From Prorocentrum cordatum (lineage: Eukaryota), in assembly GCA_963575745.1 (NCBI GenBank), contig CAUYUJ010000122.1:62001-117958 (forward strand): a DNA stretch of 55,958 nucleotides, in the 5' to 3' direction. Each line of letters opens with the position of its first letter. Within the stretch, counting starts at the first letter, position 1. A program made the position numbers and the translations under genes. This document shows, piece by piece, positions 1 through 55,958 of the stretch. The notes under the pieces are model-generated. The model saw only the letters and a list, made by a program, of their open reading frames with translations. It was not told the DNA's origin and searched no databases.

Positions 1-473
1 GTACGTTGACCATGGGATTCCGTGACAATCTTGCAATGTTTAAGAAAAATGCGCCGCGCGAAGGCGAGTATCACACTTCGAAAACGAACCGCCCTCAGTC
101 GGTGAACCCCCTGCAAATTTTGAAAACGAATGTGCGTGGCGCTAAGGCGAGATCCACATCTTGAAAGCGAGCTGAATTCAATCCTTGAAAGTCTAGCACT
201 GAAGAAAAATGTGTGCGGCGCTAAGGCGAGAGCCGCATTTTGAAAACGACTCACCCTCAATCCGTGACGCTCCTGAAAATCTGCAAAACGAAAGTGCGCA
301 CGAAAGTGCGCGGCGCTAAGGCGAGAGCCCCATTTTGAAAACGACCCGCCCTGCATCTTTAAAGCAGTTGCCAACTTTTGAGCTTCAGAGTCATAAATGG
401 TGAGGCAGTCTCAGGCGAAATGCCCGGCCCGCCCTTTCGACCGGCCTCGGTGTGCGACAGGGAGAAGTTATTT
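1..473 (+). repeat. Dispersed repeat built of ~80-bp internal units (GGCGCTAAGGCGAG...TTTTGAAAACGA...CCCTCA); second copy inverted at 14220-14590
   Basis: The reverse complement of 1-36 matches 14556-14590 and that of 400-473 matches 14220-14292. The copies differ in the number of internal units. Confidence 0.8.
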
Positions 474-1333
474 AGAAGGAAATGGAATGGCTGATGGCGG
501 CCGACAGCTGCTGGAACAGGCGCTTCGCTCTGGTGCCTGGCTCCTCGCCCAGCCGCGCGTCGCGGGCCTGTGCCAGACGTCGGACACTCTCGGCCCCCGT
601 CGGGCCTCAGCTGCCCGAGGCCTGGGCACAGAGGGGGATGAAGAGAGCCCCCTGCTGCCCACAGAGGGCCTCCGCGTCGAGGTGGTTGCGCTTTTTTGCC
701 GCCTCGTGCTCGCTGGCAGCGCGCCCCCTCCCTCCGAAAGCTGAGCCCCGGGCAGCCTGCCGGAGCAGCAGCAGGCGTGCCTAGGTGCCAGCTCGGGATG
801 TACACGTCGGTGGGCTCCTCTGGCTCGAACAGTAGCCCGAGCTTGTCGTTTTGCGCCGCCTCCAGGAAGTCCGACGCGCCCGGGAGCTGCTCGGACAAGA
901 TGTCCGCGCGATCGGTAGCACCGAGGCCCTCGTAGAAGTGACTCTGCCAGTACTCGTCGAGGGCGGCGGAGAAGTTCTTCTTCTTCTTCGTCTTCTTCTT
1001 GGCCCCCTCGAGCGTTTCTGGGGGCTGGGAATGGTAGGCGGCGAGGGCAGCTCCGGCCCGTGCGCGGTCGTCCTCCAGCGCCCAGGTCTACGCCGAGTCC
1101 AGCTTCGCTCAGAGGCGCCGCGTGGCGTCGAGGCTGGCCAAGTATAGAAGCGCCGGCCGAGTGGGCATCCAGCCGCCGCAGCCCCAGGCCGGCGCACGCG
1201 AGCCCCCGAGAGGCCTGGTGCCACTGGGCCTGCGTCAGGTCCGCGGCCAGCAGGCCTCCCGAAGCGGCCCTCGCGTCGTCGTAGCCGCGGAGAGCGCCTG
1301 GGGGGGGGGCGAACAACACAACACAACATCCGA

Positions 1334-1468
1334 GGGAATCCTTGGGGAATCCTTGAGAATCCCTAGGGGATCCTTAAGAATCCCTAGGGAATCCTTAGGG
1401 AATCCCTAGGGAATCCCTAGGGAATCCTTAGGGAATCCTTAAGGAATCCTTAGGGAATTCCCTAGGGA
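1334..1468. repeat. Tandem ~11-bp minisatellite GGGAATCC(T/C)TA, about 12 copies
   Basis: Directly visible; it interrupts the CRE-like remnant. Confidence 0.9.
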
Positions 1469-2378
1469 CGCGCTGTAGACAATCTTGCAGGAGGATGGCA
1501 CTGCGGGTGGAGGGCTTCCTGCGTGGCCCAGGCCGGTTCGGCTTTGGAGGCGCGGCGCTCAGTGAACGCCTCCGTGAACGCCGGGTCCCGACTGGCGCCC
1601 CGAGGAGCCAGAAACCGCCCCGCAAGGCCACGCGACAGGCGCTGGTGTCAGAGTCCGTCAGCAGCGGCGCTGGGAAGAGTCGGGCCAAGGCGTCCAGCGC
1701 CCTCTTTAGTCCCTCGCCAGCTCCTCCAGAACAGGGTGCACGGCCAACGAAAAGAAGAGCTGCCCCAGCGGGTCCCTCTGCTGAGCGCCAGCCTGGGGGG
1801 ACAACGCGTGTGAGCCGAAGTGGAGCTGCGAATGTTCCGCGTAGGTCCAGCTCGCCCACTGCTCCAGCTCTGGGAGGCGACCATCCACAGCTCGCAGCTC
1901 TTCGTCCCGCCGCAAGGTGCTGAAGGCGCTCGCAACATCCAGCTTGAGTACAGTGGAAACCCACGCCAAGTCCAGTTTGAGTACAGTGGAAACTAGGAAA
2001 CATTCTGCTTGCCTCCAGGGGGCCCTTGGTTTCTAGGCCGTTGACGGTTCTGCAATGGAAGGCGTGACGCCCCCACACCAAGAATCCATGGACGTCCTGG
2101 GGCCTCAGGATTGGGCTTCTTGTGGAATGTTTCTTTGTGGAAGATCTCTTGTGGTCGGGCCACTCCTGCAGAGCCTCCCTGCCTGGGTCGCGGTGGCGCT
2201 CGCGCCACTGGCGGACAGCGCGGACCTGCTGCCCCTGCGCCCAGCGGGCGGCGGCACCCGGCCGGCAGCGGCCGGCGCGTCGGCCTCGCCCCTGCCCTCC
2301 GCGTGGCCGCACAGGGCCTCGCCCGTGAGGCGACGGAGCACCTCGCCGACTGCGACCGGCCGGACGCCGCAGTCCTCT

Positions 2379-2605
2379 CAGAGCCCCGAATCATCAGGGG
2401 TAACTCGGGTCAGGGCTAACTCGGGGTCCTTTTCCGGGAATCCGAGCCCGACTTACCCCCGGACCCGAGTTACCCCGGATAACTCGGGCGTCCAGAGCCC
2501 CACAGCATCAGGGGTGACTCGGGTCAGGGCTAACTCGGGTTCCGTTTTCGGGAATCCAAACCCGAGTTACCCCGGACCCGAGTTACCCCGGATAACTCGG
2601 GCGCC
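2379..2605. repeat. Two tandem ~114-bp units, each an imperfect palindrome (ATCAGGGGTAACTCGGGTC...GACCCGAGTTACCCCGGAT)
   Basis: Units start near 2379 and 2493. A 9-bp direct repeat CTCTCAGAG occurs at 2375-2383 and 2617-2625. Confidence 0.8.
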
Positions 2606-4200
2606 CAACCCTCCTTCTCTCAGAGGATTAAAATGGTACTCCTACCCTCACCCTGCTCCCGATGCCCCCTTGTTGGGCCTCCTGGGAGGCCCTCTCGCAG
2701 ACGGCCGCACGCGCGGCAGGCGAGCTGGCGTCGAGCAGGTTCTGCGCTCGCCGCCCCGAGGGCCCCGGATAAGTGCAGTGCCTTGAGCACGGCGTTCGGC
2801 GCCAGCTCTGGTGCAGCCAGGAGCGCGTCCAAGTGCCTGAGCGGCTCGGCGGGCGCCCTTGGGTGCAGCCGCTTCCAGGCTTACGCTGTCTCCTGGGCTG
2901 GCTCGGCCAGTCCCCTGGCAGTCAGCGCCGCGCACCCCTTGGCAAGGAGACCCTCTGCGGCGAAGGCCGCGGAGCGGGCGGCCCGAAGCTCGCTGGTGGA
3001 CTGGTCGGCCGGACGGCGGCGGCGGCCAGGCTGCGTGTCGCAGGCCTCCTGCCAGACCGTCAGCCGCTCGCCTGTCTCCCAGCGAGCGAGGCGCTCCAGC
3101 CTGAAGGCCGCGAGGGCGGACTCGTGGTCCCACCTGGTGCGCGGGGGCCCGACCTGGACAGTTCTGGCCACCATCATCGGCAAGTCTGTCCAGGCAGCCC
3201 CAATGTTGTGCGCCACCACGCTGGCCAGACAACGAGTCCGAGCGCGGGACAAGGCAGCCCGGGCACGCTTGGGGACACGCTGGAGCGTGGGCACGCTCGC
3301 GGCGTGGACGCTCGTCAAGGAAGGGCGGCCGCGCCCAGCGGCCCTACCCCTTGCCGTGGCGGCCCGCTGCCCAGTGGCCCTGCTGGGGGTCCTACTGGGG
3401 CCCTTTTGGGCCGTCTTGGGGGCCACTTGGGCCATCTGGAGGCCATCTTGGGCCGTCTTCGGGCCATCTTGGGTTGCCTTCCTGCGCCGTCTTGGAAACG
3501 ATTTTGGGCATCTTGGACGCCTCGGAGAGTCCCAAAGATGCCTCAGGCTGCCCAGCGAGCCTCGGGAGGAGGGGGCGATGCACGTTCGTGGGCGCTACCG
3601 GGAAAGGGGCGAGCCTCAGAAGATGGCAGAAAACCTAACAGGCTGCACTTGGCATTTTACCTCGCCTCAGCGTGTCCAGGGGAACGGTGGCGGACAGGCT
3701 ACCTTCAGGAGGGAGGAGAAGTAACATTCATCGGAGGGCCCGGAGGAACGAGGAGGACGTCGAGCAGCGTGCACGCCCGCAGCAGAAATGTGCAGACTGG
3801 GCGCAGATGGCGTCTGCAGCTCGGCGGTGCCCCGAGGAGCGGGTGGTGCCGCTGCCTCCAGCCTCGGCCGGGCCCGCTCGGAGTGGCCGCAGAGGCCGAG
3901 GCCGGCCTGGCGCCCGCCATCTCGCAGCTGCGGCCAGGAGGCGGGCCCCCCGCTGCGGCGAGAGGCGGAACGGCGCGGTGCACTTCCTCCTCGCGCCATC
4001 GGCGGCTGCAGCGTGCCCTGGCTGGTGCACGGACGTTGGCGTCTGCCACTTGCTGCCTCAGACAGCTGCTGTTTCTCTCGCGGGTGCTTGCTACTTCGGC
4101 AGTGGCCGCTCCTCGACCTGCGACGTCAGAGTGAATTCGTGATATCTCAATGTTGCTCGCCACGTCGGTTGGCGAGGGCTCCCATCCCCCCGAAATGTCA

Positions 4201-4414
4201 AGCAGTGGCCAGGCGTCCTGGCTTGCCTGAAAGGCCCACCAGCGAAGGTTCTAAGAACCTTGTATGGGTCGCACAAGATGCTCTTAGAACAGTTCTGGCT
4301 GGGACTGCCTTATTTTACACATCTGGCTCATGTTCTAAGAGCTTAGAACATCCTGGGGTTCTAAGAGCATTTGAGGGTGGGCCGGTGGGAGTGCCAGGAC
4401 TGTCGGCCCCTGCT
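4201..4414 (+). mobile_element. MITE-like family C (termini AGCAGTGGC...GCCCCTGCT; internal TTCTAAGAAC motifs), copy 1
   Basis: Short imperfect terminal inverted repeats (TIRs); homologous copies at 9873-10098 and 35281-35506. Confidence 0.65.
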
Positions 4415-4649
4415 GAAAAAGGGACCTTAAGGGGCAGAGGCCGAGGCCCATGAGGATTCACCGTCACGACCCAGACCTCCGACGTCGTGCTTCTGATCGA
4501 GCCGCTGGCCCCCAGGGACCTCGTCTGGCCCCCCTTCTCCAGGACCGGCTCCTCGTCTGGAGTTGATGGCCCCGGGCCCCTGGCAGGGCCTCACGCAGGC
4601 ACGGGCGAGCGAAACGCCCGTCGCGCCTTCTGGTCGCGCCTCAACTCTA

Positions 4650-4876
4650 GGCCTCCTAGATGGGGTCGGAGTAGATGGGGTCGGAGGAGTGCGCCGTATC
4701 GCCGATGCATCGACCATGCGGCTCGATGTGGAGCCCGGTGTTTCCCCACGCCGACGTCGCCGATGCCTCGCCGACGTCGCCGATGCATCGCCGATGCACC
4801 GCCGATACGTCGGCGATGCATTGGCGATGCGGCGCGATCCTTCGACCCCGTCTACTCGGACCCCATCCAGGAGGCC
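4650..4876 (+). mobile_element. MITE family B (~39-bp TIR GGCCTCCTAGATGGGGTCGGAGTAGATGGGGTCGG; internal CATCGCCGATGCATCGGCGATG palindromes)
   Basis: Long imperfect TIRs with TCTA on both flanks; homologous copies at 48169-48479 and 49744-49969. Confidence 0.8.
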
Positions 4877-5203
4877 TCTATCATCGGAGGCCGCGGGGGC
4901 ACGCCGGCGTGGAGGTCCTGGGCCGCCTCCGCTCTGCACGCTGGGGTCGGTGGGGGCCCGCGGCCCGCGCGCCGCCGCAACGTCGCAGCGACGCGGGGCC
5001 CCCCCCCTTCTGGCGGGGGAGGGGAGGCAGCGCCTGCAGTGCGGCGGCGCCGCGGCGCTGCTGCCGCGCGGCGCCTGGCTCGGCGCGCTGTCCGTAGGCC
5101 CCGCGGCCCGCGCCCCGAGGGGCCGCGCTGGCGGGGGCCTTCTGGAGGATCGTCGCCGTTCTGGCGCGCGGTGGGGCCCTTGCTGGGGCGTCTTTTTGAG
5201 GGC

Positions 5204-5905
5204 TCCTCCTCCTTCTGCTGCTCCTCCTCCTCCTCCTCCTCCTCCTCTTCCTTCTCCCCTTCCTCCTCCTCCCTCCCGCCTCCTCTGCTCCTCCTCCTCC
5301 TCCTCCTCCTCCTCCTCCTCCTCCTCCTCCTTCTCCCCCTCTCCCTCCTCCTCCTCCTCCATCCTCCCCTCCTCTCCTCCTCCTCCTCCTCCTCCTCCTC
5401 CTCCTCCTCCTCCTCCTCCTCCTCCTCCTCCTCCTCCTCCTCCTCCTCCTCCTCCTCCCTCCCCCTCCCTCCTCCTCCCCTCCACTCCTCCTCCTCCTCC
5501 TCCTCCTCCTCCTCCTCCTCCTCCTCCCCTCCTCCTCCTCCTCCTCCTCCTCCTCCTCCTCCTCCTCCTCCTCCTCCTCCTCCCTCCCTCCTCCTCCTCC
5601 TCCTCCTCCTCCTCCTCCTCCTCCTCCTCCTCCCCCTCCTCCTCCTCCTCCTCCTCCTCCTCCTCCTCCTCCTCCTCCCCCTCCTCCTCCTCCTCCTCCT
5701 CTCTCCTCCTCCTCCTCCTCCTCCTCCTCCCCCTCCTCTTCCTCCTCCTCCTCCTCCTGCTGCTGCTGCTCCCCTCCCCTTCCCCTCTTTCTCCTCCCTC
5801 CTCCTTCTTCTTCCTCCTCCTCCTCCTCTTTTTCCTCCCCTCCTCCTCCTCCTCCTCCTCCTCCTCCTCCTCCTCCTCCTCCTCCTCCTCCTCCTCCTCC
5901 TCCTC
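5204..5905. repeat. Long degenerate (CCT)n microsatellite, representative of many CCT/GGA tracts (e.g. 6889-7035, 14096-14202, 25791-26081, 37168-37275, 40628-40843, 41322-41579, 46508-46810, 48596-48893, 51968-52091, 54842-54918)
   Basis: Directly visible trinucleotide tracts that generate the spurious poly-E/G/R/P/S/L ORFs. Confidence 0.95.
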
Positions 5906-6309
5906 GGATCGCCTACGGCCCCGGGGGAAACCGTGCACCCCAGGGCCCTAACTGAAGTCATATGATCGAGGTCGATTCGGAGAGGTTGCCTTCGTGTTCT
6001 TCGCGCTTGTTGGATCGGTGCATCCCTGGGAGGGTACCCGTGGATGTTCGGTTTGTTTTGGCCGACGGAGGCTATCATGCTCTTGAAGGGTGTTCTCCTG
6101 GACCGGGTCCGACTGTATGGATCATTGGGGGTTCAGGAAGGGCTCTGGCCTTCAGGCCGCTCCTTGGATCTATGTCGGGGAGCGTCTTCGTGGTCGAGGC
6201 CTCCCGTGGCCATGGAAGCCCCTCTTCGCTTCCTGCTCGGCAACCCTTGCGCGTAGCACGATGGTTCTGAACCATTCGCGGTGGCAGATCTAGGGGAACA
6301 AGCAATGGC

Positions 6310-6480
6310 ATAAACATACAAACTCGGAGCCCCGCGCGGATTCCTCAGATCGGCGTTGGGGCCCCCTGGCGGCGCCTCCAGCGCTGCCCCTGGCGCGCTC
6401 CGCGCGCCAGGGAGGGGGGGAGGGGGGTCCAGCGCCGATCCCACGAATCCGCGCGGAGCTCCGAGCTTTTATGTAACATT
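6310..6480 (+). mobile_element. Small TIR element (AAACTCGGAGCCCGCGCGGATTC...GAATCCGCGCGGAGCTCCGAGCTTT); interior repeated at ~32765-32856
   Basis: Imperfect inverted termini of about 30 bp plus a second partial copy. Confidence 0.6.
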
Positions 6481-7312
6481 GCCCCCAGAGAGGGGGCCCA
6501 GACAGCTCTGAGGCCCACGGGCTCGGAGGACGAATCCGCCAGGGGTCTGGAGGGGGTCCGCGGCAGGGGCCTCCACAGCTCTCCAGTTGTCTCCTGCCCC
6601 TGCTCTTCCAGAGGCCAGCCGGTGCCACACCGGGGGCCCCAGGAGGCCTTGGGAAGGCGCCACGCCCAGCGCAGGCGTGCAGGCAGCCCGCATAGTCAGG
6701 CAGGGCAACGATCCCAGGTGGGCCCTTGCATCCTGGCCTCTGTTCGGCCCATCCTTTGCCGCTTTTGCTGGCCGCGCCCCGCTCGAAAGGCCTCGAGATG
6801 GCCTTCCAAGGCCCTGACATCCTTGTCGCGCGTCCTCGTGACGGTGGCCGACTGTCCCTCGACGTCCTCGTCGCGCACGATGTGCCCTGGAGGAGGAGAA
6901 GGAGGAGGAGGAGGAGGAGGAGGAGGAGGAGGAGGAGGAGGACGAAGAAGAGGAGGAAACGTAGGAGGAGGAGGAGGAGGAGGAGGAGGAGGAGGAGGAG
7001 GAGGAGGAGGAGGAGGAGGAGGAGGAGGGAGGAGGACCCTCCCGCCTCCAGGGCCTCGGGGGGGGGGGGGGGGGGCTGGCGGCGGCGAGGGGGAGGGCAG
7101 GCCCCGAGCGGCGAGAGGCGGCGGCCGCCCGGCAGCAGGAGCCTCCCGGGCCCAGCATCCACTCGGGCGCCTCCCTCGACAGGAGGAGTATTCGAGAACA
7201 GTAGCAACTAAGATTGGGAGGACACTTCGTGCTTTTCGATCGTTTTTTTTTATTATTATTATTATTTCTTTGGAGGACATGCCTGTAGGAGGACATGCCC
7301 GACCGAAGCCTA

Positions 7313-7488
7313 CAGTCGGGGCCCTGAGAAAGGAACCGTTTTCGTTGGGGAGGGGCTCGGTGTTCCTTAGTTTTTTTGCAGTTCGCCTTAGGTTTTCCTT
7401 AAGGTTTCGATGGGACATCGAAGTTTAACTTGTGGGGAAAAGGGGGCCCGTTCCTTATTTAGGGTTCCTTAGGTCAACGCCCCGACTG
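7313..7488 (+). mobile_element. MITE family A (176 bp; TIR CAGTCGGGGC; TA target-site duplication; Tc1/mariner-type), copy 1
   Basis: TA|CAGTCGGGGC...GCCCCGACTG|TA; six copies in the window. Confidence 0.9.
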
Positions 7489-9872
7489 TAGCGCTCGCCG
7501 TCGTCATGAGCACTGCCCCGCGCGGCGCGCCTCCGGAGGGCTGGGGGACGCTGCGCGGCTGCACGTCGAGCGCCCTGCGCGGTCGCGTGCCGGGGAGGGT
7601 GCGGAGGATCCCCCGTCCCCGCCTCCCCGGGCTGCCCCCTCTCAAGTGACTGACTCGGGGGGGTGGACAGAATCCCCACCCTGACACGTCGATGGGTGAT
7701 TTGTCCGTTTTCGGTCCTCGGCCGTCCTTTTTCTGGGCTTGCGCCCGCCAGGCTCGGGCCCGAGGCCGCTCTCACCAAACCACGCTCTACTGAAGGGGGT
7801 GCGGTCCATCCCCGAGTGGCCCCCGCGTCGCCTGCGCGGCCTCACCCCCGTGACGGGGGCGCTTTTCCCGAGCGCGGCGGGCAGATCGAGGCGCCGAGGG
7901 GCGATGCTCCGACCCGCTCTCGGCGACTGCTGCCTTCCCACCTTGAGATTAGCCTCCTCGGAGTCCGAGGGCGGCGTGCACGGTCGAGAGGACGGCTGGC
8001 CTTTTCGGCGGCCGACGCACTGGCGGCGCACGGGCGACGAATGCGCGCGACGCACCTCCTGTCGCGAAGGGGGGGGGTAAGCACGCCGGTCGTCTTACTG
8101 GGCCTTCACACCTCGGACCATCTACGTTCAGGATCGCGCCGCCTGCGCGTAGGGCGGCAGTGTGGCCTCAGCAGCTGCTGCCGTGCGCCGACTGCACGCC
8201 TCGCGGGGCGCGCGCCGCGGGCGGCCTGAATCTACACAGAGAGGTCTTACATTTGGTAGATGCTAGAGTGGTGCAGGGCGCCACCACGTGCGCGGCACCA
8301 AACACATGGCACCAGGCGCACAGCACATCACGCTTGCTCAAGGCACCGTGCAGGCGGCGCCACACGTGCCATGCCGCGCACACGGCGCGAGGCCCAATGC
8401 ACCACGCACAACCAAGCTGTAGTACATCATACTCGGCACCACGTCCACCGCACAACGAACGCGGCACCGCGCACGCGGCAACACGCTGAGTTGGCCACGC
8501 ACGGCAGACCGAACACATGGCACCACACAGACACACACACACATTCACACATACGCACACACACACGCGCACACGGTGGCGGCGGGCACGCGTTGCTACG
8601 CACGCGGACCTGGATGTCACAGCCACGCAACGTTGAGCACACTGCAGTACGGCCGCCACAACATGTCTTCATGCACACGGCGCCGAATACATGGCCTGAC
8701 GCATTTGTAAAACATATTCCCTCCCTTGCCGCGAATGTTGCTTAGAAGGGGCATTCGGCGAACATCCCAGCAACACACACGCACAGCACCACTGACGCTT
8801 TATCGCGCGCACAGCACCACACACGCGGCACTACGCACGCAGCGCCACGCACACAGCACGCACAGGGCATCACACTCGCAGCATGGAGCCGCGCACTCAG
8901 CACCATGCGCATGGTACCGAGCGCACGGAACCGTGCAAGCGACACATTATGCTATCGCACGGCACCGTTCGCACGGGAAACGGATTTTTGGGCGTATCGC
9001 AGTGCTTCTCTCGAGACCACGAGATTTTCGCTCGTTGGGAGACCTCCACTCCAGAAGAGGTTCTGAACTTCTGACTTCTGACTGTCAGAGTGCGCCTTTT
9101 CGCCCGGCCCGTTCGTTGGGCGCGCTGTTTCCTTCCCCCTGCCCTGCATGGAGTTTCCGTTCCTACAAGCCTCGTCAAAGATCTCCTGACATGGAAGCTG
9201 AAATCCTGGAGCACGACGCTTTCGGGCACTTGTCGTCAGAAAGCGCGTCGGCCTTTGGACATCACCGCGCGCGAGTCGACAGGCATCCATCAGCCCTGGA
9301 GTAGCGCTGACCCCACAATCACCGAATCCAGAAGTCTTCTGTTCATTGCGAAGGCTTTACGGCCAGTGTCCCCGACCCTGAGAACGGCGAAGATGAAAAC
9401 GAGGAGGGGCAGGGGGAGGAGGATGAGTGGGAGGCGGAAGAAGGGTGGGGGAGGTGGATGAGGGAGGGGGAGGAGGGGGGCGAAGGATGCGGAGGAGAAG
9501 CAGGAGGAGAGCAGGAGGCAGAGGAGATTTGCTTATATCTGACGAGGCCCGTAGGATCCCTCCCTCTCCTGCGCTCTGGGCACAGCTCGGCTCCGGCGCG
9601 CCACGCCGGGAACCCCCTCGCCTCGGGAGTGTCTCCCCTGCCCGCCCACGCATAAGGGCTCCAGAGCCCCATCCGGGGCGGGCGGCCTTCTCTAAGGAGG
9701 GGAAAAACACAGACGCAATTAATCGTCGATTCCCAGGAAAATATGGGGAATATTTCATTTGTGTGTATAAATTTGTGTGTCCCTGGCCCCTTTCACTTTC
9801 CCGACCCCCCCCTCGGCGCCCGCAGCGGCCGACCGCCGGCCGCGCCCGCCTGCCGGGCTGGGCATCAGCTCG

Positions 9873-10098
9873 AGCAGTGGCGAAGCGTCACGGCTCGCCT
9901 GTATGCCTACCAAGCCATGTTTTGATAGCCTTTTGTGGTTACCACGACATGTTCTCAGAACATTTGTGGTTGGGATTGTCTGTTTTAACACATCGGGTTT
10001 ATGTTATGAGAAAATTGTTGTTGTTCTTAGAACGTGTTTGGGTCCTACGAACATGTCGTGGTAGGCCTATAGGAATGCCAGGACGGCCGGTCCCTGCT
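9873..10098 (+). mobile_element. MITE-like family C, copy 2
   Basis: Alignable by eye to 4201-4414 and 35281-35506. Confidence 0.65.
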
Positions 10099-10370
10099 CA
10101 ACCAGCCGCTTCGCCCGTGCGTCGGTCAAACCACAGGACAAGCACGGGCTTCAGAACAAGTCTCCGGCACGTCGAGGAGCAAGCCACCGGGACTTGTAAG
10201 AGCAGGCGACGGGAGCTAGCAGGAGCACGCCACCGAACTGAGTAGAAGCACGCCGCCGGGCCAGGGCCCCCAAGTGCTGTCCCGACGATTCCGACGTGGT
10301 TCAACGTCTTGACATGATCAAGGCGTAGTTTCGTCACACATGTTTTGTTACACATTTTGGGCCATGGCGC

Positions 10371-10606
10371 GCCGTTCCTAGAGGAACGAACTGAGAGTGT
10401 AGTGTTTTTTTACTGTTCTGCAGATGTTTCGCCTTCTAGAGCTGTTCCCTGGCCCTGGTCGAATCAAAAGAGCGACCTGGGCTAAAGAGCCGTTCCTAGA
10501 GGAACGAGCTGAGAGCGTAGTGTTTTCCTACTGTTCTGCAGATGTTTCGTCTTCTAGAGCTGTTCCCTGGCCCTGATCGAATCAAAAGAGCGACCTGGGC
10601 TGAGGA
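10371..10606. repeat. 118-bp tandem duplication (two copies)
   Basis: GCCGTTCCTAGAGGAACGA... starts at 10371 and 10489, with few mismatches between copies. Confidence 0.9.
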
Positions 10607-12101
10607 GCCTGTCTCCAGAAGGGTGCCGAGAGGTCCAGGGGCCGACATACGTCACGAACCAGTCGTGTCGTCGGGTGTGGGGGAAGGCGGAGAGACGAGG
10701 GCAAATTATTTCAGAACAGCAGCGGTGGAAGGCGACTTGGTCGTCCGTCGGGCAAAGAACTGCAGTGGCCAGCTTGGCCCTACAGAGGACTCCAGAGGAA
10801 GGAGGAAGGAGGAGGGAGGAGGCCACCAGCTGGGCCTGCCCAGGCCCCAGGACCCTAGGAGGGCTCGCCGCAGCGGAGGGGCTCTCGGCACGCTGGCCGA
10901 CGCGCTGTGGTCGTGGTCGTGGTCGTGGCTACCATGCCCCCTGATCGGAGCCCTCGCCTGGTGCGCGCCGTCATGGACGAGGCTTCGAGGCGTTCCGCGG
11001 GCGCGCCCCGCTCCATGCGCATCGGGCGCGCTTGCCTCCCCACTGCGGCGCTGGAGGAAAGGGGCGCCGTCGATGGGCCAATCTTCCACCACCGCTCTCA
11101 TAGGTAGGACGGGAGGAGGGAGAGTGGGGAGGTCTTCCTCCTCCTCCTCCTCCTCCTCCTCCTCCCTCTCCTGCCTATGGTAGCGGTGGTGGAAAATCGC
11201 TTCATCAGTCATGGCCGTCGTTGCCGCCGTGGTCGTGGCCGCCTCCCTGGCCTGCCGCTGGCCAGGCCTGTCCTACCGCCGCGCCGGCGCCGACCGCCCG
11301 CCGCTGCCGTGGCGCGGGGAGTTCCGCGGGCGGTCCGTCGGCTGCGCGGTGCCGGAGAGCCGCAGGCCGCCGGGCGACGCGGGCCGCAGGCCCGCGGCGC
11401 GCTGCCGGGGCGTGCCTCGAGGGCCAGCGACTGCGAAGGGCGTGGTCACGCCGGGCTGTGGCGGTCTGCGATCGGCGCCGCTCGGGCCTCGGGGGGGCAC
11501 GGCGCTGTCCTCGCCGGGCTTCCTCGGGGCGCGGCGGAGGACTCCGTCGAGGTCCCTGTCCGCCCCGCACGGTGTCCCCCATGGGCAGGGCTGGACCTAA
11601 ACGGTGTTTCGGCGATTTCCTGGGCCGTTTTCGTTTCGAGCTCGTTTTGCGGTAAGGGCGGATTCGAGATAAAGCGAGGGAAAACGAAAGCAAAACGAAA
11701 ACGAAAAACACCGGGTGTCCCCCTGGGTTCCGGCTGCAGACCACACCCTCTGCTGACCACACCCGTCGGAGTCGCCGGGAGGGGGAGGGTCGGCGCGGGC
11801 AGGGTCGCGCCGCCTCGGCGCAGCGGCGACGGCGCCTCACGCCTTCTGGTGGCTTCGGGGGCCCTCCCTGTGGGTCGGGGTTGGACAGACCTCCTACCCT
11901 GCCGCGTCGATTGGCGAATTGGCCGTTTTCGGTTCGCGAGAGGGCGGCCGGCACTTTTGCGGGCCCAGGTCCGTCGGTTTCTGTCCCAGGCCGTTTTCAC
12001 GAAAGGGTGGTTTGCTAAAGGGAGGTCTGTCCACCGCCGAGTGGGGCCCACACGGCTGGGTGCAGCTTGAGAAGCTGGTCAGGACGGCGTTCGGGAAGCC
12101 T

Positions 12102-12225
12102 GGCATCGCTCGGACGTGTGCGTTTTTTCGGCGAGGACCATCGAGGAGCATCCTTGATCACTTGGCGAAAAAACCACGCACGAAACCGAACAAAAAACAC
12201 AAAAAATGGACGTCCGAGCGATGGC
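12102..12225 (+). mobile_element. MITE-like family D (CATCGCTCGGACGT...ACGTCCGAGCGATG), copy 1
   Basis: 14-bp perfect inverted core at the termini; second copy at 17361-17485. Confidence 0.75.
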
Positions 12226-12364
12226 GAGGAAGGGGTTTGGGGAAGGGACGGGTCTGGGCCAAGGGTCGCCCTCGGCAGGCTCCCGCCGCTTCGGCGCGGC
12301 GGCGTCGCCGGCGCGGGCGTTCAAGACGGGGGGTTCCCATCGGCTCTCGCGACCCACTGGAGTG

Positions 12365-12567
12365 CGACCATGGGCTGGTTCTCTCGTGTGGTGTATGCTG
12401 TGTGGTCTGGGTTCGGGGTTGCTGCCGAAGCTGGGTTGCGGTACGTAGTCTTCCTTGTTGGTGTGGTTGGTGGTTGCTTTGGTTTGGGACCTTGGGGTGG
12501 TATTCCTCTGCTGTTTCGGGATGTGCGGCTGCTGTGTCCAGTATGGTGTGGCCTGCGCTGCTCGGTA
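12365..12567 (+). repeat. GT-rich dispersed repeat, also at 16237-16443, each copy followed by a family A MITE
   Basis: CGACCATGG(G/A)CTGGTTCTCTCGTGTGGTGTATGCTGTG... is shared over about 200 bp. Confidence 0.85.
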
Positions 12568-12743
12568 CAGTCGGGGCCCTGAAGAAGGAACCCTTTTGGT
12601 TGGGGAGGGGCTCCGCGTTCCTTCAGTGTTTCACAGCTTGCCTCAGGCTTGCCTTATGTTTTTGCCAGGAGATCGAGGGTTAACTTATGGAAAAAGGGGG
12701 CCTCGTTCCCTATTTAGGGTTCCTTAGGTCAGCGCCCCGACTG
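12568..12743 (+). mobile_element. MITE family A, copy 2
   Basis: TA|CAGTCGGGGC...GCCCCGACTG|TA, 176 bp. Confidence 0.9.
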
Positions 12744-12822
12744 TACTGGAAGCAGCCGACGGCGCGGAACCGCAACGAAAGATGGAGTCGACAGGGGCCT
12801 GCTTTTGTACCTTCTCGCGATA

Positions 12823-12966
12823 CGGTCGGACCGAAGGTCGAGGCCGGTTCGGGGAGGGCATCCTTCTTGTGCATCCTGGGTGGGGTACCCTTGCATGTTC
12901 TGTGTGCTTTGTCCGACGGAGGGTCTCATGTTTTTGAAGGATGTTCTTCCAGCCTAGGACCGACTG
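12823..12966 (+). mobile_element. TA-flanked MITE with family-A-related TIR (CGGTCGGACC...GGACCGACTG); relative at ~5965-6116
   Basis: TA|CGGTCGGACC...GGACCGACTG|TA; the interior resembles 5965-6116, which also ends in CCGACTGTA. Confidence 0.6.
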
Positions 12967-14219
12967 TAACGGCCGTCCCCGGGGTGGGGGGGAGGGGGGG
13001 TCATGGGGGCATGGCCGGTAACGTCGCGATTCGCGCCGGCACCGTCTGAGAACGAGCTACTCCTCTCCATTTCCAGACGGCGCAGACGCGAATCGTGGCG
13101 TTACCTGGGAACGCGATCGCTAATCGTTGCAAAAACGTGCTCCAGCTAATAATTGAGACCTCTACAAGTGGGGGTCGTTCACGGTTGCACTTTTGGTCCC
13201 GCGTCGAGGAGACAGGGTCGATACGTCGACAAGTTTGGCAGACGATCGGTTCAGCGATGCGGGGGGAAGTCGCAGAAGCAGAATTCCAAAGAGGCCCGCA
13301 GAGGCCCACCGCATGCCAAGCGAACTGGCCCGGACTCCGCCTCAGAGTCGCCCCTCCCCCGGGGACGCCTCCCGGACCCTACTCCGACCAAGAGCCTCGA
13401 GGCAAGTCTGGCCATAGCGACATGGCGCCCCCCCAGAGGGCTCGCAAAAGGTCACAGCATCCCAGGGATCCGACGCTCCAACACGAATTGGAGCGGCGGG
13501 ATCTTGGCAGGGGCCCTCGCCGGGCTTCGGGGGCGAGGGCGAAACACCGGCCCCGGGGAAGGGGTCTGGATCTGTGCATGGGGCCCACGCGTCGAAAACA
13601 TTGGACCAGCCGGATGTCTGGGATCGTCCGTCGTCGTGTTTTTCTCACCTCCTCGCGTCTCCCAGGGAGCGAGGCCCCGTCCAGGCCTCTCTCGGGACGA
13701 AGAGCCCGGCCCCTGGGAAGGGGCCCGCCGGACCCTCCAGACCCCTCCCCGGGTTCGGGCTCCTCATATCCCGAGGAGTCGCTCCAGCTTTATGTACAAC
13801 GCGAGGACTTCGGGCCTTTCCCGGATGCCTCGCTCTCCGACCGCCTCCCCCGCAGTCTGGCCGCCGCGCTCGGCCCGCCCGGCGGCCCGCCGCCGCGCCC
13901 CGCCGGCGGGCAGCGGGCCGCCGCCGCCGCCGCGGCGGCGCTGGCGGCGGTCGGCGAGGCCGGGCCTGCCGAGGGCCCCCCCGCAGCCGGCCCGGCCCGC
14001 CGCCGCGCCCCGCCGTGGGGCAGCCGGCCTCCGCCGACGCCGCGGCGGCGCGGCGGCGGGCGGCGAGGCCAGGGCCGCCTGGGGGCCTTCCCCCCCTCCT
14101 CCTCCTCCTCCTCCTCCTCCTCCTCCTCCTCCTCCTCCTCCTCCTCCTCCTCCTCCTCCTCCTCCTCCTCCTCCTCCTCCTCCTCCTCCTCCTCCTCCTC
14201 CCTTCTCTCTTTCTCCTTG

Positions 14220-14590
14220 TAGATAATTTCTCCCTGTCTCACCCCGAGGCCAGTTTTTAGGGCGGGCCGGGCGTTTCGCCTGAATTCCTCACCACTTTTG
14301 ACCATAAAGCTTAAAAAGCGATAACAGTTGCGCAGATGGAGGGCGGGTCGTTTTCAAAATGTGGTTCTCGCCGTAGCGCCGTGCACATTCGTTTTCAAAA
14401 TTTGCAAGAGCTTCACAGATTGAGGGCGAGTGGTTTTCAAACTGTGGCTCTCGCCTTAGCACCGTGCACATCCGTTTTCAAAATTTCAAGAGTTTCACGG
14501 ATTGAGGGTGGGTTGTTTTCAAGTCTTAGCGCCGCGCTCATTCGTTTTCAAACTTTGCAATTGTTTCACGGGTTCCCATCATCAACGTAC
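14220..14590 (-). repeat. Inverted copy of the repeat at 1-473
   Basis: Reverse-complement similarity at both ends and in the internal units. Confidence 0.8.
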
Positions 14591-15469
14591 CAGAATTGGT
14601 GTTTTGGAAGGAGTCAGGATTATGCGGGCACAACAAGTATGTTGATTCGCGGTGTTGAAGTCCCACAAATGGCCATCTGCCACGATTCGGGAACGTCAAG
14701 ACGCAGCAGTCAGGTCGATACGTGGCGTTGAAATCCCGAAACCAGTGTTTTGGCATGCTTCAGGATCTTCCATCGGCTGTCTACCAACGAGGCAGTTCCC
14801 TCAATGCAAATGAAACGTTGTAGGCGCCTGTGAAGAGGGAGCTTGGAGGGAGGGTTAATTTCAACATCGTTGATGACGCTCGGGTTTACACTGGTCCTCC
14901 TCCTCCTCCTCCTCCTCCTCCTCCTCCTCGGTTTACACTGGTCCTCCTCCCCCTCCTCCCCCTCGCCCTCCCCCTCCTCCTCCTCCTCCTCCTCCTCCTC
15001 CTCCTCCTCTTTCTCCTCCTCCTCCTCCTCCTCCTCCTCCTCCTCTTCCTCCTCCTCCTCTTCGGGGGGCGAGCATACCTGGGGCCTCCGGCGTCGTGAG
15101 CTCCCTGCACCCCCCCTCCCCCCCGCATCCCCAGAGATCCGACGCTCCGACAAGAATGGGAGCGGCGGGATTTGGGCCGTTTTCGGCCTCCGGGGGGCCC
15201 TCGCGGGGCCTCGGGAGCGACCCACAAAAACGACTCGGGACGAAAAACCGGTCGGGGGGGAAGTGGTCTGGTTGGTTGAGAGTCGTAGGTCTCGACGTGT
15301 CGCTTGCTTTTCGCGTAACTCTTCTCGCAGTTCTGCAACGGTCGCTTCTGACTCTTTGCGTGACTCCCTCTGCTCGAGGTATGTTGAAGCGTATTGGTCG
15401 TTATGCGCTTGTAGTTACTTAATGCTTACTGTGTGTGTGTGGTAATGGAGTCCTTGTGTCGTAAGACTC

Positions 15470-16100
15470 TCTAGATGCTGGTATCTTCGCTCGTTTTGTC
15501 TTGTTGTGTGCTCAGCTTCGTGTTGTGCTGCTTCTTCTTGACGTGTTGCCGTTGCCTGGCTGGCTTGCATGCGTAGTTCTGCTTGTCGTAATGCTTGGAC
15601 AGGTGGTCGGTTGCTGCTTGCAGCTGCCGCATGGTATCTTCTGCTGCTTGTACTTGTTGTTGTGCTCTGGCCCCCTTGTCCATGTTTTGTTGAGCTGCTT
15701 TGAGTTCTGAAATTGTCCAGTCGTTGGCTTGGAGGTCGCCGTATGCTGCTTTCAGTAGTGCCTTGATCTTCTGTGTTTCTTAGTCAGTGTCGGCGTTAGG
15801 TGTAGTGGTTTTGAGTGGTACCAGCGGTGGTCGCTCTCGTGGGTAGGAGTTGAGCTGCGCGTCTTGTGCTGTTTGTGCTGGTCAGCTCCTTATCAATATT
15901 GGCATACGTCTTGGTCTTGTGGATGTTGTCCTCGTGCTGCTGCTGGGCTTGCTTCAAGGTTGCTGCTGGGATCTGTGTGCAAGCTGCAACATCGTCTTTG
16001 AGTTTACGGAAGTACTGCAATCTTTGAGCTTCTGGCTTCTGGTCAAGTAGCTGTTTGTTCCAGATCGTGACGTAGTTGGTCTGCATAATGTCCTGCATTT
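15470..16100 (-). pseudogene. Degenerate coiled-coil-like reading-frame fragments of unknown origin
   Basis: Minus-strand helical peptides (QRLQYFRKLKDDVAA; ISELKAAQQNMDKGARAQQQVQAAEDTMRQLQ) broken by stops/frameshifts in a strand-biased block. Confidence 0.3.
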
Positions 16101-16476
16101 TCCACTGCGATGATCTGTGAAGCGAGCTTTCGAAGTTCGGTTGCGTTGGGTGTGTTCCATGCTCCTACCTCAAGAGGAGTGGCACCAGGCTTGTCTTTGT
16201 GTTCGACTTCGTCGTGTCAAGCTTCTGGTATGCTGTCGACCATGGACTGGTTCTCTCGTGTGGTGTATGCTGTGTGGTCTGGGTTCTGGGTTGCTGCCCA
16301 AGCTGGGTTGCGGTACGTAGTCATTGTTCTTTCTTGGTGTGGTTGGTGGCTGTTTTGGTTTTGGATCGTGGGGTGGTATTCCTCAGCTGTTTCGGACTGT
16401 GCGGCTGCTGTGTCCAGCATGGTGTGGTCTGCGCTGCTCGGTAGTTTGTGTGTGTGTCGCCTTTTTGCTGCTGGTA

Positions 16477-16652
16477 CAGTTGGGGCCCTGAAGAAGTAAC
16501 CCTTTTCGTTGGAGAGGGGCTCCGCATTCCTTGAGTGTTTCACAGCTTGCCCTAGGTTTTCCTTGTGCTTCCGATAGGAAATCGAAGTTCAACTTATGGA
16601 AAATAGGGGCCTCGTTCCTTATTTAGGGTTCCTTAGGTCAACGCCTCGACTG
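16477..16652 (+). mobile_element. MITE family A, copy 3
   Basis: TA|CAGTTGGGGC...GCCTCGACTG|TA, 176 bp. Confidence 0.9.
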
Positions 16653-16866
16653 TACTGTGGTTGTGCTGCATAGATCGGGCCCTGTTGCGCTGGACGGGCG
16701 TATCCGCTGTGCCCGACGGGCTGCCAGGATGGTCCGTTGCCTTTGCTAGATTGTTGCCGCCGTTGGTGTCTGCCCTTGCCTTTGGCCTTGGGGCCTTGGG
16801 GGCAGGTGTGTGGCCGTGCAAGGTGTCGGCTGTCTGTCTTGGTGGCTGTTGTGCGCTGTGATGGTA

Positions 16867-17044
16867 CTCCAGATTTCGTAATAAAAGGGAGGGGTCAAAT
16901 CCCTCCCAGACGAGAAGTTTTAGACCCCCCAGGCTATCCATCAAAGGGCGGCCCTTTGCCCAGACCCCCCCGAACCCTCCAAGACAGCTCAAATTAGACC
17001 CCCCCCGAATGTGACCCCCCCCCACTTTGTTATGAAATCCGGAG
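16867..17044. mobile_element. Stowaway-like MITE (CTCC-starting ~30-bp TIR, TA target-site duplication)
   Basis: TA|CTCCAGATTTCGTAATAAAAG...CTTTGTTATGAAATCCGGAG|TA. Confidence 0.75.
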
Positions 17045-17360
17045 TAGTTACGTGGAAGTTGTGCTGCTTGGGGCTGCCAGGAGGTTGGTTGGTCGAGTAG
17101 CGTTCGCGCTGAGGTGTCTCGCTCACTGCGATGCCAAGCAGGGTTGATCGACGTCGACGGAGTCGTGGTGCGACTTCTCGCATAATGTTGCAGTTGCAGG
17201 CCAACATGGCCACGTAAGTGGTGCTAGTCGTGTGGGCGTGCGAGGCAGATGTCGTAGCCGAGGTGGCGCGAGCTGCCAGACGTGGCAGTACAGGATGGTG
17301 CAGCGTCGCGCTGAGTGAGAGAACGAAATCGAGGAGCAATCGGTGTCAAGGGTAGGACTC

Positions 17361-17485
17361 GGCATCGCTCGGACGTGTGCATTTTTCCTTCGGCGAGGAC
17401 CATCGAGGAGCATCCTCGATCATTTGGCGAAAACGCCACGCACGAAACCGAACAATGTACGGGAAATGGACGTCCGAGCGATGGC
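17361..17485 (+). mobile_element. MITE-like family D, copy 2
   Basis: Same TIR and interior as 12102-12225. Confidence 0.75.
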
Positions 17486-17689
17486 CAGAGGAGGGCGTGC
17501 AGAGATGATGGAGATATGCCAAAGGATGCGGTGGGAAGTGGGAAGATCGTTTCTCACAATCGTGGCTGGCCCCCGAGGGCTGGCGCACTGCCACGGGCGA
17601 GTGGGCCCGAGGCTAGCCCCCCCTCGCCCTCCTCCTCCTCCTCCTCCTCCTCGTCCTCCTCGTCCTCCTCCTCCTCCTCCTCCTCCTTC

Positions 17690-17711
17690 TCCGTAGCCAT
17701 TTTGGCTCAAG
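17690..17711 (+). other. Perfect dinoflagellate spliced leader exon at the 5' end of a retrotransposon
   Basis: TCCGTAGCCATTTTGGCTCAAG matches DCCGTAGCCATTTTGGCTCAAG at 22/22. It is followed by ATG rather than an SL-RNA GT donor. Confidence 0.95.
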
Positions 17712-17857
17712 ATGTCTGACTGGGGGGGCTGCGAGCCTCCAGGCAGAAAGGATACCGCTAGTCCGCGGCCAGCCTACCGTCTTACTGTGAGCTCCTGGGG
17801 GAGCGCCATCCGCTTAATCTACTTGATTGCCGCGGCGGCGCTGGGGAGCAGTGCAGG

Positions 17858-19042
17858 ATGGCAACCAGGCGGCCCTTTTGGGCTGCAGGCAGCGGCGGCG
17901 GCAGCAAGACGCCACGCGGCGGTCCAGTCGGCAGCGGCAACGTGCGTGACAAGCCCGACTGGTTCTGCTGCAAGGACGGCTGCAAGACTGCAAAAGGCGA
18001 GCGCTGGTGGAACCCAGGCTCGTCGATGCGGTGTACAAAATGCAAGTTGCACAAGGGCGCCTGTTTCGGCAGCAATCGACCTGCTGGTGGAGGTGCCCCC
18101 TCGGCGCGCGCGCCCAGCGTGGCAGACACGCGTGCCGAGGCAAAGTATAAGAAGATCTACGAGGACAAGATCGCGGCGCTGGAGCAAGAGCTGCGCAGCA
18201 AGTCCTCGCAGGACGGCGACATGGAGGTCGACGGTTCAGCAGTCGAGGCCCCAGCTGCAGGCGCCGCCGCCGTGCGGAAGCGCGCCGACAAGCTGGCGGC
18301 CGAGATCAAGCTGCTCAAGGGCCGCGACGACATGGATGGCATCTGCAAGGGCGCCATCGACTCCTTCCAGAAGGAGTTGGACGAGCTGCGGAAGAAGCTG
18401 CACGACGCCAAGCCCTCGGACGCCAAACTCCAGATCGCCCGACGGGACGTCAAGCGGAAGGAGGCTGCACTGGCCAAGGCAGGAGACAAGCTGGCGGAGC
18501 AGGTGGAGGCTGTCGCTGCAGCACAGCGTCGCCTGGAGGAGCTCAAGACCCAGCGGGGGCAGTGCGAGGCCGAGCTCGGCCGCGCCAAGGCCGTGGTGCA
18601 CGAGCTGGTGGCTGCTGATGCTGCTCGGGCTGGCCCAGCCGCCGACGGTGGCAGCGAGACGGGAGCGGTCGCCCACGCGTTCGGCATCAACAAGGAAGCG
18701 CTGGTGGCCAAGTGCGGGGAGGGCGGCTTCGGCGACCACGCCGAGGCGGTTTCCAAGCTCCTGGAGGAGTTGCCGCCGCAGCTGGTGGTGCCCGAGGAGC
18801 GCCCTGCTCCCCCCCCTCTGGGCGCGGCGAGCACTGCGGCCGCCCAAGCCGTGCCCAGCGCCGAAGACCCCATCGGCAAGGCATCAGAGGAGGCGCTGCG
18901 CGCCGAACTCGACAAGCTGCGGCCCTCCGACCTCGCGCCCGCCATGCCGAAGGACTTGGAGGGGATGCGCGCTGTTGCTTCTCGCCTTGCCGCTAGCCCG
19001 CTCATCGGGGCCGCAGCGCGCATGCGAGCTGAACCGTACTGA
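17858..19042 (+). CDS. Retrotransposon ORF1 protein (394 aa): RanBP2-like zinc finger plus coiled coil
   Basis: DWFCCKDGC-x8-NPGSSMRCTKC at 17960-18043; long heptad-rich region (KIAALEQELR...LAAEIKLLK...ELDELRKKL); GC3-biased codons. Confidence 0.85.
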   Translation: MATRRPFWAAGSGGGSKTPRGGPVGSGNVRDKPDWFCCKDGCKTAKGERWWNPGSSMRCTKCKLHKGACFGSNRPAGGGAPSARAPSVADTRAEAKYKKIYEDKIAALEQELRSKSSQDGDMEVDGSAVEAPAAGAAAVRKRADKLAAEIKLLKGRDDMDGICKGAIDSFQKELDELRKKLHDAKPSDAKLQIARRDVKRKEAALAKAGDKLAEQVEAVAAAQRRLEELKTQRGQCEAELGRAKAVVHELVAADAARAGPAADGGSETGAVAHAFGINKEALVAKCGEGGFGDHAEAVSKLLEELPPQLVVPEERPAPPPLGAASTAAAQAVPSAEDPIGKASEEALRAELDKLRPSDLAPAMPKDLEGMRAVASRLAASPLIGAAARMRAEPY

Positions 19043-19052
19043 CCTCGTCACC

Positions 19053-22000
19053 ATGGCGAGCCTGAGCGAGAGCAACAGCACCGTCGTCGCGCCCGACCTG
19101 GTCCAGGAGGACGCGTGGGAGGCGGAGGACGAAGCGGCCCGTCACCTCCTAGGCGAGGCGGCAACAGCTGCAGGCAGCCGCAGCGCGGCAGTCACCAGCG
19201 AGCGGGGGCTCAAGTCCCCTCCAAGGGGCACTGGGTCCCCCCTCCCACTCCAGGTCGACTGCGACTGGAATGCCGTGGCGCTGGAGCAGGCGAGGCCCGT
19301 GGAGCAGGTGGCTCCGCGCCCGCGCGGCCCTGCGGGGCAGGTGGTCTCGCGGCCGCGCTTGGAGGCCGAGGCGGCGCTGGCTGCGCTGGAGAGCGAGGCG
19401 CTGGAGCAGCCGCGGCCCGTGGGGCAGCGGGCCCCGCGCCCGCGCGGCCCCGCGGGACAGGTGGACTCGCGGCCGCGTGGGGAGGCCGAGGCGGCGCTGG
19501 CTGACCTGGAAGGAGCTGCACCACCTGCTCTTCTTGTGCATTCTGTCGTCGCAGCAGCTTCAGGCGGAGCCCGTGGTGCAGGGCCAGCGCGTCACGGATC
19601 GGTTGCCGTCGGGGCCCCTGACCAAGGGCACTCACTGTTTGGGGTCCAGGCGGGGACCGGCTATAACGACGGGGCTGCGGCCCTAAATGCCACCCCAGCC
19701 CCGATGCGTGATGGGGCCCAAGCAGCACCGCCCTACGAGATGCTGGATGGCGCCAGGGTGCCCGCAGGCCTGGTCTTCGTCGAGGGCCATGTCGAGGAGC
19801 CCCACGCGGCCCAGCAGCGCGCACGGACGGCGTCGCAGTTCGTGGACCTGGTGCTCGAGCTGATTGGCGAGATCGTGCTCTACCTCAAGCGGGTCGGCCT
19901 CCTGGCGGTCGAAGATCTCGGGTCAGACCAGCACTTCATCAAGGACACCAACTACAGCAACGCGTTCCTGCAGGTGGGGCAGGACGGGCTGCTCGACATG
20001 CAGGTCGCGTCGGAGGAGGAGCGCCGCAGGGTGCGGGTGCTCACGGCCCCCCTCCCGATCCTCCCGGCCACGCTGGAGCGGCGGAAGGCTGCGCCCGAGG
20101 TTGCGAGGGCGAAGCAGGTGGCGGAGCCCGCAGCAGAGGGTACCGACCCTTCGGGGCACGCACTGCTCACTGCGGGCCGAGCCACCAGGACGGCAGAGAG
20201 TGCCGACCCCTCGGGGCACGCACTGCTCACCGTCCGAGCTGCACGGCGGAGGGTGGCCAAGCCGAAGAAACCGAAGATAGATCACACGCTAGCCATCACG
20301 GCGAACGGCACCACGTGGTCGAGCCTCACCGACCTGCTGCTGGACGTGGAGGGGCGCCGAGCGGACATCTTCTTGGGCCAGGAGACCCATCTGTTCGGCG
20401 CCGAGGCGTGCGCGACTCAGGAGGACTGGGCGAAGCGAGCCAAGTGGAACCTGCAGCTGGACCCAGCAGTACCCACAGGACGTGGAGGCACCAGCGGCGG
20501 CTTGTGTATGGCAGCGCAGCCGTGGCGAGGGCTGGCGAGCTACCCATGTGTGAGCACGAGGTTCAGCATCGCACGTGGCCGAGTACAGCTGAGATGTTGG
20601 AAAGGATGGCTTCCAGGAGGCGTGGTAGTGGCCAACGTCTACCTGCACCACAGCGAGGGCATGACGGACAGGAACAGGCTCCTGGTCAACCTCCTCGCAC
20701 GCGAGCTGAAGCGCCTGGCTCGGCCTTTCATCATCGGCGGCGACTTCAACATGCACCCCACGGAGCTGGCCAAGTCAGGGTTCTTCGAGAAGCTGATGGC
20801 CGAGCCGATCTTCACCCAGGAGGCAACGCTCGGCGACTTGGCGGAGGGCTCCGTGCTGGACTACTGGGTCCTGCCGAAGGCGCTCGTGCCGAGGGTCGAG
20901 TCCTGCTTCGTGATTCACACCACCACCATCAAGGATCACCGCCCAGTTGGGCTCAGGCTGAAGAACGGTGCGATAGAGGACACGATCACGGTCCACAAGA
21001 CCCCCGCCAGCTTTCCAACTACACGGCCCATCGGGCCTGGTCGGGAGGTGGTTACATCCTGGGGTGCGGCAGTGGCGGCCCTGGGGGAGACGGAGGGCTG
21101 TCAGGAGGCCTTGGCGAACGGGTTCGCGGCCTTCATGAAGGGGGCGGAGGAGGAGCTGGGCAGCTTGTTCCACATCCCGCTGGATGACATGCCGAGGTAC
21201 ACGGGGCGAGGGCTGGAGCCGCGCTTCATCAAGGTACATCCCACGAGGCGGAACAACGCGGCGGTGGCCAAGGCATCCCCCGAGGCGCGCCAGGCCCTGT
21301 GGCTGCACGACCGACTCCTTGAGCTCCAGCGTGCGTACGAGAGGGGCGAGCCGAGGCACCGCCAGGCAGCGAAGCGGCTACTCGACACCCTGGAGCACTG
21401 GAACGGCTCCCTCAAGAAGGCTCAGGACTGGCACTTCTTCGAGGCGTACTGGCAGCGGCTGCGCGAGCTCACGATCGACGACCTGGCCGAGCTGGCGGAG
21501 CAGGCCCAGAGCGTGAGCGTGCGCCTCTCCAGAGACTTTGAGAGAGCGCGCTGCCGATCGTTCGACGCCTGGGCGAAGCAGGCCACGTTGAACGGGGCGG
21601 GCCTCGCCCACAAGTGGACTCGTGGGCCCGCGGGAGCGGGGCCAGGGCTGCTGGCCAACGGCGTGGCAGCGGATGTGCAGGACGCCGCCGACAAGTTCTG
21701 CGCGGACTGGCTCCAGCAGGTCTGGAACGTCCGCGAGCCCATGAAGGACACCAGCTGGGGCGAGATCAAGCACCGCGTGATGGACGCGCCCTCGGTTGAA
21801 GCCATCAGGGCCGCGAGCAGGAAGTTCAAGCATCGGACGGCCTTGGGCTCCGACGCGTTCCACCCACGGTGGTTCGCGATGCTGTCCAACGAGGCGCTCG
21901 AGTTCTTAGGCCAGCTCATGGTGTACATGGAGAGGGTCGGCAATCAGTGGAAGCAGCTGACCACCATCATCGTCTTCCTCGCCAAGAAGGAGGGCGGGGT

Positions 22001-25000
22001 GAGACCCATCGCCTTGCTAGGCGGATTCCTTCGGATATGGACAAAGGTGCGGCGGGCACAGATGCAGCAGTGGGAGGGCGAGCATGACCTGCCGTGCTTC
22101 CACAACGCGAGCGGCAGGACGGCCGAGAGGGCCGTCTGGGATCAGGCCGTCTACCAGGAGTGGGCCCTCAAGGTAGGCATGGTCACGGCCTCGAACCAGC
22201 TCGACATGACCAAGGCCTACGAGAGAGTGGGCCACCAGACGCTCTGGGACGAGGGCTGCGCGAGTGGCGCCAACCTGGTGCTGCTACGCGCTAGCATCAG
22301 CATCTATGCAGGCCCACGGCGGTGCAAGGTAGACGGCGCGGTCTCGTGCGTGGTCGAGCTGGCCTGCAGCATCTTGGCGGGTTGCGGCTTCGCGACATCA
22401 TGGCTGAAGGTCCTCATGTTCCGCAGCCTGCGGCTCTTTGGCGACATGTACCAGTGCATCCAGCTGTCCGCCTTCGTCGATGACATCACCGTCCTCTGCG
22501 TCGGGTCGCAGCGCTTCCTGCTCAAGGTAGCGGCGGACGGCTTGCAGTACCTTATCGAGCTCCTCCGCAAACTGGGCTTTGAGGTCAACGGCTCGAAGTC
22601 CACCATCGTGATCACCTCGGCGTACGCTGGCAAGTGGATCGCAGACAGGGTGTACACGCACACGGCGCAGCGGATCCAGGTAAAGCAGCACCACCGCAAC
22701 CTGGGCGTAGACTCGATGGTGGGGACGAAGCGGCGCACCAAGGTCATGGACGCGAACTTCGACAAGCAGCGGCGCCGCCTTGGACGGGTCACGTGCCTCA
22801 AGCGCCAGGGCGCCGAGTCGGGCAAGGTGGGCAAGATGGGCATGCAGCCCGCCATGACGTATGGCACCAGCGTGCCCGGCCGCAGCGACTCGCGGTTGCA
22901 CAAGATCAGGGCGGCGGTCGGCGCAGCGATGTTCACCGACACGGCGAGACGCTCGCTCACGCTGTCCTTCATGCTGGAGAGGGGCAAGCAGGACCCAGCC
23001 TACGCCGTCAACGCGGCGCCGCTGGTGGAGTGGGCGAAGGCGGTCTGGACCAAGCGCATCCCCACCCACATTCTCCAGGGAGCCCTGGACCGAGCCGAGG
23101 CGACTCAGAGGAACAAGCTGCGCCCACGGGCCGCCGTGGTCGGACCAGCGGGTGCGATGCTTGCCACGGCCAGGAGGATAGGCTGGCAGGTTGTCTCCGC
23201 CAGCCGGTGGATCTCCCACGACGGCGAGGGGCTGGAGTTGAGCGAAAGCGTGGGGCCACGGTCGATCAAGGGATTGCTAGATTCAGCCATTGTGAAGTGG
23301 CAGTATGCTCAGATAAGTGCGCATGAGGGGCTGGATCACCTTAAGGACGGCATCCACCTGGAGCCAGTGCGCGAGGTCATCCGCAACCTCGAGAAGCACG
23401 GCCTGAAGCAGGAGGCGCGCGGCTTGCGCTCCACCGTCATTGGGGCGCAGTGGCCCCAGCAGCAGCTGCACGACGAGGGCCTTGCCGACTCCCCACTGCG
23501 CCAGCGCTGCGGCGAGGCCCCTGGCACGCTCCCTCACCGCCACGGTGCATGTGTGGCGTGGGCGCGTGAGCGCAGGGAGAGCGAGATCGGCCAGGTCCAC
23601 TTCCCCGAGGGCGCGCTCACCGCGCTGCAGCAGGCGTTCTGGGGCAGGTGCCTGCTGCCCAACTGGACCGCGGGGCCGAGGCCGTCGCGAGCGTGGCACA
23701 CGGTATGGGGCATAGAGGTGCCAGGAGGTTTCTTCATGGACGACGGCTTCGTGGACGGATCGGGACGCTGCCTCGCAGGCCCAGACGACATGCGGGTGGG
23801 CTTCGGCTGCGCGTCAGTGGACCACCTCGGGCGGGTCACGGGAGCGTGCCACGGGCCGTCTCCTGGCTGGCTGCAGGAGGTGGGCGAGGGCGAGCTCTTC
23901 GCGGTGGAGGCCATGCTGCAGCACGCCGTTCCCCCGTTCACCGTCTACAGCGACTACCAGGACCTGCTCGACGGCATCGCCGCAGGGCCAGCTGCTTGCT
24001 GCGCGCCTGGCAAGGCCTATGCCGAGCAGTGGAGGAGGATCTGGCGGCTCATCCAGGACATCGGGCAGGACCAGCTCCAGTTCCGCAAGGTCAAGGCTCA
24101 TCAGGACATCACCCAGCTCGCCTACGGCTCGGTGGAGCGCCGCCTCGCGCTGGGCAACAACGCCGCCGACTCCGAGGCCAAGATGGGAGCGGCCTGCCAT
24201 CCATGCAGCTCTCAGGTCGAGGCGGAGCGCTTCGCCTCACAGCAGGAGGCAGTGGGGCGCATGGCGGGCTGGGTGGGCCAGGTGTGCGCGCTAGCCAACG
24301 GCGGCCCGAGGGACGCCACGGGCAAGCAGCTGCTGACGAGGGCCCCGCGGCACGAGGAGCAGCACGGCATGGTGCGTGCCAAGCGCCGCCGTACGCAGCC
24401 ACGCGGGCAGCCGAGGCCCGTGCCCAGAGGAGTCGACGCGATCCCGATCACGGATCACGACGACCGCGATGGCGACACCAGCGGAGGCAGGTCGCCCCAG
24501 CGCGGGCCTGCGGTGCTGGCGGCGGCGGCGCTCGCGGCTGCAGGCTGGAGTACTGGCCTGGCGGGAGGCTCCGACGACGAGCCCGACGGCGAGGGCCTGG
24601 CCCAGCGTGGTGGCGGAAGCGGCAGGGTCGCAGCAGACCATGCGCCGCCCCGCTGGGCCCAGCAGCTGGCGACGAGGCAGGCATGCGGCGGCGACCCCGA
24701 CGGCATGGCGGACGGTGGCGGGTCACCGACACCAGAGGGCGGCTGGGCAGCGCTGGACGCCCAGCAGGGCGGCCAGGACAGCGGCAGGCAGGCCGTCCAC
24801 GGTGGTGAGGACAGCGACGACGCGCCGCTGATGCAGCCGCCCAGGAGACAGGCGCCCCCCCGCAGGCAGCAGCTCTTCACAGCGAAGGGCGTGCTGGCTC
24901 GAGGCGGCGACAAGCGGCCCCGCGAGGCCGAGGCGCGGCAGGCAGCGCAGGAGGCGGGCAGCAGCCAGGCGGATGGCAGGACCGCCAGCCAGGACGGCGT

Positions 25001-25481
25001 CGGTCGCCGTGTGGCGGCGAGGATGCAGCGCGAGCGCGGGCCACAGCTCTTCATGCCCGACGACGTAGGCAGCGCGGAGGGTCAGCCGCTGCGGCGCCGC
25101 TCGCAGTGGGTCGGCAGCACCAGCGCATTGCCGTTCGCATGCGACCGCTGCGGGGTGCGCTGCAGGGGCCGCGCCCAGCTGGAGGCGGGGCTGTGCCGCG
25201 GGACGCCTGCCGCTGTGCTGGCGGCCGACGCGTCGCACCGCCTGATGACCATGGGCGACGTGGTGTTCTGCTGCTCCTGCGGGGCAAGGACTGGAGGAGG
25301 TGCGGCCATCCTGCTGGCGGAGAAGTGCCTGGGGAAGGTCGCCAACAGCACGGCTGGCACAAGGCTGAACAGGATGAAGGCGGGGAAGCACCCGCTCACG
25401 GGCCGCCTCATCGGCGAGCCCGTCCCGCTGGTGGCGCGCGACGAGGCGGCCCCAGCGGGGGCGGCGCTGACGACGGCGTGA
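19053..25481 (+). CDS. Retrotransposon ORF2 polyprotein (2142 aa from ATG 19053): APE endonuclease, reverse transcriptase, RNase H, Cys-rich C-terminus
   Basis: APE motifs ITANG, GQETH, NVY, IIGGDFN, LDY, DHRPV (~20290-20960). RT motifs KKEGGVRPIALL, LDMTKAYERV, FVDD (22473-22484), NLGV. RNase H motifs FVDGS, GELFAV, VYSDY, KVKAH, GNNAADSEAK (~23745-24183). The start is inferred from the ATG 10 nt after the ORF1 stop; the frame is open back to ATG 17712. Confidence 0.93.
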   Translation: MASLSESNSTVVAPDLVQEDAWEAEDEAARHLLGEAATAAGSRSAAVTSERGLKSPPRGTGSPLPLQVDCDWNAVALEQARPVEQVAPRPRGPAGQVVSRPRLEAEAALAALESEALEQPRPVGQRAPRPRGPAGQVDSRPRGEAEAALADLEGAAPPALLVHSVVAAASGGARGAGPARHGSVAVGAPDQGHSLFGVQAGTGYNDGAAALNATPAPMRDGAQAAPPYEMLDGARVPAGLVFVEGHVEEPHAAQQRARTASQFVDLVLELIGEIVLYLKRVGLLAVEDLGSDQHFIKDTNYSNAFLQVGQDGLLDMQVASEEERRRVRVLTAPLPILPATLERRKAAPEVARAKQVAEPAAEGTDPSGHALLTAGRATRTAESADPSGHALLTVRAARRRVAKPKKPKIDHTLAITANGTTWSSLTDLLLDVEGRRADIFLGQETHLFGAEACATQEDWAKRAKWNLQLDPAVPTGRGGTSGGLCMAAQPWRGLASYPCVSTRFSIARGRVQLRCWKGWLPGGVVVANVYLHHSEGMTDRNRLLVNLLARELKRLARPFIIGGDFNMHPTELAKSGFFEKLMAEPIFTQEATLGDLAEGSVLDYWVLPKALVPRVESCFVIHTTTIKDHRPVGLRLKNGAIEDTITVHKTPASFPTTRPIGPGREVVTSWGAAVAALGETEGCQEALANGFAAFMKGAEEELGSLFHIPLDDMPRYTGRGLEPRFIKVHPTRRNNAAVAKASPEARQALWLHDRLLELQRAYERGEPRHRQAAKRLLDTLEHWNGSLKKAQDWHFFEAYWQRLRELTIDDLAELAEQAQSVSVRLSRDFERARCRSFDAWAKQATLNGAGLAHKWTRGPAGAGPGLLANGVAADVQDAADKFCADWLQQVWNVREPMKDTSWGEIKHRVMDAPSVEAIRAASRKFKHRTALGSDAFHPRWFAMLSNEALEFLGQLMVYMERVGNQWKQLTTIIVFLAKKEGGVRPIALLGGFLRIWTKVRRAQMQQWEGEHDLPCFHNASGRTAERAVWDQAVYQEWALKVGMVTASNQLDMTKAYERVGHQTLWDEGCASGANLVLLRASISIYAGPRRCKVDGAVSCVVELACSILAGCGFATSWLKVLMFRSLRLFGDMYQCIQLSAFVDDITVLCVGSQRFLLKVAADGLQYLIELLRKLGFEVNGSKSTIVITSAYAGKWIADRVYTHTAQRIQVKQHHRNLGVDSMVGTKRRTKVMDANFDKQRRRLGRVTCLKRQGAESGKVGKMGMQPAMTYGTSVPGRSDSRLHKIRAAVGAAMFTDTARRSLTLSFMLERGKQDPAYAVNAAPLVEWAKAVWTKRIPTHILQGALDRAEATQRNKLRPRAAVVGPAGAMLATARRIGWQVVSASRWISHDGEGLELSESVGPRSIKGLLDSAIVKWQYAQISAHEGLDHLKDGIHLEPVREVIRNLEKHGLKQEARGLRSTVIGAQWPQQQLHDEGLADSPLRQRCGEAPGTLPHRHGACVAWARERRESEIGQVHFPEGALTALQQAFWGRCLLPNWTAGPRPSRAWHTVWGIEVPGGFFMDDGFVDGSGRCLAGPDDMRVGFGCASVDHLGRVTGACHGPSPGWLQEVGEGELFAVEAMLQHAVPPFTVYSDYQDLLDGIAAGPAACCAPGKAYAEQWRRIWRLIQDIGQDQLQFRKVKAHQDITQLAYGSVERRLALGNNAADSEAKMGAACHPCSSQVEAERFASQQEAVGRMAGWVGQVCALANGGPRDATGKQLLTRAPRHEEQHGMVRAKRRRTQPRGQPRPVPRGVDAIPITDHDDRDGDTSGGRSPQRGPAVLAAAALAAAGWSTGLAGGSDDEPDGEGLAQRGGGSGRVAADHAPPRWAQQLATRQACGGDPDGMADGGGSPTPEGGWAALDAQQGGQDSGRQAVHGGEDSDDAPLMQPPRRQAPPRRQQLFTAKGVLARGGDKRPREAEARQAAQEAGSSQADGRTASQDGVGRRVAARMQRERGPQLFMPDDVGSAEGQPLRRRSQWVGSTSALPFACDRCGVRCRGRAQLEAGLCRGTPAAVLAADASHRLMTMGDVVFCCSCGARTGGGAAILLAEKCLGKVANSTAGTRLNRMKAGKHPLTGRLIGEPVPLVARDEAAPAGAALTTA

Positions 25482-28400
25482 TGATCGAGGGCGGCGTGCC
25501 GCCCAGCTCGGGCGCTGCTGCGGCCGTTCGGCCAGCTGGACGGCGGCGGGTGGGAGCTGGGCGGCGCGCGGCCACAGGCGCAGCGCGGCGGCGGCCAGCG
25601 CCGTGCCGCGCGTGCGCCGCGGGGGGCTGGCGGCTGCGGCCGTAGGCCCGTGCTCGCCCGCGCGGCGGCGGCGGACGGCGCCGTGCCGCGAGGGCGTGCC
25701 GCGCCCGCGGCGGGGCGGCGGGGGTCGTCGCGCCGCGCGGCGCTCGGACGGCGCGCCGAGACAGACGGCCCGCCGCGCAGGGTGTGCGCGCTCCTCCTCC
25801 TTCTCGTCCTCCTCCTCCTCCTCGCCCTCCTCCTCCCTCATGCTCCTCCTCCTCCCCCTCCCCCCCTCCTCCTCCTCCCCCTCCTCCTCCTCCTCCTTCT
25901 CCTCCTTTTCTCGCCTCCTCCTCCCTCATGCTCCTCCTCCTCCTCCTCCTCCTCGTCCTCCTCCTCGTCCTCCTCCTCGTCCTCCTCCTCCCCCTCGCCC
26001 TCCCCCTTCTCCTCTTTCTCCTCCTCCTCCTCCTCCTCGTCCTCCTCCTTGTCCTCCTCCTCCTCCTCCTCGTCCTCCTCCGTTTTCCAGGCTGTCATGG
26101 CTCGTCTGGGCAACTCTTTGCGAACGGATTGAACCGCCGCCTCGGGTCATCTTTGGGCCGCCTGATGACACGTGGAACGCTCCTAGCGCCGTCCGGCGAG
26201 CGTACTGGGAGCATTTTGCGGGGGCCAGGACTGGGTTGACGAACGTATGCTTCCCATCCTCCCCCTCCGCAATTGCGCGATGTTGCCGCCTCAGGAGGGG
26301 AGATCTGCGCATACGGGAAACGTCCCACGCGTCTGGTGCGTGAGAAGACATGGGATGTGTGTGTGCGTCCTTGACATTCGCGTGTATGAAATGGATGGCC
26401 GCTCAGAAGACGAGATTATTCTCATGAGTGCAGTCCACTTGATCTCTCGATCGTGTGAGCTGACTGCAACTCCGTCCACTCATCTTTGGGAGTCTTCCGA
26501 TTTCATCTCCAGCTTTAGTGGGTAGAGCGCCCAGTCGTACAGAAGCAGTGGGCAGAGGTGAACAGGATGAGCCGAGGAGACTCTACGTGGCATGCAGACT
26601 TCGGGCCTGGATCCTTTCATGTCCGCTCCAAGGTGTCGGCCGAGTCGCCAGAGGACTCGTCGGAGGACTTGCTGGCGATGTCGGAGGCTGCTCCTCTCAA
26701 GCCATGGCAGATGCGCCGTCATGTGAACTGAGTTCCGAGAATGGCTTGCAGAGCACTTTGAGGCACCATACTGTGCTGCACTGTTCTCTGTGCTCCATAC
26801 TTGGTGAAGCGGAGGCGGCTGGGGTGCACTACTACACTGTGTGTGTGTGTTCCCATCCTTCCCGCGTTGCTGAATCCCCGCTGTCTCTCCGCTGAGCCGC
26901 GCGCCCGCCTCTCCTTTCACGCCTCCCGCCCCCTCTCTTCCCATTCATGTCGCTGCCTCTGCGCTGCCTGCTGCATGCCGAGGCTGCGCTGCCGTTGCCG
27001 CGCACACCTCGCGCAGCTCGTGCCCAATGGGGAGCTCCATCTGCGGCGCAGGCGGGGGCGCCCGCATGGCGCCACCCCGATTTCGGCGTGGATCGTGCCC
27101 CATAGGGAGCTCCAGCTCCGGCTCCAGTGCGGGCGCCCTCATCGCGCTCAGTTCTTACATTCCCGCGCACCCCCTTCCGTGCTACTTTTGGCGAGGGCCT
27201 TTCCGTGCCCATTGCTGGCGCGTCCTCCCGTTCACTTGAAGGCGCTTGGAAGAAAAGGGGAACTGCATCAGCGCAGGAAGGCGGGAATGTAACCACCAAA
27301 CATGCTCACTGGATTGGGGCCTCACGATCTTGCAGAATGCGCACATGGGCGTCATGGCACCGCGAGAGCGAGACGCACACGTCTGTCGGAAAGGTGTTTT
27401 GTCATACGTGCGCCCGTGCGTACTTGTACGCAGTAGATGCACACGTGCGTACGTGTCCTTCCATGCGTACCGTTCACAGGTGTGCGTACGCATGTGCTTG
27501 AACACTTGGAACACGCCATCGGCCGTTCGAGTCATTCACCTTGGTCCTTTGAGCTTCGTGTTCAACTGGGGTGATACATCTACATGAATAGAAAGTGAAA
27601 GAGAGGGGATAGAAGGAGAGACAGAGCGAGATAGATAGAGCGAGTGTGTGTGTGTGTGAGTGAATGAGAGAGAGAGGGAGAGAGAGACTGATTGGCAGAC
27701 TGACTGACAGACAGGCATGCCGACAACTACTGGTGACAAATCATTGCTCGTCGTCGTTCTCATCGTTTTCCCCCTGTGTTACCTTTACCCTTTCCTCATA
27801 TAGTCTATTCCTTTTCCTCGTTCTCGCCCTGCCCTGCGAACTCTTCCCTGTCCCCATTGCCGTTTTTTGTTGCGGAGGTGCTCCTTGAAGGGCTCCTTGG
27901 GAGCATCACGGAAGCTTGTCGAGGCCCTCTGAAGGCCTCCTTGGCGCCTCTTGGGGTCTCTAGGGGTTTGTCGGGGCCACCTCGCTGCCAACCGCGGTCT
28001 CCCTCAACGATGGGGTCAATCTTGGGAGAGCTTTGTGTGGCGTGTTGGGACCATCTTGGGGCTCTGTTGGACCGTCTTTGGGCTCTCTTCGATTTTGCTG
28101 GAGGCCATTTGGCGCGTTCGGGGGGATTTTCGGGGCCTCTTAGGCGGTCGCGGCCGTTCAGACGACTGAGGCGCCGAGTATGCCAAAATCGCAGAGCTGG
28201 TTTTCCATGACACTCGCAGTTTCTGCATTTGGATGGCTCCTTGGGGATCTTTCCTGTGGGTCGTCTATGAGCGTCCTGGAGGCGTCTGGGACTGCTTTGG
28301 GCTCCTCAGGGGGCGTCCAGGAGGCCCGGGGCGGCTTGAAGGGGACCAGGAGGAGGAGGAGGAGGAGGAGGAGGAGGAGGAGGAGGAGGAAAAGGAGGAG

Positions 28401-28778
28401 GAGGGAGGAGGAGGAGGAGGAGGTGGAGCAGGAGGAGGAGGAGGAGGAGCAGGATAAGCAGGAGGAGGAGAAGGAGGAGGAGGAGGAGAAGGAGGCGTCT
28501 GGGACTGCTTTGGGCTCCTCGGGGCAGTTTGGCCGCCCTCCAAGGCCGCGCCGCTCCGGGCGTGTCTTTTGAGCCCGGCCGGGGGGGACTTCCGGGAGGC
28601 CGGGAAGGCCGAGGGAACCCTTCGCAGGGGGCGTCCAGGAGGCCCGGGGCGGCTTGAAGGGGGACCAGGAGGAGGAGGAAGATGAGGAGGAGGAGGAGGT
28701 GGAGGAGGAGGAGCAGGAGGAGGAGGAGGAGGAGGAGGAGGAGAGCAGCTGGAGGGGAGGAGGAGGAGGATGAGGAGG

Positions 28779-28780
<2 letters not shown>

Positions 28781-28866
<86 letters not shown>

Positions 28867-28981
28867 GGAGGAGGAGGAGGGAGGGAGGAGGAGGTGCAGG
28901 ATGCAGGATGATGATGATGCTGCTGATGATGATGATGATTGTGATGATGATGCTGATGATGATGATGTTGATGTTGATGTT

Positions 28982-29048
<67 letters not shown>

Positions 29049-29078
29049 GGTGGTGGTGCTGATGATGATGATGATGAT
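28781..29078. repeat. (GAT)n microsatellite blocks
   Basis: Directly visible. Confidence 0.95.
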
Positions 29079-29221
29079 GCGGAGGAGAATAAGAGCGGGA
29101 GCCCCCCCCCCCCCCCCCCGAATTGCGAAAGCATACATCTGTAATAGTACGTATGCGCGTATCTCAGCTTAAGGGCGTGCATGCACATGCAAGCATTGTA
29201 TAATACAAGCCTCTGAAACAT

Positions 29222-29383
29222 AGCGAACACGCATGCCACATTCATCCGAGAACGTCTCCACCTTGCCCCAATGTTCAAAGTTGGCAGTGGGTCTGATGAG
29301 TTGCACTTCGACCGCAGTCTCCCCCGCGCGTGACAACTTTGAGTTTGGGGGAGCGGAGGAGTGTCCACTGATTGTTTCCCCCT
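29222..29383 (+). repeat. ~160-bp dispersed repeat with internal stem-loop; second copy at 31962-32122
   Basis: AGCGAACACGCATGCC...GTGTCCACT(G/A)ATTGTT is shared between copies; TCAAAGTTGGC/GCCAACTTTGA forms a stem. Confidence 0.85.
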
Positions 29384-30076
29384 ACCGTATGCATGCGCGT
29401 TCACGTCCACAACAGACTCCGCATGCGCACACACAGAAACAGACACTGACACAGACACACTCACACACAGACACACACTCACAACACAGAGACACAGACA
29501 CAGACACAGACACGGACATATACACATACGCACACACCCTTGTGCGCATAAACGTTCCCAAATGCACAGTCGCAGGCAGACGCTTGCTTACGCATTGCAG
29601 GCTATCGATGTGCCTTGTGTGCGGTCCGTTTCCGATGATGGTATGCGTTACTGCGATGTCCTCCACACACAGGACAGGACCGCCTTGCGCAGGAGGCTGC
29701 GATCCGATCTGTTTCCGTTTGCAGGTGGGCCTGCCTAGGTGCGACCAATATCAGAGCCACCAACCTCAGAGCCAATATCAGAGCCACCAACTAGGTTTGC
29801 ATGGGGGACCAATATCAGAGCCACCGACCTGCCACCCCGGTCCAGCGGCCTGGGCGCGCCCCGGCTCGAGGGTTCGCAGAGGGGGGGTTCTCCCAAGGTG
29901 GGGTCAGGAAACGAAGGAGGAGGAGGAGGAGGAGGAGGAGGAGGAGGAGGAGGAGGAGGAGGAGGAGGGGGTTATCCCAAGGTGGGGTCAGGAAGCGAGC
30001 TCTGCCAGATGCTCAGATTTTCTTGTCGCTGGAGCCGTTCAGAGCGATCTTCCTCTCAACCCCACCTCCGCCCCTG

Positions 30077-30252
30077 CAGTCGGGCCGAAGAAGGAACCCT
30101 GTTCGTTGGGGAGGGGGTCAGTGCTCCTCAAGTGTTTCACAGTTTGTCTTCGGTGTTCCCTAGGTCTCCAGCGGGAAGTCGAAGCTTTTATCTTGTGGAG
30201 AAAGAGGGGCCTCGTTCCTTGCTTTGGGCTCCTCACGACAGCGTTTCGACGG
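30077..30252 (+). mobile_element. MITE family A, degenerate copy 4
   Basis: Interior AAGAAGGAACCCTGTTCGTTGGGGAGGGG...GGGGCCTCGTTCCTT is conserved; termini are decayed. Confidence 0.75.
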
Positions 30253-30883
30253 CGCCCCAACTTCTTCACGCCCCCCCCGGCCAGAGCGCTGGCCCGCGCG
30301 TCCGAACCAGAGCTCGTGAGCGCGGCCGCGAGGCCAGCGCCGACCCGCCCGGCGCCTCCGAGCTCTCGGCGGCCGCCGGCCGCGGCGCGGCGGCGCAGGC
30401 GGCGCTGGCCCCGCGGCCCGAGCGGGAGCGGCCCTGCTGCTGCCTTCCGCTTTCCTCGTGCGCCGGAGGGCGTCCCCTGGGGCCCCCGTTTGCTCGGGCG
30501 TGCCCGCGTGCCCTGTCGGAATCAGGCGCAAACTTTTCTCGCGACGTGGCGGCGCCCCAGGACCTCAAAATTGTGGACGCCTCGCGTGTCCCCACCAGCC
30601 AGCTTGAACTACCTGACCCTCGGCGTCGTTTTCGCCGGCTGAGCTGCAGCGTAGCCCGCTCCTGCTGCTCAGGCCTAATCGAGCCCGCTGCTAGATAGTT
30701 GCGTGTGTTCGGACGGCGCGCGGTTGGACCGCGACGCTCGCGAAAAAAAAGTGTCCCCACCAGCCCGTCCAGAAACGATGCCCAGGGGATTTTGAGGTGG
30801 TCAGGGAAGTGGGGGAGCATGCAGAAGGACAAAGGGCGGGGGAAGCCGTCCGATACCCCAAGAGGGGGAGGATGGTGGAACGT

Positions 30884-31482
30884 CTGGGGGGCATCTCGGG
30901 TGCCTCCGGGATCCTCTTGAAGCCTCTTGGGGGCCTCTTGGGAGCCTCTCGGAGGCATGTCGGGCGCCTTTTGGGGCCGCCTGGGCGCCTCTAGGGGCCA
31001 TCTTGGGGCGCTCTCGGGAGCCTTAGGAGCTCTCTTGGGGCCATCTTGGAAAATATCGATCAAAGAAGAGGGGAGCTTCAATCCGGGTTCCTCCTCGGGA
31101 GTCCCAGAAGTCGCCTCTTGGTGCGTTCTTGGGGCGCTCTTGGAGCGCTCTTGGGCGCTCTTCGGGCCGTCTTGAGGCTCTTTTGGGCCTCTCCTAGGGC
31201 CCGCTTGGGCCATCTTGGAGCCATCTTGAGGCCTCGGATTGCCATCGGAAGCGAACAAACAGCAACAAACATTGATATGCATCCGGTTTTTGAAGGATTT
31301 GGGCCTCTTGGGGAACTCCTGGAGGTCTCGGAGGCCTCTGGGAGCCGTCTTGGAGCGTTCTCGTGGCTTCTTGGAGCATCTTGAAGGCCATCTTGAGGCA
31401 TCTGGCGCTATCTTGAGCCATTTTGGAAGTCATCTTGCGCTTTCCGAGGCCCTCTTGGAGCCGTCTTGGGCCATCTTGGACG
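30884..31482 (+). repeat. Degenerate TCTTGG/GGCC-rich short-period repeat block (also ~3380-3520, 27885-28150, 42660-43270)
   Basis: Recurrent (C/A/G)TCTTGG(G/A)G motif at roughly 11-bp spacing; all blocks read on the + strand. Confidence 0.75.
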
Positions 31483-32387
31483 CTCCAACTACCCGCCGCC
31501 TCCCCGTTCAGGTCCAGGGGAGGGGGTAGGGGGGATGGGTAAACCCCTCCCCGAAGGGGAGGAAGAAGGTTGGAAGAGGAAACTCCCCAAACCACCTACG
31601 CCCAGAGGGCTGGTGGGATTTCAATGTTCGCGCCGAAATTGGCGTCAGCAGACAAGAATCTGACCCCGCAGGCCGCGTTTCGCGCGTCGATCAACATGAA
31701 CAAACTTGCGTTTGATTTCGAGGAGGGTAGTATAACCGAGATAGGTCCACTCCAAAGCGTTCCGGAACGCTCTCAGAGCGTTCCGAAAAACGCTCTGAAA
31801 CGGCCGCGGCGCCCGATGCATCCTCCCAGCTTGCCGATGCTCGGAGATCTCCGTTATTTCACGGTCCGATGTTGTCTCGGTTCTACTCGATTCTACCTTC
31901 GTCTGACTTGATCGCGGCTGTCAGGTCAAGAAGCACACCGTCATCAGCAGCATTCGTGACGAGCGAACACGCATGCCGCATTCATCGGTCAACGCTTCCC
32001 CCTCCCCCCACTGTTCAAAGTTGGCGGTGGGTCTGATGAGTTGCACTTCGACCGCAGCCTCCCCCGCGCGTGCCAACTTTGAGTTTGGGGGAGCGGGAGA
32101 GTGTCCACTAATTGTTCCCCCTGCTGTACCCAGAAGGGTTCGGAGGGAGGAGGACAGGCTATGGGTGCAGTCGCGGGTTGTCGGACCCCTGTGGAGGCTC
32201 CCGCTCGAGCGGGGACCCCCATGCGGCAGCACGGACCCATGTTCCCCTCCCTTCACCCCGTGGGTATGGGCGTGCGCCGTTCGTTCATCAATCACCTTAT
32301 CAACATCATCAACAACAGTTCTGTCGCAAATCACGGGGACCTTGTGTACACTCGTAAACCTGTCTTTAGCGTCGAATGATGTCAATT

Positions 32388-32540
32388 AGCGTCTGGGACT
32401 CGATGAGATAGCGCCGATTCAGCTCCGGTTAGCGTCGATCAGCGTCGATTTAGCAGCGTCGACCAGCGTCGATTTAGCGTCGACTGGCGTCGATTAAGAG
32501 CCGGCAAGATGGTATGGGAGGCTTCCATAAGTTGCCACCG
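32388..32540 (+). repeat. Dispersed repeat with AGCGTCGA subrepeats; second copy at 35102-35245
   Basis: AGCGTCTGGGA.TCGATGAGATAGCGCC...GATGGTATGGGAGGCT...TTGCCACCG is shared. Confidence 0.75.
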
Positions 32541-35280
32541 CCATCGTCATCAGCTTCAACCTTGCGGCCGGCCCTTTGCCTCTCTCCCTCTCTCGGGCCC
32601 CCCCCCCCTGCGCGGGCAGCGCCGTCACTTCGGCGCGCCCCGCCGTCAGCTCTCCGGCGCGGGGTGCCTCCAGGCCCTACAGGTCGCCACAAGTCGCCGG
32701 AGGGCGCTGGACAAGTCCTGACTTCGAAGAAGAAGAAGAAGGCCATAAACAGAATCTTTTGGCGCTCCGCGCGGATTTGTTGGATCCGCGCTGGGCCCCC
32801 CGGCGGTGCCTCCAGCGCAGCCCCTGGCGCGCTCCGCGCGCCAGGGAGGGGGGTCCAGTAAATGTCTGCAGCGAGATGCCGCGTCGAATTTCGGAGCGGG
32901 TCCCGTCCCGTTCCATGAGTCCCCCCCACCGGACTCGAGTCTTACGTTTCCACGACAAGAGCGGAGTGAGCCTCATGGATGCCTCTCGGAGCCTCATGGA
33001 CGCCTCTCATGATGAGCCAGAGACTCAAAGAGGCTTCTGGCCTCTTCGTCCCCGTTCTCGTGCCCGCCGCTGTCCTCCTCGGACGCTGTCTCAGCTCTGG
33101 GTCGCTGCCGTCATGGTGAATTTGGGCGGCACTGGACATTATTGTTTACGCAGCACGGTAACATATCTCGAGAGGACCGAAAGCGTCTGCACTCTGTCCG
33201 CAGATGATGCTCGAACGGCTGTGCGCGACGGGCCGCTGGCGGATTTGGTAGGGACGACTGCTGAACAGTCAAGGGCAATTCAGATAACTGTTTCGTCCTA
33301 TCCTTATCTCGTACACCCCTCCCGCTCCCCTTCGCCTATCTACTTCCCCGTCACCCATGCTCCTTTGCAGAAGAACCTCGCACGATAGTCGTGTCACCAA
33401 CAGTTCTGATGAGTGAGACCCTCAAGAGACATGCTTCCAATCGGCAAAAGGCATCTGAACTCAACAACGTAACGGATCGATGGTCCGGTTCCAGAAAGAA
33501 AGTGCCAGGAACACATCACATGACCCGCCACGTTGAGACGTCGACTGTCACATCGAGGAATTGACGACCCCGCTTTCCATCAACCTCCAGGAGCACTTCA
33601 ATACCGTTGGTGTAGCGTACCACAGTGCCGCTTCACCCGAAATAGGCATGACGAGTAATGTCCACGATGCAGTGAATTTTTCAACAGCAGCGCTTCGGAC
33701 CGATGTCGATTCTCAACTTGTCGTCCTCCCACGAAAGCAGAGATCACCAGGACCACCTGGGCCACTTCAGCCAGAATCACATTGATCCTGGCCGAGGGAG
33801 ATCACATCATTGGCACCAACACTTGCACAAAGTAGCTCAACTGGCGGAGGCGGTGGCACGAGATTGATAAACACCTCCTTCGGGAAAACCACAATCACAG
33901 TCAGTACACGTGTTCAGAATCTAAGCAGTGATTCGGCGCCAGGCCAAAAACACGACATAGAGTCGCTCCTGGAATACACCGTCTGATGCGGAGACTTCGT
34001 CGCGACATGAGGAAACTGCAAGTACATGGACAACGAAGACTAACAGACTCATGATGTAGATTTCGATTTGGACTTCCAAGAACAGGTTCTGAATGAAAGG
34101 TGAAGCGCGCTTCCTCGAGGAAGACACCCCACACCATTCAGTGTTACCTTCGAAGTTGTTTGGACACCAGGGCAGGTCGTCATTATGACGTGATCCGGTG
34201 ACCTATCACAGTCGCCAAAGGGGAAAGGACAGGTCAAGCGGCGATACGGGACGGGTGGCTGAGCGGTAACAGGGAGCTTGTAGGGTCCGGCAACTCACGG
34301 GCGGGGATGTAGACCCGAATGTTCCCCAAACGACTGCCCTTGGGACTCTCGGCCCCTTCCCCGGGACCAGCTTTTGGTGCAGGGCTGTTCCTGGACAGCC
34401 CCAGGCTCTGGGCAGCTTGCCCTCGCAGGCCGAAGACGGTGAGAAGCTTCCGGCGCGCGGCGCGAGGATCGTCGAGTCGCCGGCTCTTGCACGCCGCCCA
34501 GACGTTTTCCCAAGGTGCATCCGCGGAGGCCTCGACGCCTTCCCCAGGAAGGGCTGCATTCAGCCACGCGCAGAGGGGGGTGGCTGCTGCTGCTGCTCAA
34601 CGTCGGTATCGGTCACTGCCGCACTCGTCCACCGGCCAACTTTCTCTTATGATTGAAAAGGAGGCGCTAAAAACAAACCTTCCCACCACCCCGGCCTAGC
34701 TCTGCATGCTGTACCACGCGTTGAGCTGAGCACGAGAAAGTGCCTGGTCGAGGGGGGTGGGGGGAGGGGGGAGGGCTTCTTAGGAGCACCCCTGCTTCTG
34801 AGAAGGCGCGGGCTCTATCTATAGGTGTAGGGCCGGCGCCTTCTAAGAAGCGGCTTCCTTCTAAGAAGCCTTCCCCCCTCCCTCCACCCCCTTGTGCGCG
34901 AGGCCAATTCATTCCGTTTGACGATCCTGGGGCCCCGTCAGACCCCCGGAGGCGAAAGATAGTAACACGCCATCCGCCTTGGTTTCAGAAGGCACCCGTC
35001 GTGACTTCGGACCCACGCGAGGGGGGTGTGGTTCGGTGGCAGATCGTGGGAGCCCTGTGCACCCTCGCAACTTTTGTCTTCAGCGTCGACCATCGTCGAT
35101 GAGCGTCTGGGAGTCGATGAGATAGCGCCCATTTGGCGTCGGGTAGCGTCGCTTCTGCGTCGATTGGCGAGGATGTTTGCATCGACTAGCGTCGATTCGC
35201 AAGAGCCGACAGGATGGTATGGGAGGCTCCCACGACTTGCCACCGAAGGCGTGGGAAATGCTTGGGGAGGGGGATGGTCA

Positions 35281-35506
35281 AGCAGTGGCGAAGCGTCCCG
35301 GCTCGCTTGTAGTCCCACCAAACAATGTTCTAAGAACTTTTCGTAGTCTGCACGAAATGTTCTCAGAACAGTTTTGGCTGAGACTGTCTTGTCTTAACAC
35401 ATCGGGTCTATGTTCTAAGAACACTGCTTGGTTCTTAGAACATTTTCGGATTCTACGAAAATTTCGTGGCAGGGCCATAGGAATGCCGGGACGGTCGGCC
35501 CCTGCT
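35281..35506 (+). mobile_element. MITE-like family C, copy 3
   Basis: Alignable by eye to the other two copies. Confidence 0.65.
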
Positions 35507-37252
35507 CAGAGGGGGGCGTCCCCCCTCGGCCTCCCCTCTGCGAGGAGGACGCGCCCGCGCCCGCCCGGCCCTCCGGAGCGGAGTCCGAAGACGTTGCCGG
35601 TGCACCCTGCGACGGCACCGCCTTTGCGGACAGAAGGTCGGCGTTTGATGCGGAGCGTTCCAAACATTGGCTCGCCTCCGAGGGTAGAAGGAGCTGCCAT
35701 CTTTTCTGCCGCGGCAGGGCGGCGGAAGGGCGGCGGAGAGTCGGCGGAGGTAAGGGGAGGCCGCCTCCGCTGGCGGAAGCTGGCGGAAGGGCGGCGGAAG
35801 GTGGCGGGAGTAGAGAATGCTCCCCCAAGAGATGAAGACGTTTTCGGGTTCATGGTTACTGGAATCGCCCATGTGTGATCAGTCGAAAAGTCGTTTCTCG
35901 CGCTGCACAAAAAAAGGACGCGAGTTTTTTTGCAGTTGGACCTCGCGGGGCCATTGACGGTCCCCAGGGCAGGGTTGTCAACAAAAAGCAACTCGTGATG
36001 AAAAGCAGGTGTAGGGAAAGGGGCTGAAAGTCTGGGTGGTCCACGTGATAAGAAGTTGACGACGCCAGAGGTCTGGAAACGTTGGTCGATTTACGTTGGT
36101 CGATTTCCACACAAGGTCGCGGATGCCGTGGTCAGTCTGTTAGGGGAGCGCGCCTATGTTTGCCAGATTTGCTGCCCCAGATGGAGGTCAGGGTTTGGAC
36201 GTTTGGCGTGTAGGGCGTGTGGTCTTGCATCTACTTCTTGGAACGGATAACGTGAATTTTCTGGGCCTTTGGAGCTCGTGGGACGTACCAGTATTGCTAG
36301 GTTTTTCTGGAACCTAGTACCTATTGAAGCATGGGCTTTGGTATTATGCACTTTCGGGTCTGAGGGCGTTCAGGTTTATGCCATCGAAGATACGGCCTGC
36401 AGTGAGCGCGCATTTGCGATCAAGTGTTGCGTTGCGACCGGAATTGCTGGGATGACGGAAGACTGCCTGACGGATCGAATTGATCTTCGCCGTGTGAGTG
36501 ATGAACATTCGATTGACATTGGTGATGCAAGTTTTGATGGGAGAATTGGGCCCGCTCAGGATTTTGAGTAAAGCAGTTTGCACGATGCACGATGCTTCCG
36601 AGATGTGGCTCTCTGGTGAGAACCAGTGTCTTGCACACGTCTCAGTGCTAACTTGCCATTTCTGCAACTCTAAACATGAGGTGGGGTCAACCGCTTCCTA
36701 GCTTTGCTGCCTCGATACGCCCGGTTTCATACGCAACACGTAGCGTGCTCAAAATGTCCGTGTCAATGCGTTGCGTGTGGGCTCAACGTATTGGCCCACG
36801 TTTTGGCGAGCGTATCGCGTTAGACCTACGTTGTGGGTCTACCTGCTGGACTCTGTCTCAAAACGCTACGTGTTGCGTGCTGCGAATTTGGGCAGCTAAG
36901 CTGCTGGGCATTTGCGAGCATTCGTGAACCTGCGATGGGTTTTTTGCAGCGGCCCAGATCGGCCCCGCGGGAGCCCGCCTCTCTGCGAACAGCCACCTTC
37001 GCCGTGCTTGGTCGTTGCCGTTTGTAGTGCGACTGCGCCAGCTTATCGTACCCCTGATGTCTGAATTCAGTGAATCATGCTCTCCCCTTACTTTTCGCGT
37101 CGCCGCCGCCCCCTCGCCCATCCTTGCCCCCATCCTCTCGCCATCCTCTGCGCGTTCATATTTATCCTTCTCCTCCTCCTCCTCCTCCTCCTCCTCCTCC
37201 TCCTCCTCTCCTCCTCCTCCTCCTCCTCCTCCTCCTCCTCCTCCTCCTCCTC

Positions 37253-37284
<32 letters not shown>

Positions 37285-37688
37285 GCTTCCTCCCGCTTGC
37301 GCGGGCGTCGACGCTCAGAAAGTCTGCGCGCCGACGGGCGTCCACTCGCGGGGGTTCTGCGCGGAGATGCCATAGAAACGCGGGCCCCGGCCAGCCAGTC
37401 GTCGAGACTCACGGCTCAGGGCTCGACCTGAACGGCTGTCTCTTGTGGCGACCTCGTGCACCGCTCTCGCGTTGACTCCGCTTTGCAGCGAGGGCGGAGA
37501 CGACGACGAAGCGCAAACGCAGAGCACAGCGGAGGCGCATTAGGCCAAGACGCACCCTGCCTGCCTCCAGGGTGCCCTGGGCTTCCTGGCTCTCGATGCT
37601 TCTGCAATGGTGAGCATGACGCCTCCACACCGAGGATCAGTGGACGTCCTGGGGTCTCAGGGCCGGGCTTCTTGTGGTCGAGCTCCTA

Positions 37689-37864
37689 CAGTCGGGGCCC
37701 TGAAGAAGGAACCCTTTTGGTTGGGGAGGGGCTCCGCGTTCCTTAAGTGTTTCACAGCTGGCCTCAGGTTTTCCTCATGCTTTCGATAGGAATTCGAAGT
37801 TTGACTTATGGAAAAAAGGGGCCTCGTTCCTTATTTAGGGTTCCTTAGGTCAACGCCCCGACTG
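37689..37864 (+). mobile_element. MITE family A, copy 5
   Basis: TA|CAGTCGGGGC...GCCCCGACTG|TA, 176 bp. Confidence 0.9.
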
Positions 37865-38101
37865 TACTGCAGTGCTTTGGTCGAGCCCTGCCACGGCACT
37901 GCTGCGAGAGGCCACGCTCGGCCGCCGCCGGCCGCCGCCGCGGCCGCGGCCCGCCCCGGCCGCCCCGAGAGAGCAGGTCGCTGGGACCGCCGCTTGCCGA
38001 GAGCGGAGCGGCCCAGGCCGCGGCGGCGCCGCCGGGCAGCGGGCGCCGAGAGGAGGGCGCGGCGCGGCGCCGCCGGGGGAAGGGCATCGACCACAGGATC
38101 G

Positions 38102-38311
38102 GGGGCAACGATAGGGGGTGATAGGCGCAGGGGGGGGGGGGGGCATCGACCCCCGATCGCCCGGTGATCGCCGACAGGGGCCCGATAGCCCCCACCTGCA
38201 CAGAGAGGTGCGGGTTCGCCATCGGGGGCCCCTCGCCGATCTATCGACGCTGTAGCGCCGATGCCAAATTAATGCATTTCCCCTTGTGCCAGTCCCCCCT
38301 ATCGTTGCCCC
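38102..38311. mobile_element. MITE-like element with 17-bp inverted repeat GGGGCAACGATAGGGGG/CCCCCTATCGTTGCCCC
   Basis: Perfect inverted repeat about 210 bp apart; single copy, no target-site duplication identified. Confidence 0.5.
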
Positions 38312-39789
38312 TCAAGATCATCGATTACAAAGGAACCCCTGATGACCCTAATAACGCGATGAAGACGTGGCCTCGCTGAGGTCCCCGTCTTCGCATTCGG
38401 GATCATCATTGTGGGCGGCTTTGTTTGATACGCCCACAGAAAAAAAAAAACAACCCTTGTCCCTAATTGTTCCTGGTTGGCCTTCCTAACTTAGGTCCCC
38501 TCCCAAAGGGTTACTCACTGTTCATTTCTAAGTATTAGAGTTCTTTGTTTTCTTTTGGGGGGCCAGGATCCTTTCCTTTCTACTTCTTCTATTCTGGGCC
38601 TCTTCCTAGCCGCTAGGGGGCCAGGAACAATTAGAAACGAGCACAAGTAGAAAGGAACACTACTAGAAATGCACGACGTGCAGTGGCCTTTGGTTGGCTA
38701 ATCAGAAGAGGAGCGGGAACAGAGCACGGTCGGGCCGAGGTCTAAAGATCGAGGGCGGAGCAGAGAGGGCCGAAGGATCGCGAGTCTCTCGACGATTTCG
38801 GAAGAGGCGTCCTGAGCGGCTTGTGGTAGCATGCGCAGGCCTAAGAGAACCATCACCATCTCTAAAAAAATGCAGAGCACAAATAGTTTTCCAGACCCAG
38901 CTCTGGTAGCAGATCGAGTTCGGGCATCTATATACTTGAGACTAGCGCTTGTGATGATTGTCTCACGATTGCTGTGCCAAAGAACTCTGTAGCTCATCTG
39001 CAGCTTGAGAGTGCAAGAACACGAGGGAGCCCCATGGGGGGCGCGATCCGTGTGAGGTGCGTTTTCGCACGTTTTTTGCTGCAGCTTCGCCGCTGCAGGC
39101 GCCGCCTCCTCCTCCTCCTCCTCCTCCTCCTCCTCATCGTATCCCTTCCTCTTCCATCCAGCCGCCGCTGCGGACGCCTCAGAGTGGTAAGACCTGGTCA
39201 TCTGGGCCCCGTGCTCGCGCGCATGTGTTTCTAGGCCGCTCGAGTTGACCAGTTCTTATGACCAAGGGACTGGTTATGCTATGGGGCACAAGAACTGACA
39301 TGGCTGCTGATGTTCCCTCCCCCCTATGACGTCTCTTTCCGCCGCAGCCGGACTTGACGCAGCTGTGCCTGCCCAGGCTACGACGACGAGGGTCCAAAAG
39401 AGCCACAAGAGGCCACAGCAGGGCCCGTCAAATAAACCCCCACAGTACCTGTCGGGACCGTCTTGGGGGCCTCTTGGAAATCTCTTGGAGCCCTGCGCAA
39501 TTCAAAACAGGCTGCAATGCAAACAACGCTGCAACACACCAACAAATTGTGTTCGTGTGGTCGTCGCCGACAAGCTCGAGCAGCGCCACTACAACACACA
39601 AAACACGGCAATGCAACAACAGTTGCACTGCACAGCACCTGCAATGCAAAAACATCACATGTGTTCGTGTGGTGCTCGCTGGTACGTGCTCTTCAACCCT
39701 CCACTTCACCAAGCCACGTTTGGCTCCCACGCGGAATCCTAAGCTCAAGCTCGAACAGCTCCACTACAGGGCAAACGAACTGCAAAGCA

Positions 39790-40575
39790 ACACAACACGC
39801 ACACAAATACACACACAAACACGCACAAACACACCCACACACACCCACACACAACCACACACAACCACACACCCACACACAACCACACACCCGCACAAAC
39901 AACACACACAGCACACACAACACACAACACACAACACACAACACACAACACACACAGCACACACACAACACACAACACACGCAACACACACAAACACACG
40001 CACACGCACACGTACACACAACTCAACACACCACAACACACCGCACCACACCACACCACACCACACCACACCACAACACAACACAACACAACACAACACA
40101 ACACAACACAACACAACACAACAACACACACCACACCCACCCACACACCCACACACCCACACACACACCCACACACAACACACACAGCACACACAACACA
40201 CAACACACAACACACAACATACACAACACACAACACACACACACAACACAACACACACCACACACAACACACAGCACACACAACGCACACCACACAACAC
40301 ACACAAGACACACACACACACAGACGCACACGCACACGCACACACGCAACACAACACAACACAACACGCCACACCACACCACCCATAACACAACACAACA
40401 CACCACACCACACCACACCACACCACACCACAACACAACACAACACAACACAACACAACACAACACAACACAACACAACACAACACAACACAACAAGACA
40501 CACCACACACACTCACACACACCACACATACATGCATACATACACACATACACACACTCACACACCACACTCACG
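39790..40575. repeat. Compound (CA)n/(CACAA)n/(CACAC)n satellite
   Basis: Directly visible; the block order repeats about twice. Confidence 0.95.
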
Positions 40576-41687
40576 CACGTTTGCGTCGGCGGCTGGGCAG
40601 AGTGACTGCGCTGGCGGATAGGGACACACACACCGCACACGCCCCGAGGAGAAGGAGGAGGAGGAGGCGGAGGCGGAGGAGGAGGAGGAGGAGGAGGAGG
40701 CGCAAGAGGCGGAGGAGGCGGAGGAGGAGGAGGAGGAGGAGGAGGAGGAGAGGGGAGGAGGAGGAGGAGGAGGAGGAGGAGGAGGAGGAGGAGGAGGAGG
40801 AGGAGGAAGTAGGAGAAGAAAAAGGAGCAGGAGGAGGAGGAGGAACAACCATAATCATAATAGTAATAATAATAGTAATCAGAGTATGACGGAAGTATAT
40901 ATATATATATATGTGTATATATACACACTTATTTGCAATACCCAGTGACCAGGTCCCCCGGCCCACTGGGTGGCCCACTTTTCCAAGATTCCCCCCCCGC
41001 CCAAGAACCCACTTTGTTCCCGGGCGTCTGGGACCCATTCGGGGATGTGTCGGGGATGGTGTTTATTATTTTTTTTTGGCCTCTGACTTGGAGGCCGTTT
41101 TGGGGGGCCCTGGGACACCAGGAAACGACGCGGGGTGAACTTGAGATCCGACGCTGCGACCAGAGACCAGCATCGTGAAAATCACGCCTGGAGTCCCCGT
41201 CCCCATGGCCCCGCGGCACTCTTCGAGCCAGCTCGATCCCTTGAGGGGCCCGGGAGTCCCCGCGGGGCCCGAAAAGCGGGGCGCGAACGCCCGGCGCGAG
41301 AGAGAACCTGTCACCACCCGACCTCCTCCTCCTCCTCCTCCTCCTCCTCCTCCTCCTCCTCCTGCTCCCCCTCCTCCTCCTCCTCTTCCTCCTCCTCCTC
41401 CTCCTCCTTCTCCTTCCTCCTCCTCCTTTCTCTCCTCCTCCTCCCTCCTCCTCCTCCTCCTCCCCTCCCCCTCCTCTCCTCCTCCTCCTCCTCCCTCCTC
41501 CTCCCGCCCCTCCTCCCCCTCCTCCTCTTCCTGCTGCTCCTCCTCCTCCTCCTCCTCCTCCTCCTCCTCCTCCTTCCTCGGCGGCCATGGGGAAGCGGTC
41601 CAGAGGTCGGCGCCTCCGCGGGGGCAGGTCTCGGTGCAGCGGCCCGTCGTTTTTTTGTTGTTCTCTCTCTCTCTCTCTCTCTTTTGT

Positions 41688-41719
<32 letters not shown>

Positions 41720-42271
41720 GCTCTCTCGCCCGTCTCCACTGCCGCGAGAGGTCGGGGCGTGCTTCTTCCTCAATCAGATCTCTCTCTCTCTCTCTCACGA
41801 GCGACGAGCATACTCAGATCCGTGCCCTCGCGGTCTGGGGCACCGAGGCGCGGTCCCACGAGCGCGCGGTGCCTCGGAGGGCGTTCCGCGCGGGCCCTCC
41901 GCACCAGGCCGCCCCGTAGCCGTGAGGGTGCGGCCGAGGCGGGGACTGATACGTGACCACCGCCTGGAGCGTCAGTCTCCGGAGCAGGCGGTGGATGCGG
42001 ACATATTCGGGCCCCCGGGGGCCGAAATATATCCACATCCACCGCCCGCCAGGGCACCAGGACGTCGGTTCCCAGGCGGTGGATATGGGTAAGTCCCCGC
42101 CTCGCAGCTGCGGCCGACGAGCACTCCACGCGAGGGGGTGGCATCGGACAGGTTGCCCGCCCGCGGCCCTCGCAGTCTTGCGACGAGAGGGGCTGCAGCT
42201 GCTGGAGAGGGGCCTCCCACGCCTGCCCATGGCATCCAAGACTTCCACGTCGAACGCAAGGTTCTCGTGTA

Positions 42272-42443
42272 CAGTCGGGGCGCTGGAGAAGGAACCCTTT
42301 TCGTTGGGGAGGGGCTCGGTGTTCCTTAATTGTTCCACACCTTGCCCAATGTTTTCCTGAAGTTGTTGGTTGCAAGTCGAAGGTTAACTTATGAAAGAAA
42401 GGGGATTCGTTCCTTATTTAGGGTTCCTTAGGTCAGCGCCCCG
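42272..42443 (+). mobile_element. MITE family A, copy 6 (right TIR tip deleted)
   Basis: TA|CAGTCGGGGC...GCCCCG then TA. Confidence 0.85.
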
Positions 42444-43848
42444 TAGCCGCTGCGCTCGTTCCGCCGGCCTGTATTATGCCATCGCTGGCGTTTGCTTGCG
42501 CGTTCGCGGCTCGTGCGGCGCTGCGCCTGGCGCTGGCCTTTTTTTTCCGGATGCGCTGCGACAGCAGGCATGCCGGCGAAGTAGTTGCTTTGGAGCTTGT
42601 CGTGGGGGTTCTGGCCTCTGTTGTCCCGCCGCCATGCCTGGGTTGTGGGTCAGAGTCTTCAGGGATGCTTCTTGGGGTCTCTTCGGGGCGCTCTTGGGGT
42701 CGTCTAGAGGGCAGTTTTGGGACCTCTTGGGAGCCTCTTGGGAACCTCTTGGGAGCCTCTTTGGGTCCTCTTGGGCCTTCCTGGAGGCCTCTTGGGGGCC
42801 GTCTTAGGGGCCCCTTGGGGATTCCTGGGGGCTTCATGGAGCCGAGGGCTCGAAATGTTCGCTCGGGTCCCCCGTCTGGGCTCCCTCTTGGAGCCGGCTT
42901 CGGGGCCTCTTGGGCCATTTTTGGAAGCCTCTTGAGCCGTTTTGGGCCCTCTTGGGTCGTCTTGGGGCCCTCTTGGAGTCCTATTCGGCCGTGTTGGGGC
43001 GATCTTGGGGGCCTCTGGGGCCGTCCTGGAGTGTCGGGCGGCCGAAAAGGCGAGAACGCCAACATGTTTCAGACACTGGAGGAACGTAACAATTTTGGCC
43101 TCTTGGGGGCCTCTTGGGAGTGCTCTTGGAGGCCTCTGGGGGCGTCTTGGAGACCTTGGGCCGTCTGGCGGCCGTCTTGGGCGTCTTGGAGTGATCTTCG
43201 AGCGTCTCGGACCCTTCTTGGAGCGTCTTGAGAGCCTCTTGGGGCTCTCTTGGCCCGCCTTGGGGCGGCTCCAGGAGTTGCGGCATCTTTGACGCGAACG
43301 TCCAAGGAGTGTCCCGGGAGTGTCTCGGGGTATTGTTAGACCAGGGACCCCAACGGGCTGCCACAGACGCGCGAACTAGAAATATTAGAAATCTGCTGCC
43401 AGAGATCGTGGCACGGCTCCGGCCCGTTGGATCGGCGAATTTTGGAGCAAGGCTTCGCTTCGGGATGAGAAGCTTGCAGGATGGAGGCAGCACGCCCGCG
43501 GGGGGGGCCTTGCCGGATCACCTCGCGGCCCGGCAGCCCCAAAATACCTCCACCTCCCGCCGGGGCTCCCGGGCGGGCGCGCGGGGCCGTGGCGGCGTGC
43601 CGATGCTGAGGTCCTGCTCCTGAGGGGGGAGGGCGGCTGCTGCTGCTGCTGCTCCTGGTTCTCCTCGTCTTCGCCACCTCCGTCGCCAGAACTCAGTCGT
43701 CGCCGTAGTCGCCGTAGCCGCCGCCGCCGTCGCCCGTCGTGGTCGCCGTCGTCGCCGCCGTCGTCGTCGTCGTCGCCGCCGCCCTCCGCCGCCGCCGCCG
43801 CCCTCCGCCGCCGCCGCCGCCATCGCCGTCGCCGCCGCCGCCGCCGTA

Positions 43849-43922
<74 letters not shown>

Positions 43923-43951
43923 TGACATAGCCCCCTGCTTTTCCTTCCGTC

Positions 43952-43973
43952 TCCACAGCCATTTTGGCCCAAG
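43952..43973 (+). promoter_or_regulatory. Relic DinoSL (19/22) and predicted trans-splice acceptor upstream of a retrogene
   Basis: TCCACAGCCATTTTGGCCCAAG, preceded by the pyrimidine tract CCCCCTGCTTTTCCTTCCGTC and located 73 nt before ATG 44047. Confidence 0.85.
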
Positions 43974-44046
43974 TCGCTGCAGCATTGCCTAAGGCGCCCT
44001 GTAGTGCTTCCGTGCCCCTCTTGCGCAAGAGCAGGACGCAGGGTGC

Positions 44047-45708
44047 ATGGCGACGGTGGAGGATCGCTTGGCCGCGGTGGAGGCGCAGCTGGCGGCGCTG
44101 TCGGCCAGCGCGGGCGACGCAGAGGCTGGTGGCAAGAAGCCTGGCTCTGCGGGCAGCAGCGACGCACAGATTCTGAAGAAGGTGTCGACGAGGTTGCAGG
44201 ACTTCGAGGCCCAGCTCACGGCCCAGCTGAGCAACATGCAGAGCGACTTTGACAAGAAGCTCTCGCACGTGAGTCGCGGCGCCTCCTCGATGAAACCGCT
44301 CGACGCGGGCGGGCAGTCCGCGGGCATGGACACCATGGCCGAGGACTTGGACCAGCTCAAATTCGACGTTGGTGAGCTCAAAGATCTCCTGAACAACAAC
44401 AAGGGCGAGGTCAACCACGTCCGCCGCATCGTGCTGGCTTGCGAGCGCGACATGGAGGACTTCACTGCTGCCATGGATGCTGTCAACGTCGACTTGGACG
44501 AGATGCGTGCGCGCGTGGATGCCACGCACTCCATCATTACAAGCCGCCAGCGCGTGGAGGCCACCATGACAGCTGAGATCTCCACCATGAGGCTGGACAT
44601 CGGTGACATTCAGGAAGCCCTCAAGAACCATGACTCTTGGATGGAGGATGTTTCAAACACCCTGCAGCAGATGCAGGAGAAGGAGGAGAACTTAACGGAG
44701 GACATCATCAACCTGAAGAACGAGATGAACACCAAGCTCGACACGAAGGTGGACAACGTGGCCTGGAAGGAGGCTAACGACGACCTGGACGCGGCGGTCA
44801 AGACCGTGAGAGACATGGTCTCCTCCCTGCGACTCGACGTGGACGCGCGTCGCCGGAAGGTGGACGAGATTCTCGCAACGATCAGGCACGATATTACGGC
44901 CGTCGAGACCAACCTGGAGGAGTCGAAGGCGAAGATCACGAGCGACACCGACCAGGCCGTGAACGCGCTCAACGGCAGGATCGATTTCACCAACAAGGAT
45001 CTGGCAGCCACCCAGGAGAGCCTGCACACCACGCAGAACTCGCTCAGTGACTGCTTCAACGAGGTGGCCGTGGTCAGGAGCGACCTGGAGCGCAACGTGG
45101 CCGACACCGAGGCCCGCCTCAAGAACGACGTGCGTCAGAAGCAGCAGGAGGCTTTCGAGAAGATCGCGTCGGTGGAGCAGCAGGCCGAGCTCCGCAGCGC
45201 CGAGGCCTCGCGCCGCCTTGGCGCGCTGGACCTGCGCATGAGCGGCGTGCAGGGTGGCCTCGGGGAGCACAAGCGCGACATTCTGAAGCTGCGCGAGGAG
45301 GTCAACGGCCTCACTGTCAAGAGCGCGTCCCACGAGGTGGACATCCAGAAAAACAGCGACGCCATGCGCAAGATGGAGAAGCAGCGCAACATGGACGAGC
45401 AGAACTGGAAGGCGCAGATGGACGCCGTCCACGATGTGCTGGACACCAAGGTGAACGAGAAGCCGTTCGAGGACCTCAAGCACTGCACGGCCTCGCTCAC
45501 CAAGGGCGTGGTCAAGTTCGCGCAGGTCGTCGGCGTCTTCCCCGGCCCCAAGTTCGACGACGCGGATGGCGGCGACCAGGGCGAGGCGGACGTCGAGCTG
45601 CTGGGCTGGGAGGAGTGCGCGGAGAACATGTCCTTCCGCGTGGACAAGGCGTGGCGCCAGAGGTGCTCGCAGCGCTTCCGCAACGTGCTGGACATGGTTG
45701 CCAAGAAG
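44047..45708 (+). CDS. Exon 1 (554 codons) of an uncharacterised long coiled-coil protein, retrogene-derived
   Basis: Uninterrupted GC3-rich heptad-repeat ORF. Coding character stops abruptly after ...LDMVAKK at AAG|GC. Confidence 0.88.
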
Positions 45709-45852
45709 GCTCAGCGTGAAGCAATGGGGGTCCTGAGGGCTCCGAGGGTTCTGAGGGCAAGGGGTTCTGAGGATTCTGAGCGTTCTGAGGGTTCTGAAGC
45801 GTCCCGGGGTCCGGGGCCCGTTTTTCTGCTGTGTCGGGCCCTCGGGCCCTTA

Positions 45853-46095
45853 GTGGGCCCCGGAAGCGGCAGGGCCGTTTTTTCACCGCTTCCGAAAAAC
45901 TGTCCCTTGAAAATGGAAACGGCGAAAAAACAGCGACCTGAAACGGCAACAAAAACGGCCCCAGGGTCGGACCCGGAGCCGAAACCGGCCAAAAAACGGC
46001 GACGGAACCGGAAGAAAAAAACGGCGCTGGAAGCGGCAACAAAAACGGCAAAACGGAACCGGTAACAAAACGGCCCTGTCGTTTCCAGGGCCCAC
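45853..46095. mobile_element. TA-flanked MITE (~36-bp TIR) inside predicted intron 1
   Basis: TA|GTGGGCCCCGGAAGCGGCAGGGCCGTTTT...AAAACGGCCCTGTCGTTTCCAGGGCCCAC|TA. Confidence 0.8.
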
Positions 46096-46396
46096 TAAGC
46101 CGTCTGACCAGCTTCTTGGAACGGCCAACGTCGAACGACGGCACCGCTCACCTCTTCTCTGCCTCTGTCCAGTTGCAGGGAAGGGGCAGTGAATCGGGCG
46201 ACGAAATCTATACATACCCACTGCTCCCTGGCCAGGCTCATCCTGAACCCACGAGCTGTGTATACGCCCTCCTGGCCAAGCCAGGAGGGCGTGGCGTATG
46301 CACCGCTGCTGGGTTCAGGCTGGGCCTGGCCAGGGAGCACTGGATAAGTACAGACTTCGTCGCCCCAGTGAAGGGGCCCCTCGTGCCGGGCCTAAG

Positions 46397-46441
46397 GCGG
46401 ACCACAGCGTGCTGCGCCTGCTGCAGATCTCCCAGCAGCAC
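46397..46441 (+). CDS. Predicted exon 2 (ADHSVLRLLQISQQH)
   Basis: AAG|GCG acceptor; an in-frame GC3-rich island continuing exon 1. Its 3' boundary is non-canonical. Confidence 0.65.
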
Positions 46442-47028
46442 AGCCGGGAGGGCGAGCTGCGCACGCGCGCGCGAGCCTTGGACGTCCACGGGCGGCCTCT
46501 CCCCCCCAGGAGGAGGAGGAGGGAGGAGGAGGAGGAGGAGGATGAGGAGGAGGAGGAGAGGGAGGATGCAGGGGGAGGGAGGAGGAGGAAAGAGGAAAGG
46601 AGGAAAGAGGAAAGAGTAATAGGAAAAAGAGGAAAGAGGAAAGAGGAGAGGGAGGAGGAGGGAGGAGGAGGGGAGGAAGGATGAGGAGAGGGGAGGAGGA
46701 GAGGAGAGGGAGGAGGATGAGATCGGAGGATCGGAGGGAGGAGGAGGAGGAGGAGGATGAGGAGGTGGAGGAGGAGGGAGGGAGAGAGAGGGAGGAGGAT
46801 GAGGAGGAGGCCTCTGCGCTGGGGGTCTGGCTGTGCGCCTCCGTCGCGCGCGCAAACCAAAGTCGCTCGAGCGCCCCGCGCGAGGGCCAGGGAGTGGGTT
46901 CGCGCGCGGGGAGGGGCGGCAGCGGTCATGCGCTGGCGGAGGAGCCGTCCGTGGACGCCCGAGCGTTGGTGTCGTTGCTCCCCTCGGGAGGTCTCCAGAG
47001 GTCTGCCGAGGTCTCCGGAGATCCCTCG

Positions 47029-47234
47029 GATGCGGGCAATATTTTCATCCATATCCAGTGCGTCTTGGACTTTCTCGGAAGGGGCGCCGCAAGGCCGAGG
47101 CGCACTGGGTATGGATAAACATTGAGGCTTTGGGAGGCAGATTGTAATTCATATCCAGTGCGCCTCATGTTTCTCGGGAAGAGAGTCCGAAACTCCAAGA
47201 CGCACTGGATGTGGATCAAGACATTGCCCGCATC
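47029..47234. repeat. Foldback structure: ~41-bp outer inverted arms plus inner inverted copies of ATCCAGTGCG
   Basis: GATGCGGGCAAT...ATCCAGTGCGTCTTGGA versus TCCAAGACGCACTGGAT...ATTGCCCGCATC. Confidence 0.8.
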
Positions 47235-47356
47235 GGAGGCCTCTGCGGAGGTCCTCGGATGCCTCCAGAGGCCCGAAGAGGGCGAAGATCGCGCGAGAAC
47301 CTCGATCCGCGAGTTTCCGAGGTTCATTTGCCTGTGCGCTTCTCTGCCCTCCTGAC

Positions 47357-47458
47357 GTCGAGTCGCAGCTGGAGCGCGTCAAGCACGAGCGCGAGCTGTG
47401 GAAGGAGGTGGTGGAGCGCCGCCAGCAGCAGCCGATGCAGCTGGCACTGGGCGCGAAG
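47357..47458 (+). CDS. Predicted exon 3 (VESQLERVKHERELWKEVVERRQQQPMQLALGAK)
   Basis: GC3-rich helical peptide continuing exon 2; ends at an AAG|GA donor. Its 5' boundary lacks AG. Confidence 0.65.
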
Positions 47459-47463
47459 GAATC

Positions 47464-47495
<32 letters not shown>

Positions 47496-48168
47496 CGACG
47501 GACGACCCACGACGGACGAACGCCGACGATGCTCGGCGCGGATGAAAGGGAGCGGCTGAGAATGCGGGGGTGCAAAGTCTGCTACGCGCAGCCCGTTTCG
47601 GCGCCCCCCTTCGCCAGCAGGCGCTGGAGAACCGGTTGCACGCAGCTGATTCGCGAACCCCCACTCGACTGCCGTCGGCCACTTTCGTCCACCCCGAGAC
47701 GACGACGACCTCCCTGTACCTCCCTGGACCTGTCCCAGGACGCGTTCTGACCGGAGTACCCTGCACGGTTTCCCCAGGGGCCGTAGGCGACCCGAGGAGG
47801 AGGAGGATGAGGAGGAGGATGAGGAGGTGGAGGAGGGGGAGGGGGATGAGGAGATGGAGGAGGAGGGAGGAGGAGGAAGGAGGAGAAGCAGGAGGAGGAG
47901 GAGGAGGAGGAGGAGGAGAAGAAGGAGGAGGAGGGAGGAGTAGGAGAAGGAAGAGGAGGACGAGTCGCCTAAGCCCTTCAGAGAAACCCTCCAGAGTATC
48001 CCGGAGGCTCCAGCCGTGGCCGCGAAAGAGCCTAGATCCTCGACCTTCAACAGCGACGACGATCAGACGTGCCGACCTGGGGGGCGGGGGTCGGCCCAGG
48101 GGGAAACGTTGACCCCGAATCACCACCGCATCGCCCATCTGCGCCCTGGGGCCCCGCTCTGCTCATCT

Positions 48169-48479
48169 AGGCCGGAGTGGATGGGGTCGGAGGACCGCGC
48201 CGCATCGCCGATGCATCGGCGATGCGGCTCGATGTGGAGCCCGATCTTCTCCACGCCGACGTCGCCGATGCGGCGCGATGCTCCGACCCATGTGCTCCGA
48301 CCCCATCCAGGAAGGAGTAGGGGACCACATGCGAACCCTACCCCTACCCCCCACGACTTCTGAGGGGGAGGGAGGGGTTCATTTCGCTCGGGAGCTCCCG
48401 AACGGAATGAACCCCACCCTCCCCCTCGGAAATCGTGGGGGTTAGGGGTAGGGTTCGCATGTGACCCCCTAAGGAGGCC
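48169..48479 (+). mobile_element. MITE family B copy with a hairpin element nested near its right TIR
   Basis: Family B interior at 48169-48312; terminal GGAGGCC at ~48473-48479 follows the nested element. Confidence 0.6.
48320..48469. mobile_element. ~150-bp fully palindromic hairpin element, TA-flanked; second copy at 50124-50277
   Basis: Arms pair along the whole length around the centre GGGAGCTCCC. Confidence 0.85.
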
Positions 48480-48983
48480 TGTAGCGCAGGGACCTGAGGC
48501 TCCGCCCTTCGGCAGCCGCTCGCCGATGCATCGGCGACATGTCACACCACCCGGTCCACGTCAGGCTGCCCTTCCCCGTGCCGGCTCCCCAGGGCGAGGA
48601 GGAGGAGGAGGAGGACGAGGAGGAGGACGAGGAGGAGGAAAGGAGGAGGAGGAGGAGGAGGAGGAGGAGGAGGAGGACGAGGACGAGGAGGAGGGTAGGA
48701 GTGAGGAGGAGGAGGAGGAGGGAGGAGGAGGAGAGAGGAGAAAGACGAGGAGGAGGACGAGGACGAGGACGAGGAGGAGAAGGAGGACGAGTAGGAGGAC
48801 GAGGAGGGGACGGGGAGGAGGAGGAGGAGGAGGAGGAGGACGAGTGAGGAGGAGGACGAGGAGGAGGAGACGGAGGAGGAGGGAGGACGGAGGACTACGA
48901 CGACGACGACGACGACAACCGAGAACGATCAAATGCCTCGATCCTCGACATCGGCCTGAAAATCTCGGGCTTCGCACGCGGTA

Positions 48984-49154
48984 TCGATCACCTTTCGGGC
49001 TTTCTTTTCTGTTTGTTTTATTTACTTTTGTTTTCTTGTTTTCTTATCTTAACTCTATTCTCTTTTTTTGTTATTTTCTTTTTTTTTTTATTTTTCCTTT
49101 TCATTTTATATTTTCTTGTTCTTTTTTTTTTCTATTTTTTCGATCACCTTTCGG
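48984..49154 (-). mobile_element. Degenerate poly(A) insertion (T-rich on +) with 15-bp target-site duplication
   Basis: TCGATCACCTTTCGG at 48984-48998 and 49140-49154 flanks a 141-bp T-rich tract. Confidence 0.75.
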
Positions 49155-49743
49155 CTCTCCTTAGACGACGCCTTCGATCCTTCCTCACGGCGGAGGCGCG
49201 GCGCGCCGGGGGCCCACTGGCCTTCGCCCGCTTCCGGCGGACAGCTCTGCCCTGCCGCTCCGTGTGCGATGGCTGTGGGGCGGGCCGGCGGCATTCCGGA
49301 CACAGATAGCCAGATGGCGATGGGGGATCAGGACATGGGGGGCTGATCGGGCCGGGCGAAAACTGGGGGGTTGGGAAAGGGGGGTTACGAAATTTGCTGC
49401 GTGCAGCTGGTTTCGGCCTCACCGAGGGGCCCATTCCTCGATACATGGCCGCCTCCGGCGCCGGGAGGCGCCGGGAAAATCAGCTACGTGAGCTGATTCT
49501 CAACCCCCCCCTTTGCTATCCCCCCCTTTCGCCCGACCCGAGATGAGTATCCGGTACCGTTTTGTCGGGGTACAATTTGTACCTTCTTTGCGGGTTGCAA
49601 GTGCAAATTGTACCTTCTCCCCCCCCCCGTTGACATCCTCGCACATGTCGCGGATGTGGTCAAAAGTACAATTTGTACCTTGTCTGTCAGATCGCGGGCA
49701 TGCCCGGACCGGTCGATCTTCGATCGAGTCTCTGGGCCCTATA

Positions 49744-49969
49744 GGCCTCTTAGACAGGGTCGGAGCAGATGGGGTCGGAGGGTCGCGCCGCATCGCCGAT
49801 GCATCGGCGACGCATCGGCGATGCGGCTCGGCGAGGGGCCCAGTTTTCTCGACGCCGATGTCGCCGATGCACCTCCGACGTCGCAAGAGAATTGCCGATG
49901 CATCGGCGATGCATCGGCGATGCGGGGAGCTCCTCCGACCCCACCTGCTCGGCCCCCTTCTAGGAGGTC
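49744..49969 (+). mobile_element. MITE family B copy
   Basis: Same TIR architecture and internal palindromes as 4650-4876; 226 versus 227 bp. Confidence 0.8.
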
Positions 49970-50036
49970 TCGATCGTCGATCGAGGGCCCCACCTCCTCG
50001 GACCCCACCGACGGCGGCGGCGGCGGCGGCGCGAAG

Positions 50037-50087
50037 GACTCCGGCGGCGCGGGCAGCCCCCCCAGCGCCCGGGCGCTGCGCGGCTGA
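50037..50087 (+). CDS. Predicted terminal exon 4 (DSGGAGSPPSARALRG*)
   Basis: AAG|GAC acceptor inside an 11-bp repeat (GGCGCGAAGGA) identical to the exon 3 donor site; in-frame stop. Confidence 0.55.
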   Translation, partial: DSGGAGSPPSARALRG

Positions 50088-50123
50088 GGGCGGGCCCGGC
50101 GCTCCCGGCGCTCCGCTGCTTGA

Positions 50124-50277
50124 GGGGGCCAGATGCGAGCCCTGCCCCCTACCCCCCGCGATGTCTGAGGGGGAGGGGTGGGCTTCACTTCGCTCGGGAG
50201 CTCCCGAGCGAAGTGAGCCCCCCCCCTCCCCCTCGGAAGTCGTGGGGGGTCGGGGGCAGGGCTCGCAGCTGGCCCCC
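50124..50277. mobile_element. Palindromic hairpin element, copy 2
   Basis: GGGGGCCAGATGCGAGCCCTG...GGGAGCTCCC...CAGGGCTCGCAGCTGGCCCCC. Confidence 0.85.
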
Positions 50278-51183
50278 TATAGTTCTGCGCCCGCCGACCT
50301 CACGGGGCGGTGCGGGCGGACTGGAGCCTCACCCTTGCGGGCTCCAGTGCCGACAGGACTCCAGGCGAGGAGGAGGCACCCACACCGCTGCCCTGCGCGC
50401 CCGGTCTTCCCCTTTCTCGGTCCTTCTGGGGGGCCCTCGTCGCCACCGCTGGGACCCGCCTCGGAATCCCGATCAGAAGGCACACCGGGAGAGGTCCGGG
50501 GAGTGGCGGTATGGGTAGTTTCTCCAGGAACCTCACCCTTGCGGGCTCCAGCTCCGACGAGACTGGCGGCGCGCGAGGGGGTGGGAGGGCGCTGGGGGTG
50601 GGCGGCCCCCTGAGAGGGGGAGGGGGTTCTTATAAGGCATGGGCATGGTCAGAACGCTCTTTGAGGCCGAGAGGCCTCAGAGACAGGCTGGGCTTCTAAG
50701 AACCTCTTTGTCGTCTCAGAAGCCCACAGCCCTCTAAGAAGGCAGCACCCCCCTATCGCGCCCTCCCCCCTGGGCGGGCTGCATTTCCTGGGAGTCTGGG
50801 ATGTTTAGTTCCGCATCGGCCCTGGGCCGCATATTCTTGGTCGAAGCCAGGCCCAATCCCGCTGGGTCCCGCCTCATCTGGCTTCATCCCGCCCACGCCG
50901 ACTTCATCTGCTAGCTGGTTCGTATCGGCTCAATCTGGCTTGGCAGCTTCTCATGCGGGCTGAAGACGTTTCAGTTTCGCCGACGAAGAGACCTCCCAGG
51001 AGTTGCGCGCCACCCATCCTGTGCTCGCCGCCAGCGCTAATCTTCAGTCATCCGAGCTGGCCCGACCTCTGCCCAGGGTCCGACCGAAAGCTGGACGGAC
51101 CCGGGGCTTCTCGCTTGCGGGCGCGCGTGGCCGAGGCCGTGGTGCTGGGAGCGGCGGCTCCGCAAAACGCCTGCTCCTGCTGC

Positions 51184-51236
<53 letters not shown>

Positions 51237-53235
51237 CTGCTCCTCCCTCCGTCTCATCCTGCTCCTCGACGTCCTCCGTCTCATCCTGCTCCGCCTCAAC
51301 TTTCTCCTCCTCCTTCTCCCGCTCATCCTCCTCCTCTGTCCTCCCTCCATCCTTCTTCCCCCTCTTCCCTGCTTCCTGTTGTCTCCTGGCAGCCTGCCCA
51401 ATATGCCTCCTTCTTGGCATCCTCCGTATCCTCAATTTCCTTATTCCGCTCCATCTCCTCATCCGTCTTCGTTCCACTTTCACACAGCATCCTCGTAGAG
51501 CGTAATCTTAGCATACAATTTACTCACTTCGTGTCCTCCTTCTCCTCCTCCTCCTCCTCCTCCTCCTCTTCATCCTCCTCCTTCTCCTCCTTCTCCTCCT
51601 CCTCATTTTTTTTCGGTTGCCCTTGCCCCGATTGCATCGCCCACTACTTCAAGTGCCCTCGCAGCCGTCGTCCCTCGTTGCCCCATTCTCGGCATCGGAC
51701 TTTGATCTCACGCGTGAACATACAGTCCTAAGTTTTGTTTTAGCTTCTATATCAGAAACATAGCTAAGGAAGTGGGCGTGAAGCAAGATGGATCGCCTCT
51801 CGCGCTCCTGCAGCAGCCTGATGTAGTGAAAGCTGCACAGGCTGAAATGCCCAACGGCAAATCTCTGCTTCCTCCTCTGCCTGACGCTGCTCGGCCTTCA
51901 AGGTGGCTGAAACCAGCAGCTCGTCGACGAGTATCGTGTGACATCGAACCCATCATGACGCTGGTGCTCCTCCTCCTCCTCCTCCTCCTCCTTCTCCTCC
52001 TCCTCCTCCTCCTCCTCCTCTCCTCCTCCTCCTCCTCCTCCTCCTCCTCCTCCTCCTCCTCCTCCTCCTCCTCCTCCTCCTCCTCCTCCTCCCCCTCCCT
52101 CTCTACGCTGGGCTCCTCCTCCTCCTCCGAGGCCGTCACCGCGCTCGGAGAGGCCACCTTCAGGCCGCTCGCGGCACAGGCGGGCCCAGACAGAGAGCGC
52201 GCGGGGAAGCCCGGGCGCGCGGCAGGCGAAGCGCTCGGGGAGCAGAGGGCGACCGGCCGCGCGCCGCTGCCGGCGGATGCCGAGGCGGAGCCAGACAAAG
52301 TCCGGTAGGCATGGCGTCGAGGACATCGCCGAGGGCACGTGGCGAACCCAGACCCCCGACGTCGGGATTTTTGTTGCAACGTCGACCCCCCCAGAGGTCT
52401 GGACTCTCCTTCCCCGGGACCGGCTTTTCTCATCCCGAGTCGGTTTGTGACGGTCCCGAGGCCCAGGAAGGGCCCCTGGAGGCCGAACGTAGCGAAACAC
52501 ATGCGTGGCTTTTTTTTCTCACAGCGCGAGGGGGTCTGGGAGGCCAGGCCCAGCTCGAGCTCGAAGAGGCGGGGGCGGTGAAGCTGGCGGGCTCGGCCGC
52601 ACCGCTGGCCGCAGGGCGCCGCAGGGCGGCGCAGGGCCCGGCCTCCAGGGCCAGGGGGCGGCAGAGGCGTGCAGGGCCCGGGTGGCGGCCGGCGCGCGAA
52701 GGGCCGTACGAGCGGCCGGCGGCCGAGGGCGGAGGGCCGCGGCGGCGCGCCTGCTCGCTGTCAGGCTGGGCAGGCCGACCTCGCGGGCACCCTTGGCCAG
52801 CCCCTCGCTGCACACGCGCCCGCGCCCGCGTGCACTGGGCGGCTCGAGCCCCACGCCTGGCCTCGAGGTAGCTTGGCGCGCTTCACCCCAGGCCTTCGTT
52901 CGCGCGGCGGCCCTGGCCAGCTCGCGGCGCCTCGCCGACGCCCCAGCGAGGGGCACCTCGTCGGGGTCCCTCTGGCTGGGCTCGGGTATGGGGCCAGGAC
53001 GAGGATGCAGCCCCTTCCAGAGCGTTCCGGCTCTGAGCAGGCCGCGGCGCCCGGTACATCCTCCTGAGCCGCCAGAGCGCAGGGATCCCCGACCTATCCC
53101 CACCCCAACTTGTCCTCGTCCCCGCTCCGTCTCGTGCGGGGCCCACCCACGGAGGGGACGATCGGGGCCCTGCAGTGGCACGGCCCCCTCCCCGACCGGC
53201 CACGGCTCGGGTTAAGTCGGGCGTGTCACCCTATA

Positions 53236-53385
53236 CAGGGGGATTTTTGACGAGAAATGAAAAATACCTCCAAACAATAGCCAAAAAGTAGTCCAAAAAT
53301 AGTCGGGGGACTATTTTGGGTGTATTTTTTAACCTTTTTGGTGCGTTTTTGGCGTACTTGTGATTTTTCGTCGAAAATCCCCTTG
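53236..53385. mobile_element. TA-flanked MITE within a larger inverted/direct repeat context
   Basis: TA|CAGGGGGATTTTTGACGAGAAAT...ATTTTTCGTCGAAAATCCCCTTG|TA. Confidence 0.7.
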
Positions 53386-55958
53386 TAGGCGGACACGCCG
53401 GACCGGCCACGGCTCGGGCGAGGCCCCCGGGCGCGCGGCGCTCCCCGGGCGGGCGGGGCGGGCCCCGGTGGCGGGCCCGTGCCCGGGCGGCCCCGCAGGA
53501 CCGCGGCCCCGCCCGAGCAGAGGCCCGCCCGCCGCTCGTGGAGGGGGCCTCGGGCGCCGCGGGCGCGCCTCCCCTCGGGAGGGGGAAAAGACACACAGAC
53601 ACAATTCAAGCGTCCACTCCCAGGAAAAGATGGGAAAATATGGGAAGTGGGGGGGGGAAGACAGACACCCAGAAACTATGGGAAACTATGGGGAGTCCTT
53701 TTCTTTGTGTGCATTGATTTGCGTGTCCCAGGGCCCCTCCATCCCCGCCCGCGCCCCCGCGGCGGGCGGGCGGGCGGGCCGGTCCCGCTGCTCGGCGGTA
53801 ATTGCGTCTGCCGTGCCCGTGGTGCCACGCTCGGGGCCTCGTGGCGCCGACTCGCGCCCCGCTGGGGCCGGCTCCGTGCGCCGCTGCGCGGGCGGATGTG
53901 GCGGCGCCGGGGCCCTCGATCTCGGCCCCCGGCCGGCAGGTGCGGGTCGTGGAGCTGGGGCGATCCCCGCGTGTCCCGGAGCCGCACGTTCAGAGGCGGC
54001 AAACGAGGGGGGTGGATGACTAGGGGGGGGGATGTCATGGCGTGGGCCAGGATGTTTCCCCAGCTTTCATGGCGCCTCTTCTGATGTCACTGCGTCCCTG
54101 GCCCCCCCCCCCTTGGGCCGCGCACGTGCCGCCGGCCCCACCTCTTCGACGCCCCCCTCTTGGCCGCCCCCGATACATGGGACCGAAACGCAGGTGGCAC
54201 GTGCGCTCACGACGTATGTATGGGTGTCAGCCGCAAGAGGACGACGACGGAGGGGGAGAAACTTTCCCGCGCCCCCCTCCATCCGTCATTCGCGGTTTCG
54301 GCTCCACGTGTCGGCCGGGCGAGGGGGGGATTCGCGTCCCAGGCCGCCCTTCTTCCGAGGAGGTGTGCGGTCAGTCAGAGCGTGCATTACCTACCCCGCT
54401 TTCGCTTCCAGGCAAAACCAAGTCATACCACGCGCCTCCTCGCCAAGCGGCCTGACCAGTACAAGCCGTAGTTTGGCATCGCTTGGTATCTCTTTGAAGC
54501 GAGGGTGGTCAAAAGCGAGGTAGGTTTGTTTGCCCCCTAGTCAGGGGAGGGGCTCGTCGTGGCGCTCCCTTGGGTGTCGGTCGAGGTGGTCGCGCCGAGC
54601 CTGCGAAAGACGAGGGGCAGCACGGGCCCTCCTCGCAGGGTGATCATGGCGAGCGCCTCGTGGTGGGGGGTGGCACGGGGCCTGCCTCGCGCAGTCCCTC
54701 GAGCAGTCCCCCCACGTTTCACCTCCTCCTCCTCCTCCTCCTCCTCCTCCTCCTCTCCTCCTCATCCCCCTCCTCGTGTCCTCCTCCTCCTCCTCCTCCT
54801 CCTCTAACCCTCTACGCCCCACGTTCGTCGCTCCCGCCCCCAGGAGGAGGAGGAGGAGGAGGAGGAGGAGGAGGAGGAGGAGGAGGAGGAGGAGGAGGAG
54901 GAGGAGGAGGAGGAGGAGTGATCAGAGAGCGTCCCGGGGAAGCGGCCCGCCAAGGGTTGGCAGCAGCGTGCTGGCCTGGCTTACCCATCTCATGCCCATG
55001 CGGCCTCGGTCTGCACCACTGCCACTGCAGTGACCGAGGGTGGGGCGAGCATTCAGGTCGCTCGAGGAGCGCAGTCGGGGCGCAGGTCGGTGGGAGCGCA
55101 CGCATCCGGCGGATACATGCGTTTCCTTTGGGTGCAGAAGCGTTTGTCTCGCAGGCGCGCGCTGCTGAGAGGCGCCGCGTTCAAAGGGTTTGCCCGCGCC
55201 TCGTTCGATTTTTGTTGGCTGCCCGTGGCTTTTCCAAGCGTGGTCCAGGCGACGCTGCGCGGTAAGGCAGGTCGGTCTCACCGGGGGTGGCCCCAGCGAG
55301 CACGGCAGTCTACCCAGGTATTCCACGTCGGGAAATATCACACCGCCGCGAAGAAATGATAACTGGAACCCTCGACTCTGTCTTCCAGCGGCATTCGTCG
55401 AGCTGGATCGCGGCCCGCGAGGGCCCAGAGGCCCCTCGGGCGGGGTGAAATCGCCAGTCGCGTTTTTGTTCGGCGCCGGAATTTGCGGACCGTCCTTCCG
55501 TAGTCGACCTCCCGACCTCTCACGGAGCGCGCCCCGAGCATCCTGTCGCGGCGCATCCGGAGGCGACGACGACGGCTTTCCAGAGGGCTTCCCCCGAAGG
55601 CCACAGAACGGCCCCCCAAAACGCCCCTCCTCCGCCTCCCAGCCCCGCTCCCTTCCCCTGTGCTTGTTTTCCTCTCTCTCTCTCTCTCTGAGGCTCTCTC
55701 GCTCTCTCTCTCGCTGTCTCTCTCTCTCTCTGCCTGTCCTTTCATCTGCCCGCCCTCCAGGAGACCCTCACCGTCGCAGTCGACATCCTGAACGCCTGGC
55801 ACCTCCCGCTGGTGCAGAGCAGGCGCCCGAACACCTGCGTGACCTACGGCTGGTGGCACGCTGGGCGCACGGAGAGCGCGGGGGCAGCGGGGCGCGGGCG
55901 GGGCGCAGCGGGCCCTGGTCCGCGCGGGCTTGTCGGGGAAGGGAGCCGCGCACTGGTT

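Follow-up and report, generated by a model that had tools for sequence, protein, structure and literature searches.

In trypanosomatids, the elements SLACS, CRE and CZAR, and in C. elegans NeSL-1, carry a restriction-like endonuclease and insert into spliced leader (SL) RNA genes; the SL beside them is target DNA. Other LINEs, the R1/Tx1-group elements Waldo, Mino, Kibi, Koshi and Dong, target microsatellites. For dinoflagellates, Slamovits and Keeling reportedly described in 2008 retrogenes tagged with the dinoflagellate leader (DinoSL), a case of "mRNA recycling". DinoSL-tagged retrogenes are also treated as "mRNA recycling" in passages of three later sources (PMC6050394, PMC12014239, PMC7245778), and sections of one of them place re-splicing mostly at the AG inside the SL, which leaves a 15-nt relic (PMC12014239). 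Parts of this literature handle retroposition and retrotransposition as separate (PMC12014239, PMC7245778), an excerpt of another report gives no functional overlap between DinoSL-relict genes and reverse transcriptase (RT) genes (10.1101/783902), and the source of the RT for SL-tagged retroposition is left open in passages of PMC12014239. LINEs are called ancient remnants in Suessiales in part of PMC8045281. For L1Tc/ingi, portions of two papers describe transcription driven by Pr77 from the element's own first bases, with unspliced transcripts (PMC1874656, PMC8190864). Massive retroposition of SL-tagged messengers shapes dinoflagellate genomes, and the general question is how a LINE keeps its full 5′ end there, given few promoters and obligatory trans-splicing.

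We analyzed a window of 55,958 nucleotides, the whole stretch of Prorocentrum cordatum DNA under study (assembly GCA_963575745.1, contig CAUYUJ010000122.1, positions 62,001 to 117,958 of the forward strand). It contains an intact APE-type non-LTR retrotransposon (LINE), an insert of ~8.1 kb that begins with a DNA copy of DinoSL. Its features, in window coordinates, are:

17628-17689, + strand: 5′ flank, (CCT)n, the portion of the interrupted target array that precedes the insert (TRF, sequence)
17690-17711, + strand: DinoSL DNA copy, 22 nt, TCCGTAGCCATTTTGGCTCAAG, the opening bases of the insert (sequence and shuffles)
17712-17857, + strand: leader between SL and ORF1; the ORF2 frame opens at ATG 17712-17714, the first AUG in an SL-capped RNA
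17712-19052, + strand: ORF2 frame, stop-free over all of ORF1, which is overprinted (codon shuffles); product rich in Arg, Ser, Pro and Trp
17858-19042, + strand: ORF1, 394 aa; GC by codon position 0.71/0.53/0.81
17957-18043, + strand: Cys4 zinc-ribbon-like motif in ORF1 (coordinates of the motif), then a coiled coil with weak matches
19053-25481, + strand: ORF2, 2142 aa; GC by codon position 0.70/0.52/0.85
20328-20897, + strand: APE-type endonuclease domain, Pfam PF03372 (Exo_endo_phos), E=6.4e-6, aa 873-1062 of P0001
21984-22613, + strand: reverse transcriptase domain, Pfam PF00078 (RVT_1), E=1.1e-7
23748-24191, + strand: RNase H-like domain, Pfam PF00075 at E=0.007, which misses the Pfam cut-off
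25134-25280, + strand: C-terminal Cys-rich motif, kept in relatives (consensus C..C and an invariant C in the alignment)
25482-25790, + strand: GC-rich 3′ UTR without an A-tail, ending in CGCAGGGTGTGCGCG (sequence)
25791-26081, + strand: 3′ flank, degenerate (CCT)n, the portion of the same array that follows the insert (TRF)

Motifs and profile comparisons accompany these domain assignments. The endonuclease has its GGDFN motif at 20736-20750, and the profile of its relatives matches ExoIII and the L1 endonuclease chain 2v0s. The RT, with FVDD at 22473-22484, has 5085 representative relatives at E<=1e-3, and a profile of relatives matches the R2 RT in PDB (1.8e-5). The weak RNase H aligns with the RNase H region of L141, a second LINE described below. 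In the C-terminal 359 aa of ORF2, no family scored at E<=1, restriction-like endonuclease included. ORF1 has a relative, P0002, that is 41% identical over 96% (E=4.9e-64). The ORF2 ATG (19053), which is in good context, lies 10 nt past the ORF1 TGA; the only ATGs in 17690-18000 are at 17712, in the ORF2 frame, and at 17858, which starts ORF1. An earlier sequence-only reading of the window had described both ORFs as open. ORF1 and ORF2 are indeed intact, but the description was incomplete, as the ORF2 frame also stays open across ORF1 as far as the SL.

Since the LINE has the same microsatellite on either side, with identical variant units, the insert can be placed at 17690-25790. TRF reported 21.7 (CCT) units with 90% matches upstream (17628-17692) and 96 units with 77% matches downstream (25791-26081), and CTCGTCCTC variant units (CGT) are common to the two flanks. 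Past the 3′ array is unique DNA without intron-like sequence. As the microsatellite is interrupted at the SL, the SL is the first base of the insert and not part of the target. The SL begins with TCC (bases 1-3), which is also a (CCT)n unit and thus a microhomology with the 5′ flank, making the 5′ junction ambiguous by up to 3 nt. Because both flanks of the window LINE, like both flanks of L141, are a single simple repeat, a target-site duplication cannot be delimited in either. The window copy ends without a poly(A) remnant, and no LINE 3′ end lies beside the window's other 17 (CCT)n/(AGG)n arrays.

The copy of the leader is identical to DinoSL at 22/22 nt, and its 21-nt core has one exact match in the window and none in 100 dinucleotide shuffles. 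It is followed directly by ATG, not GT, whereas the genuine SL RNA genes we retrieved continue from the SL into GTAC. An SL-RNA intron or GT donor was absent after the SL and at either flank, and Rfam and tRNA scans of the window returned no matches. The claims that a perfect 22-nt DinoSL caps the LINE, that its flanks are (CCT)n, and that no GT donor or SL-RNA intron is present were therefore all borne out. Elsewhere in the window, at 43953-43973, is an older SL-tagged example.

An exact-leader scan of public contigs recovered L141 (G001:C12, 9096 nt), whose features, in its own coordinates, are:

1-116: 5′ flank, (AGAGAGAC)n/(AG)n
117-137: SL core
231-1343: ORF1, with a RanBP2 zinc finger (E=1.4e-7)
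one 2535-codon frame: APE, RT and RNase H
9005-9074: (GA)n, preceded by A6 at the 3′ end

The order in L141, (AG)n, SL, ORF1, ORF2, A6 and (GA)n, is that of the window LINE. The two ORF2 products are 25% identical and the families are unrelated. As L141 repeats the SL-first layout, messengers of at least two LINE families appear to have been trans-spliced and copied back at full length.

We conclude, with a probability of about 0.78, that the window element is an APE LINE that was inserted into (CCT)n after being copied from a mature messenger that had received DinoSL by host trans-splicing. Since the first 22 nt of the insert are a DinoSL copy, the template would have been the mature, SL-bearing LINE messenger. 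The proposal that the element's own trans-spliced RNA was the template of this copy gains support from the microsatellite interrupted at the SL, from the lack of a donor or intron, and from the same layout in L141. Host trans-splicing would add DinoSL to the LINE messenger, and reverse transcription would run to the cap-proximal end, copying the SL too. The 5′ end of the transposition intermediate would be set by host trans-splicing of a longer primary transcript, and not by an internal promoter starting at base 1. Integration would prefer microsatellites, with microhomology at the 5′ junction.

The two LINEs also share a feature of the ORF2 frame. From ATG 17712, the ORF2 frame is open for 2589 codons to 25481. 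Across ORF1 of the window LINE, this frame contains 0 stops versus 7.1 expected (P=2.5e-4, 20000 codon shuffles), and in L141 there are 0 versus 10.4 expected in ORF1 (P=5e-5) and 0 versus 10.3 in the middle ORF (0/10000 shuffles), all against a codon-shuffle null that leaves out dicodon bias. The remaining frames contain 5, 4 and 26 stops versus 10.9, 3.3 and 17.2 expected; other alternative frames in chunks of ORF2 have ~0.2-2x the expected stops, including one with 0 versus 6.25 expected. In both LINEs, the ORF2 frame stays stop-free across the upstream ORFs as far as the first or second AUG; in the window LINE this AUG is the first triplet past the SL. In L141, a single TAG (1355-1357) interrupts the ORF2 frame directly after ORF1. 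The overprinted N-terminus is not shared by any long database protein. Possibly, selection has kept the frame open so that translation of the polymerase can start at a 5′-proximal AUG, by alternative initiation or leaky scanning. Given the TAG in L141 and the good-context ATG at 19053 in the window, ORF2 could also be made by ordinary termination-reinitiation without the upstream frame.

Contig pieces from four public runs matched the window LINE at 88-99+% likeness with several variants per site. In run X1, 1968 pieces cover the whole of 17100-25830, upstream flank included; 334 have at least 99% likeness, 641 have 95-99%, 824 have 90-95% and 169 have less than 90%. Among the nine X1 indel rows shown, three are 3-nt indels, two, spaced by 2 nt, compensate each other (-1/+1), three are single-base indels within the ORFs and one is in the 3′ UTR. 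The pieces would fit several diverged copies of the window family, some of them still coding-constrained. The near-identical pieces may fit recent activity, though they may come from the window locus itself: X1 may be the window's own sample, and the pieces with at least 99% likeness may be the same locus. The window holds no second copy of the LINE, and, with 17615-17701 masked in the run data, the family is read across the 5′ junction in one copy only.

An SL relic is absent from both LINEs (2/2 elements), which leaves either first-generation copies of an SL-less master or use of the terminal AG of the SL. The first may apply, at somewhat less than even odds: one or a few sources would lie within a transcribed gene array, downstream of a normal trans-splice acceptor, and all SL-bearing copies, the window copy included, would be first-generation and not reused. 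The missing relic is the simplest expectation for first-generation copies, and the two elements lack a common upstream signal. However, the master would itself have been retrotransposed and should carry the SL unless 5′-truncated by a few bases. Moreover, the spread of likeness in X1 (169/1968 below 90% and 334/1968 at or above 99%, upstream flank included) suggests several generations or subfamilies.

It is possible, if doubtful, that the SL-bearing copies are themselves sources, with read-through RNA trans-spliced at the terminal AG (17710-17711) to restore SL plus body without an internal promoter. Trans-splicing discards all sequence that precedes the acceptor, so a LINE without a promoter could hand an acceptor to its copies only by way of the SL. 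Because the SL ends in AG, it offers a potential next acceptor, and one SL without a relic in two unrelated families is the steady state expected if that AG is reused. The window copy lies behind an 80% pyrimidine flank, and passages of PMC7245778 and PMC12014239 describe relic SLs in retrogene transcripts, which show that dinoflagellates do re-splice genomic copies of the SL. In the same passages, however, the usual re-spliced product retains the 15-nt relic, meaning that the SL-internal AG was used. Such re-splicing predicts SL, relic and body, and neither LINE reads this way; the internal AG (17695-17696) is also the first past the window's pyrimidine tract. Nor is there a common upstream signal, as the 100 nt before the SL are 80% pyrimidine in the window versus 7% in L141, whose upstream flank is 93% purine with 43 AG dinucleotides. 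The pyrimidine tract noted by the sequence-only reading is thus present at the window copy but is not general.

We consider unlikely, taken as a whole, a scheme in which dinoflagellate LINEs lack promoters, the host SL sets and caps their 5′ ends, the SL copy provides the acceptor AG for the following round, a dual-coding polymerase frame runs open through the gag-like ORFs from the first or second AUG, integration is into microsatellites, and the same machinery makes the SL-tagged retrogenes that abound in these genomes.

In mammals, L1 is known to switch templates at its 5′ end, as in U6-L1 chimeras. A comparable RT switch, from uncapped LINE RNA to SL RNA or another messenger, or an assembly chimera with cDNA, is a very improbable source of the leader here. 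SL RNA is abundant, and another locus, L128, has a lone SL with a flanking 19-nt duplication, yet a switch onto SL RNA would copy the intron too, and the junction falls exactly between exon and body in two unrelated elements. An assembly chimera is also disfavored by the matching microsatellite at the two flanks, which speaks for a single clean insertion. Weakest is the reading that the LINE inserted site-specifically in an SL RNA gene and that the SL is target DNA: although an SL adjoins a LINE as in SLACS/CRE/CZAR or NeSL-1, this is hardly credible, being contradicted by (CCT)n upstream in place of an SL gene promoter, no intron-like sequence 3′, a full 22-nt exon that runs into the element without a GT donor where SL genes read SL then GTAC, an APE-type endonuclease, the lack of any family hit in the C-terminal 359 aa, and the same layout in another microsatellite in L141.

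An intact SL-tagged APE-RT LINE ties retroposition to LINEs and offers a concrete candidate enzyme. Its features are specific and testable: two unrelated families share the SL-first layout, microsatellites flank the inserts, and the polymerase frame is open over the upstream ORFs.

How do these LINEs compare with the known systems? As in DinoSL-tagged retrogenes, a 5′ SL copy in the genome is the sign that a trans-spliced messenger was reverse-transcribed, but in the window the tagged RNA is that of the autonomous retrotransposon itself, which has no stack of relics and sits in a microsatellite. SLACS/CRE/CZAR and NeSL-1 are likewise non-LTR retrotransposons joined to SL sequence in trans-splicing organisms; the window LINE, in contrast, is APE-type, with the whole SL exon within the insert and no SL gene. 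L1Tc/ingi are, like the dinoflagellate elements, LINEs in genomes with SL trans-spliced messengers and polycistronic transcription, whereas the dinoflagellate LINEs carry the SL and hence would derive from trans-spliced transcripts. Finally, Waldo, Mino, Kibi, Koshi and Dong are also APE-type LINEs with the same simple repeat on both sides; the dinoflagellate pair differs from them in lying in two different repeats, (CCT)n and (AG)n, with one copy seen per family.

A 22-nt dinoflagellate spliced leader (DinoSL) lies on the + strand at 17690-17711, at the very start of a LINE, as the sequence-only reading had claimed; the LINE extends to 25790. An exact match to the 21-nt SL core occurs once in the window; 100 dinucleotide-preserving shuffles yielded no match, even with up to three mismatches allowed. 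The (CCT)n flanks were also as described, occupying 17628-17692 directly 5′ of the element and 25791-26081 on its 3′ side. The 3′ array is longer and more degenerate than the 5′ array, and both contain CTCGTCCTC variant units, indicating that a single (CCT)n array was split by the insertion of 17690-25790. The window contains 19 CCT/AGG arrays in both orientations. As a LINE 3′ end lies beside none of the other 17, the array is a target of insertion rather than a tail of the element. Since TCC, with which the leader opens, also forms a (CCT)n unit, the 5′ junction contains up to 3 nt of microhomology. The absence of a GT donor 3′ of the leader, also noted in that reading, held, as the next triplet is ATG; several SL RNA genes from public contigs differ from the LINE in having GTAC at this position. 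Rfam and tRNA scans of the whole window gave no match. The window holds no second copy of the LINE; a candidate truncated copy at 14002-14206 (78% like 25698-25900, a weak match) was rejected as GC-rich low complexity plus (CCT)n.

The element contains two ORFs:

17858-19042, + strand: ORF1, 394 aa; GC by codon position 0.71/0.53/0.81
19053-25481, + strand: ORF2, starting at an ATG 10 nt past the ORF1 TGA; GC by codon position 0.70/0.52/0.85

The GC content of ORF1 by codon position resembles that of ORF2, and thus ORF1 has the coding-sequence pattern of the element. In the ORF1 product, a Cys4 zinc-ribbon-like motif precedes a coiled coil; ORF1 has one database relative (41% identity across 96% of its length). 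ORF2 encodes an APE-type endonuclease (E=6.4e-6), a reverse transcriptase (E=1.1e-7), an RNase H-like region that has a weak Pfam score and can be aligned with the RNase H of a second LINE described below, and a C-terminal Cys-rich motif that is kept in relatives. A 120-nt tandem duplication (19277-19510; two copies, 87% alike) lies in frame in the part of ORF2 that precedes the endonuclease. Five near-length relatives in the protein database are at most 28% identical to ORF2. Among cluster representatives, 5085 matched at E≤1e-3 and 385 at E≤1e-30, and the best full-length identity was ~33%. A single-sequence query matched no PDB chain, while a profile of relatives matched the R2 reverse transcriptase, ExoIII-type nucleases, the L1 endonuclease, and RNase H. 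No relatives were found with ORF1 in viral_contigs and metagenome_contigs, with protein P0004 in metagenome_contigs, or with the ORF2 core in genome_contigs and viral_contigs. The element belongs to the LINEs, in a deeply diverged group.

Contigs from four public runs match this LINE at 88-99+% likeness. In one run, X1, which may be the source sample, 334 of the 1968 matching pieces were at least 99% alike, 641 were 95-99%, 824 were 90-95%, and 169 were below 90%; these counts span the whole of 17100-25830, including the upstream flank, with the repeats at 17615-17701 and 25787-25830 left out. Among the matches listed there were nine indels: three of 3 nt, two that form a compensating -1/+1 pair, three of a single base in the ORFs, and one in the 3′ UTR. 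Half of the ORF1 substitutions among those listed (12/24) are synonymous in ORF1, and none of the 24 creates a stop in either frame. Together, the spread of likeness, the indel pattern, and the ORF1 substitutions suggest that the family has several diverged members and that some of these are under coding constraint. Upstream of the LINE flank, at 17361-17485, contigs with A-rich loose ends stack in all four runs to a summed depth of thousands, added over organisms. This is a separate, highly abundant short repeat or low-complexity element outside the LINE.

An exact-leader scan of genome_contigs yielded 20 stretches. One of these, L141 (G001:C12), is a 9096-nt GC-rich contig that is binned in a bacterial MAG and carries a complete LINE:

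1-116: 5′ repeat, (AGAGAGAC)n/(AG)n
117-137: 21-nt leader core, preceded by C
231-1343: ORF1; RanBP2-type zinc finger (E=1.4e-7) plus coiled coil
1696-3756: middle ORF, 686 aa, no Pfam match
to 8968: polymerase frame, with APE (E=5e-9), reverse transcriptase (E=5e-11), and RNase H (E=1.2e-5)
3′ end: A6, followed by (GA)n at 9005-9074 and, beyond it, unique DNA

Since the base before the leader core is C, the leader has either lost its first base or had it substituted. GC by codon position identifies three real ORFs, one per frame. When the ORF2 core was compared with 401 genomes of G001's order, G001 alone matched. L141 and the window ORF2 are 25% identical over the reverse transcriptase, their ORF1s cannot be aligned, and the L141 middle ORF has no similarity to the pre-APE region of the window element. 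The low ORF2 identity and the unalignable ORF1s indicate two unrelated LINE families of the same design. This design comprises one simple repeat that continues on each side, a leader that comes first in the insert, no donor, and no relic, the leftover of an older genomic leader after a new one is spliced on. A 3′ motif, CGCAGGGT, is also common to both LINEs; because it occurs five times in the window, it is a weak shared feature.

The proposal that the window copy was reverse-transcribed from its own trans-spliced RNA is supported by the SL-first layout, the lack of donor or intron, and the same design in the unrelated L141. We consider an origin of this copy from a trans-spliced LINE messenger to be well supported. 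As the same design occurs in two unrelated families, the only economical explanation is that the LINE messenger was trans-spliced and then reverse-transcribed in full length. A template switch onto SL RNA would add intron sequence, of which neither LINE has any. Insertion into an SL RNA gene is ruled out by the SL-first design in the two families.

Whether the genomic leader is itself re-spliced, such that copies regain a capped 5′ end, is a separate matter. The leader does contain the AG dinucleotides on which this proposal drew, at 17695-17696 and 17710-17711. The upstream pyrimidine tract was confirmed for the window copy (80% pyrimidine over 100 nt) but is not general: the 100 nt upstream of the L141 leader are 7% pyrimidine and contain 43 AG dinucleotides. 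A target-derived pyrimidine tract is therefore not a shared requirement, which weighs against self-renewal. According to two published accounts (PMC7245778, PMC12014239), genomic leaders are typically re-spliced leaving a 15-nt relic, and the first AG past the pyrimidine tract of the window copy is the internal, relic-leaving one. No relic follows the leader in either LINE, as the most relic-like sequence within the first 200 nt still differs at 4-5 of 15 positions. This absence counts against self-renewal as it would typically proceed, although it is also the expected steady state if the terminal AG is reused each generation. The same absence would be the appearance of first-generation copies from a master that lacks the leader, in which case no SL-bearing copy need renew itself. 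Self-renewal is thus a plausible mechanism that we hold to be possible but rather doubtful.

A further feature of both LINEs is a polymerase frame that stays open over the upstream ORFs. The only ATGs within 17690-18000 are at 17712, the first triplet 3′ of the leader, and at 17858. Between ATG 17712 and 25481 the ORF2 frame stays open, and the nearest upstream stop is a TAG inside the leader. Across the 394 codons of ORF1, this frame contains no stops versus 7.1 expected (20000 codon shuffles, P=2.5e-4), while the third frame contains 5 versus 10.9 expected. In the alternative frames of five ORF2 chunks, stops were mostly near or below expectation (observed/expected 4/6.2, 12/16.1, 13/13.1, 11/13.4, and 3/5.3 in one frame; 4/7.7, 2/6.2, 6/4.3, 3/4.6, and 1/5.3 in the other). 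In L141, the ORF2 frame has no stops across ORF1 versus 10.4 expected (P=5e-5) and none across the middle ORF versus 10.3 expected (0/10000 shuffles); the remaining frames have 4 stops versus 3.3 expected and 26 versus 17.2. We think that the depletion of stops in the polymerase frame over the upstream ORFs is real.

In both families, ORF1 and the polymerase frame each begin at one of the first two AUGs of the SL-capped RNA. In the window LINE, the AUG of the polymerase frame precedes that of ORF1 and its 5′ UTR consists only of the 22-nt leader; in L141, the polymerase frame begins at ATG 236, 5 nt past the ORF1 ATG at 231, and its sole TAG is at 1355-1357. We take this arrangement to suggest alternative initiation by leaky scanning, which would yield an N-terminally extended polymerase. 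Against this possibility, the L141 frame is interrupted by that TAG, the window ATG at 19053 is in good context just past the stop of ORF1, where reinitiation of the ordinary kind could occur, and the codon-shuffle null ignores dicodon effects. Moreover, the overprinted N terminus (residues 1-447 of P0001, the long ORF2-frame product) had no match among database proteins of 1423-4531 aa.

About 9% of the 56-kb window consists of simple repeats of period 2-6. Among the non-SL-gene leader sites in genome_contigs that have 30 nt or more upstream, a simple repeat directly adjoins 4 of 11: (GT)n in L120, (TCA)n in L123, (AG)n in L133/L141, and (GACA)n in L135. The binomial P against 9% coverage is ~0.013, where the 9% is the window value and the 11 sites are from other genomes; the enrichment is confounded, as contigs break at repeats and L123 looks chimeric. 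We regard a preference of retroposition for microsatellites in these genomes as a lead. Bacterial genes lie on L123, which is probably chimeric. L120 and L135 were rejected as LINEs because tblastx against both LINEs gave composition-driven noise only. Both are GC-rich stretches from G002 in which, within positions 1-60, an initial (GT)n or (GACA)n leads directly into a full leader, followed by an ORF of 485 or 316 aa. At ~5980-6060 (-) of a further stretch, L128, a lone 21-nt leader with nothing attached is flanked on each side by an identical 19-nt sequence; it may represent the SL exon by itself, retro-inserted with duplication of the target site.

The window contains a second, older leader copy at 43953-43973 (+), which differs from the SL by three transitions, retains the internal AG, and sits 30 nt past a (GCC)n/(GTC)n array at 43717-43922. 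It is followed by a 686-codon open frame at 44005-46062, with 671 codons from ATG 44049. Given its coiled-coil-type look and its orientation on the same strand as the LINE, 44049-46062 is probably an SL-tagged retrogene. Two near-identical pairs of sequences, 5906-5940 / 47760-47793 (-) and 28300-28347 (-) / 28620-28666 (-), start right after (CCT)n arrays, read on the CCT strand; 5′ ends located at (CCT)n may also be a feature of other repeated elements. A Pfam scan of 38 long ORFs outside the LINE in the window gave none above the curated cut-off.

Exact leaders also occur in 119 IMG/VR stretches (L001-L119), none of which encodes a LINE relative. These AT-rich contigs from giant-virus MAGs (mostly named GVMAG-...) contain 126 distinct exact leader copies. 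Each copy lies behind a conserved AT-rich block, the preceding base is A in 122 of the 126, and a fixed GT donor is lacking throughout. The median distance to the first ATG is 47 nt, and for 94 of 126 copies an ORF of at least 100 aa comes next. Virus genes thus seem to carry a hard-coded host leader at their 5′ ends, for which we found no paper in CC-licensed PMC/bioRxiv.

In the main texts of CC-licensed PMC/bioRxiv papers, we found no SL-capped LINE described, whether from dinoflagellates or from other organisms. Suessiales LINEs are described as old remnants in one study (PMC8045281), and a preprint reports no functional overlap between DinoSL-relict genes and reverse transcriptase genes (10.1101/783902). 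Neither of the two defining features of SL-gene-specific LINEs was found in the window element, which is thus not a member of that group. The window LINE also contrasts with L1Tc/ingi, in which, according to two reports, the Pr77 promoter yields unspliced transcripts (PMC1874656, PMC8190864). The window LINE works like a DinoSL-tagged retrogene, except that what it recycles is the retrotransposon's own messenger.

Follow-up and report, generated by a model that had tools for sequence, protein, structure and literature searches.

A spliced-leader relic heads a four-exon gene

The window, that is, the whole 55,958-nt stretch of Prorocentrum cordatum DNA that was analysed, carries on its forward strand a gene of four exons with a spliced-leader (SL) relic in front of it. 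Its parts other than the introns are as follows.

43823–43922 (+): (TCG/GTC)n microsatellite directly upstream of the relic (Tandem Repeats Finder, period 3, 33 copies)
43953–43973 (+): DinoSL relic, CCACAGCCATTTTGGCCCAAG, 21 nt, just upstream of the coding region, 18/21 identical to the DinoSL consensus
43974–44046 (+): leader (5′ UTR) from relic to ATG, 73 nt, from the sequence; X5 and X8 RNA contigs cover from 43960
44047–45708 (+): coding part of exon 1, 1662 nt, 554 codons, an open frame without intron; ATG at 44047; translation P0001, a conserved coiled-coil protein
46397–46442 (+): exon 2, 46 nt, ADHSVLRLLQISQQH plus base 1 of an Ile codon; tblastn with homologue P0004 (HSP E 3e-5); spanned by RNA contigs
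47358–47458 (+): exon 3, 101 nt, (I)ESQLERVKHERELWKEVVERRQQQPMQLALGAK; tblastn with homologue P0004 (HSP E 2e-14); RNA contig coverage
50037–50087 (+): coding part of exon 4, DSGGAGSPPSARALRG, stop at 50085–50087; RNA contig coverage
50108–50287 (+): 3′ UTR stretch with a hairpin MITE-like element (arms 50123–50278), missing from the transcripts seen

When joined, the coding sequence of 1860 nt encodes 619 amino acids plus a stop and is colinear with homologues through the stop codon. The exon 1 translation matches the P. cordatum model P0002 at 100% identity and metatranscriptome proteins of 620–633 aa at about 90%, and mRNA contigs align to this exon without a break up to 45710/45711. The C-terminus encoded by exon 4 (...SARALRG*) is an ending common to many homologues. 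A preliminary description of this DNA had already given a product of about 619 aa, and alignment with homologues agrees with it; the sequence features that it listed are all present where it placed them, and its three short in-frame coding islands correspond to exons 2 and 3, recovered by tblastn, and exon 4, recovered from the tails of homologues. The gene is one of a small family of near-identical P. cordatum genes and encodes a coiled-coil protein of unknown function that is highly conserved in dinoflagellates.

The relic was compared with the DinoSL consensus DCCGUAGCCAUUUUGGCUCAAG, as quoted in PMC6050394. Its 17-nt SL core has one mismatch, and the window holds two matches to this core at three or fewer mismatches, as against 0.13 expected; at least two such matches occurred in 2 of 100 shuffles of the window. 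In an X5 RNA contig, 21 letters of true SL precede sequence that follows the window from 43960 on, and an X8 contig likewise starts at 43960. Between the window and the contigs of the SL region there are 7 differing letters, and therefore these 5′-end contigs derive from a sister copy or allele. The relic's internal AG (43957–43958) is likely to be the present trans-splice acceptor: a new SL would today be joined at the relic's own AG, leaving a mature mRNA made of SL and truncated relic. The relic thus lies in mature mRNA behind a newly added SL, which is the mark of a DinoSL-relic retrogene. The proposed combination of relic, 73-nt leader and 1662-nt intronless exon is borne out, and the RNA contigs place a true relic within the mature 5′ UTR.

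The gene descends from a reverse-transcribed, SL-capped transcript (a "recycled cDNA"), the relic showing a past copying from mRNA back into the genome. This origin would account both for the relic that lies 73 nt in front of the ATG and for an exon 1 of 1662 nt free of introns. At the P. cordatum mean of 9.8 introns per 2798-nt CDS about 5.8 introns would be predicted in exon 1, where there are none (Poisson P of none about 0.003), and at least 17 introns are resolved across the homologous 1344 nt of a Durusdinium-like orthologue (genomic L060 and L068 versus mRNA L034). The same window contains an intact SL-headed LINE, with reverse transcriptase and endonuclease above Pfam cut-offs, and therefore SL-capped RNAs undergo reverse transcription in this genome. 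A search for a poly(A) remnant or A-tract and for a target duplication flanking the retrocopy found neither, and the similarity between 43566 and 51110, a candidate flanking repeat, was not significant.

Recycled cDNAs and DinoSL-relic genes were reportedly described in dinoflagellates by Slamovits and Keeling in 2008. Like the DinoSL-relic retrogenes of Song et al. 2017 (PMC5585692) and Song et al. 2018 (PMC6050394), the present gene encodes its relic shortly before the CDS and retains it in mature mRNA after a newly added SL, and it shares with them high expression, conservation and the presence of introns despite the relic. The combination of an SL relic with real introns is therefore already known in dinoflagellates. 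The gene differs in that a long intron-free exon comes first and all its introns sit at the 3′ end, a pattern not met in the portions of these two papers on which we draw.

The three introns have different border signatures

No intron lies in exon 1, and three are left at the 3′ end of the coding sequence. All three are real spliceosomal introns.

45709–46396 (+): intron 1, 688 nt, GC..AG|G, phase 0, AAGGC at both borders; RNA joint 45705->46394 with 5 ambiguous letters
45728–45797: 9-nt tandem repeat in intron 1
45849–46099 and 46196–46365: two hairpin MITE-like elements in intron 1
46443–47357 (+): intron 2, 915 nt, phase 1, GC..CG in window DNA, without border repeat
46447–46464 and 47334–47352: terminal inverted repeats of intron 2
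46508–46810 and 46981–47282: (AGG)n and a hairpin, respectively, inside intron 2
47459–50036 (+): intron 3, 2578 nt, GA..AG|G, phase 0; junction from homology and coverage bins
47450–47460 and 50028–50038: perfect 11-bp direct repeat GGCGCGAAGGA flanking intron 3 and containing AG|GA
Within intron 3: (CGA)n and two (GAG)n microsatellites, a T-rich tract, and MITE-like hairpins at 48178–48309, 48318–48471 and 49743–49970

The junction of intron 1 (45708/46397) is present in RNA: X1 has one contig that joins the two sides, and X5, X8 and X16 have loose ends that match it. Its GC..AG borders and the AAGGC direct repeat had been correctly described; an in-register repeat of at least 5 nt is found for 4223 of 14066 AGG-site pairs (30%), and therefore AAGGC is unremarkable and at chance level. 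Terminal inverted repeats were not detected in this intron (2967 of 5000 shuffles reach its score). The codon boundary ...VAKK| also holds a GC-donor intron in an intron-rich dinoflagellate genomic contig (L065), and a Durusdinium (D. trenchii) model (P0044) reads through right after VAKK. Introns occupy about 10 of the 34 AGG sites in the Durusdinium-like orthologue, so that independent gain at AG|G would coincide about 30% of the time and the shared position is weak evidence of inheritance.

Intron 3 likewise has the GA..AG borders and the 11-bp repeat reported for it, and it is the only one of the three whose border repeat exceeds chance, at about 6e-4: with the donor taken as a coding AGG of exon 1, a repeat of at least 11 nt in register was found for 9 of 14066 pairs, and for 5083 of 208465 (2.4%) when all AGG pairs were counted, microsatellites included. 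Border repeats in 17 introns of the Durusdinium-like orthologue measure 1–5 nt, which makes 11 nt an outlier. The junction is not in the list of RNA joints, positions 47455–47507 having been masked as repeat; the closest mRNA (L032) reads ...MQLALGAKD...SARALRG*, which fits it, and RNA coverage bins are consistent too. The termini of intron 3 lack poly(A) and genuine inverted repeats and show only the microsatellite periodicity of (GAC)n and (GGC)n.

The borders of intron 2, which the preliminary description did not give, come from an RNA joint (46442->47358) found in 4/4 runs with 0 ambiguous letters. On window DNA this joint yields GC..CG, with contigs that are not assignable to this copy and in which three other window-specific letters are absent. 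There are 0 repeat letters, no AG and no +1 G at these borders, and 17/17 resolved introns of the Durusdinium-like orthologue are G[TCA]..AG. The inverted repeats near its ends reach a score attained by 16 of 5000 shuffles, and the end duplex has a predicted energy of -40.2 kcal/mol versus -23.7 +/- 4.2.

Taken together, these signatures point to a probable insertion origin of the three introns. The border repeat of intron 3 resembles a target-site duplication and contains both splice sites (AG|GA), and the terminal inverted repeats of intron 2 could form a hairpin resembling an introner or MITE. As for the features by which introners are recognised, a target-site duplication above chance is found for intron 3 only, being at chance level for intron 1 and lacking for intron 2, terminal inverted repeats are found for intron 2 only, and no other copy of any intron terminus, and hence no introner family, was found in the 56-kb window. 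The nested hairpin elements alone have relatives there (4645–4886, 48318–48471 and 50123–50278). MITE-like hairpins do lie inside the introns, in keeping with the earlier statement that these had filled with MITEs; such hairpins and microsatellites have invaded all three introns later. The proposal that a duplicated AG|G supplied donor and acceptor alike holds for intron 3, with its 11 bp and AG|GA, and fails for intron 1, with its chance-level AAGGC, and for intron 2, which has no repeat, AG or +1 G.

Short flanking direct repeats also reportedly accompany introns gained through double-strand-break repair in Daphnia, a different organism; there too a short direct repeat of the target flanks the intron, and at the present locus this mechanism is indistinguishable from transposon insertion. 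Closer to hand, Mendez et al. 2015 (PMC5032977) describe in dinoflagellate introns an identical repeated intron boundary (IRIB) of 2-9 / 2-11 bp. As in that description, intron 1 (5 bp, AAGGC) and intron 3 (11 bp, GGCGCGAAGGA) have an AGG-bearing repeat that occurs once in the mRNA, whereas intron 2 has neither repeat nor AGG. According to Roy et al. (10.1101/2020.10.14.339549), target-site duplications of 3–8 nt supply splice sites of dinoflagellate introners, both sites coming from AGGH in classes 13/14, and GA donors are enriched among recently gained introns. The AG|GA of intron 3 matches AGGH and its GA donor is such a mark of youth, but its duplication is 11 nt long and it is a putative member, with no repeated family or element-borne terminal repeats. 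Border repeats (Mendez 2015) and splice-site-supplying duplications (Roy 2020) having already been described, the mechanism is not new.

Intron 2 is best compared with the Amoebophrya introners of Farhat et al. 2021 (PMC7789003), as there characterised: its inverted repeats stand 4–5 nt from the ends, the stem could join the exon ends, and the CG border is non-canonical. It differs in that their 3–5 nt border direct repeat is absent or imperfect (ACA/ACG), that splicing of this copy at its CG acceptor is putative, and that the host is a core photosynthetic dinoflagellate rather than a syndinian. That intron 2 is a hairpin-ended, non-canonical intron of introner type (GC..CG, no AG, no +1 G), exactly removed in vivo, we consider improbable; if true, it would mean that Amoebophrya-like excision of non-canonical introns also works in a core photosynthetic dinoflagellate, and that annotation pipelines limited to G[T/C/A]..AG would systematically miss such introns, of which the mis-spliced public model of this gene is an example.

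Inheritance or gain of the 3′ introns

All three introns lie within the last 198 of 1860 coding nt (about the last 11%), for which uniform gain gives a probability of (198/1860)^3, about 1.2e-3. We favour inheritance of the 3′ introns over their gain after retroposition. The template may have been a pre-mRNA that was trans-spliced and had lost its 5′ introns with the last introns still present, or a cDNA may have converted just the 5′ part of an intron-bearing copy. To this order of events, which we infer, with introns inherited from an incompletely spliced template or through partial cDNA conversion, we assign a chance slightly short of even. Retrogenes with parental introns are described by Song et al. 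2017 (PMC5585692), who propose retroposition before complete splicing and find SL-relic genes to be as intron-rich as others (16.74 versus 17.1 in S. minutum). The earlier argument that a retrocopy starts intronless, so that its introns were gained afterwards, is an assumption. Roy et al. (10.1101/2020.10.14.339549) estimate the intron gain of Symbiodinium at about 1 per kb per unit dS; combined with the 3/21 divergence of the relic, this would roughly imply well under one gain in 1.86 kb. The rate in P. cordatum, given its richness in introners, may far exceed the Symbiodinium figure. The perfect 11-bp repeat and GA donor of intron 3, for their part, fit a young intron and speak against inheritance.

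In the model of the preliminary description, an intronless retrocopy would have received three later insertions at AG|G in the Prorocentrum lineage, the duplicated target becoming donor and acceptor and MITEs then filling the introns. We regard this as unlikely, even though the SL relic with its intron-free exon 1, the TSD-like 11 bp with AG|GA at intron 3, a GA donor typical of young introns and the AGGH duplication from which introner classes 13/14 draw both splice sites all agree with it, as does a reported enrichment of introner elements in P. cordatum introns. Its requirement that intron positions not be ancestral or shared is supported for introns 2 and 3, which were not seen at shared positions in Symbiodiniaceae models (read-throughs there, after QLE, EREL, VVER and QQQP, suggest that nearby introns sit elsewhere), but not for intron 1, whose position is common to L065 and P0044, albeit with the 30% probability of chance coincidence given above. 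Independent later gain of all three introns fails to explain their clustering; moreover, the mechanism covers one intron out of three, given the chance-level repeat of intron 1 and the bare borders of intron 2, and no second copy of any terminus, hence no sign of a mobile family, was found in the window.

A mixed history would derive intron 1, and perhaps intron 2, from the template and intron 3 from a later insertion with 11-bp target duplication, whether target-primed as by a LINE, by a MULE-like transposon or in double-strand-break repair. LINEs make target duplications of variable length, and the intact LINE of the window could have done so here; the shared position of intron 1 and the perfect outlying repeat, GA donor, large size and nested repeats of intron 3 would all fit. 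Against this, border repeats of up to 11 bp are reported generally for dinoflagellate introns, so that length alone gives no date, the termini of intron 3 offer only (GAC)n and (GGC)n, and an extra event is required beside two existing introns. We hold such a history to be quite unlikely, and continue to prefer inheritance of all three.

In dinoflagellate genome evolution two views bear on the introns of SL-tagged retrogenes: Song et al. favour retention, while introner work shows massive gain. With its relic as a dated tag, its long intron-free exon and three 3′ introns that each have a different border signature, this locus offers a clean test case.

Expression of this copy and public gene models

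The present copy could also be a silent or splice-defective duplicate, the CG acceptor of intron 2 being a mutation or base-calling error and the RNA junctions coming from AG-bearing sister copies. We rate this as a substantial possibility, somewhat less than even. The window letters at 44178, 44274 and 45351 occur in 0/4 RNA runs, the 3′ UTR MITE is missing from the transcripts, whose sequence diverges beyond 50354, and non-AG acceptors are very rare, the related orthologue having 17/17 introns with G[TCA]..AG. On the other hand, all four exons are open and conserved, window-type exon 1 ends join exon 2 in X1, X8 and X16, and the RNA runs may be from other strains, in which allelic differences are expected. 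This question bears on expression only, and a silent copy fits any of the histories proposed above.

The public protein model P0002 is wrong (mis-spliced) beginning with exon 2, and that of the paralogue, P0003, leaves conserved sequence soon after exon 2. Intron 2 does not have G[T/C/A]..AG borders in the DNA, and therefore models limited to those borders cannot place it. If such junctions are common, a systematic error would be present in the gene sets of large dinoflagellate genomes.

Finally, the RNA contigs in 4/4 runs skip the MITE-like stretch at 50108–50287 and have 13 other letters instead, and therefore gene copies differ at this 3′ UTR site. The hairpin concerned (50123–50278) belongs to the same family as the intron 3 hairpin at 48318–48471, so that a member of this MITE family is polymorphic between copies of the gene.

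Gene structure and transcripts

The spliced leader (SL) relic, the 73-nt leader and the 1662-nt exon were all present where the preliminary description had placed them. Its claim of three short in-frame coding islands and a product of about 619 aa likewise held, as exons 2-4 match homologues and the joined coding sequence (CDS) of 1860 nt encodes 619 aa. The features of the gene are as follows.

43953-43973, forward strand: SL relic CCACAGCCATTTTGGCCCAAG, with 18/21 matches to the 22-nt DinoSL consensus as quoted in PMC6050394
44047, forward strand: ATG behind the 73-nt leader, opening exon 1 (1662 nt)
46397-46442, forward strand: exon 2, located by tblastn with P0004, a full-length homologue
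47358-47458, forward strand: exon 3, located in the same way
50037-50087, forward strand: exon 4, ending SARALRG*, as many homologues do

We placed the Logan contigs of four RNA runs (X1, X5, X8 and X16) on the gene region, and all four proved transcriptome-like, with zero depth at unique intron stretches such as 47589-47805. The junction 45708/46397 (GC..AG), for which the preliminary description had proposed an RNA check, was seen in one X1 contig as a joint from 45705 to 46394 with five ambiguous letters, and X5, X8 and X16 hold matching loose ends that link exon 1 ends with exon 2. The intron 2 joint, 46442 to 47358, was found in 4/4 runs with zero ambiguous letters; it yields CAC A|TC GAG (H-I-E), exactly as in homologues, and the intron reads GC..CG on the window DNA. 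Around intron 3 the stretch 47455-47507 was treated as a repeat during placement, so that no joint was listed and one X16 joint was dropped there; the coverage bins are consistent with an end of exon 3 before 47589 and a start of exon 4 after 49975. The closest mRNA found, metagenome contig L032 (exon 1 identity 96.5% in protein and 89% in DNA), reads ...MQLALGAKD...SARALRG*, and its GAKD backs the predicted K|D junction of intron 3.

The window letters at 44178, 44274 and 45351 are carried by 0/4 runs, none of the RNA contigs or reads of these runs could be assigned to the exact window copy, and the contigs stem mostly from sister copies or alleles. Missing from these transcripts is the hairpin-bearing 3' UTR stretch 50108-50287; their match to the window breaks off after 50354 and resumes near 51039, so that about 684 nt (50355-51038) are skipped. 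The gene copies differ by recent insertions. The transcripts also carry a short duplication near 50324-50360.

At the 5' end, an X5 contig reads 21 letters of genuine SL and then window sequence from 43960. In the mature mRNA the SL therefore stands directly in front of a shortened relic, and the AG within the relic serves as the trans-splice acceptor.

The encoded protein and public gene models

The translation of exon 1 is 100% identical to P0002, the unnamed public P. cordatum model of this locus, and about 90% identical to metatranscriptome proteins of 620-633 aa and to Symbiodiniaceae models; the homologue search returned 332 proteins at E <= 1e-3 among 8000 scored candidates. No Pfam family reached its cut-off for this translation, which gave weak coiled-coil-type matches only, and nothing useful came from the PDB (a single match, E 0.04) or the ESM Atlas (unnamed clusters only). 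The gene product is therefore a coiled-coil protein that is highly conserved among dinoflagellates and of unknown function. P0002 itself, which reads ...QQHSRE|VAAGARQ..., places the donor at a GC 10 nt further downstream and the acceptor at the AG of 47361-47362; it is mis-spliced at intron 2 (within the stretch 46443-47362) and loses the frame from exon 3 on. Similarly, P0003, the model of a 95% identical paralogue, shifts frame after ...QQHIESQLE and leaves the conserved sequence.

Intron positions in other dinoflagellates

Scanning metagenome contigs for the gene gave 68 loci, mostly intron-less mRNA contigs, with several genomic ones. For example, the genomic loci L060 and L068 match the mRNA L034 at 96-100%, L034 being 94% identical to a Durusdinium trenchii model, and their comparison placed 17/18 junctions, a density of roughly one intron every 70 nt over a region that is intron-free in the window; these introns occupy 10/34 AGG sites. 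The unplaceable junction (L068:1346-2823 against L034:1130-1136) leaves five mRNA letters unaccounted for and may reflect a micro-exon or an odd border.

In the genomic locus L065 an exon ends ...RNILDMVAKK and is followed by a GC-donor intron at the exact codon boundary of window intron 1 (45709-46396), and at this ...VAKK point the D. trenchii model P0044 shows read-through. The position of intron 1 is therefore shared with other dinoflagellates. The preliminary description had taken the introns for new gains and had named beforehand positions that are ancestral and shared as evidence against this; on that ground intron 1 counts against the claim. Since about 30% of AG|G sites are occupied, an independent gain of intron 1 could coincide with the shared position by chance. 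In other Symbiodiniaceae models the departure from the conserved sequence comes after QLE, EREL, VVER or QQQP, which suggests, indirectly, that their introns do not coincide with introns 2 and 3.

Intron borders and contents

To obtain a null for border repeats, AGG sites lying 200-5000 nt apart in the window were paired and identical letters were counted in register. With the coding AGGs of exon 1 as donors, at least 5 nt were shared by 4223/14066 pairs (30%), so that the AAGGC at intron 1 is unremarkable, and at least 11 nt by 9/14066 (6e-4); over all AGG pairs, microsatellites included, the latter figure was 5083/208465 (2.4%). In free local alignments of +/-40 nt around donor and acceptor, shuffles equalled or exceeded the score of intron 1 in 347/2000 cases, that of intron 2 in 271/2000 and that of intron 3 in 15/2000, and border repeats measure 1-5 nt in the 17 resolved introns of the related, Durusdinium-like orthologue. 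The 11-bp border repeat of intron 3 is thus a real outlier, though its length still falls inside the range that Mendez et al. 2015 give for dinoflagellate introns. The proposal that duplication of an AG|G site supplied both donor and acceptor thus fits one intron in three: it suits intron 3, the repeat at intron 1 is at chance level and intron 2 has none.

Intron 2 is bordered by an upstream exon ending CA, a CG acceptor and a downstream exon beginning with T. Its ends form inverted repeats (46447-46464 and 47334-47352; score reached by 16/5000 shuffles), and a duplex of its first 30 nt with its last 30 nt would reach -40.2 kcal/mol, compared with -23.7 +/- 4.2 for shuffles, 3/1000 of which do equally well. 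This architecture is that of the introner elements of Amoebophrya, where Farhat et al. 2021 (PMC7789003) describe non-canonical borders as common. In the related orthologue, 17/17 resolved introns are G[T/C/A]..AG. The CG acceptor could be used in the window copy, or could represent a disabling mutation or a base-calling error; we consider it doubtful that this hairpin-ended GC..CG intron is truly spliced from the window DNA.

The suggestion that the introns became filled with MITEs is supported, as every intron holds hairpin MITE-like elements together with trinucleotide arrays. Two of the hairpin families have further members in the window, at 4645-4886 and 50123-50278, and the absence of one hairpin element from sister-copy transcripts indicates that such insertions are recent. 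A family search with the intron termini revealed no other copy anywhere in the window.

Order of events

Each ingredient is already on record: introns in SL-relic genes, identical repeated intron boundaries, and splice sites supplied by target duplications. Mendez et al. 2015 (PMC5032977) report identical repeated boundaries as general in dinoflagellate introns, with lengths of 2-9 bp (2-11 bp according to their discussion), Roy et al. 2020 (10.1101/2020.10.14.339549) report introner classes with both splice sites derived from an AGGH target duplication, and Song et al. 2017 (PMC5585692) report SL-relic genes to be as intron-rich as other genes. The mean for P. cordatum is given as 9.8 introns per 2798-nt CDS (Table 2, PMC10666404), and about 5.8 introns are expected in exon 1, with a probability of zero of about 0.003. 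An exon 1 free of introns is thus in keeping with descent from a cDNA.

The three introns are all confined to the last 198 of 1860 coding nt, an arrangement with a probability of about 1.2e-3 under random regain. A complete regain after retroposition, the order of events first proposed, is disfavoured by intron position, and we regard it as rather doubtful. Roy et al. 2020 also give a gain of about 1 per kb per unit dS for Symbiodinium; as a rough inference, the number of gains expected from this rate at a relic divergence of 3/21 is far below three, although P. cordatum may gain introns faster. Marginally less likely than full regain would be a mixed history in which intron 3, with its outlying border repeat, is new and the others are not. 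The reading that we tentatively favour, at a little under an even chance, is that the 3' introns were inherited. Song et al. 2017 describe retrogenes that keep parental introns and propose retroposition before splicing had finished, with which the 2018 review (PMC6050394) agrees. A template that was trans-spliced, with the upstream introns already out and the last ones still in, would directly account for the 3' clustering; alternatively, an intron-bearing copy converted by a cDNA in its 5' part alone would show the same clustering. The preliminary interpretation is thus supported in part: the gene is a retrogene with real insertion-type introns, and their re-acquisition after retroposition is disfavoured.

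SL copies and mobile elements

With up to three mismatches allowed, the 17-nt SL core occurs twice in the window against 0.13 expected, the second occurrence being a perfect 22-nt SL at 17690-17711. Among the 68 loci it was absent from the 5' UTR of every mRNA contig, and its only two matches, in L065 and L066, fall outside 5' UTRs; that at L065:3289 (14/17) lies within an intron. By eye, many orthologue mRNA contigs begin with a partial SL, and behind it the 5' UTRs of L005, L015, L030 and L034 show internal (G)CTCAAG pieces, three of them consecutive in L015. These pieces hint at repeated recycling of the gene in several dinoflagellate lineages.

For the retrocopy as a whole, neither a poly(A) remnant nor a target duplication was found. 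Two colinear weak tblastn matches (E 0.9 each) suggested an intron-less, degenerate C-terminal fragment at 51751-51903, which was rejected as chance (equalled by 297/1000 nucleotide and 10/1000 protein shuffles, the region having been chosen post hoc). A tandem unit was also rejected, since the 7.5-kb flanking direct repeat behind this idea (43566 and 51110) was not significant by blastn.

The perfect SL opens the forward-strand stretch 17690-25481, with an ATG directly after it at 17712 and an unbroken frame of 2589 codons that contains Exo_endo_phos endonuclease and RVT_1 reverse transcriptase domains, each of which exceeds its Pfam cut-off. The stretch resembles an intact retrotransposon of the LINE type with SL-bearing copies, which would imply that the LINE mRNA was trans-spliced before reverse transcription; the enzyme responsible for recycling SL-capped mRNAs could plausibly come from this element. 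Trinucleotide arrays precede both SLs of the window, (CCT)n at 17630-17690 before the LINE and (GTC)n at 43823-43922 before the relic, and the introns of the gene contain comparable (AGG)n and (GAC)n arrays; such arrays may represent the tails of retro-insertions or scars left by them.
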